A stretch of 64,000 bases of DNA, taken from a virus. Location: IMG/VR virus record IMGVR_UViG_3300032288_004702, positions 92,277-156,276 of that record; one strand, written 5' to 3'. A program made the translations under genes and the position numbers. Positions 1-64,000 of the stretch are shown here, one piece after another; the first letter of the stretch is position 1; each line of letters opens with the position of its first letter. The notes beneath the pieces were generated by a model. It was not told the DNA's origin. It ran no database searches and saw only the letters and a program-made list of their open reading frames with translations.

Positions 1-195
1 CAATCTCCTTTTTTGCTTTCTTCACCCAAGACCTCCTTTGTTGGCTGGTTGCCTCAGATAGTGCCGGGAATTTCCTCTAGCGCATACTCCACCTACCACA
101 AAAGACACAAAAACTACTAGACACGCACGACACCACACTTATGGTGTAGAAATATAAAAGGAGAGAAAAAAGGGGAGATTTCTCAGGAGACTCAC

Positions 196-546
196 TTGTC
201 AGACGCCGGCAAAAAGCCCACACAAAAATCACCCAATAAAAATGGGCAACCAGATACAGGACTAGATATACCTCGTAAGTCTTGGTTTGACCTTGCTAGT
301 TGCAAAGGGAAAACCGAACTTATGTTTCCCAAACAACATAAGGACATTACATACATTGCGCAGGCGCGAGCCATCTGCAAATCATGCCCAGTGAAGAAGG
401 AGTGTTTGGAGTACGCCCTAGAGTTCCCACCGGCAGATATGCATGGGGTATGGGCTGGTTTGACTAGTAGGCAGCTGGCGGCCGAACAGCGAAGACGCAA
501 GATAAAGCCAACCCGACCAACCCTTGCACAGATGTGGGGGGACTAG
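196..546 (+). CDS. whiB: WhiB-family Fe-S transcriptional regulator
   Basis: Four conserved Cys (C..C-x2-C..C), HGVWAG turn (G[VI]WGG-like), basic C-terminus. Confidence 0.9.
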   Translation: MSDAGKKPTQKSPNKNGQPDTGLDIPRKSWFDLASCKGKTELMFPKQHKDITYIAQARAICKSCPVKKECLEYALEFPPADMHGVWAGLTSRQLAAEQRRRKIKPTRPTLAQMWGD

Positions 547-629
547 TGATTGGGACCCTGGTTACATTCGCAGTGGTAATCGCCGGCATTATCTATATGG
601 AGAGAGGGCTCTTCAAAGATAAAGACTAG

Positions 630-704
630 TGGAGCCCTCGGTCAGGATTGAACTGACGACCTACCGCTTACAAGGCGGTTGCTCTACCACTGAGCTACAA
701 GGGC
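630..704 (-). tRNA. tRNA-Thr(UGU)
   Basis: Cloverleaf GCCCTTG..CGAGGGCT-CCA, anticodon loop CTTGTAA, TTCAA T-loop. Confidence 0.95.
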
Positions 705-889
705 AAGTGTCAGGCAGAAGCCAAAGGTTCGAACAATGCACCCACCTGACAGGGGAATGGTAGCGCAGGAATAATCAAATCATCAACCGAATAAAGACGC
801 AAAAAGGGCTGGAAAGTTACCGCCCGCGTCGGATTTTCAAATTTTTTAAAATTTTGTAATTGCTAATTACCGATTGTCAAGAGTTGCGG

Positions 890-1234
890 CTACTGAATTC
901 TCAGATTGCAAGTCTCACAAAATTGCATGTCATTTAATTGGGTAATTTTTTTGTCGCACTCTTTTTTGCCGCACGGCTGCAGGATGTGCTCTCCCCGGAT
1001 GTAGGCCAGCACGGTCTCTTCTACTGTGGGGATAGAGAACTGTGCGGAGCCGGCGTTGGGTATCCCCTTGTCAGCCCGGATGAATTCCCAGACGGCGTAC
1101 AAGATGACGTCATTTACTGCTAAACCCTTTTTGCGGGCATAGTCGATTATCTCGTTTTTCTGTTTGCCCTTCATGCGGACATTCAAGACGACGTACTTAT
1201 CTACAAAGCGCGTCTTTTCTGCGCGCCGGCCCAT
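890..1234 (-). CDS. Hypothetical DNA-binding protein (ribbon-helix-helix-like N-terminus, C-terminal Cys cluster)
   Basis: VVLNVRM..KNEIIDYARKKG pattern; PCGKKEC..FCETC. Confidence 0.5.
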   Translation of the reverse strand: MGRRAEKTRFVDKYVVLNVRMKGKQKNEIIDYARKKGLAVNDVILYAVWEFIRADKGIPNAGSAQFSIPTVEETVLAYIRGEHILQPCGKKECDKKITQLNDMQFCETCNLRIQ

Positions 1235-1398
1235 CAGCTGTCGCGTTCGACTAGGGCTTTGATGTAGTCAGTGAGGGTGAGGTCTACTGCCTCCGCCTGG
1301 GCAATGAGTTTTTCTTTGAACTCTTTACTTACTCGGAGAGTGAGGGTGACTACCGGTTTTGTTGGTTGTGTAACAGGGCGGCCGGGATTGCGCTTCAT
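1234..1398 (-). CDS. Small ribbon-helix-helix (Arc/CopG-like) protein, 54 aa, not in the ORF track
   Basis: Translated by hand: MKRNPGRP..VVTLTLRVSKEFKEKLIAQAEAVDLTLTDYIKALVERDS; TGA overlaps the next ATG. Confidence 0.6.
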   Translation of the reverse strand: MKRNPGRPVTQPTKPVVTLTLRVSKEFKEKLIAQAEAVDLTLTDYIKALVERDS

Positions 1399-1570
1399 GC
1401 CCCGAATTTACTGCAATACGAATAGCCTCATTGCAACAACGATGCAAAACACGCATACTAGCCTAAAGAACAAATCAAAAGGGGAGTACATTATTTTCCA
1501 AATCAAAGTTGTGGAACAAATGAGAGCAAGTATTTTGAGAAACAACATTTGGGCAACTCCAATTGGGTAA

Positions 1571-2065
1571 TTATTTTTGGGCAATCTTTTTTGACGGGGG
1601 GTCTGGTACAGCGTACTTATCTCCCTCGAGCTGGGAGACAATCTTTTCGTACATCGAGCAGAATGCTGCCCTGTCTGCATTGGTGTGGAGGTTATAGGCA
1701 GACTGGCCCATTGCCTGAACGGTTTTAGAGAGTGCCTCTGATACCTCTATGGACGGAGGCATACCAGAGTTGACCTCCTGGGATAGGGTAATCCATTTAC
1801 CCCAAGCAATAAGGGGGTCATCGAATGGGGGTATTTTTGTGGTGTTATCAATTGTGGCTTTTCTGAGCTCACCTGGTCGGGGCATAAAGTCTCGAGTTAC
1901 TGCCATATTGCGGAAAGAGCGCTTGACATCTGCGAGCTCGAGGTCGTGCAGGAGCTCGTACCATGCATTGAGGAGAGCCTGAACCTCTTCGTCCTTTGTG
2001 GGCATCTCTAGGCGGTAGGTGGCATAGGCCTGGTCTACTAGCTCTACCAGCTCTGACTTGTTCAT
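1571..2065 (-). CDS. Replicative helicase loader/inhibitor-like protein (G39P-like N-terminus)
   Basis: AWYELLHDL..VKRSF....DFMPRPGELRK resembles the G39P-type motif. Confidence 0.5.
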   Translation of the reverse strand: MNKSELVELVDQAYATYRLEMPTKDEEVQALLNAWYELLHDLELADVKRSFRNMAVTRDFMPRPGELRKATIDNTTKIPPFDDPLIAWGKWITLSQEVNSGMPPSIEVSEALSKTVQAMGQSAYNLHTNADRAAFCSMYEKIVSQLEGDKYAVPDPPSKKIAQK

Positions 2066-2436
2066 TCGTTTGCCCAGTTAGATTTAGCTGATTTATTGCC
2101 GGCGTCGTACAGCTCCTGGAACTTCTCTACATGAGCTGCATCTCGGAATATGACGGATATGTCATTGTAGGCAGTCTTCTGTTTGTTCTTCCCCATATGG
2201 AAGTCTGACAGTGCACAGCCGGCGATGGCCTCTTTGCAGCCCTCGACGTTGTATACGGCGATTGCCCATCTGAGGTCTCTCTCGCGCTTGATGTCGAGCT
2301 GGGCGCGCTTCTTGCCCATTGTGTGCTTCCAGTATTCGAAGACTTCCAGCACCAGAGGGAAAGCTACTTTCTTTCCAATCTCTACTTTGTTCTTATTGTG
2401 GGCATTTGGCCCACGCCCCTTCTTTTCAGTACTCAT
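2062..2436 (-). CDS. Phage replication-initiator-like protein
   Basis: EVFEYWK..AIAGC..SDFHMG.N....YNDISVIFR; coupled to the helicase-loader-like gene; TTGACG-N18-TAGATT promoter upstream. Confidence 0.4.
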   Translation of the reverse strand: MSTEKKGRGPNAHNKNKVEIGKKVAFPLVLEVFEYWKHTMGKKRAQLDIKRERDLRWAIAVYNVEGCKEAIAGCALSDFHMGKNKQKTAYNDISVIFRDAAHVEKFQELYDAGNKSAKSNWANE

Positions 2437-2888
2437 CTTGTCCAATCTAGTTGAAGTCTTCCGCCACCGTCAAACAAATTCGGGAAAATCTGATTTTGGA
2501 CAGACTTCACCTTAAGTCCCTTTGTCACTTTGGTAGGAGATTTAACTCTCGTTATTTCCGTGAATGGAATCTATTGCCGCTTGGCCAGTAAAGATACTTT
2601 GGAGGGGGGTTCGGGGGGAACCTTTACAAATGTTTTGCAAAAGGGCAACCCGAAAAACACCTCCCCTCGAAGGTGTCGAAAAATTCTGTAGGCGTGACGC
2701 TGGCCGGCGTCTGGAAATTTCCAATTTCGCTCTATCGAGCTAGATGGTCGATGACGATAGCAGGCTCTTCCACCACCGTCAACCACTACCCGGGGATTTT
2801 TTATTTTTCTCCACGGCCGCCGGGCCGGCGCGGAAAAATCTGACAAAACTTGCAAGCACGACTAATTACATCGTGGTAAGTTAGCGGG

Positions 2889-2985
2889 GCTTCTTACGGG
2901 TTCCCCCTTTCGCCCGGAAAGAAGTAGCCCCCGGGTTGAGTTCGTTGATGGGTTGGTAGGTGGCCGTCTTCGACTCCCCGGGGGC
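2889..2985 (+). ncRNA. Candidate two-hairpin small RNA with loops antisense to array-gene leaders
   Basis: Extended -10 TGGTAAGTT at 2874-2882; two long stems whose G-U pairs only work on +; loops TTCCCCCTTTCG and GTTGGTAGGTGG. Confidence 0.6.
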
Positions 2986-2998
2986 ACCTTCGCTTTAT

Positions 2999-3415
2999 CT
3001 ACTCTCCACCCCAGTAGTCTTTGTTCTTTTTCTTGCTGCTGTGCCGCGGGAGGAATTTTGATGATGCTGCTTCCTGCTGCAGCTGCGCCTGCCGCTGAGC
3101 TGCACGTGGGTCTGAGAGTTTGGCAAGAATTTCCTTGGTCTCGCCATCGAGGCCGCCACCGACAGTCTTCGAGTAATTCGACGGGTGCTCCATCCGGTTG
3201 CGTGCTTTTTCTTTTATTTCCTCTTCGAGAAGAAATTGCTGCAGCTCTAGCTCGAGCAGGGTTTGTGCGTTTTTTTCGATATTCCGCGGATTCGTCAGTG
3301 TCCGGTATTTAAATCTATCCAGGTACCTGCCGGCGACGCCGGCCATGGCAGCAATAAAAACGATAATTGTTGCAACTGCTGCCGCGGTGAGAATCATTGA
3401 GATAAATGTGTTCAT
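2999..3415 (-). CDS. Hypothetical protein with N-terminal TM helix
   Basis: ORF with AAGGA RBS and hydrophobic N-terminus; stop lies in the GAGTAGATAA motif. Confidence 0.6.
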   Translation of the reverse strand: MNTFISMILTAAAVATIIVFIAAMAGVAGRYLDRFKYRTLTNPRNIEKNAQTLLELELQQFLLEEEIKEKARNRMEHPSNYSKTVGGGLDGETKEILAKLSDPRAAQRQAQLQQEAASSKFLPRHSSKKKNKDYWGGE

Positions 3416-3688
3416 GATTGTTTTTTCCTTTGTTCAAATTTATTGATTATTTCTTCCAGACGGCCGTCGTTTACTCGAGGGACCAGCCAGAAAAAGAACC
3501 AGAAGACCATGGCCATGTATGAGAAAAATGCAATTTTCATTCGCCGACCTCGTCGAGGTATGAGTCCCTAAGACCATCGCAATAATCCTGATATTGCGCT
3601 TTTATCTCGGCCTCACGTAGAAGATGGTCATCCCGACGGCTTTCCTCAAAAGCCAGGAATTCTGCATTGATGTTTTCAGGGCCCATGG

Positions 3689-3961
3689 TTACCTGCCGGC
3701 GGCCAGAAGTTCTTCGTGTTTTTCCACAGTTTCTAGATACGTGTCGACTACACGTATGAAAGTCGCAGAGAAAACCATCCGTGTAGCCATCGACATATCG
3801 TCGATTTTTTCGAATATTCCCCCCATGACAAGAAGCTTCTGTCTAACCGCATCCAGATTTTCTGCACGCTCTTCAGGAGCATAGGGATTACCAGTTATCT
3901 CGTCATAGAGAATTGCATCTTGCAACTTTTCGGCGAGGAGCTCTGAGTTAAAGTTTTCCAT
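3689..3961 (-). CDS. Hypothetical protein
   Basis: Tightly packed - strand ORF. Confidence 0.55.
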   Translation of the reverse strand: MENFNSELLAEKLQDAILYDEITGNPYAPEERAENLDAVRQKLLVMGGIFEKIDDMSMATRMVFSATFIRVVDTYLETVEKHEELLAAGR

Positions 3962-3989
3962 TTATCTAGTACCTGTCTTTTGAAGTTAT

Positions 3990-4253
3990 CTACTGGCCGC
4001 GCCGGCCGCGAAAACTTTTCCTTTTTTTGATTTTGTAGCCGGCGAGCTCGAGCTCTTCGATTACATGTGCTGGGATTCCCGCCCAAACGACGACACCTTT
4101 ATGTACCAGTGCACGTGCGATTGCTGCCTGCTTTCCTGGGAGTTCATCAATTCGTTGATGGAGCGCTGCCGGCGTGACGGGGTGTCTTGGAATCGGAGAG
4201 CTATTAAAAACTTCCCAGGGGTCAATGTCTTCGCGGTCTTCCACCACCGTCAA
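3990..4253 (-). CDS. Hypothetical protein
   Basis: Packed - strand ORF with RBS. Confidence 0.55.
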   Translation of the reverse strand: MTVVEDREDIDPWEVFNSSPIPRHPVTPAALHQRIDELPGKQAAIARALVHKGVVVWAGIPAHVIEELELAGYKIKKRKSFRGRRGQ

Positions 4254-4262
4254 TCCCTTTCC

Positions 4263-4952
4263 TTAGATGTCTTTGGTTAAATCTAACAGAAACCAGCCAC
4301 GTTCCCACATCATGCCGATAGCCGAGTATCCGATGATGTCGGTGTATGTATCTGTTAGAGATTCATTGGCCGCCTTGCCGCTGCGCGCCAGATGCAGATT
4401 CTTCAATCTTGCGATTTTGTCATGTGTCCGGACAACCAGGCCTCGACGTCCAAAACGTGCAATATTGTGATGTCCGTAATCTGACTGCTTTCGAATCAGG
4501 GTTTCTGTGATGTCTTCCCGAATCATCCAACTATCGAAGACGCCGGCTGCGGATGCTGAATTATTTGAAATTTCTGGATGGCCGCCAGGGCCGCGGGACG
4601 GAAATAAATTCCCGTTTTTCATCCCAACAGCTGCAGCTATAGAACCGAGAATTCTCCATTCTTCAACCCAGTACATCTCGTCCGCCTGAAACCAGTCCAT
4701 GGTCTGGACCATTCCCTCAAAATGGTTATCTACCATCGAGAGTCCCTCGAGTACAGAATTTAAAAAATCGTCGATTTCTGCCGCCGGGCCGCTCGAGCTG
4801 ATAATTCTCTTTTTTCCGTTTTCTTCAAAGTTCCGGAGGTGCACCAGGGGTGCATCCGCTCTATTGAAAATCTCAGAAACGCAGATTGCTGCAGCTTCTT
4901 GCCAGCTCCTTGGGTGCTCTGGTTCGAGCTCTTCCACCACCGTCAACATCAT
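4263..4952 (-). CDS. DUF1599 / nucleotide-modification-associated domain protein
   Basis: C-terminal RKQSDYG...VRTHDKIARLKNL...NESLTDTYTDIIGYS. Confidence 0.7.
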   Translation of the reverse strand: MMLTVVEELEPEHPRSWQEAAAICVSEIFNRADAPLVHLRNFEENGKKRIISSSGPAAEIDDFLNSVLEGLSMVDNHFEGMVQTMDWFQADEMYWVEEWRILGSIAAAVGMKNGNLFPSRGPGGHPEISNNSASAAGVFDSWMIREDITETLIRKQSDYGHHNIARFGRRGLVVRTHDKIARLKNLHLARSGKAANESLTDTYTDIIGYSAIGMMWERGWFLLDLTKDI

Positions 4953-4975
4953 TTATCTACCTTCGGACTTATCTA

Positions 4976-5437
4976 CTACTCCCCCGCCAGCAGGTCATCC
5001 CAGCTAGCAGGAGGGTTCGCCTTCATTTCCACTCTAACCATTTCGGCCAGCTCTTCCAACTGCCCAACCCAGAAAGCGTCGGAAACTCCAGGGAGCCCCG
5101 TCTTTTTTTCCATTGAATCGACGCTGTCGAGGCGCTCTGCAATGAAATCACGGGAAAAGGCAGCGATGATTGATTTGTCCCCAGCTCCACGCATGAGTAC
5201 TGGACCGCTTTGTCCATCCAAGGCCTCGGACGGAACATGTATCCCCGTCACAACATATTTGTTGTCATCTGTGAAAATGAAAATAATGTTGTTGTTCTCT
5301 TCGTCAACCAGGGAAAGCTGGCTAGCCACTTCGGCCGCCACGTCTTTCGAAATATCTGATTTTTCAAGCATCGCAATGAGCTCTTCTTTGTTGAATTTCT
5401 CTGAATTCCCCACTGGGTCCCAGTAGCTGTCTCTCAT
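4976..5437 (-). CDS. Hypothetical protein (start reassigned to ATG at 5437)
   Basis: AAAGGA RBS precedes MRDSYW. Confidence 0.6.
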   Translation of the reverse strand: MRDSYWDPVGNSEKFNKEELIAMLEKSDISKDVAAEVASQLSLVDEENNNIIFIFTDDNKYVVTGIHVPSEALDGQSGPVLMRGAGDKSIIAAFSRDFIAERLDSVDSMEKKTGLPGVSDAFWVGQLEELAEMVRVEMKANPPASWDDLLAGE

Positions 5438-5603
5438 ATTTTTTCCTTTTTTATTTCGTCGATGGCCGACGTCGTTTCGACGAAGCCAGGGATATGTGCT
5501 GGTAAACCACATAAATCGCAAATTGCGTTTGTCGAGCTCTGGGTTGAGTTTTTGATTTTCTCAAAAAGAACAGAGCCGCACTCGAGGCATTCGTGTGCTG
5601 GCA

Positions 5604-5837
5604 TCAGGCTGGAGTCGCCGATGTCTCGAAAACCATGTAACCCTCAATGGCTGTGTGTCCCCAGTCGAGTGGGTCGCACTGAACAATGCCAGTAACCCAC
5701 GCTCTTTTAGGCATGGGCGCTAGTGGGTCTTCGCCGATTTCTTTTCGGACTTTTTCTATTGCGTCACCAAGTGCACGCTGCGGTGATTCTGACTCAACAT
5801 CAACACCGACCATTACCTGAACTCTGTAAGTAGGCAT
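5604..5837 (-). CDS. Hypothetical protein
   Basis: GAGGAGG RBS precedes MPTYRV. Confidence 0.55.
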   Translation of the reverse strand: MPTYRVQVMVGVDVESESPQRALGDAIEKVRKEIGEDPLAPMPKRAWVTGIVQCDPLDWGHTAIEGYMVFETSATPA

Positions 5838-6015
5838 TACCCCTCCTCGTATTCGCATTTTTGACCATCGCAGCTGCCGTACTGTCTGCAAAAAACTGAA
5901 TAATTCAGGCAGTTCGGGTCACGTGAATCTTCCGCCTCAGGCTGGCTGCGCTCAGCTTTACGGCGTCCACGGGATTTACCTAGTTTGTAGACGACTAGGT
6001 GACTGACAAGTCCCA

Positions 6016-6240
6016 TTACTTATCTACTGCCTCTTCACTGACAGCCAGCGAGATGCTTTCCCACAGGTCGTTTTCGGGGTGTTCGTCAAACGCTTGACAA
6101 ATCTTCTCCCATGCTTCTTGGGTCAGTTCCACTTCGTCATCCGCTGAGTAGTCAAAGTCGCTCTTCGTGTAGACGACTGCGCAGATTTCCTCTGCGGGAT
6201 TCAGTTTCTGTAAAGCTTTGATGAGTGTTTGGACTTGCAT
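6016..6240 (-). CDS. Hypothetical protein, probably leaderless
   Basis: TTGACA-N17-TAGAGT immediately upstream of the ATG. Confidence 0.6.
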   Translation of the reverse strand: MQVQTLIKALQKLNPAEEICAVVYTKSDFDYSADDEVELTQEAWEKICQAFDEHPENDLWESISLAVSEEAVDK

Positions 6241-6325
6241 GACGACACTCTATCCACCACCGTCGGTTTTGTCAACCTCTTTTTAAATCTGTCCAGTAAA
6301 TAAAAAATGAGATTCTGCAAGCGGG

Positions 6326-6339
6326 CGAACATGTGTTCG
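6326..6339. promoter_or_regulatory. LexA (SOS) box, Gram-positive/actinobacterial type
   Basis: CGAAC-ATGT-GTTCG abutting the -10 (TAATGT) of the 6356 gene. Confidence 0.7.
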
Positions 6340-6355
6340 TACTAATGTCTCATTC

Positions 6356-6730
6356 ATGGACAACAGCACAAAATTCAATATGTATGTGGAAGCCCTCGAG
6401 CTGTACATTTCAAAAAATGGAAATTCTAAAATTCCAGCATCACATGTTGAAATCGTAAATGAAAAAACAATTTCTCTTGGCGCATGGGCCGGATACATCC
6501 GTCAGAGATTTCGCAAAAATCAACTTCCCGCAGCACGTGTAGCCAGACTTGAACAAATCAACGGCTGGCAGTGGGGGCCATTTCAGCCAGGGCCGGCGAC
6601 GGATTCTGCAAGAAATGAATCAATTCGCGAGCTTCGCATTCAGGGCAAGTCTCTTCGGGAAATCGCAGATGAGTTTGATTTGTCGCGGCAGCGCGTACAT
6701 CAAATCATCAAAAAGATGAAAATTTCGTAG
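6356..6730 (+). CDS. Helicase-associated (HA) domain fused to sigma70 region-4-like HTH
   Basis: YISKNGNSKIP..SLGAW...RQRFRKNQL...RLEQI..WQW (HA); KSLREIADEFDLSRQRVHQI (sigma r4). Confidence 0.75.
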   Translation: MDNSTKFNMYVEALELYISKNGNSKIPASHVEIVNEKTISLGAWAGYIRQRFRKNQLPAARVARLEQINGWQWGPFQPGPATDSARNESIRELRIQGKSLREIADEFDLSRQRVHQIIKKMKIS

Positions 6731-6780
6731 GGCCGTCCGGTCTTCCACCACCGTCATTAAGTTTCCGCGAGGGGGAAAAC

Positions 6781-7092
6781 ATGGTTTCTCAAAATTGGAA
6801 AAATACGAACAAAACTTCTGGGTCGTTTCCTCGGGCTTTCCGAGATTCGCCGATTTCGGGCGGGGCTCCCACCCCAAAGAAGGGTGGTCGTGACAGCCGG
6901 CGAGAGGGGAACGCATTTCTTGGATTTCTGTTGCTCGTCGGGATACACACCGTTCTGCTGTGGCTTGCCGTGCGTGTCGCAGAATCGGCAGGAATCGTGA
7001 CATGGAATGTCGGCTGGTGGGATTCACTGAAACTCGCCACGCTGTATGTCGTGTGGAAGGCTGTCGCTCTCATGGCTTGGAATCGCCACTGA
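6781..7092 (+). CDS. Hypothetical membrane protein
   Basis: RBS GAGGGGG; two hydrophobic segments. Confidence 0.5.
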   Translation: MVSQNWKNTNKTSGSFPRAFRDSPISGGAPTPKKGGRDSRREGNAFLGFLLLVGIHTVLLWLAVRVAESAGIVTWNVGWWDSLKLATLYVVWKAVALMAWNRH

Positions 7093-7356
7093 CGCACCGA
7101 GAGAGACTTATCTACTCCTAGTACCACTGGCGATACATGCATGCATGACGCATGCACCGAGCATGCCGTGAGCATGCCTGCCAGCACGAACAGGAGCAGA
7201 GTAGATAAGTGGGTCACGAGCGGTACTCTGCCCACGGGTCACGCCCTGCGCTCAACTCTGCCTGCTCCCATTCCAGCAACGCATACGCCCATGAATCGCA
7301 CTGTGCGCATGGACACTTGCTCTCATGTCCTTCGGGCTGTTCGGGTCGTGGTGTCC

Positions 7357-7596
7357 TCACGATTCGCTCACTTTCTGAAACATGTCTGCGAGAATCGGCA
7401 GAACGCTCATTCCTTCGTTGTATGTGAGGGCAGTCCAGTCACGCTCTGCTTGCTCTCTGCTGTATTCGCCTTTCGCCAACTCTCGCTTCATGCCTTCGTA
7501 GTAGTGGCAGAGATTCGTGAGAGCGTCGTACAACTCGTCCAGCAGTTCCTCTTCGTCCATTGTGTCGTCCCCATGCGTGTCTAGTAGTGATTCCAA
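7357..7596 (-). CDS. Hypothetical acidic protein
   Basis: ORF after GAAAGGGGG RBS; start uncertain. Confidence 0.45.
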   Translation of the reverse strand: MESLLDTHGDDTMDEEELLDELYDALTNLCHYYEGMKRELAKGEYSREQAERDWTALTYNEGMSVLPILADMFQKVSES

Positions 7597-7760
7597 GTTA
7601 TCTACTTCCCCCCTTTCCCACTACCCCTTGCGGAGAATCAAAGGAGCGTGACTCTCACGCTCGGGGCAGTGGTGGTACACAGAGTAGATAAGTCTCTGTG
7701 ACCATTCCCCTCGGGCGGTGGTGGGTGTCCAAGCCCACCACCACCCTCTCGGGAAGTTAT

Positions 7761-9329
7761 CTACTCCCTCTCGGGGAGCGGTGTCCCCATGTGCTGATAG
7801 TAGATGTTTCGGAACATGTACGGATACACGCTCTGTGCTTTGCCGTTCACTTTGAGGTTGCGCAACTGCTCAATGGCTTCCTCAATGTGGGGAACCACGA
7901 TGTAGCGGTGCTGTCGTGCGTAGGTAATGCACTGCATGGCAAGCAGGTCGGAGAATCCGTCATTTGCTCCACACACTCCACCGTCTGTGACCCACACAAG
8001 CGGAGTGTTCTTGTATTGACGATTCTGAACGCCCCACTCAATAGCGGGGAAGTCCACGCCGTTGCCGTGTCCGTAGTCAATGTATTCCACATTCTCCACC
8101 ATGCGTCCCTTGTCTGCAACGACCCATGCGTTCGCACGGTCGCCAGTACCACGACCACGGTCGGAGTAGATGAGGACAGTAGCCCCAGGAGCGTTCTCAA
8201 TGATTTCTGCGATTTGCTCCGTAGTGAACGACATGGAACCGCTTGCGTCAATGATGACCATGCCACCACTGCCACGCACCGTCTTGTCAAAGACACGCTT
8301 TGCAGGGTCGGTCATGTAGCGGTGCATGCGCCGTGGGCGAATACCGACATTCGTGGCGATTCGCTTCTTGCCCATTGAGCCGTAGTGGTAGCGAGGCAAC
8401 GGTTCACGACTGACGACAAGTTCTGCCCACCGTGTCGCTCCACCGTGTTCTGCTGGTGTCACCTTGCCGTGTGGGTTTCCGTCCCTGTCGCCGTCCTTGC
8501 TTTCGCCTTCCTCGTACTCGGCAGAGTGTTCCTCTTGCTCGTCACCCGATTCGGACTTATCTACTCCCTTTGCGCCAGCCTTGCCAGCCTTCCCCTTCTT
8601 GGGGTCGTTCTTGCGAGACTTCGGCGGTGGGAATGAGGCGAGCCTGTCCACCCACTCTGCCATGCGCTCGGTGTGAATGAATCCGTATGGAGCGACACCC
8701 TCGTAGGTGTCGGTGCTTGCGAGTGTGCGTGTCTGATGAGCCTTGCGCATTTCCTTCACTGCTCGCTTGCCAATGTCCACAAGTGCGTCACCCCATGCTC
8801 GGTTGTGCCTGCGGATTCCGTTGAGGAATGGCTTGTGTCCAGCCGTGTTCGCCGTGGCGATACACATGGCAACTGCGCCTGCCCAGTCTCCCGACTGTGC
8901 AAGTTTCTCGCCTGTGGCGAGTTCGCTTCCGTCAGAGAGGTGCGTCTTGACATCAAAGCCAGCCTGCTGACAGAGGTAGTTCACTCGCAGTTCCTCAACG
9001 ACTGTCATGGCAGTCTCGGACGCAACAGAGCGACCGACAAAGACTTCCATTTGTTCGGTGGTCGGAGACACCTTCGCATGCATCATTTCGTGCGCACGAA
9101 CGACACGCTCCATTTCACCGTCCACGGACGGAGCGAACATGACACGGTGAGTGACATCAGTGCGAGGCTCGCCACGCACTGCACGGCAGTCCTCAACAGT
9201 CCAACGCTCATGGGCGAGGTCTTTACGACCAAGCATGTTCGGTTCAGGGCGGTGCGCCCCCTTCTCAGACTTATCTACCTGAGAAGGGAACGCCTTGCCC
9301 CTGCTGTTCTGTGCAGGAGAGAACGACAT
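7761..9329 (-). CDS. vWA-domain protein with N-terminal HExxH metallopeptidase-like domain (DUF2201-like)
   Basis: RAHEMMH; MIDAS IIDASGSM; GNGVDF; VWVTDG; adjacent to MoxR ATPase. Confidence 0.8.
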   Translation of the reverse strand: MSFSPAQNSRGKAFPSQVDKSEKGAHRPEPNMLGRKDLAHERWTVEDCRAVRGEPRTDVTHRVMFAPSVDGEMERVVRAHEMMHAKVSPTTEQMEVFVGRSVASETAMTVVEELRVNYLCQQAGFDVKTHLSDGSELATGEKLAQSGDWAGAVAMCIATANTAGHKPFLNGIRRHNRAWGDALVDIGKRAVKEMRKAHQTRTLASTDTYEGVAPYGFIHTERMAEWVDRLASFPPPKSRKNDPKKGKAGKAGAKGVDKSESGDEQEEHSAEYEEGESKDGDRDGNPHGKVTPAEHGGATRWAELVVSREPLPRYHYGSMGKKRIATNVGIRPRRMHRYMTDPAKRVFDKTVRGSGGMVIIDASGSMSFTTEQIAEIIENAPGATVLIYSDRGRGTGDRANAWVVADKGRMVENVEYIDYGHGNGVDFPAIEWGVQNRQYKNTPLVWVTDGGVCGANDGFSDLLAMQCITYARQHRYIVVPHIEEAIEQLRNLKVNGKAQSVYPYMFRNIYYQHMGTPLPERE

Positions 9330-9331
9330 GA

Positions 9332-10057
9332 CTACTTCACTCCGTCCACTGCGAGAGCGTCAAGAATCTGCTTGGCACGGTTGCCGAATGTCAGTTGGCA
9401 GGCTCGCTCCATTCCGACCGACTTGCGCAACTTGTCCAGTGCCATGAAAGCACGGAGAGAGATACGAGCCTCGCCACCGTCAGCCATGCGAACGGCATAG
9501 CCACGCAGGTCGGGAGACAAGCGGAGAAGTGCGTTCGGGTGCGGTTCGTTGATTCGGATACGAATGGGGAAACGGTCTGCGAGAGCCGTGGGCAGTTCGC
9601 TCATGTTCTCAATGTTCGTGGTCATCACGGCAGAGAATCCGTCAAGAGGGCGAACAGTCTCGCCAGTCTCGGGGTGCTGGAAGGAAGCCGATTCGGGAGA
9701 ATCCAGCATGGCGAGGAGTGTTGCGAACACATCGCCACCTGCCTTATCTACTTCGTCCACGATGAGGCGACCGCCCTTCGTGCCGTTGCCCTTCCATGCT
9801 TTGAGAGCCGAGCCGTCAAGCCACTGGAAGCCACCGTTCGCTGACGGCATGAAACCGCCCGTGACATCCATGTTGGTCATGTCCTCTGTGCAGACGAGGC
9901 GGTATGCGCCAGCCTCGGTGTCTCCGAACGACAGACCTGCGTAGGTCTTGCCAGTTCCAGCAGGACCGAACAGAATGATTCGGTCAATGCCTGCGTCAAG
10001 TGCGTCCTTGACATCTTGCCAGCACTGCGGAAGTGCTGTCTCTTGGGTGGTGTCCAT
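9332..10057 (-). CDS. MoxR/CbbQ-type AAA+ ATPase
   Basis: Walker A GPAGTGKT, Walker B LIVDEVD, TTN sensor, ALADRF arginine finger. Confidence 0.85.
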   Translation of the reverse strand: MDTTQETALPQCWQDVKDALDAGIDRIILFGPAGTGKTYAGLSFGDTEAGAYRLVCTEDMTNMDVTGGFMPSANGGFQWLDGSALKAWKGNGTKGGRLIVDEVDKAGGDVFATLLAMLDSPESASFQHPETGETVRPLDGFSAVMTTNIENMSELPTALADRFPIRIRINEPHPNALLRLSPDLRGYAVRMADGGEARISLRAFMALDKLRKSVGMERACQLTFGNRAKQILDALAVDGVK

Positions 10058-10377
10058 GTTTGCTCCTTTGTAAGCGGTTGGTAGGGACACCCACACAATA
10101 CCACCTATGGGACAGACTTCCCAAATCGCTTGACACCTTGTGGGGCAAGGGTTTCCGACTTATCTACTCTGTCTGTCTGCCGTGGTGCGCCCGACTTATC
10201 TACTCCTGCTGTGGGGTGGTGCGGTGGGTCTGCGCCGTGCGCCCGACTTATCTACTATCCCCCCGTGCGCCCCTCGCCCACCTCGCCCTCGGGCGTGGAG
10301 CCCCGCTGTCTTTGGGGGTCTATTCGGGCCGGGGCTTCGAGCTACTTATCTACTCTGAAAGATGAAAGGAGACTTAT

Positions 10378-10866
10378 CTACTCTTCTTCGTCTTTGGGGT
10401 CTGAGATTCGCCACAGACCTTTCTTGACCTTGATGTAAAGCGGTGATTCGCTGATGTATTTCAGCGTTGTTTGGTATGAGAAACCAGAAACCTCAACAAG
10501 TTGTTCAGTGGTGTATTCCTCGCCCTTATGTTCGTCTGCCCATGAATCAAACTGGCCGTACTTGTCCTTGCGTCGTTCGGTCTTGATAACTCCAGTATTT
10601 ACTGCGTTCAGGTGCGAGAGGTATGACTTGATAAAGGTTGTTAGTACTTCTTCGCTAACGGAGTAGTAGCGGAGCATTGCTGTCGGGTTCCCATTACACC
10701 CTTCTCTTTGCCACTTCTCCATGACATACAGCGCACGGATAGTTTCCGCTATGCGCCATCTCTCTGCTTGGTTCGCATACCTGTCTTGTGGCTTCTTGTA
10801 CTTCTTGTCAAACTCTCCGTACAGCCGTGCGTTCTCTGCGTGTACGAACTCAATAGTAAAGTTCAT
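10378..10866 (-). CDS. Hypothetical protein, possible C-terminal winged HTH
   Basis: AGGAG RBS; YTTEQLVEVSGFSYQTTLKY..KVKKGLWRI. Confidence 0.6.
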   Translation of the reverse strand: MNFTIEFVHAENARLYGEFDKKYKKPQDRYANQAERWRIAETIRALYVMEKWQREGCNGNPTAMLRYYSVSEEVLTTFIKSYLSHLNAVNTGVIKTERRKDKYGQFDSWADEHKGEEYTTEQLVEVSGFSYQTTLKYISESPLYIKVKKGLWRISDPKDEEE

Positions 10867-11168
10867 AACATTTCTCCTATTCCGACTTATCTACTACTCC
10901 CCCGCGTGACACTATCACCACTCGGACAGGCTTCCCAAAGTTGCAAACAAAAACTGAGAATCTGCAAAAAAGAGAAAAATCCTGCTGCCAGTAAGCCCTA
11001 GGGCTTGCCTTCCGCCACCGTCATTCGGATTTATTTGATAAATCTCCGCCGCCAGCTCGAGCGTCCTTCTGCGAAAAAATCAAAAAATCGTCAGAGATTT
11101 AGACAACCAAGAAACCAATACCGCGTTTCAGCGGGGCTCCACCCCAGGGAAACGGACCGATGAAGAAA

Positions 11169-11206
11169 GGGGAGTGCTACCGCCCAACCGAACGGCAACA
11201 CTCCCC
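11169..11206 (-). terminator. Intrinsic terminator
   Basis: GGGGAGTGTTGCCG-loop-CGGTAGCACTCCCC followed by TTTCTT on - strand. Confidence 0.6.
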
Positions 11207-11234
11207 GAGTAGATAAGTGAAAGGGGGGACTTAT

Positions 11235-11444
11235 CTACTCTGACCCGATGACCTCAAAGCGGTCGCCCGCTTCCTCTACAAGCCCGAGCCCGCTTCCGCT
11301 ATCCCACTGGACGAACACTGTTCCCCAGTCGTCTACGAAATCCACGGTTCCTTCCTCTCCTGCTTTCAGGAGCGTGTAGGGGTCGGAGCAGTAAATGAGT
11401 CTGACTCTCTGCCCGACTAGGTGTTCGTTTCTTGCCCGTCTCAT
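11235..11444 (-). CDS. DUF4314-like protein
   Basis: GQRVRLI..SDPY..L..GEEGTV.FVDDWGT..V.WDSGSGLGL....DRF. Confidence 0.75.
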   Translation of the reverse strand: MRRARNEHLVGQRVRLIYCSDPYTLLKAGEEGTVDFVDDWGTVFVQWDSGSGLGLVEEAGDRFEVIGSE

Positions 11445-11597
11445 GCTGGAATCTCACTTTCTGTGTTGGTGGTGATGAGAAGTATGCGAATGTCCAAGAG
11501 CAGGTCAGTCATCTCTGCCGATGACACGATGTCCCTGCCCGAACAGTGGGCTATGGCTTTGTCCACTAAGGCGACCAGTTCCTCGTCCATGACTTAT

Positions 11598-12290
11598 CTA
11601 CTCCCCTTTCTTTCGCTTGGGAGCCTTGTCAAGCATTTCCTTGTAGGCAACCGTCTTGGTGGCGAGTTGCATGTAGCCGACCGTTGCCAGCAGTGCGTCA
11701 GGCAACTTTCCGTGCGATTCAGCCTCGGGGTTCACATTCCCGACTGAACACATCGGTTCTTCGTCAAATACGGGAAGTCCGTGGTCGTCATAGCGGTACA
11801 TGCTGGTGATAGACCAAACGCATGTTGCGTTCCAGTCCACGGCGGTCAAGATGATTCCTTCACGGACTGTTGAGAACGGATTCTCCTTGTAGTCCTTCTC
11901 AAAGTCACCCCTGTCGTGGTTCTGTGCTTCCTCGTCAGTCATGTCCTGCTTTGCGTAGCCCTCAACGAGAACCATGATGAAGTCAAACGGACGAATCGGG
12001 AGAGCCTTCACGACATCCTCAAATGCGTCATAGATGTCCTCTTTGTGAATGAGGGGAATCATGGCAAGGTGGTACGGCTTTGAGAGTGAGAACTCCTGCT
12101 GGTAGTCCAAGCATGCGTCATGGTCGGGATTCGTTTCGTTGCTCTCAACGGCAACGAGAAGCAGAGGGGGACTGTCCTGCATGGGCTCGTCCTTGCACAT
12201 TTCCGTCTTGGCAAAGACGGCTCGGTTGAGCAAATCTTCCATGATTTGCTTCATGTCGTGGTCTATGACCTCGTTATCTCGTGGTTTCAT
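11598..12290 (-). CDS. Hypothetical acidic protein
   Basis: Family promoter and GAAAGGGG RBS. Confidence 0.7.
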   Translation of the reverse strand: MKPRDNEVIDHDMKQIMEDLLNRAVFAKTEMCKDEPMQDSPPLLLVAVESNETNPDHDACLDYQQEFSLSKPYHLAMIPLIHKEDIYDAFEDVVKALPIRPFDFIMVLVEGYAKQDMTDEEAQNHDRGDFEKDYKENPFSTVREGIILTAVDWNATCVWSITSMYRYDDHGLPVFDEEPMCSVGNVNPEAESHGKLPDALLATVGYMQLATKTVAYKEMLDKAPKRKKGE

Positions 12291-12410
12291 TGGTTGCCCC
12301 TTTCAGGCGGTGTGGTTGGTACTGGAAGCATACCATGTCAGGTACAGACTTCCCAAAGTTATCTACTGACAGTAGGGGTCGGTACAAGCCCCTACACGCC
12401 AGCATGATTC

Positions 12411-12632
12411 CTACTTCTCTCCGAGCAGGTTGTTTACCGAAACTCCGAGAGCAGTGCTTACGGCGAGCAGTGTTGTCACGCTCGGTGCGAATCTTCCGTT
12501 CTCAATACGATTCACCGTCTTTCGGTCAAGCCCTGCACGGTTGGCAAGTTCCAACTGTGACCAGCCCTTCTCTGACCTGTGAACTCGTACTGATTCTGAG
12601 ATTTGCTCTGTTGATGTTGCTGATGTTCCCAT
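12411..12632 (-). CDS. XRE-family HTH regulator
   Basis: RSEKGWSQLELANRAGLDRKTVNRIENG..PSVTTL..VSTALGV. Confidence 0.9.
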   Translation of the reverse strand: MGTSATSTEQISESVRVHRSEKGWSQLELANRAGLDRKTVNRIENGRFAPSVTTLLAVSTALGVSVNNLLGEK

Positions 12633-12680
12633 TTGGGATTCCTTTCATTTGGGGGGTTTATGGAGTTATCTACTCCGTTT

Positions 12681-13421
12681 CTAGATGGACGAAATGAATG
12701 TGCGTGGCGTTCTCCCTTCTTTCTTGCAACGGCGAACATAGGCGAGGTGCTTCTTGTATTCCTTCATGCATGTCAGCATGTCGTCATCGCACTGCTCCAT
12801 GAGATAGTTATTCCACTCGGAATGGGCTTCCCACCAAGTCTCCAATGCGTCATCGTCTGCGTCCTCTGCTTCTGCCTTGTCAGACAGTTCTCGCAACTCG
12901 GGGGTGAGGAAGTTTGGGTCACGCTCACCAGCCTCAATGACAGTTCCGTTATGAAACACAGACCAGCAAATGAAGGCTCGGGATTCTTCATCCGAGGAAA
13001 CACCAAAGATGAGGTTCGGATAAATCGCAGAAATCTTCTGAATCAGTCCGTCGCAGGGTGACCATGCTGATTCGTACCGTATGGTAATCATGTTTCCAGC
13101 AGGTGTCGGGTCGTCTATTTCGGGTCGGCATGCTCCCCACTTGCTTCCCCAAGTTTCGCAAGCGTCAAGGTAGCCGTCAAAGCCGTCCTTCTCTTTCGTG
13201 GCAAACACGCCCATAGTGGTCGTGACTTCTTTGCCCTCTGCGTCCTTGTGAGTAGTGGTGATTTCCTTGTGACCCCTCGGGTCAAGTGGAACGAGTTGAT
13301 TCAGTTCGTACTCGGGGTAGGAGCGTTCGTTGCTTTCTGCAACCGTTATGTCCTTGACGAACTTGGCGATTTCTCGCTTTGTCCCCATGACTGTCATGTA
13401 GTTGTAGCACCAGTTCGGCAT
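12681..13421 (-). CDS. DUF1281/YubB ferredoxin-like family protein
   Basis: MPNWCYN.., WGSKWGAC, YESAWSP; RBS CGAAAGGG. Confidence 0.75.
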   Translation of the reverse strand: MPNWCYNYMTVMGTKREIAKFVKDITVAESNERSYPEYELNQLVPLDPRGHKEITTTHKDAEGKEVTTTMGVFATKEKDGFDGYLDACETWGSKWGACRPEIDDPTPAGNMITIRYESAWSPCDGLIQKISAIYPNLIFGVSSDEESRAFICWSVFHNGTVIEAGERDPNFLTPELRELSDKAEAEDADDDALETWWEAHSEWNNYLMEQCDDDMLTCMKEYKKHLAYVRRCKKEGRTPRTFISSI

Positions 13422-13693
13422 TTGTCTTTCCCTTTCGGCTTGGTGGCTATTCGTACTGTACCACCAGTCGGACAGACTTACATAACTTCGCTCTTCCACC
13501 ACCGTCATTGAGTTATCTACTCTCGTTCGGGTCTGCGGGATTTATCTACCAGCCCCCCGACCTGCGCCTTCCCCCCAACTTATCTACTACCCCCCCGCTC
13601 CGCGCCCCCACCGCCCCTCGGGACGGAGCCCCGGCTCGGTTGCGCAATGCGGGGCTCCAAGCTGGAACCCAACGAACGAGTGAAAGAAGTTAT

Positions 13694-13999
13694 CTACTCT
13701 GCGATGGATGCGTAGATAAGTGACACGCTGGCGAATGAATGTCCAGCACCACGGCCGTACTTGATGAATCGGAGAATCCCACGGATTCCATCGGGCAGGT
13801 GCGTGAAGGCTTCGTCCGACCAGCCGTAGTCATCAAATGGAGAGTTATCTACTGGTTCAGGGGCAAACGAAACGATACGAATCTGAGGCTCGTACTCCCA
13901 CGCCCAGCGAACATTGCACTCAGCACCGACCAGGAGAAGTTCTTTGTGGAAGAACCGATGACGGAAGTACGAGATGATGAGCGAAATGTAGAGAGCCAT
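13694..13999 (-). CDS. Hypothetical protein
   Basis: Packed operon member. Confidence 0.5.
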   Translation of the reverse strand: MALYISLIISYFRHRFFHKELLLVGAECNVRWAWEYEPQIRIVSFAPEPVDNSPFDDYGWSDEAFTHLPDGIRGILRFIKYGRGAGHSFASVSLIYASIAE

Positions 14000-14006
14000 G
14001 AGTTAT

Positions 14007-14279
14007 CTACTTCTCATTCCATTCGGCATAGACACGAATCGCCGACTTTCGCCTGTCATCGGCAGGCATGTTCTTCACGAACTGTGTAAGCGAGGAAAGA
14101 ATGTCCAGAATGTCGTCCTCTGTCATGTCGTGATTCTCCGACATGGATTCGGCAAGCGTCCCATTGGCGTATTCGTCCCAAATAATCGCCATTGCCTCTA
14201 CTGCGTTCGTGGACAGCGTGAAGTAGTTGTCCCACAGCATGTCCATTACTTCTATGCGGTCTTGTTCTGTAATCACCAC
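14007..14279 (-). CDS. Hypothetical protein
   Basis: Packed operon member; stop lies in the motif. Confidence 0.55.
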   Translation of the reverse strand: MVITEQDRIEVMDMLWDNYFTLSTNAVEAMAIIWDEYANGTLAESMSENHDMTEDDILDILSSLTQFVKNMPADDRRKSAIRVYAEWNEK

Positions 14280-14521
14280 AGAACCTCTTGGTGCTTCTCG
14301 GTCGTGACTTCCTGAATCTCGGATTCGTCAATGCCGTGCTTTATCGCAATGTGCGCTTCGCTCATGTCCTCGGCGTCCTGAATCTCATCGCCTTCTGCGT
14401 AGGCGTAGGCGGTGAATGTCTCCACCTTCTCGTTGCGCTTCACGATGACCGTTGTGCGGTACAGCACTGGGTCTTTCATGAATGACCGAACCCTGTCGTT
14501 GATGGCTTCCATTCTCACCAC
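14273..14521 (-). CDS. Hypothetical protein
   Basis: AAGGAG RBS; overlaps the next gene. Confidence 0.55.
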   Translation of the reverse strand: MVRMEAINDRVRSFMKDPVLYRTTVIVKRNEKVETFTAYAYAEGDEIQDAEDMSEAHIAIKHGIDESEIQEVTTEKHQEVLW

Positions 14522-14669
14522 TGCTCCTTCTTCCAGTTGCGCTTCTCCCGTGTACGGAGAATCCTATGCCACTTCTTGCAGGAATGCTTGCTTCCACGCC
14601 CTTTGACGAAATCGCCACAGCAACCCCACGGGCAGGACTTGGCGTTCCTCTGTGAGTACATCATGTTGC

Positions 14670-14858
14670 TCACTTATCTACTCCTTCGCACTGACAGAAA
14701 TCCGAAACATCGCACTGACACCAGTCAGCAGGCATTTCGCAATAGAAGCAATACTTCTCATTGTAGGCGTTCTTGTTTGCCGGAATCATGCCACAAGTAG
14801 GACACATGGGACGGAACATATCGTCCAGCATTTCGGAGATGCGCTTCATTTCACCCAT
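14670..14858 (-). CDS. Small Cys-rich (zinc-binding) protein
   Basis: CPTC, CFYC, CQC, CQC. Confidence 0.5.
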   Translation of the reverse strand: MGEMKRISEMLDDMFRPMCPTCGMIPANKNAYNEKYCFYCEMPADWCQCDVSDFCQCEGVDK

Positions 14859-15130
14859 CAGAAATCGTCGTCCTCTTCCTCGTCCTCGTCCCAGTCGTCC
14901 TCGTAGTCATCGTCCAACTGCTGGTCCACGGAGAACCAGCGCATGACCGTCAGCAGAAGGTTGTCGTAGTTGCCCGAGGTTGCTTCGGCGTGGAAGGCTT
15001 CCACTTCGTCACGCAGACCATTCTGCTTCATGATTCGCTGGACACGCCCGAGAATGGAGAAGGCGTTGCCGTCCTCTCCAACGAGGGGAATGTTGATGTG
15101 CGGATACTTGGGTGAGGTGATGTTGCTCAT
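14858..15130 (-). CDS. Conserved phage hypothetical protein, probably leaderless
   Basis: LVGEDGNAFSILGRV..EATSGNYDNLL motif; ATG lies just after the family -10. Confidence 0.65.
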   Translation of the reverse strand: MSNITSPKYPHINIPLVGEDGNAFSILGRVQRIMKQNGLRDEVEAFHAEATSGNYDNLLLTVMRWFSVDQQLDDDYEDDWDEDEEEDDDF

Positions 15131-15448
15131 GCCCTCATCATACCAGCCGTGGTACAGGCTTCCCAAATCAGCCCTTTCAACCACCGTCAATGTGTTGCGA
15201 GTTATCTACTACCCCCCCCAGCGCGTTCCGATTTCCAAAGATTTCCACAACTCGGATTTATCTACTACACCCCCGACTGCGCCTCGCCCCTGTCCGCAGG
15301 GAGCCCCGGCCGTTGCAGGGTCCAGAATCAGGCGGGGCTCCACCCCCAAACGCCCCCACCTGACTGCCTCGGGGTGGGGACTTATCTACTCTGCTAGTTC
15401 TCCCCCCTCGCCCAACCGAAGCGAGAGGAGAGAGACCTAGTAGATAAG

Positions 15449-15760
15449 TCAGAGCGAGTGCCGACCGCCTCGGGTCTCGTATCGGGAGACCGCCTCGGTG
15501 ATGTTCTCGCAGTAGTCGCCACTTCCGAACGACCAGCCATCGGGTCGGTCTATCGCCGTCCATACGGCGAACGGGTGACGGGGGTTGTGGGGCAGGTGGC
15601 ACAGCACAGTCCACATGGCGTATGCGTCCACATCGCTCGGGCGCAGAAGCCAGCAAGCGAGAACGGTCACGGCATTGTCCATGCTGGCAGGGGTGACTAC
15701 CTCTCCCACGCTCAGGGTGCGCATGGGATAGGTGTCGGTGGGGGACTTATCTACTCCCAT
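15449..15760 (-). CDS. Hypothetical protein
   Basis: Follows the DUF3846 gene. Confidence 0.5.
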   Translation of the reverse strand: MGVDKSPTDTYPMRTLSVGEVVTPASMDNAVTVLACWLLRPSDVDAYAMWTVLCHLPHNPRHPFAVWTAIDRPDGWSFGSGDYCENITEAVSRYETRGGRHSL

Positions 15761-15762
15761 GT

Positions 15763-16215
15763 TCACGCCCCCTCTCCGTTGAGCCATGCGTCAAACTCTT
15801 CATCGGTGAAAGCGGTGATGGTCGGCGGCGTGGAAAGGACTTCCTGAACAGCGAGAGCGAGAGCCTTCATCACATTCTCGTCAGCGAGCAGGGTCTTGGA
15901 GAGTGTCTCCAAGTAGGACGGGTCGTACTGCTCGGGAACATCGTGGTTCTCTCCGTCATAGTCACCTTCCTCGTTGAGTGCGCCAAGAACGACCACATCG
16001 CCCACGAGAGGGCGACCGAACATGAGGCTTGCGAGAGCGTTCGGTGCGAGTCCGATGAGGAGTCCTTCGTCATTCACATACGCAACAAGGTCATCAGTGC
16101 GAACGCAGTCAAGCCAGCCACCACAGAGTTCGTTCAGAACGAGGTGACCGCCTTCCTCGGGAACGGTGGTGACTTCCACCTCTCCCGTGGTCTTGATGAG
16201 TAGTGCTGTTGCCAT
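15763..16215 (-). CDS. DUF3846-like protein
   Basis: LNELCGGWLDCV..YVNDEGLLIGL.PN.LAS..LVGDVVVLG. Confidence 0.75.
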   Translation of the reverse strand: MATALLIKTTGEVEVTTVPEEGGHLVLNELCGGWLDCVRTDDLVAYVNDEGLLIGLAPNALASLMFGRPLVGDVVVLGALNEEGDYDGENHDVPEQYDPSYLETLSKTLLADENVMKALALAVQEVLSTPPTITAFTDEEFDAWLNGEGA

Positions 16216-16539
16216 TGCTAACCCCTTTCAGGTTGTGTGTATCGGTGGCGACCACAGAGTACCACCATTAGGACAGGCTTCCCAAACTTATCTACCACTC
16301 CCCCGCGTTGCCCTCGCCTTGCGTGTGGGGTGGAGCCCCGGGGTGGCTGGGCTTCGGGCGGGGCTCCTGCCCCAGCCCTTGCCCCTCGCTCGGACTTATC
16401 TACTCTCCCCGAACACGCCTGTTCCCCCGTGCGCCTTGCGGACACTCGGGGGACAGACGGAGTAGATAAGTGTTGGGGTGGGGGACTTATCTACTCCACT
16501 CGGCTCGGGGGCTTGCGCCCCCTTGCCTTGCGTGTGGGG

Positions 16540-16941
16540 TCAGACCGCCTCGGACTTGGCGGTGGGCTTGACTGCGCCCTTCGCTGGGCGAACCAGCACT
16601 CGGACTGACGAGGTGACGGACACGACTGCCTTCACGACCTTTGCGGACACCTTGCCTTCCTTCACAGCCCTATCCCATGCGGAAGTGTCCACGGTGGGCT
16701 TGGTGACGGTGCGGAACAGCGGTGCGCTGATGAGTCCACGCAACTTCTCGGTGTCAAACGAACGGCGGTCGCTCGGGCTGACCTTGATGTTGAGTTCGGC
16801 ATAGTCCAGCGTGTCCACGCCGTGCTTGGCGTACACAGCCAGCAAGAGTTCACGAGCCTCGTCGTGAGCCTGCTCTGCCTGCTCTCGGGCGGTGAGTGCG
16901 TTCAGGAACGCCTCTGTCGCTTCCAATACTTCCTTCTCCAT
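16540..16941 (-). CDS. Hypothetical phage protein
   Basis: Family promoter; leader CCACCAACC..CGAAAGGGG. Confidence 0.65.
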   Translation of the reverse strand: MEKEVLEATEAFLNALTAREQAEQAHDEARELLLAVYAKHGVDTLDYAELNIKVSPSDRRSFDTEKLRGLISAPLFRTVTKPTVDTSAWDRAVKEGKVSAKVVKAVVSVTSSVRVLVRPAKGAVKPTAKSEAV

Positions 16942-17096
16942 TTGGAACCCCTTTCGGTTTGGTTGGTGGAGAACCACACGCCGTGTTGCTTGTGGCTTGG
17001 CACAAGCATACACCCCCTCGGACAGACTTCCCAACTTCGCTTGACACTTATCTACTCCCCCTAGTTCCCCTGCCAGCCAGCCCCACAGGAGTACGG

Positions 17097-17224
17097 TTAT
17101 CTACTACGCCCCCGTGTTGCGCCCACAGCCCCCCTCGGGGGCGGAGCCCCGCTGGTTTGTCGGTCAAGGCCGGGGCTTCTGCCCAGAACTGCCGTCTAGC
17201 CCGAACGGGGGAGTATTAGATAAA
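17097..17224. repeat. Complete inverted-repeat element (TTATCTAC..CCCCCG..GGAGCCCCG..CGGGGCTT..CGGGGG..TAGATAA)
   Basis: Three nested pairs of inverted boxes. Confidence 0.8.
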
Positions 17225-17409
17225 TGGAGATTTATGTTTGGGATTACGAGGGTCGGCTGGCTCGGGTTCGGGAACTGACCTGCGAGGCGAACAGGCTGAC
17301 TGCCCTTGTGCGCCGTGCCAACGAGAACACCCGTGCGAGCCTCACTCGTGGCAGTTTCAGAGTTATCTACTCCGACAGTCCTGCCCTTCCCCCGATAGAG
17401 AGTAGATAA
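17224..17409 (+). CDS. Small hypothetical protein in inverted orientation
   Basis: ATG abuts the end of the inverted-repeat element. Confidence 0.3.
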   Translation: MEIYVWDYEGRLARVRELTCEANRLTALVRRANENTRASLTRGSFRVIYSDSPALPPIESR

Positions 17410-17499
17410 GTCGTGGAATGGGGAAAGGGGCTGGCTCACCTTCTTGGCAAGCCAGCCCCTCTCGGGTGAAGTCCTCGGGGGGGGGTGTGAGGAAAGGGG

Positions 17500-17946
17500 T
17501 TAGAGGTACTTCACCACGCTGTGGTAGGTGCTGGTGGACACCACTTCTTGGTCGGACATTTCCAGCACTCGGATAGCGTTCTCCAACGCTTCCTTGTCCT
17601 GACGGTACTCCCACTCCTTGTAGAGGTCAGGTCGCTGTGGCTCTGCCACGAGGATTGCCTTCGGAACTTCCAGCACGAGTTCCACATTGGTTGTCGTGTC
17701 GTTCCTGTCGGAATGGTGACGGTAGTAGTGGGTCTCGGTTGCCTTCTTGGGCTTCGCCTTGCCGTTCTTGACGAGGGCGACAACAGCCTTCGTGAAGTCG
17801 GCTTCCCACTTGGCGTGAGCCTTCTCAAAGTCGGCTTGCGACTTGTCGTTGGTGGCAAAGCGTTCCTCACGCTCTGCGAGTGCCTTACGCAAGGCAGAGA
17901 TGAGAACGCTCACCTTCACCTTGACGCTGATGTTCTTGTTGGACAT
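17500..17946 (-). CDS. Hypothetical protein
   Basis: Family promoter, AGGAG RBS. Confidence 0.7.
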   Translation of the reverse strand: MSNKNISVKVKVSVLISALRKALAEREERFATNDKSQADFEKAHAKWEADFTKAVVALVKNGKAKPKKATETHYYRHHSDRNDTTTNVELVLEVPKAILVAEPQRPDLYKEWEYRQDKEALENAIRVLEMSDQEVVSTSTYHSVVKYL

Positions 17947-18022
17947 TTGGTTTCTCTCCTACCGACAGGGTTGGTGATGTCGGCACACGCACAGTACCAC
18001 TCGTTGGACAGACTTCCCAAAG

Positions 18023-18146
18023 TTATCTACTACTCCCCCGCGTTCGGTTTGCCCGTGTTTGGAGTGGAGCCCCGGCTGTTCGCCGATAGTCGCGGGGCTT
18101 CTGCCCCAAAGTCGGGCTGGCGTGGCGTGGGGGGTTGGTAGATAAG
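18023..18146. repeat. Complete inverted-repeat element
   Basis: Same nested architecture, abutting the promoter at 17992-18019. Confidence 0.8.
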
Positions 18147-18154
18147 TCGGGCAG

Positions 18155-18186
18155 TTTCCCACTTTCCCACTTTCCCACTTTCCCAC
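18155..18186 (+). repeat. Tandem repeat (TTTCCCAC)x4
   Basis: Directly visible. Confidence 0.9.
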
Positions 18187-18301
18187 ATTTGGACTTATCT
18201 ACTCTCCCCTGCGCTCGCCTCAATGGAGTAGATAAGTAGATAAATGACGAAGCCCCCAACAGTCGGGGGGTGACTGTCGGGGGCTTGCGCCGTGCTGGGG
18301 G

Positions 18302-18769
18302 TCAGCGTTCGCTTGCGCCTTGTGAAACGAACTTCTTGATGGCGTCTGCGAGTGAGCCTGTGGCTTCGCCAGGGTCGGTGATAGGTTCGTTCGGCTCGTC
18401 TTGGAAACGGAGAACGCTCGCCACGCTCTGACGGTTCGCCACGACAGCGAGACGGACACGCCTACGGAGTGCGTGTTGCGAAGGTGCGCCTTCCACTTCG
18501 CCGTTGGCATTGAGTGGGGCAGCCCAACCTGTCGTCACGACAAGCGTGTAGGCGAAGCCCGAAGCCACGACTGCGTTCTTGGTGTCAGCCAGCAGGTCGT
18601 ACACATCGGCGTGTGAGGTGATGAAGTCAATGACGACTTCGCCCTTGTCACCGAAGTGAACGCCGTAGAGCCGTGCGCCTTCCAGCGAGTAAGGGTCGTA
18701 CTTGGGTGTCTCCCCAAGCAGGTCGTGGAGTTTGCTCTCCACCTGTTCGGCAATCTGAACCGTGTCCAT
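18302..18769 (-). CDS. Hypothetical protein
   Basis: Leader CCTACCAACC..CGAAAGGGGAA; downstream hairpin at 18248-18286. Confidence 0.7.
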   Translation of the reverse strand: MDTVQIAEQVESKLHDLLGETPKYDPYSLEGARLYGVHFGDKGEVVIDFITSHADVYDLLADTKNAVVASGFAYTLVVTTGWAAPLNANGEVEGAPSQHALRRRVRLAVVANRQSVASVLRFQDEPNEPITDPGEATGSLADAIKKFVSQGASER

Positions 18770-19116
18770 GTTGTTCCCCTTTCGGAATGGTTGGTAGGAC
18801 ACCGTCAGCGTACCACGCTGGGGACAGGCTTCCCAAACTTATCTACTCGGTTCTTCCACCACCGTCATTCATTTGAGAGAGTGGGCAGAGACAGCCCTTG
18901 GGAAATCCCGACTTATCTACCACGCCCCCGTGTGGTGGCTCGCCCCAGCCCCAGCCCCCGTTCGGGGTCGGAGCCCCGGCGTCTCCAAGCGAAGCGGGGC
19001 TCCTGCCCCAACTTTGGGTCAGACGAACAGGTGTTCGGTCTGTGGGGTCGGGGACTTATCTACTCCCCCAATGGAAAGGGGGGCAGGGGGAGTAGATAAG
19101 ACCCGAACGCCTAGCC

Positions 19117-19413
19117 CTACGGTGTGGTAGGGCGAGGCGAGGCTATGGGCAGGTGAATGGTCTGCCATGTGTCTATGTCCGTGCCGTACATGGCTACGAG
19201 TGTGTCAATGACGGCAGACACTTCGCCCGAACAATGGGCGTGGGCGATGTCGTAGATAGTGTCCCCACTCTCCACATTCACGGTAGGCGTATCGCACGAG
19301 TAGCGAGGTGGCTCGGTCACTTGACGGACAGACCACAAGGCGACCCACGCTAGGGCGATGATGAGAGGCGAGAACACCACGAAACGGCGCACGATGAACT
19401 TATCTACTCTCAT
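19117..19413 (-). CDS. Membrane-anchored LysM-domain protein
   Basis: N-terminal TM helix; VNVESGDTIYDIA..YGTDIDTWQTIHLP. Confidence 0.7.
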   Translation of the reverse strand: MRVDKFIVRRFVVFSPLIIALAWVALWSVRQVTEPPRYSCDTPTVNVESGDTIYDIAHAHCSGEVSAVIDTLVAMYGTDIDTWQTIHLPIASPRPTTP

Positions 19414-19859
19414 GCTTCCACCTCTTTGAGTGCGATGCTCTCCCACGGAAATGCGTTCTCGTACACCGTCACATCGTTGCCGTTCTCGTCTCGCTCAATG
19501 CGCCGAACTTCCAGAATGGTGTCGTGAATGATGTAGAGCCATTCAGCCCATGCGAGGTCTGTGTCGTTCTGTGTGAACGGCTCGGTGTCCTCTATGGTCA
19601 CATCGGTGTGGGCGTATCCGTAGCCCTCAACGAGTGCGTGTTGTTCGTAGAGGTTCGGCACTCCACTCTTTGCGAGTGGCTCTATTTGTGACCATGAAGG
19701 CGTGTCGGTGATGAGTGTCTGAATGACCTTATCTACTCCGTCTCGGGTAACTAGTTCGCCCAAGACATAGACCATGCGCTCGGGATAGTTGTCCCAATGG
19801 GTGTAGCGACCTTCCCACCCCTCGCTAGTTGCTCTCGCAACTATTCCTCGTGTTGCCAT
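19410..19859 (-). CDS. Conserved phage hypothetical protein (Y-x-HWD-x-YP motif)
   Basis: MATRGIV..GRYTHWDNYPE..AEWLYII. Confidence 0.65.
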   Translation of the reverse strand: MATRGIVARATSEGWEGRYTHWDNYPERMVYVLGELVTRDGVDKVIQTLITDTPSWSQIEPLAKSGVPNLYEQHALVEGYGYAHTDVTIEDTEPFTQNDTDLAWAEWLYIIHDTILEVRRIERDENGNDVTVYENAFPWESIALKEVEA

Positions 19860-19946
19860 TGTTGTCCCTTTCGTTTCGGTTGGTAGTGGACACCAGAACT
19901 GTACCACGCACGGCACAGGCTTCCCAACTTCGCAAGATGTGGAGAG

Positions 19947-20083
19947 TTATCTACTACCCCCCCGTGTTCTCGGCACAGCCAGCCAGCCCGAGTTGTGGCA
20001 AGAAGCCCCGCTTCGCTACCCGAACCGGCCGGGGCTCCTGCCCTAAACTGCCGTGGGCAGGTGAACGGGGGAGTCGTAGATAA
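19947..20083. repeat. Complete inverted-repeat element
   Basis: TTATCTACTACCCCCCGTG..GAAGCCCCG..CGGGGCTCC..ACGGGGGAGTCGTAGATAA. Confidence 0.8.
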
Positions 20084-20313
20084 GTTGGCAGTTCAGCCCG
20101 ATTCTCTTTGTCCCGATTCGGTGGCGGTTGGCGGTGGCGCACCACACAGCCACGCACACGCCCGACAAGCCTCTCGCATGAGACTCACGCAAGCGCACAC
20201 GCACCCCGACAGCCTCGCCATGAGAGTAGATAAGTGTCGGGGGCAGGCGCACGAACACGGACTCACCCACCCTGCCCGTGCGCTAGGCAGAGTAGATAAG
20301 TCCGTGTCTTGGG

Positions 20314-20583
20314 TCAGTCTTGGCAGGTACAGGCGGGGAACTCGGCGGTGATTCCGTTCAGGTACTTGACATGGGCAACGGCGCAAGCCTTGTCCTTTGC
20401 CAGCCACGGCGTGTAGGGGTCGTCCTCTTTCGTGAGAAACTCGCCGTCAGAGCCTTCCACGCCGATAGCCCACGCCGTACCAACGCCGTCAGGGGTAATG
20501 AGCGTTATCGGCTCAACGAAGTACCACGGAGACGGAACGCTCGGGGTCGGTGCGGAAATGGGATTCAGGGTACTGATGTTCAT
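20314..20583 (-). CDS. Hypothetical protein, probably leaderless
   Basis: ATG lies just after family -10 TACACT. Confidence 0.55.
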   Translation of the reverse strand: MNISTLNPISAPTPSVPSPWYFVEPITLITPDGVGTAWAIGVEGSDGEFLTKEDDPYTPWLAKDKACAVAHVKYLNGITAEFPACTCQD

Positions 20584-20649
20584 GCCATGAGTGTACCACT
20601 AGGGGTACAGACTTCCGAAAGTTATCTACTCCCCTAGCGGGGGACTTAT

Positions 20650-21048
20650 CTACTCGGATTCGTCTGCCACCAACGGGCGCACCACGCTTGCGCTACCCGT
20701 AGGTGCGTCATGGTGGGACAGCGAGAACTCAACTCGGTCAGCGAACACTTCGTAGCGGAGAATCCATTCGCTATTGACGGTGATTCCACGCACGAACTCG
20801 GCAACCGTGGTGGCACGGAAGATAGCGTCAAAGTCTCCGTTCCAGAGACGGACAGCCTCAACTCGGAACCATTCGGACTGTGCGAGGATTCCCTTCACGC
20901 ACTCGCCAAAGAACTCCAACTCGGAATCCCAACAGTCTCCGAAACAGTCGGAAGTCGGCAGGAACTCACCCGTCGTTTCGTCAAGTACGGAACAGGTACA
21001 GGTATTCGTCAGTTCGCCGTAGGCGATTCGTGTCTCGGTGGTGGTCAT
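20650..21048 (-). CDS. Hypothetical protein
   Basis: Family promoter and leader; SHHDAPTG motif. Confidence 0.65.
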   Translation of the reverse strand: MTTTETRIAYGELTNTCTCSVLDETTGEFLPTSDCFGDCWDSELEFFGECVKGILAQSEWFRVEAVRLWNGDFDAIFRATTVAEFVRGITVNSEWILRYEVFADRVEFSLSHHDAPTGSASVVRPLVADESE

Positions 21049-21122
21049 GTCCAAGCCTTTCGGTTGTGTTGGTGGGACAGCCACAGAGTACCACGCACGG
21101 GACAGACTTCCCATTCTCGGAC

Positions 21123-21244
21123 TTATCTACTATCCCCCCGTGTTGCGCCTGCCCCCACTTGGGGTGGGAGCCCCGGCCCTGCCGAGCGCAGCGGGGCTTC
21201 TCCCCCGAAGGCAACGCCTCGGCGCACGGGGGAATGGTAGATAA
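21123..21244. repeat. Complete inverted-repeat element
   Basis: TTATCTACTATCCCCCCGTG..GGAGCCCCG..CGGGGCTTC..CACGGGGGAATGGTAGATAA. Confidence 0.85.
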
Positions 21245-21271
21245 CTCCCATCAAAGTTTCTTTCTCGGCGT

Positions 21272-21508
21272 TTGACATTCGGACACGCAACGCACCTTCT
21301 ACTAAGTGTGAAACGCTACTACTTCCGACATTGTGGTTCTCTCCACCCCGTAGACCGTGACATGGTGTTCGGCAAAGACGGCAAGCCAAAGGACTACCAC
21401 CCACTCGTGGGTTGCCCTGTGTGCCGAAAGATTTGCTGGCTGTCCCATGTGACGGAGATAGGGGAAGACGACACGCCCGACACGGAGACAGACGGCGAGA
21501 CAGAGTAG
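21272..21508 (+). CDS. Small zinc-finger-like protein in inverted orientation (start uncertain)
   Basis: HCG..CPVC; stop lies in the motif. Confidence 0.4.
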   Translation: MTFGHATHLLLSVKRYYFRHCGSLHPVDRDMVFGKDGKPKDYHPLVGCPVCRKICWLSHVTEIGEDDTPDTETDGETE

Positions 21509-21576
21509 ATAACTTCGGGCGCAGACTTATCTACTCCCATTCACGCCACGAACGAGAGTAGATAAGTCGGGCGAGG

Positions 21577-21879
21577 CTATTCGCTCTCGCAACGCCCACA
21601 GAGGTAGTCAGCACCCCAAGCGTCACCAATGTAAGTGCCGTGCTTACAGTAGAGGCTCTTCTCGTACTCACGCTCACGCTCAATGAGAGCCTCGCAACGC
21701 TCGTAGTACGCCTCGTAGTGCTTCTCGCAACGGGGGAACACTACGAACGCACCGTTCCCACGCCAGCGCACGGGGTGGGTCAAGCGGTACTCCACCACGC
21801 CTTCGCACGGGCTGTCCTCGTGGTGGTGGTCAAGGCAGTCCTCGTGCGTGAGTTCGGGAGTCTCGTGGTCAATGCTCAT
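21577..21879 (-). CDS. Cys/His-rich hypothetical protein
   Basis: PRCEKH, CKHG, CGRCE. Confidence 0.55.
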   Translation of the reverse strand: MSIDHETPELTHEDCLDHHHEDSPCEGVVEYRLTHPVRWRGNGAFVVFPRCEKHYEAYYERCEALIEREREYEKSLYCKHGTYIGDAWGADYLCGRCESE

Positions 21880-22078
21880 GGTTATTCTTCCCCTTCTTCG
21901 GTGTCGTCTTCTTCGTACTCGTCTTCTTCGTAGAAGTCAGAGTCGTAGTCAGGCTCGTCTGCGTAGTAATCGGCGTAGCGGTCTTCGTGCGCCTTTATGT
22001 ACGGTGCTTCCTCGTTCCAATGCTCGTAATCAGACGGGCTGGAATGGCGTTCGTTCGGCATGACTTATCTACTCCCTT

Positions 22079-22567
22079 TCAGACTTTCTTCGCACACACT
22101 GGACCGATACCACGCTCAATGCTCGTGGGGTCGGTGAGTTCCGCACCGCACACGACACACACGCCGTGTTGTGCGCCCAACTCAACCGCTTCTGCGAGGG
22201 TAATGCGGTGTTCGGGCGTGAGGCTGTAAATAGCACCACGCTCGTAAGAGAAACGCTCGGACTTGCGCTCTGCGTCAGGCACGAAACGCTCGGCGTAGAA
22301 ACGACCTGCCTTGCTCTGCTTCACACGGAACACGCCCTCGTCATTGCGATAGATACCGCACTCGGTGACGGGGTTCGCTTCGCTCTTGACACGCTGTGCG
22401 TCACGCTCACGGTCACGCTCAATGCCACGCAGAACGGCGAGTATCTGCTTCTCGGACAGAACGCCCTTGCGCTCAAACTGCTGGAACAGGCTCGCATAGA
22501 ACTCGTTGCGAGTGTGGTTCGCTCGCAAGTAGTCATACGCCTTGTCAAAGTCGGCTGGTGTGGTCAT
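22079..22567 (-). CDS. DUF6011-domain protein
   Basis: C-terminal CVVCGAELTDPTSIERGIGPVCAKK. Confidence 0.75.
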   Translation of the reverse strand: MTTPADFDKAYDYLRANHTRNEFYASLFQQFERKGVLSEKQILAVLRGIERDRERDAQRVKSEANPVTECGIYRNDEGVFRVKQSKAGRFYAERFVPDAERKSERFSYERGAIYSLTPEHRITLAEAVELGAQHGVCVVCGAELTDPTSIERGIGPVCAKKV

Positions 22568-22745
22568 GGTGTCCCCTTTCGTTGGTACGCCCAAACTGTA
22601 CCACGCACGGGACAGGCTTCCGTGAGTTATCTACTCTGCTTGTGGGTCGTTCGGCGGTCGGAGTTATCTACTCCGTCAGGTGGGGGCTGGGGCTGTGTCA
22701 GGGCGTGGGGCTGTGCCGTAGGGCGGTCGCCGTCAGGCGCACGAC

Positions 22746-22876
22746 TTATCTACCACGCCCCCGTTCACCGCCACACCCCGTGTGGGGGTGTGGGGGCGGA
22801 GCCCCGCAGGGTACGGCGCAGCCGGGGCTCCCGCCCCGAACTCGGCGCACCGAGCACACGGGGGATTAGTAGATAA
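22746..22876. repeat. Complete inverted-repeat element
   Basis: Same nested architecture. Confidence 0.85.
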
Positions 22877-23015
22877 CTCTCATCAAACAGCCCTAGCCAA
22901 ACACGCCACAGACACACTCTGCCTAATCGGGAAATAAATGTCCCATTCCGACACTTAGAGCACCTTCTAGTAAATGAGACCTTGTATTAGGCGTGAGACA
23001 GAAAGAGAGAAATAA

Positions 23016-23252
23016 ATGATTCGTGACCGATACGACCAAGAGACCCATGTCGGAGAAGTCTTGTATGACGAGATTCGTGACGGGTTCATTTGCGCCTACT
23101 GCCTAGACGACTTCACCCATTCGCAACTACACGCAACCTACGGTGGCAACATCCTGCCGATTACCGTGCGTCTATCACGCAAGTTTCTCAAAGCATTACG
23201 CAACGAGCCGTGCCTAATCTGCGACCTGCCGTGTTCACGATTCGTGGACTAA
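23016..23252 (+). CDS. Small zinc-finger-like protein in inverted orientation
   Basis: CAYC..CLIC. Confidence 0.5.
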   Translation: MIRDRYDQETHVGEVLYDEIRDGFICAYCLDDFTHSQLHATYGGNILPITVRLSRKFLKALRNEPCLICDLPCSRFVD

Positions 23253-23315
23253 CGCCGAGACTTATCTACCCCCAATGGAACGCACCCAAAGAGAGTAGAT
23301 AAGTCTGCGAGAGCG

Positions 23316-23840
23316 TCAGCAGATAGAGAAACCGCCTGATTCTGCGAGGAAGTCTGCGAACTCACGGACATTCTCTTCGGAGAAGGGGTAGGACATCCCG
23401 AACGACTCCCGTGTGCCAATGCCGTTACAGCCATTACACCAGCCGTGTGTGCGACCCGTGAGAATCTGAATCTCCGTCGGGAGTTCTTTCGTGGGTTGCC
23501 CCATGTCCTCGCCAATAGCGTCGGTGCGGATTCCCGTTGCGCCACAGAGGTCACAGTCCTCACGAGGAAGGCTCGCAAGGTACTCACGGTGCTTCTGTTC
23601 GTATTGAGTGGTGCGACCAGACGAGAGTTCCTCACGGAGAATCTCTGCGAGAGCGAGAGCCATGACTCCGTCAAGACCTGCGCCGTCGTTGTAGTGACCA
23701 CTCTCTGCGAGCGATTCGCCAATGACTTCTTCTGCCACTCCACAGCAGTAGTCCCACAGGGGTCGCCACCACCACACATTGTTGCGGAAGTACTCGCCCC
23801 TCTTGCTGGTCGGGTTCTTCCCGTACACATCCATTCCCAT
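23316..23840 (-). CDS. Hypothetical protein with DnaJ-type CxxCxGxG zinc motifs
   Basis: MGMDVY..YFRNNVWWWRPLW; CDLCGATG; CNGCNGIG. Confidence 0.7.
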   Translation of the reverse strand: MGMDVYGKNPTSKRGEYFRNNVWWWRPLWDYCCGVAEEVIGESLAESGHYNDGAGLDGVMALALAEILREELSSGRTTQYEQKHREYLASLPREDCDLCGATGIRTDAIGEDMGQPTKELPTEIQILTGRTHGWCNGCNGIGTRESFGMSYPFSEENVREFADFLAESGGFSIC

Positions 23841-24030
23841 TGTCTTGCCCCTTTCGGCTTGTTGGACACACAGAGAGTACCACCAACGGGTCAGGCTTCC
23901 GAAAGTTATCTACCACTCCCCCGACACACAGCATGCTGTTGTTTGGGGCAGGAGCCCCGCTGGGGCAAGGCATTGTGCCGGGGCTCCTCAGTTCGGCTCG
24001 CCTCCTCGCGCGCGATGCCGTGAGACTTAT

Positions 24031-24264
24031 CTACTCTCGGTCATCGCACCCGTGGGGGCAGGCTCCCGAAATGGGAACCTCTCCGCACTCCCAGCATTGG
24101 ACACGGTTCGCCCAGTCCCTCTCACGAGCCTGCTCTGCGAGGTCGGCAGCGATGACCTGCTGACAGGGCTGGCAACGAATCGCCTGCCCATCGCACGAGC
24201 AGTCATCGGGAATCGGGAACTCTCCCGAATCATCGGGAATCGGGGTGTTGTGAATCGCTCGCAT
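24031..24264 (-). CDS. Small Cys-rich protein
   Basis: Coupled to the upstream gene; stop lies in the motif. Confidence 0.5.
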   Translation of the reverse strand: MRAIHNTPIPDDSGEFPIPDDCSCDGQAIRCQPCQQVIAADLAEQARERDWANRVQCWECGEVPISGACPHGCDDRE

Positions 24265-24743
24265 TAGAACGCTCCTTCTTTGTCTGCGAGGAACTCCTCG
24301 TAGCGTTCCTCATCTGTCTTGTGCTCCTCGGACACCCACTCGTGACCGTTGGAGCAACGCCAACCGACATCAACGCCGTCACGAACAATGGGCTCAACTT
24401 CGCCGTGGCATGGAACGATGTTCCACAGGTCTGACGGCTGGTCAGGCTCGGGATTACCCGAAGGGACTTCCACCTGCCAGTCGCAGAGAGGAGTCCAACC
24501 GATAGAGGCACAACGGAACGCTTGTCCATCTACTTCCACGACATCTCCGACAGAGAGTGCTGTGTGTGTGCGGTCTTCCCACAGCAGGGGCTCAATGATG
24601 TCCCACAGCGAACCCTGGTAGCGGTTGGTGTCCGCAAACACTCGGTCGCAAATAGCGAGTGCTGAGTCATGCGTGTCAAGTACGAACTCAACGAATGAGT
24701 CGCCTCCGAATGCGCTCCATGTGACTTTGATGTTCTTCTTCAT
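24264..24743 (-). CDS. Hypothetical protein (YodL-like ALSVGDVV motif)
   Basis: HTALSVGDVVEVDGQAFRCASIGW. Confidence 0.6.
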   Translation of the reverse strand: MKKNIKVTWSAFGGDSFVEFVLDTHDSALAICDRVFADTNRYQGSLWDIIEPLLWEDRTHTALSVGDVVEVDGQAFRCASIGWTPLCDWQVEVPSGNPEPDQPSDLWNIVPCHGEVEPIVRDGVDVGWRCSNGHEWVSEEHKTDEERYEEFLADKEGAF

Positions 24744-24816
24744 TGGTGTTTCCCCTTTCGGGCAGGTGGCTCCTGCCCACCAGAAATGTACCACTAAGAG
24801 GACAGGCTTCCGAAAG

Positions 24817-24944
24817 TTATCTACTACATCCCCGTGTGGTGTGCTGTCGCGCGGGAGAAAGCCCCGCGTTGCTCGGCGAGATAGCCGGGGCTTCCGCCCA
24901 GAACTGGCGCACGGCCGTGCTGTGAACGGGGGAGTCGTAGATAA
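24817..24944. repeat. Complete inverted-repeat element flanked by two divergent family promoters
   Basis: Promoters at 24785-24814 (-) and 24954-24983 (+). Confidence 0.85.
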
Positions 24945-25025
24945 GTCGCACACTTGGGAAGGCTGTACCTATTGAGGTATGCTTCGGGTGGCCATTCGGC
25001 CGTATCCAACGAAAGGGGATAGCAA

Positions 25026-25628
25026 ATGAAGGTATTGGAAGTCAGCGCACGAAAGGGTGGCGTCGGCACAACGACTGTGGCCTGCGCTCTCGCACTCAAA
25101 CTCGCAGAGCACAACCGAGACAAGGTTCTGCTCATTGACACTTCGGAGAACACCGAAGCGTTCTCTGTTCTTGGCGTCGCAAACCCCATTGGGCGAAACT
25201 CCATCTCGTTCGGTGAGCACAACCTGACAGTCGTGAACATTCCACTCGCAGAAGTGAACAACGGCCTGTCTGTCTCGCAATACGAGTTCGTCGTCATTGA
25301 CGCTGGCAAGAGTGAAGTAGATAAGTCATACTTCGGCCTGACTCCGTTCCGTGTGGCCGTCGTGCGTAACTCGTACCTCTCACTTCGGGCCGAGTCCATA
25401 ACACGAGCGAGCAAAGACGCAGTCGTCTCCATTCACGACGACAAGAATGTCCTGACTGTCGGTGACACCGAGAATGTGCTTCGTGGGTCAGCCGTTACCG
25501 TTCTCCCTCTTGACGAGGCCATCTCTCGTGCCATTGACGCAGGCCTGTTCTCGTCTCGTGCGAACCTGTGGAGCAAGACGGCAGACGAGTTCGTTCGTCG
25601 TCACGAACTCTCCACGGCCTCGGTCTAG
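25026..25628 (+). CDS. ParA/MinD/CpaE-like P-loop ATPase
   Basis: Deviant Walker A KGGVGTTT, VLLID, VVIDAG. Confidence 0.75.
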   Translation: MKVLEVSARKGGVGTTTVACALALKLAEHNRDKVLLIDTSENTEAFSVLGVANPIGRNSISFGEHNLTVVNIPLAEVNNGLSVSQYEFVVIDAGKSEVDKSYFGLTPFRVAVVRNSYLSLRAESITRASKDAVVSIHDDKNVLTVGDTENVLRGSAVTVLPLDEAISRAIDAGLFSSRANLWSKTADEFVRRHELSTASV

Positions 25629-25851
25629 TCCGAAGGCCCACCTACTCAGAGTAGATAACTCTCGGTGGGTGGGCCGAAGGGCAGAGAAAGCCCCGCTACG
25701 CTCCCCCGAAGCTGCCGGGGCTCCTGCCCGAAAGTCGGGGGCGACATCCAGCGCACGGGGGAGTGGTAGATAAGTTCGGGATTTGGGAAGGCTGTCCGTG
25801 CTGTGGTACATTCGTGTCGCCAGCAACCACCAACCGAAAGGCAGGCACACA

Positions 25852-26280
25852 ATGTCCGAAGTCACCCCACTCCACCCGCTGACCACATCGGTCGAGCGCA
25901 ACTACCCGACCGTCAAGCCCGAAACGCTCTTGGAGCGTGGCGAGTTCCTGTCTGCCATTCTCGGTTCGGCATGGGAGTCATGGGACTGGTGGAAGGCTGT
26001 GGACTACACCGCACCGTTTGACTGGGACAACCACCCCAAGACGAACGACCGCCCATTCCTGACCATCTTGGCAGACGACCCCGATGGTGACGAGGGCGAG
26101 ACCGTGAAGGTCTCTCTCACCGTGGCAGACCTCTACGAGGCATACATCTCGGTCTGCTCTGCCAACAGCGAGGACTTGGGCTACTACGAGAACTACGGAA
26201 TCCACGACCTTGACTTGGACGCCATTGAGGGCGACCACATCATTCAGTTCGCCGTGTTCGGAACGCTCATCTACGGCTGA
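25852..26280 (+). CDS. Hypothetical phage protein
   Basis: C-terminal LDAIEGDHIIQFAVFGTLIYG; family promoter. Confidence 0.7.
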   Translation: MSEVTPLHPLTTSVERNYPTVKPETLLERGEFLSAILGSAWESWDWWKAVDYTAPFDWDNHPKTNDRPFLTILADDPDGDEGETVKVSLTVADLYEAYISVCSANSEDLGYYENYGIHDLDLDAIEGDHIIQFAVFGTLIYG

Positions 26281-26386
26281 CCGTAGGGGAGTAGATAAGT
26301 CCCCTATCGGAGTAGATAAGTTTCGGAAGTCTGTCCTACCCGTGGTACATTATGGGTAGCCACCAACCAACCGAAAGGAACGGCAC

Positions 26387-26650
26387 ATGAAACAGCGCAA
26401 AGTGTTCACACACGAGGAAGTCATCGCACTTCTCTGCTCGCCTAGCCCGAAGGCAGAGGCAGTCCTGCTCTATCTGACGACAGTCAAGCAGGCAACGACA
26501 GGCGAGATAGCGAAGGCTCTCTGCTGGGACAAGAGCAACACGGGTCGCAGGCTGGAAGCACTTGCCGAGGACGGATTCGTAGAGTGCGTAGACGACAGCC
26601 ACCACGAGGGCAACAGGGGTCGCCCTGCCCGACTGTGGAGAGTCCTCTAA
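26387..26650 (+). CDS. Winged-helix DNA-binding protein
   Basis: ATTGEIAKAL..DKSNTGRRLEALAEDGFV..GRPARLW. Confidence 0.8.
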   Translation: MKQRKVFTHEEVIALLCSPSPKAEAVLLYLTTVKQATTGEIAKALCWDKSNTGRRLEALAEDGFVECVDDSHHEGNRGRPARLWRVL

Positions 26651-26869
26651 CGAGACCCCCGACTTATCTACTCCCCATGCGCCGACCGTGGTGGAGTAGA
26701 TAAGTCACCCACGGGGCGAGTTCGGGGCGGGAGCCCCGGCTGGACAGCCGAGCGCAGCGGGGCTTCTTCCCGGAACTCGGCCAGAGCACACGGGGGGGTC
26801 GTAGATAAGTTGGGAAGTCTGTCCCGACCGTGGTACACTTCATGCAAGCCAACTGAAAGGGGCAACGAC

Positions 26870-27211
26870 ATGAGCAAGACGCTCGCCGATTACTGGGACG
26901 ATGTGGAGGACGCGGTGCAGGACGCACACCTCATCGCGTGGGACACCTGCCACAAGATTTACCTCGCGATGGACGAGGCCGAGGCCAACTGGTTCCGCGA
27001 GAACTACGCGCCCGATGTGGTGACGGGAACGCCCGAGGAACTGCTCGCCACTCTCCGCGAGTGGTACGAGAACTCCTGTGGTCTCCGCTTCATTCAGGCC
27101 GTGACGCGTGACGAGGAAGACCCGAACAGGGGATTCACCAACCTGATTCCCCAGGGAGCCGACTGGGAGGACGAGGAAGACGAAGACGACTACGAGGACG
27201 AGGAGGAGTAG
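26870..27211 (+). CDS. Hypothetical acidic protein
   Basis: AWDTCHKIYL..WYENSCGLRFI; family promoter. Confidence 0.7.
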   Translation: MSKTLADYWDDVEDAVQDAHLIAWDTCHKIYLAMDEAEANWFRENYAPDVVTGTPEELLATLREWYENSCGLRFIQAVTRDEEDPNRGFTNLIPQGADWEDEEDEDDYEDEEE

Positions 27212-27218
27212 ATAACTC

Positions 27219-27557
27219 ATGGCGACCGAAACAACACCCGATGAGTTCGCCCTCATGGACTCACGCAACGCGTTCGCGTGGAACCTGCTAACCGAACTGC
27301 GCGAGCGTTCCACGAAGCCCGAGGTCGTAGAGGCCTCTGAGATTCTGCTCGCGAACATCGCCGACCCGACCGATTACGCGGTCATCGTGTGGCCGAACGA
27401 GGACGACCTCCGTTCGTTTGACGAGACCGAATGGGGGACGGACGAGAACGGTTATTGGAGCGACTGCTACGAGACCCCTCTCGTGTGGTGCGACCGACAG
27501 GACGAGCACTCGCTCATCGTCTGGTACTCAGCGAAGTACGGCCAGACAGGGGAGTAG
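27219..27557 (+). CDS. Hypothetical acidic protein
   Basis: Operon member; stop lies in the motif. Confidence 0.6.
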   Translation: MATETTPDEFALMDSRNAFAWNLLTELRERSTKPEVVEASEILLANIADPTDYAVIVWPNEDDLRSFDETEWGTDENGYWSDCYETPLVWCDRQDEHSLIVWYSAKYGQTGE

Positions 27558-27759
27558 ATAAGCACCCCCCGCTTATCTACTCCCCTTTGGTATACCCCGA
27601 ACCAGAGTAGATAAGTGGCAAGAAGCCCCGCCTCTTTACGGGCAATGGAGCGAAGCGGGGCTTACCCCCGTGTAGGTCATTGCACGACGGGGGAGTAGTA
27701 GATAAGATTTCGCAATCGGCACAAGCCGAGCTGCCACACAGACTCAAGGAGAGAAGAAC

Positions 27760-28122
27760 ATGGCAACACAAAAGAAGAAGCCCGCGACCAAGAAGGTCGT
27801 AGCAAAGAAGAAGCCAGCAGCCAAGAAGCCGGCGAAGAAAGCACCGGCAAAGAAGGCCGCCGCCAAGAAGGCCGCCGCCAAGAAGGCTGTCACGAAGAAG
27901 GCTCCCGCCAAGAAGACGCCGGCCAAGAAGGCTGTCGCGAAGAAAGCCACCGCCAAGAAGGCGGCTATCCCCAGCAGAAAGGCAAAGACCATCTCAAGCT
28001 CTGCCACCGCAACTTCCACGTCATCCAGCGCTACACGTGTGAAGATTTCCCCAATCACGAAGACCAGCACCACGTCGTCCGTCCCTGGCGCGAAGGTCAC
28101 TTACAAAGTCATCAAAAAGTGA
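27760..28122 (+). CDS. Histone H1/Hc2-like basic protein
   Basis: Repeated (P/A)AKK units; AAGGAG RBS. Confidence 0.8.
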   Translation: MATQKKKPATKKVVAKKKPAAKKPAKKAPAKKAAAKKAAAKKAVTKKAPAKKTPAKKAVAKKATAKKAAIPSRKAKTISSSATATSTSSSATRVKISPITKTSTTSSVPGAKVTYKVIKK

Positions 28123-28373
28123 GCGAGCCCGAGACTGTCAAGGGTCCTTCATTCGAGGAATGGATGGCCTACGGAATCGGACAAGGGTGGTGCGGACCTC
28201 CCGTGTGCTACGTGCACGACGGGTTACCGACCGCCCCCGAAGAGGACGATGAATTTGATGAGGGCGGAGACCCGTGTATTCATGTCATTCGCATGTATGA
28301 AAGCGATGAGCAGAAGAAGTCAATCGAGGATGCCCACTCGCCATCACAGTGGCGAAATCATTACACCAAGTAG
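28119..28373 (+). CDS. Hypothetical protein
   Basis: WCGPPVC..HDG..DPCIHVIR. Confidence 0.65.
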   Translation: MSEPETVKGPSFEEWMAYGIGQGWCGPPVCYVHDGLPTAPEEDDEFDEGGDPCIHVIRMYESDEQKKSIEDAHSPSQWRNHYTK

Positions 28374-28568
28374 ATAACTAGGGGCAGCAAGACCGTCGTG
28401 GACCGCGGCGGAGTCTTCGCGAACTAGGAGCTTCGGAAACAGGGATGGCCCGGGTTTTAGGTTGCCCGGGTTGTCTCTGTTCATCCGGCTGCTTTTTCTT
28501 TCTTCCCATATCGCTATTTTCTCATATTTCCGAGAGCGCTATGGGTACGTAGTAGATAAGTCGAGTCG

Positions 28569-28769
28569 CTAAAAAAGTGGGATATCCGTGCTGACCGGCT
28601 TGTCGTTACAGAACTCGTGCTTGTATTCGTGGAGTTCCTCGACGATGCGGTTGACGGTTTTCCCGTTCGCTTTCAGCCAAACGACCGTCTTTCGCTCGAC
28701 GGTATTGTCTCCGGGGCGGAGCGACAGCCCACACACGGTACACGTGAAGAGTGGCGGCAGGGAGCTCAT
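28569..28769 (-). CDS. Small Cys/His protein
   Basis: CTVC..HEFC; GAGG RBS. Confidence 0.5.
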   Translation of the reverse strand: MSSLPPLFTCTVCGLSLRPGDNTVERKTVVWLKANGKTVNRIVEELHEYKHEFCNDKPVSTDIPLF

Positions 28770-28846
28770 TTAATCCTCAAATCTCTTTGACTGCTTGATG
28801 AGTAGATAAAACAACGATAGGGCCACAACGCCAAGTACGGTGCCGC

Positions 28847-29023
28847 TCATTTGCGCCAGTCCGTTACGAACCCGTCCATGTAGTCCTCCATCGCTTCGTC
28901 GGTTCCACAAGAGGAGCAGATTTCTGTCTTGTTATCCAGCCGCGACAGGGCCCCAATGTAGGCCCCAGGGGTGTCGTTATTGGGAATAAATCCCCCACAT
29001 CGGGGGCATACCGGCTTGCTCAT
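28847..29023 (-). CDS. Small zinc-finger protein
   Basis: CPRCG..GALSRLDNKTEICSSCGTDEA. Confidence 0.6.
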   Translation of the reverse strand: MSKPVCPRCGGFIPNNDTPGAYIGALSRLDNKTEICSSCGTDEAMEDYMDGFVTDWRK

Positions 29024-29213
29024 TTTCTCTCCAAAATGTCTAGTAGTTGGTACTCCCGACACGATAGCCCATGACGGGGAAATTTGCAACAGTTTGTTTT
29101 GCCGGCCCTATGTGTGGTTAGTATGTGCCTAGGACCGGTGGGGCTCGCGCAACCTCTCTCCTTTCGGTACATCCCCAGTGCGAGCCTCGCCGGTTTCTAC
29201 TATTCTGTAGACG

Positions 29214-31130
29214 ATGAGGTTGTACCTAGACAAGAACGAGATAGTGCTGGACTTCCCGTATGACCAGCAACAAGTTGCCGAACTCAAACAAATAAGGGGC
29301 GCACGATGGGACAAGAGCTCAAAGCTATGGCGTGTACCAGTAACGTCCCTCGCCGAGGCGCGAGAGTTCGCCATCAAGCATGACTTCGACGTGACAATAG
29401 ACGTGCTGACGTTCAGTGCGCCTCGCCCTCGAACCGGAACAGCAAGCGTATCCCTAGACGATGGGATGATTGCCATCCGTGTCCCGTACGAAAGAGTAAT
29501 CGTCAAAGCGGTGAAGCAGATACCGGCCGTATCGTGGAACGCGAAGAAGCACTACTGGCAAGCGCCAACATCTTCCGTACTAAATGCAATCGAGTGGGCA
29601 GAGAAGTTCGACGTCCCCGTGGAGCCCGATGTGGCGGCTTTATCCGACGAAGTGACCACGCGAATGAACGAGTTCATCGAGGCGTCTCGCTCGGTAGACG
29701 CAGAAGTAGACATCCCTACATTGCAGGGAGAGTTGCTTCCATACCAGCGCGCAGGGGTTATCTACGCATCAAACGCTCGCAGGACATTCATCGCGGATGA
29801 CATGGGTCTAGGAAAGACGCTCCAATCTATCGCAACGCTCGAGTACGTTATGGATTCGTATCCGGCGGTAGTTGTATGTCCGCCAAGCCTTGTTCTCAAC
29901 TGGGTGTCTGAATGGAACCGGTGGCTACCGAACCGACGCGTCGTCCCCGTTACGAATAGAAAAGACTTTCCGGAGCGCGGTTCTTACGATGTTGTCGTCG
30001 TTGGATACAGCAACATTTCGCATTGGGAAAAGCGCCTCGCCGGCCATCGCGCATACGTGTTCGACGAGAGCCACTACGCAAAGACTCCAACGGCGCAGCG
30101 CACAAAGGCGGCTGTGAAGATGGCAAAGTCGGCGCACAAAGACGGACTAGTACTGTGTCTCACTGGGACACCAGTTACAAACCGCCCGAACGAGTACGCG
30201 TCTCAATTGGAGATTCTCGGTCGCCTGAAAGACTTTGGCGGGCTGTGGGGTTTCTACCGGCGCTACTGTGCTGCCTATCAAGACAACTTCGGGCAGTGGA
30301 ACATCAGCGGCCACTCGCACCTAGACGAACTCAATGAGCGTTTACGTGGAACGTGCTACATCAGACGCACCAAAGACCAAGTTCTCTCTGAACTGCCACC
30401 AGTGATTCACAGCAAGCTTCTTGTCGAGGGTGCATCGTCAGTGATGAAAGAATACGCAAAGGCGGAAAAGGACATCTTGTTGTACATTGCCGAGCGTGCG
30501 CGGCAGTTGGCGCTCGAGCAGGGTAAGCCATCGTATGGTGCAGCCATCGCCGCGATGATTAGGGCAGAGGCTAACGAACACCTTGTTCGCTTGTCCGTAC
30601 TCAGGAAGATTGCCGCCAAAGCAAAGATGGACGTAGCAGAGGAGTGGATAAATGCTCGAATCGAGAACGGCAAGAAAGTTGTTGTCGCTGCTCACCATCG
30701 TGACATCGTTGATGAACTCGCTCGCAAATACGGCAATCTTCGCATTCAGGGTGGGATGGCGGTCGAGGAAGTGGAGGAGAACAAGCGCCTCTTCCAAACT
30801 AAGAGCGTTGAGGATGCGCCTGTTATGGTGCTCTCAATACAGGCGGCGAAGACGGGACACACTCTGACTGCATCAGAGGAATGTCTTTTCCTAGAACTCC
30901 CGTGGACACCCGCCGACGTAGACCAAACATACAGTCGGCTTCATAGGCTTGGACAAAAGGGAAGCGTGACGGCGACATACATGCTTACATCGGGGACGAT
31001 AGACGAAGAAATCTATGACATCATCGAGAAGAAGCGTTCGGTTGTCGGTGCGGCAGTCGATGGAGGGGAAGTAGATAACTCCGACCTATCTACGCAGATG
31101 ATTCTGAGCCTGCTCGACAAACTCAGTTAG
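29214..31130 (+). CDS. SNF2-family (HARP/SMARCAL1-like) helicase
   Basis: ADDMGLGKT, DESH, LTGTP, SRLHRLGQ; two N-terminal HARP-like repeats. Confidence 0.9.
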   Translation: MRLYLDKNEIVLDFPYDQQQVAELKQIRGARWDKSSKLWRVPVTSLAEAREFAIKHDFDVTIDVLTFSAPRPRTGTASVSLDDGMIAIRVPYERVIVKAVKQIPAVSWNAKKHYWQAPTSSVLNAIEWAEKFDVPVEPDVAALSDEVTTRMNEFIEASRSVDAEVDIPTLQGELLPYQRAGVIYASNARRTFIADDMGLGKTLQSIATLEYVMDSYPAVVVCPPSLVLNWVSEWNRWLPNRRVVPVTNRKDFPERGSYDVVVVGYSNISHWEKRLAGHRAYVFDESHYAKTPTAQRTKAAVKMAKSAHKDGLVLCLTGTPVTNRPNEYASQLEILGRLKDFGGLWGFYRRYCAAYQDNFGQWNISGHSHLDELNERLRGTCYIRRTKDQVLSELPPVIHSKLLVEGASSVMKEYAKAEKDILLYIAERARQLALEQGKPSYGAAIAAMIRAEANEHLVRLSVLRKIAAKAKMDVAEEWINARIENGKKVVVAAHHRDIVDELARKYGNLRIQGGMAVEEVEENKRLFQTKSVEDAPVMVLSIQAAKTGHTLTASEECLFLELPWTPADVDQTYSRLHRLGQKGSVTATYMLTSGTIDEEIYDIIEKKRSVVGAAVDGGEVDNSDLSTQMILSLLDKLS

Positions 31131-31579
31131 TCGCTCTTTGCTTCTTCGCCTTCGGTGTCGATGCCGGAAATAATTTCCTGAGCAATCAACTTTGCATACT
31201 TGCGACGAAGTCTCCAAATCTTTCGATTCATCTCTACAAGCTCTTTGCTCATTCGCGCTTTGATAATCGCGTCGTCATCGAACACGCCATGAATGTTAAA
31301 CAATGCGTCGTGTAGTTCAGTGTCCTCTATGAGAATGTCAGAAATCCAGCCAGCACGGTTGTCGATGGCCATCATCAACTCGCACATTCCCTCCACACCG
31401 AATTCGTCATAGAGACGGTTTACAACAATGGTGCAAAAGTGTGACCGGTACAAGCGCTTAGCCTTCTGTGATTGCGACATGAACTCAGAGAGCCACACCG
31501 CGAGTTCGCCACTAGAAAAGTCACTAACATCATCTGAGGCGGAGTCAATAAAGTCGTCATCATCGCCGTCTTCTCTCAT
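31127..31579 (-). CDS. Hypothetical protein
   Basis: GGAGG RBS. Confidence 0.6.
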   Translation of the reverse strand: MREDGDDDDFIDSASDDVSDFSSGELAVWLSEFMSQSQKAKRLYRSHFCTIVVNRLYDEFGVEGMCELMMAIDNRAGWISDILIEDTELHDALFNIHGVFDDDAIIKARMSKELVEMNRKIWRLRRKYAKLIAQEIISGIDTEGEEAKSD

Positions 31580-31629
31580 GACGCCTCCCCGTAACTAGAA
31601 CTGTACACAAATGATAACAGCGTCAATCG

Positions 31630-32655
31630 TTACACCGCTGACAAGAGATAATCCTGGGCTTTCATTTTCGCCCGAGTCACCCATGAGTTTGCACTCATTG
31701 ACGCCAGTGCTCGCTCTGTCTGCGTTGCATCACGATAATGGTCGAGGTATTCACCCACAGCGTTTACGAGTGACCAAGCGTTGTAGCCATAGTTCTTTGC
31801 GTTGTTGTCATTTACGTAAATCGCACGAACTAAGCCCATGACATCATCTCGGTTTTTTTTCTGTCTCTCCGTTGCATCTTTCGATGTTGGGAACACAGCG
31901 TCAAGTGTCTTGTCGAGAATCTGCGATGATGCTGGAACGTTTATTGACAGCAATCGCTCTGCCGTTGCTGAGAACTCTCTCGCCCACTCTGTCGAGATGT
32001 TGAGTACTTGATTCGCTTGCTCGATTGCTCTGTCGGCATTTCGGGTGTGTCGTGCAGTGAATACTCGCTTCGCTGATGAAACGCCAGCAATCACTGTGTT
32101 TTTGCACACCGCACGAATGCTGGTATTCGCAAATGTAATCGCCGTCTTCCCGTCATGTCCGTTATGCACGAGTAGATAACGCTCGATGGAGTCATTCACT
32201 CCGTTCGGGTCGATGATGAGTGCGCCCATGTCAATAGACGCAAAGAACTCACGCCCACCGTGCAGAACTCCACAAGTATCCACGACTGCGTCTCCGCCGG
32301 AAGCTCCAACAATGTCGAGTGCGTAGTCAAGACATTCACGATTTTGTTGCACCACGTAGCGCGTGCCGACAGTGGCGAGACCATCGAATGAACCATCTGC
32401 GTTCACCCGTACTGTCGCCCGTGAGTCGGGGACAAGAATCGGAGTTCCATCAGGCTGTCGTATCGGCTCGCCGTTATCGTCACATACCGCAACACGCGTT
32501 GTCACCACGTCGAAATCAGCCTGCGCCGCTTGGAGCATTGCCTCCGCCGTTTGTAGCCCTTTCATTGGTTTTCCGAGTCTGTGCCACGGAATCTCTCGGT
32601 CTGCGTACGCCATGCGCACTGTGCCGTCGTCGTTGATTTCTAGTTGATGAGCCAT
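31630..32655 (-). CDS. DUF932-family protein
   Basis: PWHRLG, YVVQQN, YLLVHNGHDG, IRAVCKNT, RHT, NAVGEYLDH. Confidence 0.85.
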   Translation of the reverse strand: MAHQLEINDDGTVRMAYADREIPWHRLGKPMKGLQTAEAMLQAAQADFDVVTTRVAVCDDNGEPIRQPDGTPILVPDSRATVRVNADGSFDGLATVGTRYVVQQNRECLDYALDIVGASGGDAVVDTCGVLHGGREFFASIDMGALIIDPNGVNDSIERYLLVHNGHDGKTAITFANTSIRAVCKNTVIAGVSSAKRVFTARHTRNADRAIEQANQVLNISTEWAREFSATAERLLSINVPASSQILDKTLDAVFPTSKDATERQKKNRDDVMGLVRAIYVNDNNAKNYGYNAWSLVNAVGEYLDHYRDATQTERALASMSANSWVTRAKMKAQDYLLSAV

Positions 32656-32867
32656 GATGTCTCCGTCTCTCTATCGTGTAGATAAATCTATCTGAAAGGT
32701 GCGCCTCGTAGGGGAAGGGAAATAATGCGGGGCTCCCGCAGGGAGGGGACACCCCCACCCCACGCAACGGGGATGTAGTAGATAAGTCTCATCTTTCGGA
32801 AGCCTGACCCACCCGTGGTACGCTGGCGGTGTCGGGGGGGACGGTCTCCCCCGACGAAAGGGGAGCC

Positions 32868-33425
32868 ATGCTCAGGATTGAGACGGAGTGCGAGTTGAGG
32901 GACGGGCGCGTCCTGTACGAGGGCGAGGTCGTCCTCACGGTGGACAGCGTGGACGGCGACTCCGTCACGGGCTGGTTCCGCCCCGACTGGTGGGACCGCA
33001 ACACCGCCCGTGCGCTGGTGCTGGACACCCCGTGCAAGTACGAGGGCAAGCCCGTGCCGTGCGACGAGAACGGCGAGTGGACGAACACGCTCGCCTGCGA
33101 GTGCGCCACCTGCCTCGTGGACGAGTTCCCGTACGACGACTGGGGCTGGCACGGTGCTGGCGCAGAGGTCACCCTGACCCTCCCCAAGACGGAGGCGAAG
33201 AAGGGCGACCGCATCGTCGTCGGAGTCCTGCTCACCCGAGAGAGGCTCACGGGTGGGTACGACCGCCACGGCATCACCAGCGGACTCTCGTCCACGACCT
33301 ACTGCGGAAGCGTCTCGTGGGACGAGTGGCAGGCGTTGGAGGCGTGCGAGACGACCCGAGGCTGGCTGGCGTACGACGCACAGATTCGGGAGGACGAGAA
33401 CCCGACCGAACACAGGGACTGGTGA
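32868..33425 (+). CDS. Hypothetical protein
   Basis: Family promoter and CGAAAGGGG RBS. Confidence 0.6.
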   Translation: MLRIETECELRDGRVLYEGEVVLTVDSVDGDSVTGWFRPDWWDRNTARALVLDTPCKYEGKPVPCDENGEWTNTLACECATCLVDEFPYDDWGWHGAGAEVTLTLPKTEAKKGDRIVVGVLLTRERLTGGYDRHGITSGLSSTTYCGSVSWDEWQALEACETTRGWLAYDAQIREDENPTEHRDW

Positions 33426-33713
33426 CGGGGAGAGTAGATAACCCCGAACGGAGGGACCGCACACCCACCCCACAGGCGCACACCCACACCCACGCCACAC
33501 GCCCGAACACCCACGGCAACCCACGCCACACAGGCAGAGGGCAAACCGTGCGAAGCACGGTGCGCCAGCCCAACGAGCGAAGCGAGGCGGGAGAAAGCGA
33601 GGAAACGAGCGGGGCTCCACCGGAGCAAGGGCGCACTGGCGCATGGCACACGGGGTGGTAGTAGATAAGTCGGCAGGTTGGGAAGGCTGTCCCCACGGTG
33701 GTACAGTTCAGGC

Positions 33714-34919
33714 ATGAACGAAATCTCGTCCGCCTCACTTGCCTTTGACCTCCACACACAGTTGGTGGAGTACCGCGCCAGTCACCCGACGGCCGACCGA
33801 CTCCTACACCACGGCTACTACCGCGCCTTTGTCGGCGGAGAAACCACCGACACCGTGTCACGCGCAACGCTGGAAGTGGCGATGAAGGAAAGCCACACTT
33901 ACCACGAGGTCGCGCGAACGCTTGACGACGCGATTCTCACCCGTGCTGACACCGTGTTCCTCACCGACGACCTGCGCGAGTTGGTCAAGACGGCAGAGGC
34001 CACAATGCCCGACGAGGTTCTGTTTGACACGGACATTTACACCCCGTGCGGATTCATCGTGATGGAAACGCCACTGCGATACGATGTTCTGTCGCGCACG
34101 AAGGCAAGCGAGTTTGAGAGCCTGCTCGCTCTCGTTCACAAGCACGGCGGAACCGTGACAGGGACGCGCACACATGAAACGCCCGACCAGTTCGGTGATT
34201 ACATCGGCGCGGAACACTGGGAGGTTCGCGCGTTCGCTTGGGCTGATGTAGATAAGGTCAAGCCCGAAGCACTGGCCGACATTGAGAAGCGATTCGGCAC
34301 GAAGTCTCCCGAGTACGCGTTCGCACGGAGCGTGATGCTCGCCCCCAACGGGGACAAGGGACTGTATGTCCGCGTGTTCGGCTCCATGACGGCCACAAGT
34401 GTGGACGGAGTGACCATTGAGGTTCCTGCCATCTCGCGCGAGTTGCGACTGATGGACATCTACGCATTCTTCTACGGGGAGGACGGACTGCGCGAGGAGA
34501 CGGCACTGTACGAGCCGACAGGACGCGTGACGGACGAGATGCTCAAAGCGTCGTGGGAACGCTCACGCTCCATTCGTCGTTTCCTCGTCGCTCTGTTCCG
34601 CTTGATGGAGGAGTATGTGGAAGTAGATAAGTCTCCTCTCCATCGCGCACACGGCCGTCGTGCCTCCCGTGTTGGTCGCGGTGGCGACTTGCGGAATGTC
34701 ACGATTCTCTCACTGCGTCGCGCGCTTGGCGATGACGAAGATGGAGGCGGTGTCGGCCACAAGGTCACGCTCGCCCATCTCGTCCGTGGCCACTGGCGCA
34801 ACCAGTGGTATCCATCGCAAAGGCAACACCGCGCGAAGTGGATACGCGCACACCGTCGCGGTGGGAACGCTGGCGATGTGGTGACCGCCCGTCCGCGAAT
34901 CATCAAGGTAGACCGATAG
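33714..34919 (+). CDS. Hypothetical phage protein, probably leaderless
   Basis: C-terminal HLVRGHWRNQW..WIRAHRRG motif; ATG 7 nt after TACAGT. Confidence 0.75.
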   Translation: MNEISSASLAFDLHTQLVEYRASHPTADRLLHHGYYRAFVGGETTDTVSRATLEVAMKESHTYHEVARTLDDAILTRADTVFLTDDLRELVKTAEATMPDEVLFDTDIYTPCGFIVMETPLRYDVLSRTKASEFESLLALVHKHGGTVTGTRTHETPDQFGDYIGAEHWEVRAFAWADVDKVKPEALADIEKRFGTKSPEYAFARSVMLAPNGDKGLYVRVFGSMTATSVDGVTIEVPAISRELRLMDIYAFFYGEDGLREETALYEPTGRVTDEMLKASWERSRSIRRFLVALFRLMEEYVEVDKSPLHRAHGRRASRVGRGGDLRNVTILSLRRALGDDEDGGGVGHKVTLAHLVRGHWRNQWYPSQRQHRAKWIRAHRRGGNAGDVVTARPRIIKVDR

Positions 34920-34987
34920 AGCACGCGACACCTTATCTACTCTCACCCGTGGCCAGTGAGTGAGAGTAGATAAGTGTCAGAGCGTCG

Positions 34988-35179
34988 CTAGGCGCGCTTG
35001 GCGACGATGGAGTATTCCACCGTGTCCTCTCCGATGTTCGGAGCAGGGAAGTAGAGCGCGAGGCCGAGGTACTTCTCTGCGTCGCGCTTGGTAGCGAACA
35101 CCTCGTTGAGAACGGTTCGGCTGATACGGCCGTCCGTGAGACGCGCGGTGCGCTTGATGATGAATGTTTGTGATGCCAC
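34988..35179 (-). CDS. Small hypothetical protein
   Basis: Family promoter, CGAAAGGGG RBS, GTG start. Confidence 0.55.
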   Translation of the reverse strand: MASQTFIIKRTARLTDGRISRTVLNEVFATKRDAEKYLGLALYFPAPNIGEDTVEYSIVAKRA

Positions 35180-35418
35180 TGTGAACCCCTTTCGTTCGGC
35201 AACACCAAGACAGTACCACACATCGGACAGACTTCCCAAAGTGGTGGTGCGCTCCGGTGGGAGCCCCGCCCCTGACGCCCTCACTTCGTTCGGTTGTCCT
35301 CGCGCTGAACGAGGAGAGTCGCGCGCAACAGTGAGAGTAGATAACGGCAGAGACACCGTGCCGACACTTATCTACTCTCATAGACGGTGCCGACACGGTG
35401 CGTGCGCCGTGTACCGAA

Positions 35419-36126
35419 TCAGTACGCGTGCGGTGCGTCCACTGTCATCGGAGCGCGACACGCACGGCAGACGGGAGAGTCTGAATCGCTCTCACCGTAA
35501 AGCGGTGTTTCATCGTCTGCGAGTGAGTACCCGTGAACGAGTGACAGTGCCTCGCCGTAGACAACTTCTACCGAGTGTTCTTCATCGTTCGGACAGTGAA
35601 CCGAATAGTTCGCGTTGTCGTACGGGAACGACTCTGCCATGTCCACCGTGATACGGAACGCGCGCGGTGCCGTGTATCCACCGCGAACATCGCAACCCCC
35701 GTGAATCTGTAAGAGTGTGAACACTTCTCCGTCATGCGAGAATGTCACGCCTTGTAGCGTCTGCGCGAGCGAGTCCTCACCGTTGTAGGTGTTCCATGTG
35801 TGCGCGCTGTCGTCCTTCTCGAACGCGAACGACTCCGCGAGAGAGAGCCAGCCGTCATCGGGATTCTCCGAGCAGAACGCGCGGAACTCTGCGTCAAGCG
35901 TTGGCGCGTACTCCAAGCGTTCCGCGAGATAGTGATAGACCGAGAGCGTCACGCCCCAGCGGTCTGCCCATGCGCGCGGTTGCGCGTCCCACTCTGTGAG
36001 CGTGCGTCCAGCGTTGCGTTCCCAGTGTCGCCCATAGGCACCGCCACTGTCCAAGATGTGCCGTCCCGTAGGCTCCGTGAGTAGTTCCGCGAGAACCTCG
36101 CGCGTGCGTGTGGTGAGTGCGTCCAT
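35419..36126 (-). CDS. Conserved phage hypothetical protein
   Basis: HILDSGGAYGRHWERN; NTYNGE; LQIHGGCDVRGGYT. Confidence 0.75.
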   Translation of the reverse strand: MDALTTRTREVLAELLTEPTGRHILDSGGAYGRHWERNAGRTLTEWDAQPRAWADRWGVTLSVYHYLAERLEYAPTLDAEFRAFCSENPDDGWLSLAESFAFEKDDSAHTWNTYNGEDSLAQTLQGVTFSHDGEVFTLLQIHGGCDVRGGYTAPRAFRITVDMAESFPYDNANYSVHCPNDEEHSVEVVYGEALSLVHGYSLADDETPLYGESDSDSPVCRACRAPMTVDAPHAY

Positions 36127-36133
36127 GACTTAT

Positions 36134-36442
36134 CTACTTCCGCTTGTAGGGGTAGGAGGGGTGCTCGCGTCGCCCCTTGTCACGGAGCGACGCTATTTCG
36201 TTGCGCGCCCACAGTGTGGCGAGCGTTCCGCCGATGGCAGAGCCGACCGTCAGCGCGATTCCGAAGAACAGGTCAAACGCGTTGCGCGTGATGTACGCCT
36301 TAGCGATGGCGAACACACCCGTGAGCAGTGCGAATGTGAACATGCCGACGACGAATCGGTAGATGAAGGTCGGATACTTGTCGTCCAACCAGTTGGTGAC
36401 CCGTGCGTCTGCGCGGTCAAGAGTGTTGATGATGCTTGCCAT
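36134..36442 (-). CDS. Membrane protein (2 TM)
   Basis: Family promoter; hydrophobic segments. Confidence 0.65.
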   Translation of the reverse strand: MASIINTLDRADARVTNWLDDKYPTFIYRFVVGMFTFALLTGVFAIAKAYITRNAFDLFFGIALTVGSAIGGTLATLWARNEIASLRDKGRREHPSYPYKRK

Positions 36443-36625
36443 TGGATTCCCTTTCCGTTTGAGGTGGCACCATGAGCGTACCACGAAGGGGACAGACTTC
36501 CGAACTTATCTACCACTCCCCCGACACAGGGAGCACCCCCCCTGCCCTCCCTGCGGGAGCCCCGCTTTGAGTTGAGTGACGACAGTCGAAATAGCGTGTT
36601 TCTGAGCGAGGGGGGGACTTATCTA

Positions 36626-36880
36626 CTACTCGGTGTCACCGCGTAGGTAGTTCGCGCGCATGACCTCAACCGTGGCTTCGCCGGTCTGCTCGAATGTCGT
36701 GATGTCGTAGATAGCACCACAGCGGTAGCAGAGATACGAACGGCCGTCCCACGCACCCGTAAGGCTTGGCTCGACCATCTCTCCTGACGACAGACAGGTG
36801 TAGAAACCGTCAATGTCGGGCTCGTTGCCACACTCGCATACCATCCAGTCTGCGACAGTGCGTTCGATGTTTAGTGTCAT
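36626..36880 (-). CDS. Small zinc-finger protein
   Basis: CECGN..CYRCG. Confidence 0.6.
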   Translation of the reverse strand: MTLNIERTVADWMVCECGNEPDIDGFYTCLSSGEMVEPSLTGAWDGRSYLCYRCGAIYDITTFEQTGEATVEVMRANYLRGDTE

Positions 36881-37344
36881 TGCGTCTCCTTCGATAGTTC
36901 GTCACGAGCATAGGGGTTGTGTGGCTCGTCGTCATGCCACTGTGCGTCAGGCCATGCGGTACGCGTGTGTACCCCGTAGACGTTCTTGCCAAAGATGGCA
37001 GTTCCCTGCCAAGCGTGGCGACAGCACGGCAGTGCGTCGTCTCGTCCTGCTGGGTGGCAGTTCTGACCAATGTCTTGGGCGAGGAGGGGGAAGACATCGA
37101 GGAACTTCACTACACAGTCGTGACACAGAATCCACTCACGGCTGCGCTGGCTTCCTGTCAGGACACCAACGTTGTCATCGAATCCACCGTAGTAGCCGAA
37201 CGTGTCAAAGGGGAGCACCCAACCATGGTCGGGGTAGTGGGTCTGCTGGGTACACAGGAGACTGCTACGACAGGCTGAGCATGTCGCTGTGTTGTACTGC
37301 CTGATGAGTGGCGTGAACTCGGGTTGCTGTTGTGCTTCGCTCAT
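36877..37344 (-). CDS. Cys-rich hypothetical protein, probably leaderless
   Basis: CSAC, GYYGGFDD, LCHDC. Confidence 0.65.
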   Translation of the reverse strand: MSEAQQQPEFTPLIRQYNTATCSACRSSLLCTQQTHYPDHGWVLPFDTFGYYGGFDDNVGVLTGSQRSREWILCHDCVVKFLDVFPLLAQDIGQNCHPAGRDDALPCCRHAWQGTAIFGKNVYGVHTRTAWPDAQWHDDEPHNPYARDELSKETQ

Positions 37345-37457
37345 GACGATGACTGTACCACGAGATGTACAGGCTTCCACGTTCGCGCACTTATCTACTA
37401 CTCACCCGTAGAGCACCCGTGGCACTTGCGTCGTCCCTGCGTGGTGGCGAACGGAGA

Positions 37458-37832
37458 CTAGGAGACGATTCGTCCTGAGGTCATGCGGAGGAGAACGGCA
37501 TAGCAATACCTCCGGCGTCGCGTCGTCTCCAACTCAACCTCGTACCGTCGCCAACCGCTGAGCAGGTCGAGGTCGGCGGGGGAACGGTAGATGCCGAGCT
37601 CCATCTCCGTCTCTATCATGAGGGAGGGGAGGTTCACCTCAACACCCGTGGCACTTCGCGGTGTCACACCTGCGTCACGGCAGGCCTGAAACACTTTGGT
37701 CATGAACAGAGAGACGGCGAGCATCTGCTCCAACTCGTCCTCGTCTGTCATGTGGGTATTCGTCAGGCGTGCTACGCGGATGCTCTGATACACCTTGCGA
37801 TGAGGTATGTAGATGCCTGACACGAATGACAC
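37458..37832 (-). CDS. Hypothetical protein (start uncertain)
   Basis: ORF only. Confidence 0.4.
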   Translation of the reverse strand: MSFVSGIYIPHRKVYQSIRVARLTNTHMTDEDELEQMLAVSLFMTKVFQACRDAGVTPRSATGVEVNLPSLMIETEMELGIYRSPADLDLLSGWRRYEVELETTRRRRYCYAVLLRMTSGRIVS

Positions 37833-39301
37833 AGTACACGCTATGTGCGTGTGTGTCCCTCTATCCCCACTTCACTTCCTTCGTCTGCTTGTCGTTCGGC
37901 TCGACAGCAAGCACTTCGAGCATGCTTCCCTGCGTGAGTAGCGAGCGCACCATTGACAGTGCTTCGTCGATGTTGGCTGGGGCGTCGAGGTCATTGCGCT
38001 TGCGCACTGCCACGGTGATTCGGTATGTCTCCATGCTCAGTACCATACAGCCTTCCACAGGCGTGCGACACTCTGTGCCTGCTGAGGGGTCTGACATGGG
38101 ATGCGTCTGATGACGTGTCGTGTCCCCTCTGAGGTGGGCACGGACAGCCACACTTCCACGTCATCGCCAATGGCATTGACATGGGTGACTGTCCCTTCTG
38201 ATGAGAGGTCGTTGATGGATGAGGTCAGTAGGTCTGATGCGTTCATGGGTATGACACTACACGAGGGGTGGTACATGTCAAGGGGTGTCATGATGATGAG
38301 TGATGTCAAGGGGGTAGGGTTACCCGTATGACACCCGTGGCACCTCGCAAACCTTCACGCTCTACCTCTCCCCTCATGCGCCTATGGGTGGGGTGGGCTA
38401 GGTGGTGCGATGCTCAGTGGGTGAGGTGGGTGCGCTGGGTCGATGGCATCGGGCTCGAACCTGTTGCGCTGACCATTGCCATTGTGTGCCTCGTCATGGG
38501 GGTAATGGTGTTGCTCTCTATCGGGCGTGTGTAGAACTACCCGTGGCACCTGCGCTCATCGCAAGGCTTGACACACTGCGCCTCGCATGGCGCAACGATG
38601 GGGGTGGGTTATCTACTCGGGTCGGTGCGTGATGCGTGCGTGCCGGCGTGCGTGCGTGTCACTCGCTCGTGCCTGCGTGCCATCGCCATGCGCGACACTC
38701 TCGCTTGCTCTGCGCCTTGCGTGCGTCGGGGATAGTGCTTGCCTTCATGCGCACACCATCGGCAAACGAACGACGTTCGTCTGCTGACCACTTCGGTTGT
38801 GCGATGTGCTTGCGCTTACTCATGCGTCAAGTGTACCTGTGATGTCCCTGCGTTCGTGCGTGCTTGCGTGTGCGTCGCACTGCGTGTGCTGACGTGTTGC
38901 GTTCGACTGCGTTGCTCTTGCGTGATGCGTTCGCATGTCGCACTGCGTTGCCTGCTTGCTGTGGGCGTGTCGCATCGCGTTGCCTTCGCACACGCCTGCG
39001 CTCACCCAAGCCCGAGCCCGAGGTGTACGCACCTGCTCTCGCCTTGCGTGATGCCGACTTATCTACTACTGCCCCACTCGCTCGCGTCGCCTGCTGAGGC
39101 GTGCGCTCACCACTGCGTTGCGCGCTCGGATGAGGGTGCGCATGACGTCGCTGAGAGGGGGTGGTCAGGAGCCCCGCGCGCCTTGACCGCGTGTCCCCAC
39201 AGCAGGGGGGAGCCAAATTTGAAATTTTTGAGTTCAACTTTTTTTATATAAATTTATCCAGCCCCCTTGTGTTTGCCCCCTGTGGGGTGTAGTCTGCCGT
39301 C

Positions 39302-39553
39302 ATGAGTACTATTTACACCTACGACAATTTCCTCATCTTTGTCAGCGAAGAGCTCGAACGGCTCAAGGCCGGCGACGCCACAATTCGTTATGGGCAGGTC
39401 TATTTCAACTGCCTGTACGAATTCCGCCCCAGCATCGCCAACGCCATCCGGGCTACCAAGTTTGACCCTTTCCACCGAGAAGAGGTCCATCCTGAGATTC
39501 ACGTCCACGTACAGGATTTGTGGGATGAGATGAATCGACAGGTTCTGTCTTAA
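39302..39553 (+). CDS. Hypothetical protein, probably leaderless
   Basis: RYGQVYFNCL..RP.IA..IR.T..DPF; TAGTCT just upstream. Confidence 0.65.
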   Translation: MSTIYTYDNFLIFVSEELERLKAGDATIRYGQVYFNCLYEFRPSIANAIRATKFDPFHREEVHPEIHVHVQDLWDEMNRQVLS

Positions 39554-39581
39554 TAGGCTGTCAGAGAGCTCAGGAGGGCGT

Positions 39582-39797
39582 ATGGATGTATTTATTCTTC
39601 TTTTGTCTTGTGTGGGGGGAGTCTGGGGTCTTTTGACCCTTCTGGGGTTCTGGTTCACTGATAAGAAGTGTGTAGAGTGCAAGTACTATGGTCCGTCTGA
39701 GTACATGCTGCAAGATGTAAAGGGCGGTTATTGGCATATGGGGTGCTATGCGGAGAAGCACGATACTAAGTACGGTTATACAGAACCTATTGAGTAA
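39582..39797 (+). CDS. Small membrane protein with Cys motif
   Basis: AGGAGG RBS; TM helix; CVEC..HMGC. Confidence 0.5.
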   Translation: MDVFILLLSCVGGVWGLLTLLGFWFTDKKCVECKYYGPSEYMLQDVKGGYWHMGCYAEKHDTKYGYTEPIE

Positions 39798-40114
39798 TTC
39801 GTCAATATTGCTGTTTTTGCCATCTCCGTGGAGGAAAAACAGCGGCCCCTAATATTTTTTCTAGCCCAAATATGGGGTACCCCCACAAATTTTGAGCTCT
39901 CAGCCGCCACTGGGATAAATTTATCCAAAAGAGGGGCCTCAAAAAAAAATCGCGTTGGGCTGTCGCTTTTCTGTTTATTGGAGTCCCCGGTGGTGGGGGT
40001 TGCGGGGGGCGCATTTGGAGACTAGGATGTGTAAATGGTAGAATTAATCGCTACCAAATATGAGCCTATTACTAACAGGGCTGTCCGTATCCGCCGAGTA
40101 CAGGAGCACACATA

Positions 40115-41329
40115 GTGAAACCTAACCGACTGATTGCTACTGCATTGTCCATCTTGGTTTTAGGGTCTGTTAACCAGGCCCAAGCCGCCCCAGTTGGGGG
40201 GACAGTAAAGGAGGTGGTCAGTCGGTCAGCGCTTACAGCACAAGCTTCGTTTACACCAGCTTCGCATGCAGTTTTTGACCTTCGACAATCGTCCACACCG
40301 CGCGCTCACGCCTATGCGACAGATTCTTTCTGGGATGAACTAGCCCAATGCGAGACTGCCCAGGACTGGCAGAACGGTGGCCGCTATGCCGGCGGTCTCG
40401 GGATTATGAACAGCAGTTCTTTTCCGAAGTCGTCGATGGGGACGTGGGAGAGGTTCGGCGGGGAGGAGTTTGCTCCGTCCCCTGACAAAGCGACAAGAGA
40501 CGAGCAAATTCTTGTAGCCAACAGAATCTCTGTAGGCGGGTATCAAAAATGGGTTGACCGAGACCCCGACTGGGCTCGCCGCCAGGGGGTTCCAGCAAGA
40601 TACCTGTGGGACCAAAAGCCGGTTGGGTTCACTGGCTGGGGTTGCTACAAGTCGAAATCCACGGGTAAGTACAGAATGGATAAGCCCAAGATGTACTACT
40701 ACGAAAATTACAAGGATGTAGTTTTGTTCTCGTTTAAATTTAACGAAAAGAGCAAGGCTGTCCATGACCTGCAAATGTTCCTCGGCGTGAAGGTCGATAG
40801 CCATTATGGGGCAAAGACCAAAAAAGCACATATCTCGTACTTGAAGAAAAAGAAATTGCCTCTCTCTGGAGTGCCTGGCATGGCTGAAAAGGTCGACATG
40901 TCTCGCGTTAGGGCAATGAGCCTTAGTTCGTCGCCATCAGCCGTCGAAGTAAAACGCTGCCCATCATGGGAAAAGCTGCTTAAAAAATACAAGCTCCCAG
41001 TTAAGGAATTTTCTTACATCATGTGGCGTGAGAGTAGATGCAAGTCCAAAGTGATTGGCTGGAACTACAGGTCTGGGACGAGCCATAGAGATTGCAAACT
41101 CGCTCCGGCTTCTATTTACAGGAAGTGCCCTGCTGTAAGGTCTTACGATAGTGGGTTGCTTCAGATAAATAGCTCGTGGGTAACTGTTACGTCACAGGTA
41201 TGCAGAAGCAAATGGGGCGACATGTCTGTTCTTCTGAAGCCAGAGTGCAACATAGCCGTAGCGCGCTATTTGTACGACAATGGCGGAATGCACCACTGGA
41301 AAGCAACCTCTGGAAGATATTCAGGCTAA
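40115..41329 (+). CDS. Secreted muralytic protein: Rpf-like transglycosylase + PG-binding + SLT/lysozyme-like domain
   Basis: Signal peptide; WDELAQCET..GGL..TW..FGG..ATRDEQILVA; VHDLQMFLGVKVDSHYGAKT; MWRESRC..DSGLLQIN. Confidence 0.8.
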   Translation: MKPNRLIATALSILVLGSVNQAQAAPVGGTVKEVVSRSALTAQASFTPASHAVFDLRQSSTPRAHAYATDSFWDELAQCETAQDWQNGGRYAGGLGIMNSSSFPKSSMGTWERFGGEEFAPSPDKATRDEQILVANRISVGGYQKWVDRDPDWARRQGVPARYLWDQKPVGFTGWGCYKSKSTGKYRMDKPKMYYYENYKDVVLFSFKFNEKSKAVHDLQMFLGVKVDSHYGAKTKKAHISYLKKKKLPLSGVPGMAEKVDMSRVRAMSLSSSPSAVEVKRCPSWEKLLKKYKLPVKEFSYIMWRESRCKSKVIGWNYRSGTSHRDCKLAPASIYRKCPAVRSYDSGLLQINSSWVTVTSQVCRSKWGDMSVLLKPECNIAVARYLYDNGGMHHWKATSGRYSG

Positions 41330-42166
41330 AAGCTGCCTGACAAGTCTCTCCATAGGGACAAGATAATGGTCAAGAAGTTCTATCCCCTCATCTTCCATTC
41401 TCTTGTTTCTCAAAATTGAGTTCATTGGGCGCAGCGCCGGTCTCTGGTTTCGTATTGTCACAGATTTAATGGGTTTTATTGGTACGTCGATGCCGGCGAA
41501 ATCTATAACATTCTTGGCGAAGTCGTACCATGATGTTGAACCCTGATTTGTTACATGCCAAATTCCGGATGCGTTCATTGTCGCTAGCTCAAGTATCCGC
41601 GCAGATGCATCATCGGCAAATGTCGGACTGCTGTGCTGGTCATCGACAAAAGAAAGTTCCGACGATTCCCGAGCAATTCTCAAAATTGTCTTGAGAATGT
41701 TTTTCCCGGTTTTGCCACATACGGAGGAGACGCGTATTACTGCATCTGTTGGACGCATACATGTCTCGCCTTGTAGCTTTGTTAGTCCATATGCGGATAG
41801 CGGCGACGGGGAATCGTGCTCTTCGTATGGCCCTTCCTTTTTCCCATTAAATACATAGTCAGTAGATATGTACGTCACGTGTGCTCCAACATCTGCAGCT
41901 GCGCGGACCACATATCTTGAGCCGTCTGCGTTTATCTTTTCTGCCTTAATTTGGTTGCGCTCGCAACCGTCTACGTCTGTCCAGGCAGCGCAGTGAATAA
42001 TGTGTGTTGGCTCGTATAGATGTATCGCCTCGGTGACGGCTGATTCGTTTGATATATCGAGGAGGTCATGGGTTAATGCAACAACGTCATAGCCGTGTTC
42101 ATCAGCTCTCTCTACGATTTCTGAACCTAATTGGCCGCTCGCCCCCGTAATAAGAAATTTAGGCAT
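41321..42166 (-). CDS. rmlD: dTDP-4-dehydrorhamnose reductase
   Basis: GASGQLG, HCAAWTDVD, STDYVF, YGLTK. Confidence 0.92.
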   Translation of the reverse strand: MPKFLITGASGQLGSEIVERADEHGYDVVALTHDLLDISNESAVTEAIHLYEPTHIIHCAAWTDVDGCERNQIKAEKINADGSRYVVRAAADVGAHVTYISTDYVFNGKKEGPYEEHDSPSPLSAYGLTKLQGETCMRPTDAVIRVSSVCGKTGKNILKTILRIARESSELSFVDDQHSSPTFADDASARILELATMNASGIWHVTNQGSTSWYDFAKNVIDFAGIDVPIKPIKSVTIRNQRPALRPMNSILRNKRMEDEGIELLDHYLVPMERLVRQLLA

Positions 42167-43124
42167 TTTTCAATGGCTCCCACCACCAACGATTAGCACG
42201 GTACCAAGCAATTACGTACCATAGGTCGTCTACGATGTTATGCCGTTTTCGCCAACCAAGATTAGTCATCTTGTCGATATTCACTGAATATCTCCTATCG
42301 TGACCTTTTCTGTCTGGAACATACTCAATCCATTCTTCGTGTTCCAGCTCCATGTGCTCCAGAATCATGTGGACGAGTTCGATGTTTGGCGTTTCGTTTC
42401 CAGCGCCGATGTTATAAATTTCCCCAGCAGTCCCATCCGTCAGAACCTTGTACACGCCAGAGCAGTGGTCCTCAACGTGAATCCAATCTCGCTCGTTCAT
42501 TCCATCTCCGTACAGCGGAATCTTTTTCCCTTGGAACACGTTGGTAATGAATAGCGGTATTGCTTTTTCTGGAAATTGGAAAGGTCCGAAGTTGTTCGTG
42601 CAGCGGGTAACAAGCACTGGAAGACCGTGTGTAGTAAAGTGTGCAAGCGCCAGTAGGTCAGAGCCCGCCTTCGACGCAGAGTATGGCGAGCGTGGTTCTA
42701 GTGGGTCTGTTTCTAGCGACGAGCCAACCTCTACAGAACCGTATACCTCGTCAGTACCTATGTGGACAACTCGCTCTACATCTACATGCCGGGCTACATC
42801 CATTACTGCGTCTGTTCCCAGGCAGTTCGTCCTAACAAAAGTGTCAGATAGCGCTATAGAGCGGTCAACGTGGCTTTCTGCGGCAAAGTGAACAACGTAG
42901 TTGGAACCTTTCATTGATTCGACCAGCTTGTCTTTATCGCAAACGTCGCCTTTTATGAATTTAACCCGCTGTGAGTCAATAAAATCCTGCATTGTCTGCA
43001 TGCGGCCGGCGTATGTAAGCGAGTCATAGATAATTACATTGTCTTCAGTATTTTGGAGCACATACCGTACATAATTAGAGCCTATAAAGCCTGCGCCACC
43101 AGTTATGAATTGCGTTTTGCTCAT
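42159..43124 (-). CDS. rmlB: dTDP-glucose 4,6-dehydratase
   Basis: TGGAGFIG, HFAAESHVDRS, TDEVYG, PYSASK. Confidence 0.95.
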   Translation of the reverse strand: MSKTQFITGGAGFIGSNYVRYVLQNTEDNVIIYDSLTYAGRMQTMQDFIDSQRVKFIKGDVCDKDKLVESMKGSNYVVHFAAESHVDRSIALSDTFVRTNCLGTDAVMDVARHVDVERVVHIGTDEVYGSVEVGSSLETDPLEPRSPYSASKAGSDLLALAHFTTHGLPVLVTRCTNNFGPFQFPEKAIPLFITNVFQGKKIPLYGDGMNERDWIHVEDHCSGVYKVLTDGTAGEIYNIGAGNETPNIELVHMILEHMELEHEEWIEYVPDRKGHDRRYSVNIDKMTNLGWRKRHNIVDDLWYVIAWYRANRWWWEPLKNA

Positions 43125-43687
43125 GTTCTTAGCCCATATCGTGGTCTTACTGATTCTGGAATGTCAGAGATGAGGGGGTTTAGTTGGTCTCGTTTTGAGA
43201 CTATTTTTTCGCCGTCGCCCCAGTCTGCTTTTATTGCCGGGTCTGACCATAAAACACCCAGCTCGTCGTTTTGGTTGTAATAGCCGTCCACCATGTAGGT
43301 AATCGTCATGTTTGTTATCGCCAAGAATCCGTGCGCCACGCCGGGCGGGATGAATATCCCTCGATGGTCAAAATCGTAGTAACTGGTATCCCCAACATCG
43401 GTCGTATACGTGTTCCCATATGTTGGTGAGCCAACACGAAGGTCGTGAAGAACAATTCTGCATATACCAAATGGCACATACCAGTAGTCGGCTTGATGCA
43501 GGTGGTAGTGGAGTCCAACAAGAGAACCAGCGGCCCTGTCGCCCCTATTCCCCTGTATCATTTCGCGTCCAAGTGGAAGCCATGAGCGACGATAGGTCTC
43601 TATGAAGTTCCCTCTTTCGTCTGCGTGGACGTCTGGATGAATTATCAATACGTCTGTTATTTCATTACATGCTTCAATGCGTGGCAC
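43121..43687 (-). CDS. rmlC: dTDP-4-dehydrorhamnose 3,5-epimerase
   Basis: DERGNFIE, GLHYH, DLRVGSPT, IPPGVAHGF. Confidence 0.9.
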   Translation of the reverse strand: MPRIEACNEITDVLIIHPDVHADERGNFIETYRRSWLPLGREMIQGNRGDRAAGSLVGLHYHLHQADYWYVPFGICRIVLHDLRVGSPTYGNTYTTDVGDTSYYDFDHRGIFIPPGVAHGFLAITNMTITYMVDGYYNQNDELGVLWSDPAIKADWGDGEKIVSKRDQLNPLISDIPESVRPRYGLRT

Positions 43688-44757
43688 TACTCAACCTCCA
43701 CTACGCTTTGGTCACTGACCATTAATTTCAATGCTGCTGGTTTTTCCGAAGACCGAACAACTCTTGCGCCACGCCCGACGAGCGACTCGCTCATGCGTGG
43801 TATATCTCTAACGATATTATTTCCGAGTAGAACCGAGTTTTGTATTTCGGTATTTTCAACAACGCAGCTGTTCCCTATTGATGTGTATGGTCCAATGAAA
43901 GCGTTACGTATCAAGCAGTTATCGCCAATAACAACAGGGCCAATAATTCGAGAATCATAAATCATCGAATTTCCAATCTGAACTCGCCCATCGGCGGTAA
44001 AAGAGTTGAGTGGTTTTTCGTAAATTTGACGCTCTATCTTGTCAAGGACTAGACGGTTGCATTCCAGTAGCGGGTCTTTTTTCCCAGTATCAATCCACCA
44101 TCCCTCGAGGGTATGGCATGTAACTTCTTTTCCTGAATCAATCAGCCACTGTATTGCGTCGGTTATTTCAAGTTCGCCGCGCTTTGATGCTTTTATGTTT
44201 GAAACAGCCTCGTGAATGTCTTTCGTAAAGTAGTAGACACCGACCATGGCCATGTTTGACTTTGGGTCTGACGGTTTTTCTACGAGACGAACTGGCTTGC
44301 CATTCTCCAGTTCAACTACTCCAAAATTCTCTGGGTTATCAACTTGTTTTACAAGTATTGAAGCAGACGGCTTGTCGCCCAAATAGCCGAACATTTCGTG
44401 AAACTCATGAATGCTTTGCTGGAGCATGTTGTCGCCTAGATACATGACAAAATCATCGTCGGCAAGAAAACTGCGCGAAATTGAGACACAGTGGGCTAAC
44501 CCGAGCGGGTCTGTCTGTTCTATGTACGTTATGCGTGCGCCAAATTTCGAACCGTCACCAACGGCTTTTCGCACCTCATGCCCAGTTGAGCCAATAACGA
44601 TGCCTATATCTGTTATGCCGGCGTCGACCATCGACTCTATGCCGTAGAAAAGAATTGGCTTATTGGCAATTGGGACTAGCTGCTTAGCTCCCGTATATGT
44701 AATTGGGCGAAGTCTTGTCCCGGAGCCACCAGAAAGAATAAGCCCCTTGAGCGTCAT
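43687..44757 (-). CDS. rmlA: Glucose-1-phosphate thymidylyltransferase (long form)
   Basis: LSGGSGTRLRPIT..KQLVPIANKP, YLGDN, RGELEITD, WIDTG. Confidence 0.93.
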   Translation of the reverse strand: MTLKGLILSGGSGTRLRPITYTGAKQLVPIANKPILFYGIESMVDAGITDIGIVIGSTGHEVRKAVGDGSKFGARITYIEQTDPLGLAHCVSISRSFLADDDFVMYLGDNMLQQSIHEFHEMFGYLGDKPSASILVKQVDNPENFGVVELENGKPVRLVEKPSDPKSNMAMVGVYYFTKDIHEAVSNIKASKRGELEITDAIQWLIDSGKEVTCHTLEGWWIDTGKKDPLLECNRLVLDKIERQIYEKPLNSFTADGRVQIGNSMIYDSRIIGPVVIGDNCLIRNAFIGPYTSIGNSCVVENTEIQNSVLLGNNIVRDIPRMSESLVGRGARVVRSSEKPAALKLMVSDQSVVEVE

Positions 44758-45476
44758 GGCGCCTTCATTCCATTTTCAATCCATGCAGAATATGTCACCG
44801 GCATTGCCCCTTTGAATATCTCGGCAACTGCATTCGCGTACTCGCGTATTTCGAGCTGAGCGTTAATGTCCATGCGTAAAGAGAGAAAATTCATGAGAGA
44901 ACGAGCATTCACCGTCCAGTAAAACTGTGTAAACATGGATACAGGGAGAACCATTCTTGCAACTTCTTTTGCTATGCCGGACTCAATCATGTCGCGATAT
45001 AGGCGGTACGAAGCTTCGTTGTTCGAGCTAATAGCAGTTATAGCAAGCTGAACACGGGGGTCCCCGTCTTTCAGCGTTTCAAATGAATATGCTCCCGGTT
45101 TTCCAACCTGAGTGCGGATATCTTCAGCCCGTGGTACATGAAACTCGTCAGGAACTTCTGAGTATCTTGCTGAAAATTCATTAAATGAGCCAATTCTGTG
45201 GCGGAACCATTCGCGTGCAACGAATAGTGGACACTTGACATGAAAGCGCATCGCGTTGTGTTCGAACGGCGTCCCATGCCTCTCTCGCATGAGAAAGTTT
45301 ATGAGGCCCTTGTCTTTCCCAGAAAGTTCATCATGCAGGTCAGACGACTGTTGTGCAAATGAAACTCTTGCGGCGTTGACTACAGACATATCGTCAGCCA
45401 TACAGCCGTCAAGCCTGACAAAACCGCCCACGCCAGGCATTACTTCGATGAGACGAGATGACACTCGTGCCTCCAT
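44754..45476 (-). CDS. thyX: Flavin-dependent thymidylate synthase
   Basis: AARVS, HGTPFEH, REWFRHRIGSFNEFSARY, AQLEIR. Confidence 0.95.
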   Translation of the reverse strand: MEARVSSRLIEVMPGVGGFVRLDGCMADDMSVVNAARVSFAQQSSDLHDELSGKDKGLINFLMRERHGTPFEHNAMRFHVKCPLFVAREWFRHRIGSFNEFSARYSEVPDEFHVPRAEDIRTQVGKPGAYSFETLKDGDPRVQLAITAISSNNEASYRLYRDMIESGIAKEVARMVLPVSMFTQFYWTVNARSLMNFLSLRMDINAQLEIREYANAVAEIFKGAMPVTYSAWIENGMKAP

Positions 45477-45508
45477 TTATTTTTGTTTGCATTCTTACGC
45501 TAGCACGA

Positions 45509-45584
45509 TGGTGCGCCCTCTGGGGCTCGAACCCAGGACCCACGGATTAAAAGTCCGCTGCTCTACCAACTGAGCTAAAGGCGC
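45509..45584 (-). tRNA. tRNA-Lys(UUU)
   Basis: Cloverleaf, loop CTTTTAA, CCA end. Confidence 0.95.
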
Positions 45585-45592
45585 GGGGATGT

Positions 45593-45901
45593 TTAAATAA
45601 AATGTTTTATTATTGCAGCAGAAGCAAGAATCACCCACAGAACATTAAAGATGATAATTGTTGGGAGTGTCTTGATTGTTGATGACCAGATGAGAGCAAC
45701 GCTGGAAGCTATTGCAAAAATATAGAGCCACCAGAACTGCTTGCCGAAAAGCAGTCCTGGAAAAATAATTGCAATCTTTGTTGCGAATCCCCACGCCTCG
45801 ACAGAGTTGGCGCGATTCCAGTAGGAGCGCCGAGACATGCTTTTAACAGCATTGACTATCTTGGAACAAAATGTTCTTAATGTGAACAGCATCCGTCGCA
45901 T
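45593..45901 (-). CDS. Small membrane protein (start uncertain)
   Basis: Three hydrophobic segments. Confidence 0.55.
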   Translation of the reverse strand: MRRMLFTLRTFCSKIVNAVKSMSRRSYWNRANSVEAWGFATKIAIIFPGLLFGKQFWWLYIFAIASSVALIWSSTIKTLPTIIIFNVLWVILASAAIIKHFI

Positions 45902-46125
45902 CCATGCACTCTATCATTCGATATCTCGTCTGGGTCTGGGTGGCCGACTCCATGTGGGCAAATTCGCTCCACCATCTGTCTATCGGGACGCCAGTTTTGT
46001 GGCCACTCTTTCATGTGGTGGTTACTTGGGTTGTGTATAACACAGTGCTCTCCGGCACACTTTGACTCGCCATGCACGCCTATGAGTATCTGTCCACCAA
46101 CAAGAGTGTGCGTAATGCTCTCCAT
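45877..46125 (-). CDS. Cys/His-rich phage protein
   Basis: CVIHNPSNHHM..ERICPHGVGHPDPD..HGCDGCC. Confidence 0.65.
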   Translation of the reverse strand: MESITHTLVGGQILIGVHGESKCAGEHCVIHNPSNHHMKEWPQNWRPDRQMVERICPHGVGHPDPDEISNDRVHGCDGCCSH

Positions 46126-46231
46126 TTATCTCCCTTGAAATGCTGGCAGTGCGGCCCGCCTCTTAGCCTTCCCCGCGATGGGTCGTCACCCTGAGGACTT
46201 TTTCACCTCTCGTGGATGGGTACCAGCTTTG

Positions 46232-46305
<74 letters not shown>

Positions 46306-46468
46306 CTATTCAATAGATGAATAGTTTAGCGCGGTAACAATTAGTTGGGCAAAACGCCTATCCACGTTACCGATGCACTCCCAGCCATCTACTTCATTTG
46401 TTGACCTGAGAAGTATGCATTGCGACAAGTCCTCTGCCATTACGGCATAGGCATACTGTGGTTTGTCA

Positions 46469-46696
46469 TTACTCAACGTCTTCCCCAAAGGATGTTTCTA
46501 TTAGGGCAATTCTTTCCTCATCTGTCATGTTGAGGGATTTTTGCGTTACTCCCCACAGCCATTCCCCATCTTCACGAACACCTATTACCTCTATTAAGCC
46601 CAACCTACGCAGTGCTTCCATATCGTTGAGCAGGTCATCTTTTGTGTATTCGTCAGCCACTTGCGTCCCCCGTGTTGTTTGCGTTGGTTGGGTCAT
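46469..46696 (-). CDS. Hypothetical protein
   Basis: ORF from MTQPTQ. Confidence 0.45.
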   Translation of the reverse strand: MTQPTQTTRGTQVADEYTKDDLLNDMEALRRLGLIEVIGVREDGEWLWGVTQKSLNMTDEERIALIETSFGEDVE

Positions 46697-47009
46697 TGTA
46701 TTCGCTTTTCGTGATGTAGTCAAATTCCCCGGAATCAATCCTGGCTTTATTTTTGACCGATTCCTCAAACCATACGCAGTCTTCGCAGCCATCTGCAGGG
46801 TGGTCTTCTGGCGGCAGACCAAGTCTTACCCCATCAAGAACCCAGCTCTCGAAGTATGGATAGATTTCCGTTAGGTGGGCAAGTGATGCTTTGTTCTCTT
46901 GTCGCAGGATTGTTATCTCCTCCGCTGCGTCCAGCATTAGCCGCGCAAAGTCAGCGTCTTTTAAGGGAGCGAAATCAAGTAGTCTCATCACGATGTCATT
47001 GTTGTTCAT
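46653..47009 (-). CDS. Hypothetical protein
   Basis: DIVMRL..DAAEEI..LR phage motif. Confidence 0.55.
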   Translation of the reverse strand: MNNNDIVMRLLDFAPLKDADFARLMLDAAEEITILRQENKASLAHLTEIYPYFESWVLDGVRLGLPPEDHPADGCEDCVWFEESVKNKARIDSGEFDYITKSEYNDPTNANNTGDASG

Positions 47010-47011
47010 AG

Positions 47012-47091
47012 TGGGCCCGGAGGGACTCGAACCCTCACTCCGTGGAACCAGGACCTAAACCTGGCGCGTCTGCCAATTCCGCCACGAGCCC
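47012..47091 (-). tRNA. tRNA-Leu(UAG)
   Basis: Cloverleaf with variable arm, loop TTTAGGT. Confidence 0.93.
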
Positions 47092-47115
47092 GCTGTGATA
47101 TTAGGGGTTATTTCG

Positions 47116-47187
47116 CTGGGGAGCAAGGACTCGAACCCTGAACTACAGGACCAAAACCTGTCGTGTTGCCAATTACACCATTCCCCA
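47116..47187 (-). tRNA. tRNA-Gln(UUG)
   Basis: Cloverleaf, loop TTTTGGT. Confidence 0.93.
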
Positions 47188-47188
47188 A

Positions 47189-47264
47189 TGGCTGGCGAGG
47201 CAGGGCTCGAACCTGCGACCCAGGGATTAACAGTCCCTTGCTCTGCCAACTGAGCTACTCGCCA
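47189..47264 (-). tRNA. tRNA-Asn(GUU)
   Basis: Cloverleaf, loop CTGTTAA, CCA end. Confidence 0.95.
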
Positions 47265-47280
47265 TTGAGATTAAATTTAT

Positions 47281-47365
47281 TGGTAGGGATAGTGGGACTT
47301 GAACCCACAAGTCTTGCGACCAGGGATTTTAAGTCCCCTGCGTATGCCTATTCCGCCATATCCCC
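47281..47365 (-). tRNA. tRNA-Leu(UAA)
   Basis: Cloverleaf with variable arm, loop CTTAAAA, CCA end. Confidence 0.93.
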
Positions 47366-47586
47366 TTGATTGGGCGTTTTGGTGTTGTTTTATTTCTTTG
47401 TCGCTTTTTTCATGGCATCACAATAAGAACATGGTGCTGCAAACTCGCAGTTTGCGTCGTGGTATTGATTTGCTAGTCGTTGAGCAATGGTAATCCATTC
47501 GTTACGCTCTTTTTCAAGTTGACCGACGCGCTCAATCCACCATCCGTATGTTGGCATGTCCATTCTTTGGATAATACACCATTTAG

Positions 47587-47673
47587 CGGAAGAGGAGGGA
47601 TTTGAACCCCCGGTGGGCGCAAACCCACTCCTGTTTTCAAGACAGGTGCATTCGGCCGCTCTGCCACTCTTCC
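47587..47673 (-). tRNA. tRNA-Ser(UGA)
   Basis: Long variable arm, loop CTTGAAA. Confidence 0.93.
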
Positions 47674-47679
47674 TTTTAT

Positions 47680-48084
47680 TTATGCTCCGCCAGAGTTGAG
47701 GGCGGAGTCGATAAACCATTGATTCTCTGGGCAGAAATTGGCAACAGCTTCTCGAATTAGTGAACCGATAAAGCCTGCGTTTACACCACTAGATTGGGCC
47801 ATATCTACAAAGTCAGCAAGAGTTGAACCCTCGTCAATCGCATCACATGTAAGACGCCCCATTTTGAGTACTCCAACTTTGCCAAGGCGAGTTACTTCTG
47901 CTGGATAATCAGCAGCAATGTTGTTGAGAAACTGCTCTTCTCTATCAATTGCCTTTGGTGCTGCTGTCTGTGGGGTGGCGGCAATGGTGTCCGGCACGGT
48001 TCTCTCCACGACGACGGTGCGCGTTCCGCATGCTGACAGGGATACTGCCGTTAGGACAATTGCGGTGGTCGCTAATTTCTTCAT
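47680..48084 (-). CDS. Lipoprotein, DUF732-like
   Basis: Lipobox LSAC; GRLTCDAIDEG..AVANFCPE. Confidence 0.7.
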   Translation of the reverse strand: MKKLATTAIVLTAVSLSACGTRTVVVERTVPDTIAATPQTAAPKAIDREEQFLNNIAADYPAEVTRLGKVGVLKMGRLTCDAIDEGSTLADFVDMAQSSGVNAGFIGSLIREAVANFCPENQWFIDSALNSGGA

Positions 48085-48124
48085 TTACTTTGCTTTCTTT
48101 TAAGAGTTGCTTTCGCAACTATAG

Positions 48125-48197
<73 letters not shown>

Positions 48198-48442
48198 CAG
48201 ATTTATTGTGTCAAATATTACCGCGATTATCCACAATGTGAAATTAAATTCTCATTTTGCGAGAACTTAGGCATTGAGGTATTTCCCCTTTTCGCATTCA
48301 TGTTCCAACTCGCAGTAACAGTCATAGTAGGGGAACTTCAGACCGCATTCATCGCATATGGTTACGTTCATGTGGTAGGTGAATCCAGCAGGTCTCGGTG
48401 TATCGCATGACCATTCTTCTTCCATTTGTTTTCCCTCACTTG

Positions 48443-48514
48443 TGGGCGCTGAGGGTCTCGAACCCCCGACCTACTCGGTGTAAACGAGTTGCTCTACCAC
48501 TGAGCTAAGCGCCC
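48443..48514 (-). tRNA. tRNA-Val(UAC)
   Basis: Cloverleaf, loop TTTACAC. Confidence 0.93.
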
Positions 48515-48801
48515 TGGTTTGAATAGACTGTTTTGGGGGGAATTGGAAGTCCTCCGGCGTTCATCCTAAGCCATGTCTTTTCGTCGACTATTTCATACGT
48601 CCATGCGTCCTGGGTGAAACCCAGGTTTGCTGGATGCGGCCTTCTATCTACAAGGCTTTTCAGGATTGCCCGCTCCCTTGTCTCCTCAATTGTCACAAAC
48701 CATCTATTTACTGGGTCTGCCGTATGCCAAATTACATAAACAACGTCATGTTCTTCCCCAGCTTGCGCCAGCTTACCGAGAGTGCCCCTATTGTTTGGCA
48801 T
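48505..48801 (-). CDS. Hypothetical protein
   Basis: GAAAGGA RBS. Confidence 0.5.
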   Translation of the reverse strand: MPNNRGTLGKLAQAGEEHDVVYVIWHTADPVNRWFVTIEETRERAILKSLVDRRPHPANLGFTQDAWTYEIVDEKTWLRMNAGGLPIPPKTVYSNQGA

Positions 48802-48979
48802 CTGCGTATTCCTTTCTATTTAGATTTTTTCTCAACGCCTTTTTTCTCCAGATACTCATCTAGCGCTTGCCTGATGATTGAACCCCGAGATAGCTTCAAC
48901 TTTTCTGATGCGTTATTTAGTCGCTCAGCCATTTCAGCGGATAGGTGTATTACGAGTTTTTCAAATTCTTTGTTCATTG

Positions 48980-49055
48980 TGCTGGAGGCGGGATTTGAAC
49001 CCGCGTGTCACCGCTACGGTTTCTACACTTTATAAGAGTGGGCCGATACTCCAGC
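48980..49055 (-). ncRNA. Atypical tRNA-like RNA lacking a D-arm (UAU anticodon)
   Basis: GCTGGAG/CTCCAGC-A acceptor; GCGGG-TTCAAAT-CCCGC T-arm; CACT-CTTATAA-AGTG; extra ACCG-TAG-CGGT arm. Confidence 0.6.
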
Positions 49056-49065
49056 CATCGCTGCA

Positions 49066-49404
49066 TTAGTTGCTGTCACCAGCGATGGCTATTCGTACGT
49101 TCTCAACTAGTCGCGACTTGCTGAAACCGCCAGATGCAGTAACTCTACCTACATACTCCCCGTCGCGTAAAACTATTAATGCCGGGATTGTGAGGATGTC
49201 GTAGCGTCTTGCAAATTCAGGGAACTCCTCGATGTTCAGTTTTGCGAAAGAAACCTCATCGGACATTTCTGACGCCAACTCATCGATGATTGGGGCTATC
49301 TGTTTGCACGGGCCACACCATGGTGCCCAAAAGTCAACTATTACTGGCGTCGCCGAGCTCTTTACGAATTCATCGTATGTGTCTGCGTTCAGTTCTGTTG
49401 TCAT
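49066..49404 (-). CDS. trxA: Thioredoxin
   Basis: VDFWAPWCGPCK. Confidence 0.93.
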   Translation of the reverse strand: MTTELNADTYDEFVKSSATPVIVDFWAPWCGPCKQIAPIIDELASEMSDEVSFAKLNIEEFPEFARRYDILTIPALIVLRDGEYVGRVTASGGFSKSRLVENVRIAIAGDSN

Positions 49405-49408
49405 GACC

Positions 49409-49831
49409 TCATCCTACCTTTTCTACTGGCCAAATATACGGCATATCGGGGTCTTCTGTCCAGCCAAACTGCGAATAATGTGCAAAGTCTTTGCGTAGGA
49501 GGTTTGCACGATGGGATGAGTGAACGCTCTCTTCCCCCCACCAAAATGGCATGTCGTCAAAGTCGGCTTCTCCGTATGAAAGCATCTTTTCCCTGCAGCT
49601 GTCCCTATATCCACGGGCTATCCACACGTCGCAGATAGTCACCCCATAGGCAATTAGGCCGCCAATGTTGTCTGCCCACATTTTTGCAGCCGGATGATTT
49701 TTCCACCCAAGAGAAACATCGAGATTGCACCTAATTAGCTGAAGCGTCTCGACGCGCTGTTTCCCAAGTCTTGCCCTATCAAGAACCTGTCCGCATTCAA
49801 GAATGTTCGTTGATGGAACGAATGTTTGCAT
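49409..49831 (-). CDS. MSMEG_6728-like / pyrimidine-dimer glycosylase-like protein
   Basis: MQTFVP..LDRARLGKQRVETLQL..HPAAKMW..HSSHRANLLRKD..YIWP. Confidence 0.75.
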   Translation of the reverse strand: MQTFVPSTNILECGQVLDRARLGKQRVETLQLIRCNLDVSLGWKNHPAAKMWADNIGGLIAYGVTICDVWIARGYRDSCREKMLSYGEADFDDMPFWWGEESVHSSHRANLLRKDFAHYSQFGWTEDPDMPYIWPVEKVG

Positions 49832-49873
49832 TTCCCCTCCTAGTAATAATAAGTAGTGACTAGAACTTTCATT

Positions 49874-50323
49874 CTAGTCATAGTTTGGATTAATTAGCAA
49901 ATCCTTTACATCATCAGCCATGAGCAGGAATCCGCGAGCTGGATTGTCCGCACCGCCGAGCGATATTTTTGAGACCTCATTAAATTTGTCTCTGTTTAAA
50001 CGAAGGTAACGCTTAAGTCTGGCGACTTCGATGACAACAAAGGCGCTTCCGGTCGAGAATACATAGACCCACCATTTCGCCGTTGTTACGTTTATTCCAC
50101 TAGGGACCCAGATGCGATTCCCGTCTGAATCGGTACTTCCACGGGGATTCTGGTTCGTTTCAACAACCATTCTCCCGTTTCGATACCTATCTGTTTTTAC
50201 TTCAAATGCCCCGTCAGACAAGTCGTCAAGAAACATTTCTATATCTTTTTCGCTTTTCTGACCGAAGGCTAAATCGGCCTTAAAATCAAAAGAGCGACTT
50301 GGGATATCAAATGCCGAAGTCAT
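49874..50323 (-). CDS. PD-(D/E)xK-like nuclease-fold phage protein
   Basis: DFKADLAFG, FEVKTD, SGINVTTAKWW. Confidence 0.55.
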   Translation of the reverse strand: MTSAFDIPSRSFDFKADLAFGQKSEKDIEMFLDDLSDGAFEVKTDRYRNGRMVVETNQNPRGSTDSDGNRIWVPSGINVTTAKWWVYVFSTGSAFVVIEVARLKRYLRLNRDKFNEVSKISLGGADNPARGFLLMADDVKDLLINPNYD

Positions 50324-50552
50324 CTGGAATGTCTCTAGAAATGAGCGCCTCAATCCCGGACTGCACATCCTGGTTTTCTTTTATGACAAGACCTAGAACA
50401 TTGAGGATATCGTCAGCAGTATCTTGGGTTGCCAGGCGGCGCTCGCGCTCTTCCTCTGGGGAATTATCAGAATTATCTAAAAATGAATAAATTGTGTTAG
50501 CAATTAAATCACTAAGTGTTAGGCGTATTTCGGCACTGCTCTGTGTAGACAT
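50307..50552 (-). CDS. Hypothetical acidic protein, probably leaderless
   Basis: TGGTACTGT extended -10 just upstream of MSTQSS. Confidence 0.5.
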   Translation of the reverse strand: MSTQSSAEIRLTLSDLIANTIYSFLDNSDNSPEEERERRLATQDTADDILNVLGLVIKENQDVQSGIEALISRDIPDDFGI

Positions 50553-50625
50553 GCTTGACACAGTACCACCCTGGGTGTAGGGTGTAAATGCCCTAGGGCA
50601 TCGATTAGAGAAAAGAGATAAACCA

Positions 50626-51111
50626 GTGAATTTGTCACCAGTAACGATTATCGGGAATCTGACAGCAGACCCGGAACTCACCTTCACCACCTCGGGACAG
50701 GCGAAGCTCAGCTTCTCCGTCGCGAATACCCACGTCTGGTATGACGCCTCGAATGAGAAGCAGGAAAAGACCAGCTACTTCAATGTCACGGCATGGCGTT
50801 ACCTCGCAGAGAACTCGGCTCGCACCCTCGAAAAGGGAATCGGAGTCGTCGTTTATGGGCGGCTCGAGCAGCGCAGCTACGAGGACAAGGAAGGCAACAA
50901 GCGTTCAATCGTGGAAGTCGTTGCGGAAGAGATTGCCATTTCCACCAAGTCGCTAGAGACCATTGAGCGTCGCCAGCGCAGCGAAAATCAGGATTCGTCC
51001 GGACAGCGTTCTGGCGCCTCTTCGCAGGCTCGCCGTAGCCGCCCCAGCACTGCCAAGGTCCCAGCAGGGGCAGGGCTGATGGACGACGTCGAGGCAGACG
51101 AGCCTTTCTGA
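50626..51111 (+). CDS. ssb: Single-stranded DNA-binding protein
   Basis: TIIGNLTADPEL, GRLEQRSYE, acidic DEPF tail. Confidence 0.93.
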   Translation: MNLSPVTIIGNLTADPELTFTTSGQAKLSFSVANTHVWYDASNEKQEKTSYFNVTAWRYLAENSARTLEKGIGVVVYGRLEQRSYEDKEGNKRSIVEVVAEEIAISTKSLETIERRQRSENQDSSGQRSGASSQARRSRPSTAKVPAGAGLMDDVEADEPF

Positions 51112-51332
51112 AATATTCGGATTAAGTCGTTAAATAGGCCCAGAGAGGCCTAAACGACAGCATTTTGGGGCCCGGTCATGGCGGAAAAACCGTCAGGCCG
51201 GGCCTTTTGCTTGCCAAAATGTTTCCAATAAATTGCTCCAAAAAAATCCCGAGAAAGTGTTGTCAAACTTAAAACAGTTGCTTATGATGTGCTCATCCCA
51301 ATACACCTACTTAGACACAGGGAGATACAGCA

Positions 51333-51581
51333 ATGTCGGAATACAGCAAGCTCAAGGAAAAGGGAATTAACCGCGGCAGACCGCGCCACAGCCCTGAACA
51401 AAAAGCTGCATCACAGTTGCGCAACTCGTTGCGCCAGGAGGCGCGCCGTCGTGCTCACCTCGTCCTCAAGGCGCGCCATGCAGACGAGTTCAATGAAATC
51501 TACGAAAACGAGATGAATGACCTCATCAAGGATGCAACATCATCGGAAAAGGCTAAGCCGAAGAGGACTCGCAAGTCCTAG
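51333..51581 (+). CDS. Small basic protein with an RGRPR (AT-hook-like) motif
   Basis: NRGRPRH; GGGAG RBS. Confidence 0.55.
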   Translation: MSEYSKLKEKGINRGRPRHSPEQKAASQLRNSLRQEARRRAHLVLKARHADEFNEIYENEMNDLIKDATSSEKAKPKRTRKS

Positions 51582-51719
51582 TCGTCATCTTCGTTGTCAG
51601 CCTGGGGTGATTCCCCTGGGCGCACGAAATCCTTTAAGAACTTCTTGGCCCATTCCCGGCGCTCTTCTTCTTTCATGTTGAAGAAGTCGTCGGGGATGGG
51701 TCTTACTCGCGGGAGTCGA

Positions 51720-51911
51720 CTATTCATCATTCTCTGCTTCCGAATCGTCAAAAACCTTTTCGCCAGTTTTGAACTTCATGTTTCTGCGCATGTGCTCAAA
51801 GGTGGCAATTAGGTCCATCGCCCTATCTTCACCGCGCGTATTCCGCTTTGCATCAATTGCAGCGATGTCGGCGAGTAGCTTTATGTCTCCATCAAATCCT
51901 GGAAATGTCAT
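51720..51911 (-). CDS. Hypothetical protein
   Basis: AAGGA RBS, packed. Confidence 0.5.
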   Translation of the reverse strand: MTFPGFDGDIKLLADIAAIDAKRNTRGEDRAMDLIATFEHMRRNMKFKTGEKVFDDSEAENDE

Positions 51912-51913
51912 TT

Positions 51914-52099
51914 TTAAAAATCCTTATCTTTATGACGCCTGACATTTCTTTTCAGAGCCTTGCGTCTTGAGTTTCCGTACTCTACCTCGAGCCAGTCGTC
52001 AAAGTCTTCATACGCTCCTGGACTTTTCTGAATATATCTTTCGTACTCTGCCAGTAGCTCAAGGTACTCATCGTCATCTTCGTCAAACCGTGATGGCAT
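51914..52099 (-). CDS. Hypothetical protein
   Basis: Packed ORF. Confidence 0.5.
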   Translation of the reverse strand: MPSRFDEDDDEYLELLAEYERYIQKSPGAYEDFDDWLEVEYGNSRRKALKRNVRRHKDKDF

Positions 52100-52114
52100 A
52101 ACACTAACGTCTTT

Positions 52115-52612
52115 CTATCCTTTTCTGACCTGTCTGCCGGCAGACTCAGCAGCCTCCGTGTTGGAGACAAACTGTCTACCCTTCCTGCTGCCCAGTATTT
52201 TTTTCCTGTTAGTTGCAGCCCTTTGGGCCGGCGTAAGCTTTGTCCACGCTTTTGCTGGCAGATACCGCCGTGTTCCGCCCTTGCGGATTGCTGGTTTGCC
52301 ATCGGAAGTCGTCCACTTCTCGCGAGTCCACTTCTTTAGCGAACGTTGTGACGCCTTTGGCTTCCCCCTGTAGCCGCCACCAGCCTTGCGGTATTCAAGG
52401 GCTAATAGTTGAGCTTTTCTTGCACTCCATTGGCCAGGTTTACCGCCGCGCGAACCCGCCATGATGCGATTTTTAATTCTCTCGCGCAGCTCTGGCTTCG
52501 TATAAGACATTTTTGCTGTCTTCTCAAGCGTTCCTGGGGCGCCTTCGACAAACTTAATGATTGAATCTTCCACCCATGCCGGGGGCTCTGTGGAGTTTTT
52601 GTGTTCTCTCAT
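52115..52612 (-). CDS. Basic protein, DUF5872-like
   Basis: GQWSARKAQL..YRKAGGGY..SLKKWTREKW..RYLPAKAW. Confidence 0.7.
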   Translation of the reverse strand: MREHKNSTEPPAWVEDSIIKFVEGAPGTLEKTAKMSYTKPELRERIKNRIMAGSRGGKPGQWSARKAQLLALEYRKAGGGYRGKPKASQRSLKKWTREKWTTSDGKPAIRKGGTRRYLPAKAWTKLTPAQRAATNRKKILGSRKGRQFVSNTEAAESAGRQVRKG

Positions 52613-52863
52613 GGCTTATTTTTCTTTTTGACTCTTTCGCGAGCTCTATTAATTATCCATGCTGCCTCAAGCCCCATGCCGTCAACCCATGGATGAGATT
52701 CAGCAAAACGCACTATCTGCTCGTCTCCGTCACTCGCCTGGTGCTCTACGCCAGCACGTTCCATAAGCTGATAAATATCCTGAACCCCTGGTATATCCAA
52801 TTGTCTAAATTTTGTAAAATCACAGTTTTCCTGCGAATTGTCAACAATTATTGGCTCATTCAT
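52609..52863 (-). CDS. Hypothetical protein
   Basis: Directly downstream of the giant ORF. Confidence 0.55.
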   Translation of the reverse strand: MNEPIIVDNSQENCDFTKFRQLDIPGVQDIYQLMERAGVEHQASDGDEQIVRFAESHPWVDGMGLEAAWIINRARERVKKKNKP

Positions 52864-52872
52864 TTTTGCACC

Positions 52873-55800
52873 TTACGCCATCGCGGCGACAACTTTGTCG
52901 CCCATTTGTACTCCAACATTGTTTAAGTCATTCGCAAATCCGTACAGATTTGCCATTGCTGCCGCCAAGCCACGACCTTTATGGTCTTTGGATATTTTTG
53001 GCCTGCCAACATTGCGTCCACCGCTAAACGACATCGTGGCAGATGGCTTAAGATTCTTTGACTCAAACATGCTTTTTAGAACATCTGATGGGCTTGACAT
53101 TTTGTCAAAAAGACCCTGTATTTTCCTGTCCCTAACCTTTATGTATTGGTCATGCGTAAAAACTTTTACTAAACCATTAGCGCCCGAAATTACCCAGTAA
53201 TCGCGGCTTTCGCCGGTTGCAAAATCTGTGTTTCTTACTCTGCGAGCTGCAGTTATGGGCCCGTTGGTAAATTTTCTAGTATTACCAATTCGTTTTAGAT
53301 GTGATGAGCCTGTATTGAACTTATTAGACTTAAGTTCGCTAATTGCAGCACTAACTTTTCTTACAGATTCATCATCGAGCGTAAATCCTCCGGTTCCTCC
53401 AGAGTCAATAAATGCAGGGCTTGGGTCTTCGCCACGTCCTAGTAAATCCCATAGCCTATTTAGGTCTGTTACGGCTATCTGGTCTTCCTTGAGACCCATG
53501 TCTGCAGCCCTTGAAAGGTTGTCTTCATTGTTAGGATAAACATCGACAACATCTAGGTAAACAGTTCCATCCGAAACCCATCCGCCTATTGTTGTTTTGT
53601 CAGCTCCAGGTTGTGGATTTGCAAAAGTTTTTGGTCCGTGGAAATCCATCCATGCCAAGAATGTCTCTACTAGTTCATCAGACGGATTTCCTTCAGCGTC
53701 AAAATCCGCTACGGCATCGACTTTCATGCCATGCCTATTTCTTGCAATGGCGATTCCTTCTTTTACGTCATCCATCTTGTCGACCTCGACGGTAAAGCCA
53801 CCCATAAACCCCTTGGTTAGCGTGGCTTTTACTGCGGCAACTCTTTCCGGGTCGCGATTGAAGGTGACCCTCATGTCGCTGGCTTTCATGCGTGCTTCAA
53901 TAAGATTGTATTTAATTACCTTTCCAGAAGAAAGACGATTTGATTTACTCGACTTGAATCGTCTGGCTCGCGATTTACTACGGCCAATAATGTCTTGGGC
54001 TAGAGCCAGCTCGATATCTTCTTTTGGCGCATCTTGAATTTTCTTTCTGCCAGATGACAGCTTGTTATTGATGGAGATTTTCTCCATCTCGTCAACCGCC
54101 TCCCGGAAGTTTCCTGCATAAACTAGCGAAACTCGTCTACCCTTGAGTTCACCCTCTCTAATGCCGAACAGCTCGGCCGGCGCATTTACGAAGCCGGGGT
54201 CGCCGGAATCATCTCGTCTGGAGTGCCCAAGCCTTCTCGCTGCGTATATCTGGAAATGCAAATGCCTTACAGCAAGCTTTTCCAGGTCTGATAGCGGAGA
54301 GTCTGGATGGTCGGCCATTGACATCATCGCAATGTCATTTGCCCATTCTCCATGCCTATCAAATGCACGGCCTGTACCAAGGTGGCCGAACAGGTCGTGG
54401 AGGGCCTGAAGAGCCTTGCCGGATAGTCCCATATTAAAGTAGAGAGGGTTCTCTATTCCACCAATATAAGACTCAAGGAAAGAACCTAAATCTTGACCCT
54501 TTGTTCCCATAAATAGGGAATCGTCTCCCAGTGCTGCGCCGGCCTTCGCTGCTAACCCCATCATAAATTCACTGTGTTTACGCCACGCTTCGCCATATAT
54601 GCCGGGCAGCGCATCGCGCGATAGGGCGCCATTCCCTATTGCGTCTGAGGGCAATACGTAACCCTTTGGCGCTATCGCTTCTAGGAGTGGGAATTTAGCT
54701 TTTGCTGCGTCGTCAGTATATTTTAGAACTGATTCACCATTGACTGAAACCTGTTTTGCAACCACGTTGCCAAGAACGTCTACCCATTCCTTATTTTCGT
54801 CGTCAAAACGTAATGAATTAGCCACTGCCTTATCTAGAACTGGGAGCAGCGAACCGCGTGATGGAAGTTCTATTTTTCTCCAGTCAATCCTCTTTGGCAT
54901 TTGTTCTGCTATTTGTGGGATTGGGTCAGCTGATACGAACGGTATCCCGTCTGTGGCAATGCTTATGGATATTGAGTCTAACAATTTTCGCCCTGTATCA
55001 CTGAACACGCTGTGTGGCGTCACTTCTTGGAGCCGTTTTTTATTCAAAACCCTAAGAAGGTTTGGCAGTACAGATTCAATAGTTGACCGCTGATAGTCAT
55101 CGATTGTTATTCCAAGCTTATTTTCTAGTATTGCGGCAATTCTTTTTCCGAATGCAATCTTTGGTATGTTTCCTTCTGATACTCCGGTCGTTTCAGCTAC
55201 GCTGAGCTCGCCTTCCAGCGGTAGGTCTTCTGTGACCGGGTATAGTCTGGCACCAGACGAAAGTCGTGATGAAGAATTCTGCGTATCGGCACTATTGAAA
55301 TCGTCAAATCCAAGATTACGTAATTTTCTATATGCAACATTTGTAACCTTGTCCCTGCCTGTAGCCATATCAAGCGTTTGTTGCACTATTTGACGAGCTT
55401 CTTCCGTCGCCTCGCCGTCTGATGGCATTTCTAAGAGCAAATTGGCCGGAGGAGTAATCATCCTCGTGTCTGTTAGACGACCGAGTAGAACAACCTCATC
55501 CTCTCCTAGACATCCAAAACCGGTTAATGGGTTTGAAAATATTTGCTCCACGGGGACATATGCCTTCATGAGGATATTTGCGTCAAATACTGCCTGAGCT
55601 TCCTCTAGCGCGTCTATGCCGGGTTTTTTTGAAGCGGCAAGCGACGTTGAAAAAGCTTGAGCCATGGTGCTGCTCGTTGTCCATGATGAAAGCGGGCGCA
55701 TGGCTACCTGTCTTTCAGCAATTTCACCCCTTTCGACTGCCATTTTTGGCGTGGCCTTCATGCCTCTCCATACGCCGATATGTGTAATTCCTTTTGACTT

Positions 55801-58800
55801 GTAGTAATGCTGCGTTGCGTCGTATATTGCCTTTACTACAGAACGAATTATTTCTGACTGTTTTTCACTAAGTTCTGGCGCATCGTCAAAAGCAAGGTCT
55901 CCAAGTTCTGAGCGCAGTTCAACCGGAACGGCAGAATCATAGAGAATATCGTCGCGCTTTCCGCGCACTCCTCCGTACCATCCGACGGCGTCATCTAGCC
56001 CAAACATTTTTCGCGCCTCGTGCTGTATCGCCAGGGCTACTGGGTTTGAGTTGTTGGAAGAAATAGCCCATGTATGGATGATGTCGGAAACTATTGCCAA
56101 TCGCGCTTCTCTAATCCCATCAGGTGTGTTTATATCGAAAAATGAAACACCACTCTTCTGTTCGTAACGAGCTTTGTAATCTTCAGCATTCCCGGATATG
56201 AAGCGCAACCTATTTATCAAGAAGTTTTTGAGTAAGTCTTTGGTTTCAGGTGAATCGACATTTGTTTCGTTTATGTCTACTATTCCTGCAGCGGCTATTT
56301 TGTTTAAAAAGTCATCTTTTGCACCAAATGTTACGTAGAGGCGGTCATAGGCTCTATGTTGTTCGTCTGTACGCTCTAGCTCTGGAACAATTTTCCCGTC
56401 CCTAATCAAAAGTTTAAAATCTTTTGCGAATTGGTCGCTTATAGAGCCAGTTGTAGAAATTAAAGCCATGCCGGGCTTTCCGGTGCGCGGGTCAATTTCG
56501 CCAACGGGGGAGAAAATTATGGCTAAACCCTCTCCATCTTTCAACGGTCGACCCGTCATTGGGTTTGTTCTGGTCTTGCCATTTGTGCCGCGTATTTCAG
56601 AAAGTAGGTCGCCAAACATTGTCCTAAGCTGGATACCGAAACTGACTAGTTCTCTCTTAATTTCGTCTCCCCCAAGACGGGAACCCAGGTATGGGGTAAG
56701 TACAGACTTCTCGTCTCCGAATGCAACTTTTGTTAATTCATCCCACTTGTCGCCAAACAAGTCATCGTATGAGTATTTTTCCAGCTCGTCTATTATTTCA
56801 TCGAACCAGAATCTCTTTTGGATTAGTTTGTCGTGCTTCTCCACGGACACCAATGAGCCTGTTGACCTATCGATGGCAAATCTTCCAGCGGCACTCTTTT
56901 CTTCTTCCGTTGCGTTTTCCGGCAGATTATCAATGGCGTCAAACAGAGCTTTCAGTGCTTTGAAATTCGGAGCTGAACGGAAAAATCTGCTTTGAGCCAA
57001 TGAATCCATTCCGCTTGCTGCCACTGACTCCTGAGAGAACGATTCAATAAATTCACGCGGGTCAATCTGGGTAGTTTCTGCGATGTTTGACGCAATCATT
57101 CGTTTCGCCGAGGAGCTAGCTTTTCTGTCCTCCTCTGATGAAAACATACTCACGCCAAATCCAGTTACGTCAAGCGGAGATAGGCCCCCGATTACTGGGT
57201 CAAGAACCATTGCCCTCACGTCATGTTCTAGTTCCGCAGTCAAATCGTCTTCGGAGGGGATAGGGAGAGCGGCGCGCAGACGCTCAGATGGCTCTACGGA
57301 AAAGGAGACTAGTCCCTCTGGTCTTTTAGGTGCTTCAAATGTGTATGGTTCCGGAGTTTGTTCAGGCTGTTCGGCGGCCTGGTCTGCCCCTATGAGCTGC
57401 CTTAGTGCCCTGGCCATGCGCCCCCTGCGCTTTTCCCTCTCTGGCCTTTGCTTCGCGCCAGAGGAAAGCCTTATTATCGGTCTTCCGTCAGCAGTTTTCT
57501 CCCACGGCAAGTCATCTGGGTCTACTCCGGCAAGTGTATATATGTCTTCGCGCAGCTTTTTGCTTAATGCAATTTTGGGCATGTCTTTATTCGGGTGCAT
57601 TATCGCAACAAAGGCTTCTGCTATGGCTTCTCTTTTGTTTACATTGCCATATGACGTTGCAGTCAAAGCCTTGTCGGGGTGAGCTGAAAACATCTCAGTG
57701 GCATCGCGGCCGGTGAGGTCTACAAATTCTGTATAAATACCTATCGCTTCTTCATCTGTTTCCGGGTTCGCGTACTCTTCTGCGACATCTAATGCAGCAA
57801 GGTATCTCGGGTCATCCATCTTCCCGCTTCCGTAATAGGAGCGAGCCTTGCCGTTTTTCCCATTTGTCTCTGTGTCCCATATTGCCCTGTAATGGAGCCA
57901 GTGACCATATTCATGTATGACAGTGCCATATAGTGACCTGTCGATATGCGCATCGCGCGGTTCTGGAACTCTGTTTGGAGTTAGCTCTAGTGGATAAACA
58001 CCCTTTTCATCGCTTGTTAGCGACTCCCTGTCAATAAGGGCGCGCGGGGTAAGACCAACGAGCCCAAATTCCCTGGATGCTAGTCCGCTGACAAAGGGAG
58101 TTTTGTCAACGCCCCGTTGCTTCCGAAGAAGCTCCATTCTCTCTTTGACGTCAGGGCTATTTTCATACCCATCTATTGCTTCACGCGTGAATGCAACAAT
58201 CATCGGAGAGCCGAAATTTTGGAACATCCATAGCATTTGCGGTGATGATTCGAGCATCCCACGAACAAGGTCCTGAGTTGCCTTTACCGCTTCCGGAGAG
58301 TAATCGGGAGCGAGATTATTCTTATCCTTACTTAACTCGTCATAATATTTTTTTAAGAACTTTCGCCATTTCCTATTTGTGCGCCAGTTATCTCCGGCTA
58401 TGTCGTCTGCCCACATTTCAAAGTGTTGTTCTGGCGTAGTTGGTACAACAACACGCGATATTTCGTCTGGGGTCATTCCAGACAGCCATGTTGAAGAATT
58501 TTTGCGCACTTCTTTTCCAGAAGCGTCCGGCTGACCGTAGCCCTTGACATTGCGTCTACCGGGCTGAACTGGCTCCCGCCCTTGTGTTGGCTTCATGGCG
58601 ATAGTCGGCCTCTCCCCACCAGAGGCAAGCCTGTCATAAACACGAACTTCGTAGCCGTTTCGCTTTTCCTTCACCCAATCATTAAACCCTGACTGGCTCA
58701 TATCGTTCGTGTCAGAAAAATCTGTGTCCTCTGGAAAGCTGTTTAGTACTTCAACCTCTAGCTGCCTAGATTCAGCCCACGACTCCAGCTTTCTTAAGAA

Positions 58801-61800
58801 ATTGTCTATCGCGTCGATACTTTCGTTTTTTTCAAATTCTAAGTTGAAACTAACCTGACCATCATTGTCCTGGTTTACGTTCGACGCTTTGATTTTTTCC
58901 TGGTTTAGTAAGGTATTTATTTTTCTTACGGTTGGCGGGCCCGACCATTTGCCGGAAGAAAGCTTGTCTATGTACTCTTTCTTAAGGGCCCTGAACTCTT
59001 CAACTTCAGCATCGAACTGGTCAAGCTTTTCTTTCCATATTGCGTCACGCTTTTCTTTGCTTAGAACGTCTTTTGACCAATCGTTTTTTATTGCCCCGTC
59101 AATTGTCTTTAAAAGGACCTCATTGAGGACTTCTGCGTCCGCGTCTGCGTTATGGTGCTTATCTCCGAGGTCAACATCCAGGTATTCCGTGATTGCCTTA
59201 AGGCTGCTGGACGGAACGTTTTGGTTCTTGCGCTTGTCGAATATGTGCGGTCCATCTGGGGAATCTTCTGACCATTTTGGAAGAGCAAGAGATGCAATCG
59301 CCCTAGTATCCACCCACCCAGACGGTCTCCAGTCGGTTCCCATTGATTCAAGTGCGGTATCCAGAACCTGCTTGTCGAATACGGCATTTTGGGCCCCAAA
59401 CAAAGCATCTGGGCCAGCAAAGTCCATCAACATTTGATGTGCCTGCTCTATAGATGGCTTGTCGTTAAAAAACTCATCAGTGAGAAGTTCGCCGTTTGGT
59501 CCCTTGAGGTTATCCCTAGACCAACCCTCCCATTCGTCCTTCTTCATCCCTGGGTCTACGTAAACATTAAAACGGTCTACTATTTCTCCGTTTTTTACCT
59601 TTACTGCACCGATTTGTACTGGAGCGCCATTACCGGACGGCTCATTGAAGTCGTCAAAAACAAGCCCTGTTGTTTCATAATCAAGAAATACAAGTTCCGC
59701 GTCATAGTATTTCTCTTTGAACTCTTCCCACGAGTCAGCCTGAAACAACTCGTCTGCCTTGCCGAGAAATGGCCCATAGGTAGGTTGACGTGGATACTGC
59801 GGTGGTTTTCCGCTGCTCAGCGTAGTATCGGAATCAATATTGTCTAGCGCTACTTCTTTCGCCCCAGAACTGAGTTTGCCCTGACCGGAAAGTTTGACGT
59901 CCCAGATTTCACGTCCATCATCCGTCTGCGTCTTCTTAACCAGCTTGTATGTTGCACCAGCGGGCAGTAATACTTCGTGTTCATTTATTCCGAAATATCT
60001 TTCGTCGAGAGGCTTCCGGGTATCAAAGTTTTCCAGGTTATAGTCATTTGGGCGTTTAGATATGTATCTGCCACGTGTGTTCTTTGTTGTCAATAAGCGA
60101 AGAACTATTGGCCTTTTGTCTCCCATTCCAGAGTATTGGCCTGGGGCCATAACTGTAAAGCTCTGGAAGCCCCTATCGCCAAATGTATCACCCTCTTTAA
60201 GTGATGCAATTTCTGGCGTATTCCCGATTGACCTATACAACGTTATGCCGGCGGTTATTCTGTTGTCCATTAGGAGCCGCTGCGTAGACGCATATTCGTC
60301 CAGGTTGGGGGACCGCGGGTCATCAAATGTGTAACCCAGCCTTAGTGAGTCATTAATTACTGACCCAAAATCTTTATACTCAGTTATTTTTTCAAGAGCT
60401 CCATCGTATTTAGGCAAAGACGCATCTATATCGTTTTTTTCAAACACTCTAGATATGAGTCTGTATAGTGATTCTGGAGTGAGCAATGCTCCCTCTTCCC
60501 ACGTGTCATAGTCGCCGTCGTACAGCTCGGATACGTGGACTCCACGAGAGCTACGCTTAGTTGAGCCGGACGATAGGCGTCCAGTGGATGCCCCAACAAG
60601 CTGTTTTAGGGGTCGTGTATAGAAAAATTGGGACTTGGCGTTAGAGAACACCTTATATGCGCCGGGGAAATCAACTAGCTCTTCCGCCGTTGCTTCGGTC
60701 TCAAAAAGTCCGGTGCCTTCATTTTTTACATACAGAGAAGATATTCTCTTTCTGTCTTCATCCGAAAAAAGTTCTGGACTGGATTTAATTGCTTCGTCGA
60801 TTATTCCTATGAACTTTTGTTTATCAGTTTCTCCGCCCCATGAGAATCCGTTTTTGGGCCAATGAACTGCCCCAATCGAAGAGACATCAGAAGAGCCATA
60901 TGTAATAATTGAACTTACGCCAAGTTCGTTATATATTTGCTCATTTCTCGCATTAAAAGCAGAACCCAACCCCTGCCCCTGTGCATTTTTGTTTATATAG
61001 AACGAATCGTGAGACATTACTTTGATGTCTTTGTCATCGTTGGTTATATGAAGAAGCCCCCTATATGCGGTTGCAAGGGCTGGCATATCGTATTCACTGG
61101 ACGCAAATCGCTGCTTATCGCTATCATCAAGCGCGCTGAGCACATCGTCTTTGTATTGAGGCAGCGGTGTAATTCTTAATTGAAGCGATACTTCTGCAAG
61201 CAAATCCCCTTCGTCCAGGAGTTTGTCAAACACCTGCATCTCATCCTGCTCGGCAACGTCCTTATCCGTGATTTTGTCTATTTTAAAAACTGGGCTATAT
61301 TTGGATGGGGTACGACCCGGGTGTACTTCTATCAATACCCTATTGCCGATGTTGAGCTTCTTCCCGTCCGCTGTTGTAAGAATGATGTCTCTGTCTAGCT
61401 CCATTTCACCGCGGAAGGCATCGGCCAAAAGATTAAGTAGCTTTTGTTTTTTCGAGGACCTGTCATCGTCTTCTTGTAGAAGCTTTAAGGGAAGTGGTTC
61501 CGGCATCCCCGGCGGACGTGGCGGACGCGGTGCATTGCCATCAATTATGTAAGTGTCTTCTGTTTTAAACTCATCTGAATCTAAATCATCCAAAAATTTA
61601 GATATTATTTCTTTGATTTTCTCATCAACTGGCGGCTGTGAGTCGACTATCTCCTGATACTTTTTTCCGGAAGATAGCCTGTTGCCCGTGTCGGGATACT
61701 CCGTTCCCCTGTTTGAGTAAATCTTATTACCGCTTGATTTTGGCTTATCGTTATCGCCACCGATTCCGACCCAGACCGGTTTAGTCGTACCCTCGTCAGC

Positions 61801-62058
61801 CCAGCCATCGCCATCGATGTCTCTTCTAGACCCGGTCGGGGTGCGCGTTCCCGGCTTTCCGCCTGTTGGCAGGTCAAATCCGCCACGCCCCCGTCTGTCT
61901 CTGTTTCTGCGTCCATCGCCTATCGTGGGCCTATCTATAGCCCTAGAGCCCAAATAGCGCCCCAGTCTTCCTAGGGTCGATTTTTCCTCTTGTTCGGCAC
62001 GGGCGGCACGGCGCGACTCATCGAAGGGAATAGGGAACTCTTTGTTATCTGCAGACAT
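52873..62058 (-). CDS. 3061-aa polyvalent multi-effector protein (GNAT, ART, DEDDh exonuclease, zincin, second ART, HDxxGH domain) with ten [R/K]LSSG linkers
   Basis: AQGQGLG; LYRS..FQSFT..EHEVLLP; LDYETTG..NAVFD..HNADAD; HEYGH..EAIAE; VWRG..LSSWT..EDEVV; HDLFGH. Confidence 0.85.
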   Translation of the reverse strand: MSADNKEFPIPFDESRRAARAEQEEKSTLGRLGRYLGSRAIDRPTIGDGRRNRDRRGRGGFDLPTGGKPGTRTPTGSRRDIDGDGWADEGTTKPVWVGIGGDNDKPKSSGNKIYSNRGTEYPDTGNRLSSGKKYQEIVDSQPPVDEKIKEIISKFLDDLDSDEFKTEDTYIIDGNAPRPPRPPGMPEPLPLKLLQEDDDRSSKKQKLLNLLADAFRGEMELDRDIILTTADGKKLNIGNRVLIEVHPGRTPSKYSPVFKIDKITDKDVAEQDEMQVFDKLLDEGDLLAEVSLQLRITPLPQYKDDVLSALDDSDKQRFASSEYDMPALATAYRGLLHITNDDKDIKVMSHDSFYINKNAQGQGLGSAFNARNEQIYNELGVSSIITYGSSDVSSIGAVHWPKNGFSWGGETDKQKFIGIIDEAIKSSPELFSDEDRKRISSLYVKNEGTGLFETEATAEELVDFPGAYKVFSNAKSQFFYTRPLKQLVGASTGRLSSGSTKRSSRGVHVSELYDGDYDTWEEGALLTPESLYRLISRVFEKNDIDASLPKYDGALEKITEYKDFGSVINDSLRLGYTFDDPRSPNLDEYASTQRLLMDNRITAGITLYRSIGNTPEIASLKEGDTFGDRGFQSFTVMAPGQYSGMGDKRPIVLRLLTTKNTRGRYISKRPNDYNLENFDTRKPLDERYFGINEHEVLLPAGATYKLVKKTQTDDGREIWDVKLSGQGKLSSGAKEVALDNIDSDTTLSSGKPPQYPRQPTYGPFLGKADELFQADSWEEFKEKYYDAELVFLDYETTGLVFDDFNEPSGNGAPVQIGAVKVKNGEIVDRFNVYVDPGMKKDEWEGWSRDNLKGPNGELLTDEFFNDKPSIEQAHQMLMDFAGPDALFGAQNAVFDKQVLDTALESMGTDWRPSGWVDTRAIASLALPKWSEDSPDGPHIFDKRKNQNVPSSSLKAITEYLDVDLGDKHHNADADAEVLNEVLLKTIDGAIKNDWSKDVLSKEKRDAIWKEKLDQFDAEVEEFRALKKEYIDKLSSGKWSGPPTVRKINTLLNQEKIKASNVNQDNDGQVSFNLEFEKNESIDAIDNFLRKLESWAESRQLEVEVLNSFPEDTDFSDTNDMSQSGFNDWVKEKRNGYEVRVYDRLASGGERPTIAMKPTQGREPVQPGRRNVKGYGQPDASGKEVRKNSSTWLSGMTPDEISRVVVPTTPEQHFEMWADDIAGDNWRTNRKWRKFLKKYYDELSKDKNNLAPDYSPEAVKATQDLVRGMLESSPQMLWMFQNFGSPMIVAFTREAIDGYENSPDVKERMELLRKQRGVDKTPFVSGLASREFGLVGLTPRALIDRESLTSDEKGVYPLELTPNRVPEPRDAHIDRSLYGTVIHEYGHWLHYRAIWDTETNGKNGKARSYYGSGKMDDPRYLAALDVAEEYANPETDEEAIGIYTEFVDLTGRDATEMFSAHPDKALTATSYGNVNKREAIAEAFVAIMHPNKDMPKIALSKKLREDIYTLAGVDPDDLPWEKTADGRPIIRLSSGAKQRPEREKRRGRMARALRQLIGADQAAEQPEQTPEPYTFEAPKRPEGLVSFSVEPSERLRAALPIPSEDDLTAELEHDVRAMVLDPVIGGLSPLDVTGFGVSMFSSEEDRKASSSAKRMIASNIAETTQIDPREFIESFSQESVAASGMDSLAQSRFFRSAPNFKALKALFDAIDNLPENATEEEKSAAGRFAIDRSTGSLVSVEKHDKLIQKRFWFDEIIDELEKYSYDDLFGDKWDELTKVAFGDEKSVLTPYLGSRLGGDEIKRELVSFGIQLRTMFGDLLSEIRGTNGKTRTNPMTGRPLKDGEGLAIIFSPVGEIDPRTGKPGMALISTTGSISDQFAKDFKLLIRDGKIVPELERTDEQHRAYDRLYVTFGAKDDFLNKIAAAGIVDINETNVDSPETKDLLKNFLINRLRFISGNAEDYKARYEQKSGVSFFDINTPDGIREARLAIVSDIIHTWAISSNNSNPVALAIQHEARKMFGLDDAVGWYGGVRGKRDDILYDSAVPVELRSELGDLAFDDAPELSEKQSEIIRSVVKAIYDATQHYYKSKGITHIGVWRGMKATPKMAVERGEIAERQVAMRPLSSWTTSSTMAQAFSTSLAASKKPGIDALEEAQAVFDANILMKAYVPVEQIFSNPLTGFGCLGEDEVVLLGRLTDTRMITPPANLLLEMPSDGEATEEARQIVQQTLDMATGRDKVTNVAYRKLRNLGFDDFNSADTQNSSSRLSSGARLYPVTEDLPLEGELSVAETTGVSEGNIPKIAFGKRIAAILENKLGITIDDYQRSTIESVLPNLLRVLNKKRLQEVTPHSVFSDTGRKLLDSISISIATDGIPFVSADPIPQIAEQMPKRIDWRKIELPSRGSLLPVLDKAVANSLRFDDENKEWVDVLGNVVAKQVSVNGESVLKYTDDAAKAKFPLLEAIAPKGYVLPSDAIGNGALSRDALPGIYGEAWRKHSEFMMGLAAKAGAALGDDSLFMGTKGQDLGSFLESYIGGIENPLYFNMGLSGKALQALHDLFGHLGTGRAFDRHGEWANDIAMMSMADHPDSPLSDLEKLAVRHLHFQIYAARRLGHSRRDDSGDPGFVNAPAELFGIREGELKGRRVSLVYAGNFREAVDEMEKISINNKLSSGRKKIQDAPKEDIELALAQDIIGRSKSRARRFKSSKSNRLSSGKVIKYNLIEARMKASDMRVTFNRDPERVAAVKATLTKGFMGGFTVEVDKMDDVKEGIAIARNRHGMKVDAVADFDAEGNPSDELVETFLAWMDFHGPKTFANPQPGADKTTIGGWVSDGTVYLDVVDVYPNNEDNLSRAADMGLKEDQIAVTDLNRLWDLLGRGEDPSPAFIDSGGTGGFTLDDESVRKVSAAISELKSNKFNTGSSHLKRIGNTRKFTNGPITAARRVRNTDFATGESRDYWVISGANGLVKVFTHDQYIKVRDRKIQGLFDKMSSPSDVLKSMFESKNLKPSATMSFSGGRNVGRPKISKDHKGRGLAAAMANLYGFANDLNNVGVQMGDKVVAAMA

Positions 62059-62096
62059 TTAAATAAATAATACCATTGAGCCAATACTGGCTTGGA

Positions 62097-62429
62097 TTAC
62101 AAACGATTTCCGCATTTGGTACATATTTTCGCCCACGGGTAGAACCGCATCATGTTCATTGGATGGTCGCACTCCAGGAGGCGCTTGGCCTCGGCATTTA
62201 ATATGTTTCGAATCCACGCAGAGAGCGTTACATGCTCGAGGGACGCGGCTTCTTTCCATCTGTTTCGTTCATAGTCGTTTGTCCTGATTAGGACTTGCTT
62301 GTCAGCAGGGCCGTCCTCAGCGCTAATTAGCGGGGAAACGGTTGGCGTAATACTCTCCGCCACCCTGTCCATAGCTGAACGAATATTGTCTTGCTCGTCA
62401 GTGCCGTTATTCTGTGTCATCGTTGCCAA
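62097..62429 (-). CDS. RHH-like protein with C-terminal zinc ribbon
   Basis: VLIRTNDYERNRWKEAA..LSAWIRNIL; CDHP..CTKCG. Confidence 0.6.
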   Translation of the reverse strand: MATMTQNNGTDEQDNIRSAMDRVAESITPTVSPLISAEDGPADKQVLIRTNDYERNRWKEAASLEHVTLSAWIRNILNAEAKRLLECDHPMNMMRFYPWAKICTKCGNRL

Positions 62430-63072
62430 ATGTCCTGTATTCAGATACTTCCTCTGAATCAGATACTACTTCAGCATCGATAATCTCATTGTCAGATTCT
62501 TGCTGTCGCGCAAGAATTGTTGAAACAGTTTCTTCTGGCAAAACACCGGATATGGCCATTAATTCAAGAAGCTTCCTAGCCTCTGATTCTGCGTCAAATC
62601 CAGATGCTGGCATTGTTACGCCGGGCTGACCAGCAATGGTGGCTCTTATTGCCCCGTTGATATTTGCGTCAACATTTACATTAACGTTTGTCTGCTCCAT
62701 GCCGAGCAATTTCGTTCTTCTGTCCATTATTGACAGAACCTGCTGAATTGCTTTTAGGTCTGGCTCTACCTGCATTTCCGTTCCATCGTCCATGACGACC
62801 CTTCTGTGCTGGGTCATTGGCCAAATGGCCTGCTGGAGGTTGTCTAGGCGCTCAAGCTCCATTCTGAGCACTTCTGGGTAAGCGAGAATCGCCTCTTTGT
62901 TCATCTTTTCTAGCTGCCTCTGGATAGACCGCGAGACAGATGACGTGGATATGCCAAAACGACGGGCTATTTCATTGACCGACGTTCCGGCCTGGCGCAT
63001 CTTGAAAATGCGCATATCTCTTTCGTTTAGAAATTCTTTAGTTGTAATTGGTTTTGATTTTTCATCACTCAT
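62407..63072 (-). CDS. HTH protein, terminase-small-subunit-like
   Basis: RQAGTSVNEIARRFGIS; LERLDNL..W..DLKAI..VLSIMDRRTKLLG. Confidence 0.6.
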   Translation of the reverse strand: MSDEKSKPITTKEFLNERDMRIFKMRQAGTSVNEIARRFGISTSSVSRSIQRQLEKMNKEAILAYPEVLRMELERLDNLQQAIWPMTQHRRVVMDDGTEMQVEPDLKAIQQVLSIMDRRTKLLGMEQTNVNVNVDANINGAIRATIAGQPGVTMPASGFDAESEARKLLELMAISGVLPEETVSTILARQQESDNEIIDAEVVSDSEEVSEYRTFGNDDTE

Positions 63073-64000
63073 TTGACAGCCTTAGACCACTCGATGACCT
63101 CAAATGGGAATCTGACGCCTCTCTTCATTTTAGTCGGCCATTGGCGCTCGTCACGGGCACCACGGAAATGGCGTACATCGTAGACGTAGGCCCCAAGTGC
63201 AGTTGGGTCAGGCTGAAGCGAAATGCCAAATTCTGGCCACCTAGACCAAACAGCAGAGCCAAATGGACGAAGGTCTCTGCTGGTCATGCTTGTCCCAAGA
63301 GGTGCATGATGCTCAATCCATAGAGCACACTTATAAATGGTCCTGATTGTGTCAAGATATTTTGCAACCTCGAGGGCAATGGATTCAGAAGTTCGTCCGC
63401 CTGGGTCGAGGAATGCTTTATAGAGCGGACCAATGACCAACAGTTCTGGCTTTACCCTGTCTAACGTGTCTTCAAGGATTGCCCTATCCGATGCTTTCAG
63501 TAGGTCCATGCCTGATGGTCGCGTAAGAAGCTCTGCATTTAAGCGTGAAACTCGCGCGTGGGACATTGCCTGCATCGCTATTGAGCGTCCAGTTCGGCGG
63601 ATAATTCTGTCTGGATTTTCTAGGTCAACAGTAAGTGTTTTAATTGGTGCCATTGGCTGGAATGAGAATGGGTGTACCCCAGCTGCTGAAAGCAATGCAA
63701 CCTGACGCGCAAGCATTGTCTTGCCGACACCCTCTGCTGCGACGACAATGACCCTCTCTCCTCTTTCAATCAAGCCAGGGATTGCCCATTCATAAGAGTC
63801 TCCATCTGTTTCCTTGAGGAAATCATTCCAATGGACAAGCCTGCCAGTGTCAAGCGTAAAAGATACGGTTGCTGTCGAAAGTATTAGATTGCTTTTTGCA
63901 ATCTTCTGCTTGGTATTTAGGTCGTCCCTATCGAGAAGCTCTTTCAGTTTGAGGAGAGCAAGCCCCTCTGGAGAAGCTTCTTCGTCTATCTGGTGTTGCT
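63069..64000 (-). CDS. RepA/AAA_25-type helicase domain (5'-truncated by the window edge)
   Basis: AAEGVGKT, VDLEN, IEHH, PFGSAVW; frame stays open to the window end. Confidence 0.8.
   Translation of the reverse strand, partial: QHQIDEEASPEGLALLKLKELLDRDDLNTKQKIAKSNLILSTATVSFTLDTGRLVHWNDFLKETDGDSYEWAIPGLIERGERVIVVAAEGVGKTMLARQVALLSAAGVHPFSFQPMAPIKTLTVDLENPDRIIRRTGRSIAMQAMSHARVSRLNAELLTRPSGMDLLKASDRAILEDTLDRVKPELLVIGPLYKAFLDPGGRTSESIALEVAKYLDTIRTIYKCALWIEHHAPLGTSMTSRDLRPFGSAVWSRWPEFGISLQPDPTALGAYVYDVRHFRGARDERQWPTKMKRGVRFPFEVIEWSKAVK

Follow-up and report, generated by a model that had tools for sequence, protein, structure and literature searches.

The closest described relatives of the locus analysed here are the polyvalent proteins, widespread in phages and conjugative elements, that were reported in 2017 by Iyer, Burroughs, Anand, de Souza and Aravind, who predicted delivery of these proteins with DNA and release of their domains by embedded zincin peptidases, and who unified the zincin MPTase with lethal factor by HHpred (PMC5512222). 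Other likenesses are found among virion cargo proteins. The T4 internal proteins and Alt carry a capsid-targeting sequence that is cut by gp21 at L/I-x-E, and in phiKZ and SPN3US the prohead protease processes the ejection proteins at A-x-E (PMC10052503, PMC9026906). In these phages the cargo has an N-terminal targeting sequence or propeptide, numerous virion proteins share a short consensus at which a single protease acts, and several cuts are made in some of the propeptides. Polyproteins of eukaryotic RNA viruses likewise combine short repeated peptides with an embedded protease, as with picornavirus 3C sites, and the M34 zincins (lethal factor, PPEP-1, -2 and -3) cleave disordered segments at defined linear motifs.

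The gene examined here, P0001, is a 3061-aa open reading frame on the minus strand at positions 52873-62058 of the window, by which we mean the whole 64,000-nucleotide stretch of viral DNA that was analysed. The virus record from which it comes is 156,276 bp long with direct terminal repeats and encodes a portal, TerL, an S78 protease, an HK97-fold capsid protein, sheath, tube and tail chaperone. The phage is uncultured and contractile-tailed, with a genome of 156 kb, and P0001 appears to be a polyvalent polyprotein that it carries as cargo. Its neighbours are replication-type genes and the head module lies far off; promoter and terminator scans around the gene gave no signal above chance. Megablast and tblastn searches against cultured phages found no close relative, and the portal showed at most 45% identity over half its length to actinophage portals.

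Like the polyvalent proteins, P0001 is a giant protein of unrelated conflict enzymes. Members of that class contain 2-15 unrelated domains, are encoded by phages, plasmids or conjugative elements, and have a zincin-like MPTase as a hub; P0001 is viral and contains an ADP-ribosyltransferase (ART), an exonuclease, a zincin-fold module with HExxH in 30 of 30 homologs, and at least five further self-contained modules. The reading of this protein as a set of polyvalent effectors, offered earlier from sequence alone, is therefore borne out for these three enzymes. Several features nevertheless set it apart. The published account names no junction signal (the word 'linker' is absent from PMC5512222), whereas P0001 has a four-residue delimiter at every junction; this delimiter is common to a protease polyprotein and the tape measure of the same phage, and cassettes are exchanged exactly there. 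Assemblin-like peptidases in the published set are C-terminal, and the S78 domain here is N-terminal. In T4 and phiKZ, each cargo protein has its own gene and processing mostly removes an N-terminal propeptide, whereas P0001 places many enzymes in a single chain. RNA virus polyproteins share no homology with P0001, which comes from a dsDNA phage; they use another peptidase class and encode a fixed replication set, in contrast to the freely swapped accessory modules seen here. The sites and modules of P0001 are as follows, from the N-terminus to the C-terminus, in window coordinates.

61681..62058, minus strand: leader module A, aa 1-126, with EEK↓S, a shared peptide, an Arg/Gly tract and a DIDGDGW loop
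61666..61680, minus strand: site 1, RLSSG, aa 127-131
60580..61665, minus strand: module C, aa 132-493; 21 family members of 343-383 aa
60565..60579, minus strand: site 2, RLSSG, aa 494-498
59878..60564, minus strand: module O, ADP-ribosyltransferase, aa 499-727; Pfam ADPrib_exo_Tox, E 1.7e-7
59809..59877, minus strand: sites 3 and 4, KLSSG at aa 728-732 and TLSSG at aa 746-750, with a 13-aa spacer; pLDDT <50 throughout
58966..59808, minus strand: module D, DEDDh 3'-5' exonuclease, aa 751-1031; Pfam RNase_T; 18 family members of 283-293 aa
58951..58965, minus strand: site 5, KLSSG, aa 1032-1036; pLDDT dip
58633..58950, minus strand: small module, aa 1037-1142, found in none of the other 30 proteins; alpha/beta model of moderate quality
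58618..58632, minus strand: site 6, RLASG, aa 1143-1147
57472..58617, minus strand: module B, zincin metallopeptidase, aa 1148-1529; candidate reader of the junction peptide
57457..57471, minus strand: site 7, RLSSG, aa 1530-1534
55267..57456, minus strand: module E, aa 1535-2264, usually after B; 18 family members
55252..55266, minus strand: site 8, RLSSG, aa 2265-2269
54064..55251, minus strand: module G, aa 2270-2665, with invariant HDLFGHLGTGRxFDRHGEW; position varies among homologs
53923..54063, minus strand: sites 9 and 10, KLSSG at aa 2666-2670 and RLSSG at aa 2708-2712, with a basic 37-aa spacer
52876..53922, minus strand: module F, aa 2713-3061; in 13 homologs, always at or adjoining the C-terminus

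The sequence-only reading had reported ten [R/K/T]L[S/A]SG peptides in P0001, and all ten begin where it had placed them, at aa 127, 494, 728, 746, 1032, 1143, 1530, 2265, 2666 and 2708; its DNA positions are exact, each being the low coordinate of a 15-nt site. Apart from the RLASG variant at aa 1143, every site contains LSSG, giving nine observed occurrences against a mean of 0.14 in 2000 shuffled sequences (maximum 3; Poisson P ~4e-14). The ten sites are encoded by ten distinct 15-mers, with serine specified by both TCN and AGY codons, so conservation operates at the level of the peptide and not of the DNA, as had been proposed; a DNA-level recombination signal was rejected on the same grounds. 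Lys or Arg directly follows the glycine at five of the ten sites, and among 180 non-redundant sites in the family this position is most often R (26%), K (25%) or A (19%). The residue preceding SSG in the family is L in 255 cases and F in 47, with every other residue occurring nine times or fewer, and the preference for L or F drifts between lineages. Flanking sequences are rich in R, K, S, P and Q and poor in hydrophobic residues. Double sites 13-40 aa apart are common, sites 3/4 and 9/10 of P0001 being examples.

Comparison with homologs shows that the peptide marks the borders of exchangeable units. We found 30 giant homologs bearing the leader and, with P0001 included, 31 of 31 proteins carry the motif, at 2-14 sites each. 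Cutting the homologs at the motif in silico yields discrete module families of near-constant length that occur in varied order and combination. The ends of internal BLAST HSPs lie a median of 8 aa from the nearest site, compared with 95 aa at random, and 74% fall within 20 aa of a site (13% at random), showing that modules have been exchanged exactly at the motif. The sequence-only reading had placed the peptides in linkers between modules, and AlphaFold confidence does collapse at the sites on either side of the exonuclease and of the zincin module: the AF2 model of the exonuclease has pLDDT >85 and falls below 50 exactly over sites 3, 4, 5 and 6, and that of the zincin module has pLDDT 86.7 with both termini <50. 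At these sites the motif is not buried in a folded domain, and the homologs have kept it. Its position at boundaries, its retention and the swapping of modules there are as expected of a processing signal. No repeated delimiter occurs in L009, a distant giant protein 24% identical to module B, indicating that the code is lineage-specific and not general to polyvalent proteins.

Several of the module calls were confirmed. The ART call stands, with the ADPrib_exo_Tox match (PF03496, ADP-ribosyltransferase exoenzyme) obtained for the aa 498-731 segment and aligning to aa 556-711 at 31.2 bits against a curated cut-off of 23.4; its AF2 model is poor (pLDDT 30-60), owing to a shallow alignment. The DEDDh exonuclease is supported by Pfam RNase_T (E 1.3e-10) as well as by its model, and the zincin by a fold match and an invariant HExxH. 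The HDxxGH motif of module G is invariant in 11 homologs, but the module matched no known family, and an ESM Atlas search gave no usable match for it. Three further calls found no support. Module C (aa 132-498), read as a GNAT, has no Pfam or PDB profile match, and neither module E, whose end (within aa 1535-2269) had been read as a second ART, nor the GNAT-like C-terminal module (F) matched Pfam in P0001 or in homologs. Pfam searches with modules C, E, G and F returned nothing for P0001 or five homologous modules, and no significant match to PDB sequences came from profiles of modules B, G and C.

We consider the LSSG motif most likely to be a sequence-specific protease site, as the sequence-only reading had suggested in offering two proteases, the prohead protease and the internal zincin, as its reader. 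Across the genome the motif has a restricted distribution. Of 23 L[SA]SG matches, 22 fall within four giant proteins that account for 20% of coding residues (binomial P ~1e-14): P0001, a 2978-aa prohead-protease polyprotein with five sites, a 2401-aa head-region protein and the tape measure, the last assigned from sheath-tube-chaperone gene order only. The orthologs of these four proteins in a second genome, with an MCP identity of 88%, contain 23 sites, and the three matches scattered elsewhere are at chance level. Two or three LSSG-type sites are conserved in the tape measure across 120 homologs, one near aa 36 in 106 of them and one mid-protein in 115, where chance predicts 0.31 per protein. 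The first of these, at aa 36, sits in apparently helical sequence.

The same proteins reveal a second short element. The leader, which is the first module in every homolog, contains EEK↓S at aa 23-26, overlapping a shared peptide, LGRLGRYLGSRAIDRPTIG, at aa 24-50 (window 61909-61989), whose core also occurs within the genome's own protease polyprotein. Leader aa 24-110 are 60% identical to aa 538-626 of the S78-protease polyprotein of a relative, a segment that ends in the first LSSG of that protein, and this homology suggests that P0001 may be packaged in the virion. An E-x-K-[S/A] element, which we take to be compatible with the Lys↓Ser cut of HK97, precedes the shared peptide in 25 of 27 leaders. 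The delta domain of the capsid protein contains five such elements between aa 3 and 115, where 0.2 would be expected (P ~2e-6). At aa 95-98 of the same protein stands LSSR, part of a nearly invariant L-S/T-S-R adjoining E-I-K-S. A further capsid sequence, RLGSF (aa 156-160), was dropped as a maturation site since it is not conserved.

These observations can be set against the possibility that the junction peptide is instead cut by the S78 (HK97-type) prohead protease, with all processing confined to the procapsid during maturation, as happens in T4 and in phiKZ-like phages. An S78 domain (Pfam E 2e-11) forms the N-terminus of the 2978-aa polyprotein and is thus fused to a protein punctuated by five sites and sharing its leader with P0001; the capsid L-S/T-S at aa 95-97, which a variable Ala-rich stretch precedes, is kept in all 120 homologs. 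The P3 residue is hydrophobic in T4 (L/I-x-E) and assemblin cleavage sites, an analogy that would suit an S78 enzyme. However, neither the capsid protein, the portal nor an acidic scaffold-like protein contains L[SA]SG, although T4 and phiKZ capsid proteins use the same code as the cargo; the delta domain and the leaders offer E-x-K-[S/A] instead. The tape measure, as assigned by gene order, is built outside the head and should not meet a capsid-confined protease, yet its homologs keep LSSG, and E-x-K-[S/A] was sought there and not found. We regard S78 as an unlikely reader of the junction peptide and, of the two proteases first proposed, the zincin module as the more likely one; in this respect too the system would differ from T4 and phiKZ, where the prohead protease does the cutting.

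The HEYGH of module B lies at aa 1382-1386 (window 57901-57915), and HExxH, Y324, E331 and E335 are invariant in the family. An HMM of the module matches all 30 polyprotein homologs with HExxH intact in each, and it is the sole enzymatic module present in all of them. The best structural match is the catalytic domain of lethal factor (Z 8.7 over 178 aa, rmsd 4.6), followed by PPEP-3 (Z 6.8), PPEP-2 (Z 6.2) and then other zincins. Similarity to M34 peptidases is modest (Foldseek E 0.025; PDB profile E 0.25): these enzymes have HExxH with a downstream Glu ligand and a catalytic Tyr on a zincin fold, and module B has HExxH and an invariant downstream Tyr and Glu, but its sequence similarity to them is not significant and it has an extra N-terminal half. 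Its predicted substrate, [LF]-[SA]-S-G, would also be unlike the lethal factor or PPEP motif. The module does not match Pfam MPTase-PolyVal and does not belong to that family, and hhalign against an ArdC-type MPTase aligned only the HExxH helix.

The genome encodes two further HExxH candidates, an ArdC-type MPTase in the protease polyprotein and HELAH in the 2401-aa protein. One of these, or a host protease, might cut the peptide after entry, leaving module B as an effector against host proteins. HExxH is present in only three of the four proteins that carry the code, Iyer et al. allow for MPTases as effectors (PMC5512222), and the drift between L and F among lineages would fit adaptation to different hosts as well. 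A module found with its HExxH intact in 30 of 30 homologs is nonetheless easier to explain by a housekeeping role than as a swappable effector, and we think this alternative quite improbable. The least likely explanation, we believe, is that the peptide is never cut and serves as a linker for Ser modification, chaperone or portal docking, or recombination-tolerant joining in giant proteins that act whole, as N4 vRNAP and ArdC/TraC1 are delivered full-length (PMC5512222) and as the helical context of the first tape-measure site might suggest, because a four-residue motif kept across ~180 non-redundant linkers with free flanks calls for a specific reader, paired sites (3/4, 9/10) leave very short spacers, as would suit peptides that are excised, and the modules are independent and free in position.

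We favour, then, a reading in which the zincin is the protease. P0001 would consist of a conserved leader, interchangeable enzyme cassettes and a fixed C-terminal module, each junction being a disordered linker with [R/K]-[L/F]-[S/A]-S-G-[R/K/A]. This peptide may be an endopeptidase site common to the proteins expected to enter the cell, namely the tape measure together with three giant polyproteins that belong to the head region or bear the leader. The zincin in the polyprotein would cut in cis and in trans, probably late, either inside the capsid or after ejection. A mid-protein cut in the tape measure before tail assembly would be harmful, so the timing has to be assumed. The S78 capsid protease, for its part, appears to read a different code, E-x-K↓S/A. 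As a whole we judge this explanation probable. More tentatively, these elements could form a two-code system used by a large uncultured phage clade, which we put forward as possible but doubtful, with S78 reading E-x-K↓S/A and the cargo zincin reading [L/F]-[S/A]-S-G. S78 would trim the capsid delta domain and unmask the cargo leaders, the zincin would cut the three polyproteins and the tape measure after ejection, and a phage-specific, rapidly reshuffled cocktail of enzymes would be released in the new host, while the junction peptide would double as a standard connector for the exchange of cassettes between phages.

A repeated cleavage code of this kind had been thought undescribed. The motif and junction code in phage polyproteins are indeed absent from the literature we searched, but the proposal that embedded zincins cut polyvalent proteins has already been published (PMC5512222). 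The dismantling of polyvalent proteins has so far been a prediction only, and a four-residue code brings the question within reach of a simple reporter assay; a protease and site this short and specific would also be a useful tool. About ten unknown enzyme modules are exactly delimited by the motif and could be expressed one at a time. More than 2800 related capsid proteins are present in public metagenomes, and the motif rule annotates thousands of giant open reading frames whose present label is no more than 'DNA polymerase III epsilon-like'. The rule also accounts for the evolution of such proteins, through the swapping of whole cassettes at a universal connector.

Selection at the module junctions of the polyprotein P0001 acts on the peptide and not on a fixed DNA sequence. 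The reading frame

Window 52873-62058, minus strand, P0001 polyprotein, 3061 aa

contains [R/K/T]L[S/A]SG beginning at aa 127, 494, 728, 746, 1032, 1143, 1530, 2265, 2666 and 2708, exactly where the sequence-only reading had placed it, and the DNA position offered for each site is its exact low coordinate. LSSG is the most frequent tetrapeptide in the protein, with nine copies versus a mean of 0.14 and a maximum of 3 in 2000 shuffles. As had also been claimed, the copies differ in their codons: all ten 15-nt sites are distinct and serine is specified by both TCN and AGY codons, and it is therefore the peptide that is selected. The original observation is thus confirmed and much extended by what follows, while three of the domain labels attached to it (GNAT at aa 132-498, a second ART and a C-terminal GNAT-like module) were not confirmed.

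A search with the leader recovered 30 more giant proteins of 1856-4703 aa, and the motif is conserved in all 30, in some distant homologs with F in place of L. Across the whole set, the residue preceding SSG is L in 255 cases and F in 47, with no other residue exceeding 9. The logo of 180 non-redundant sites reads S-x-[R/K/S]-L-[S/A]-S-G-[R/K/A], with R, K, S, P and Q enriched in the flanks and L, M, W, F, H and C depleted. When the 31 proteins were cut at the motif and the pieces clustered at a mutual coverage of at least 70%, module families with narrow length ranges emerged.

Module families delimited by the junction motif
Module A, 108-143 aa, leader, always first
Module D, 283-293 aa, exonuclease
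Module B, 364-427 aa, zincin
Module C, 343-383 aa, function not named
Module E, 650-751 aa, function not named
Module G, 335-426 aa, function not named
Module F, about 350 aa, C-terminal or adjoining the C-terminus
Module H, about 135 aa, always last

Phages differ in which middle modules they have, in how many copies and in what order; module G, for example, follows E in P0001, precedes B in the homolog P0002 and lies right behind the leader in another, P0027. Where BLAST alignments of P0001 with its homologs end internally, they do so a median of 8 aa from the nearest site, versus 95 aa for random positions, and 74% of these ends lie within 20 aa of one, versus 13%. Taken together, the comparative evidence provides good support for reading the junction peptide as a putative protease site.

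Structure prediction places the modelled sites outside folded domains. The zincin model (pLDDT 86.7, pTM 0.88) drops below a pLDDT of 50 only over the 16 N-terminal and 5 C-terminal residues, which adjoin sites. In a model of aa 480-1160, where the ART module was poorly modelled, the exonuclease (aa 750-1034) exceeds 85 and confidence falls below 50 at aa 727-748 (sites 3 and 4), aa 1035-1040 (site 5) and from aa 1144 onward (site 6). Neither of two outcomes named with the sequence-only reading as refuting it, motifs buried in folds or lost from homologs, was seen. Directly behind its LSSG, the zincin module (window 57472-58617, minus strand) opens with a disordered tail in which G1, R4, P5 and M9 of G-R-x-R-P-x-I-x-M are invariant; this tail may be a pro-segment or may belong to an extended recognition site.

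The virus record (G000) is 156,276 bp long with direct terminal repeats, the window being its right-hand 64 kb, and it encodes TerL, portal, an HK97-fold capsid protein with an N-terminal delta domain, sheath, tube and tail chaperone. No close cultured phage relative was found; more than 2800 metagenome proteins are related to the capsid protein, many from contigs of 150-165 kb. The P0001 gene is distant from the head module, downstream of same-strand helicase/primase-like and HTH genes, and promoter and terminator signals near it did not rise above chance. Elsewhere in the window, 1197-39066 contains 115 copies of GTAGATAA, counting both strands (0.9 expected), and none lies in the 39.1-64 kb zone that holds the P0001 gene, where G+C is 0.52-0.61 versus about 0.47-0.50 elsewhere. 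At 41321-45476, a minus-strand run holds two nucleotide-sugar epimerase-like genes along with one thymidylate-synthase-like gene, which may point to functions in modifying DNA or nucleotides.

Counted over a naive set of ORFs totalling 49,537 residues across the genome, L[SA]SG occurs 23 times, and G follows LSS in 20 of 37 cases.

Proteins carrying L[SA]SG (coordinates of G000)
P0001, ten copies
23190-32126, minus strand, protease polyprotein, 2978 aa, five copies; 27-aa leader core at aa 545-571
14259-21464, minus strand, head-region protein, 2401 aa, five copies
48998-53785 (locus L012 8998-13785), plus strand, ORF at the tape-measure position, 1595 aa, two copies
84-aa ORF, one copy

The single match in the 84-aa ORF is within the chance level for the remaining proteome, and the binomial P for the concentration is about 1e-14. 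In a second genome, with 88% identity in the capsid protein, the four orthologs have 11, 5, 4 and 3 sites, and the 3 scattered matches elsewhere equal chance expectation. The 2401-aa protein, which matched no Pfam or PHROG family, has a HELAH motif at aa 603 and all five sites in its C-terminal half. The 2978-aa protein begins with an S78 (HK97-type) prohead protease, followed by ArdC-N, an MPTase-PolyVal zincin and a UvrD-type helicase. Aligned with the protease polyprotein of a relative, the P0001 leader (aa 24-110) matches aa 538-626 at 60% identity, and the 90-aa similarity ends there in the first LSSG; a 27-aa core, LGRxxGSRxIDRPxIGxGR, is shared by the leader (window 61909-61989, minus strand) and the genome's own protease polyprotein. 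The simplest reading is that this core may have a common docking or capsid-targeting role. Homologs P0022 and P0024-P0026 form a sub-lineage with FSSG, not LSSG, at many junctions, and the tape measure from a 154,559-bp contig, the same figure as for P0025's contig, likewise has FASG/FSSG; this parallel suggests that one reader serves all substrates.

The candidate we favour as that reader is the zincin, module B. Alone among the enzymatic modules, it occurs in all 30 polyprotein homologs, with HExxH in every one. In structure it best matches the lethal factor catalytic domain (Z 8.7) and, next, Pro-Pro endopeptidases (Z 6.8 and 6.2), the remaining matches being almost all zincins. The S78 protease, a less favoured reader, is itself fused to an LSSG-punctuated protein, and L95-S/T-S97 is invariant in the capsid protein; however, L[SA]SG is absent from the capsid protein, the portal and an acidic 527-aa protein. 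Instead, the capsid protein (G000 8232-9587, minus strand; locus L010) has five E-x-K-[S/A], all within aa 3-115 (0.2 expected), at positions kept in 120 homologs. The same element stands just before the shared leader peptide, as EEK-S in P0001 and EWK-A in the protease polyprotein, and precedes it in 25 of 27 leaders. The HK97 capsid protein is cut by its protease between Lys and Ser, which makes E-x-K, cut ahead of S or A, a better candidate than LSSG for the S78 capsid protease code, and a distinct one. The tape measure lacks E-x-K-[S/A] and has [LF][SA]SG near aa 36 in 106 of 120 homologs and mid-protein in 115 of 120, in both places amid drifting flanks. Together with the ubiquity and endopeptidase-like fold of module B, these points lead us to prefer the zincin over S78; one of the genome's two other HExxH domains, or a host enzyme, is likewise a less favoured reader.

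P0001 is a polyvalent protein by the definition of that class. A paper that describes no junction signal predicted that embedded zincins process such proteins (PMC5512222), whereas the P0001 family has one at every module junction. The prohead protease reads the known cargo-processing codes, L/I-x-E in T4 and A-x-E in phiKZ/SPN3US, mostly when it strips propeptides from separate proteins (PMC10052503). Neither the motif nor such a junction-code system was found in the literature searched, against which the following are new: a single four-residue delimiter at each module junction, its use in several giant proteins as well as in the tape measure, the exchange of cassettes exactly at it, and its separation from a likely capsid-maturation code.

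In most of the 120 tape-measure homologs, [LF][SA]SG lies at about aa 36 and about aa 560-650. Were these sites cleaved, the tape-measure ORF would yield pieces of about 35, 545 and 1000 aa. A mid-protein cut would do harm if it came ahead of tail assembly, which suggests that cutting would be late, possibly after ejection.
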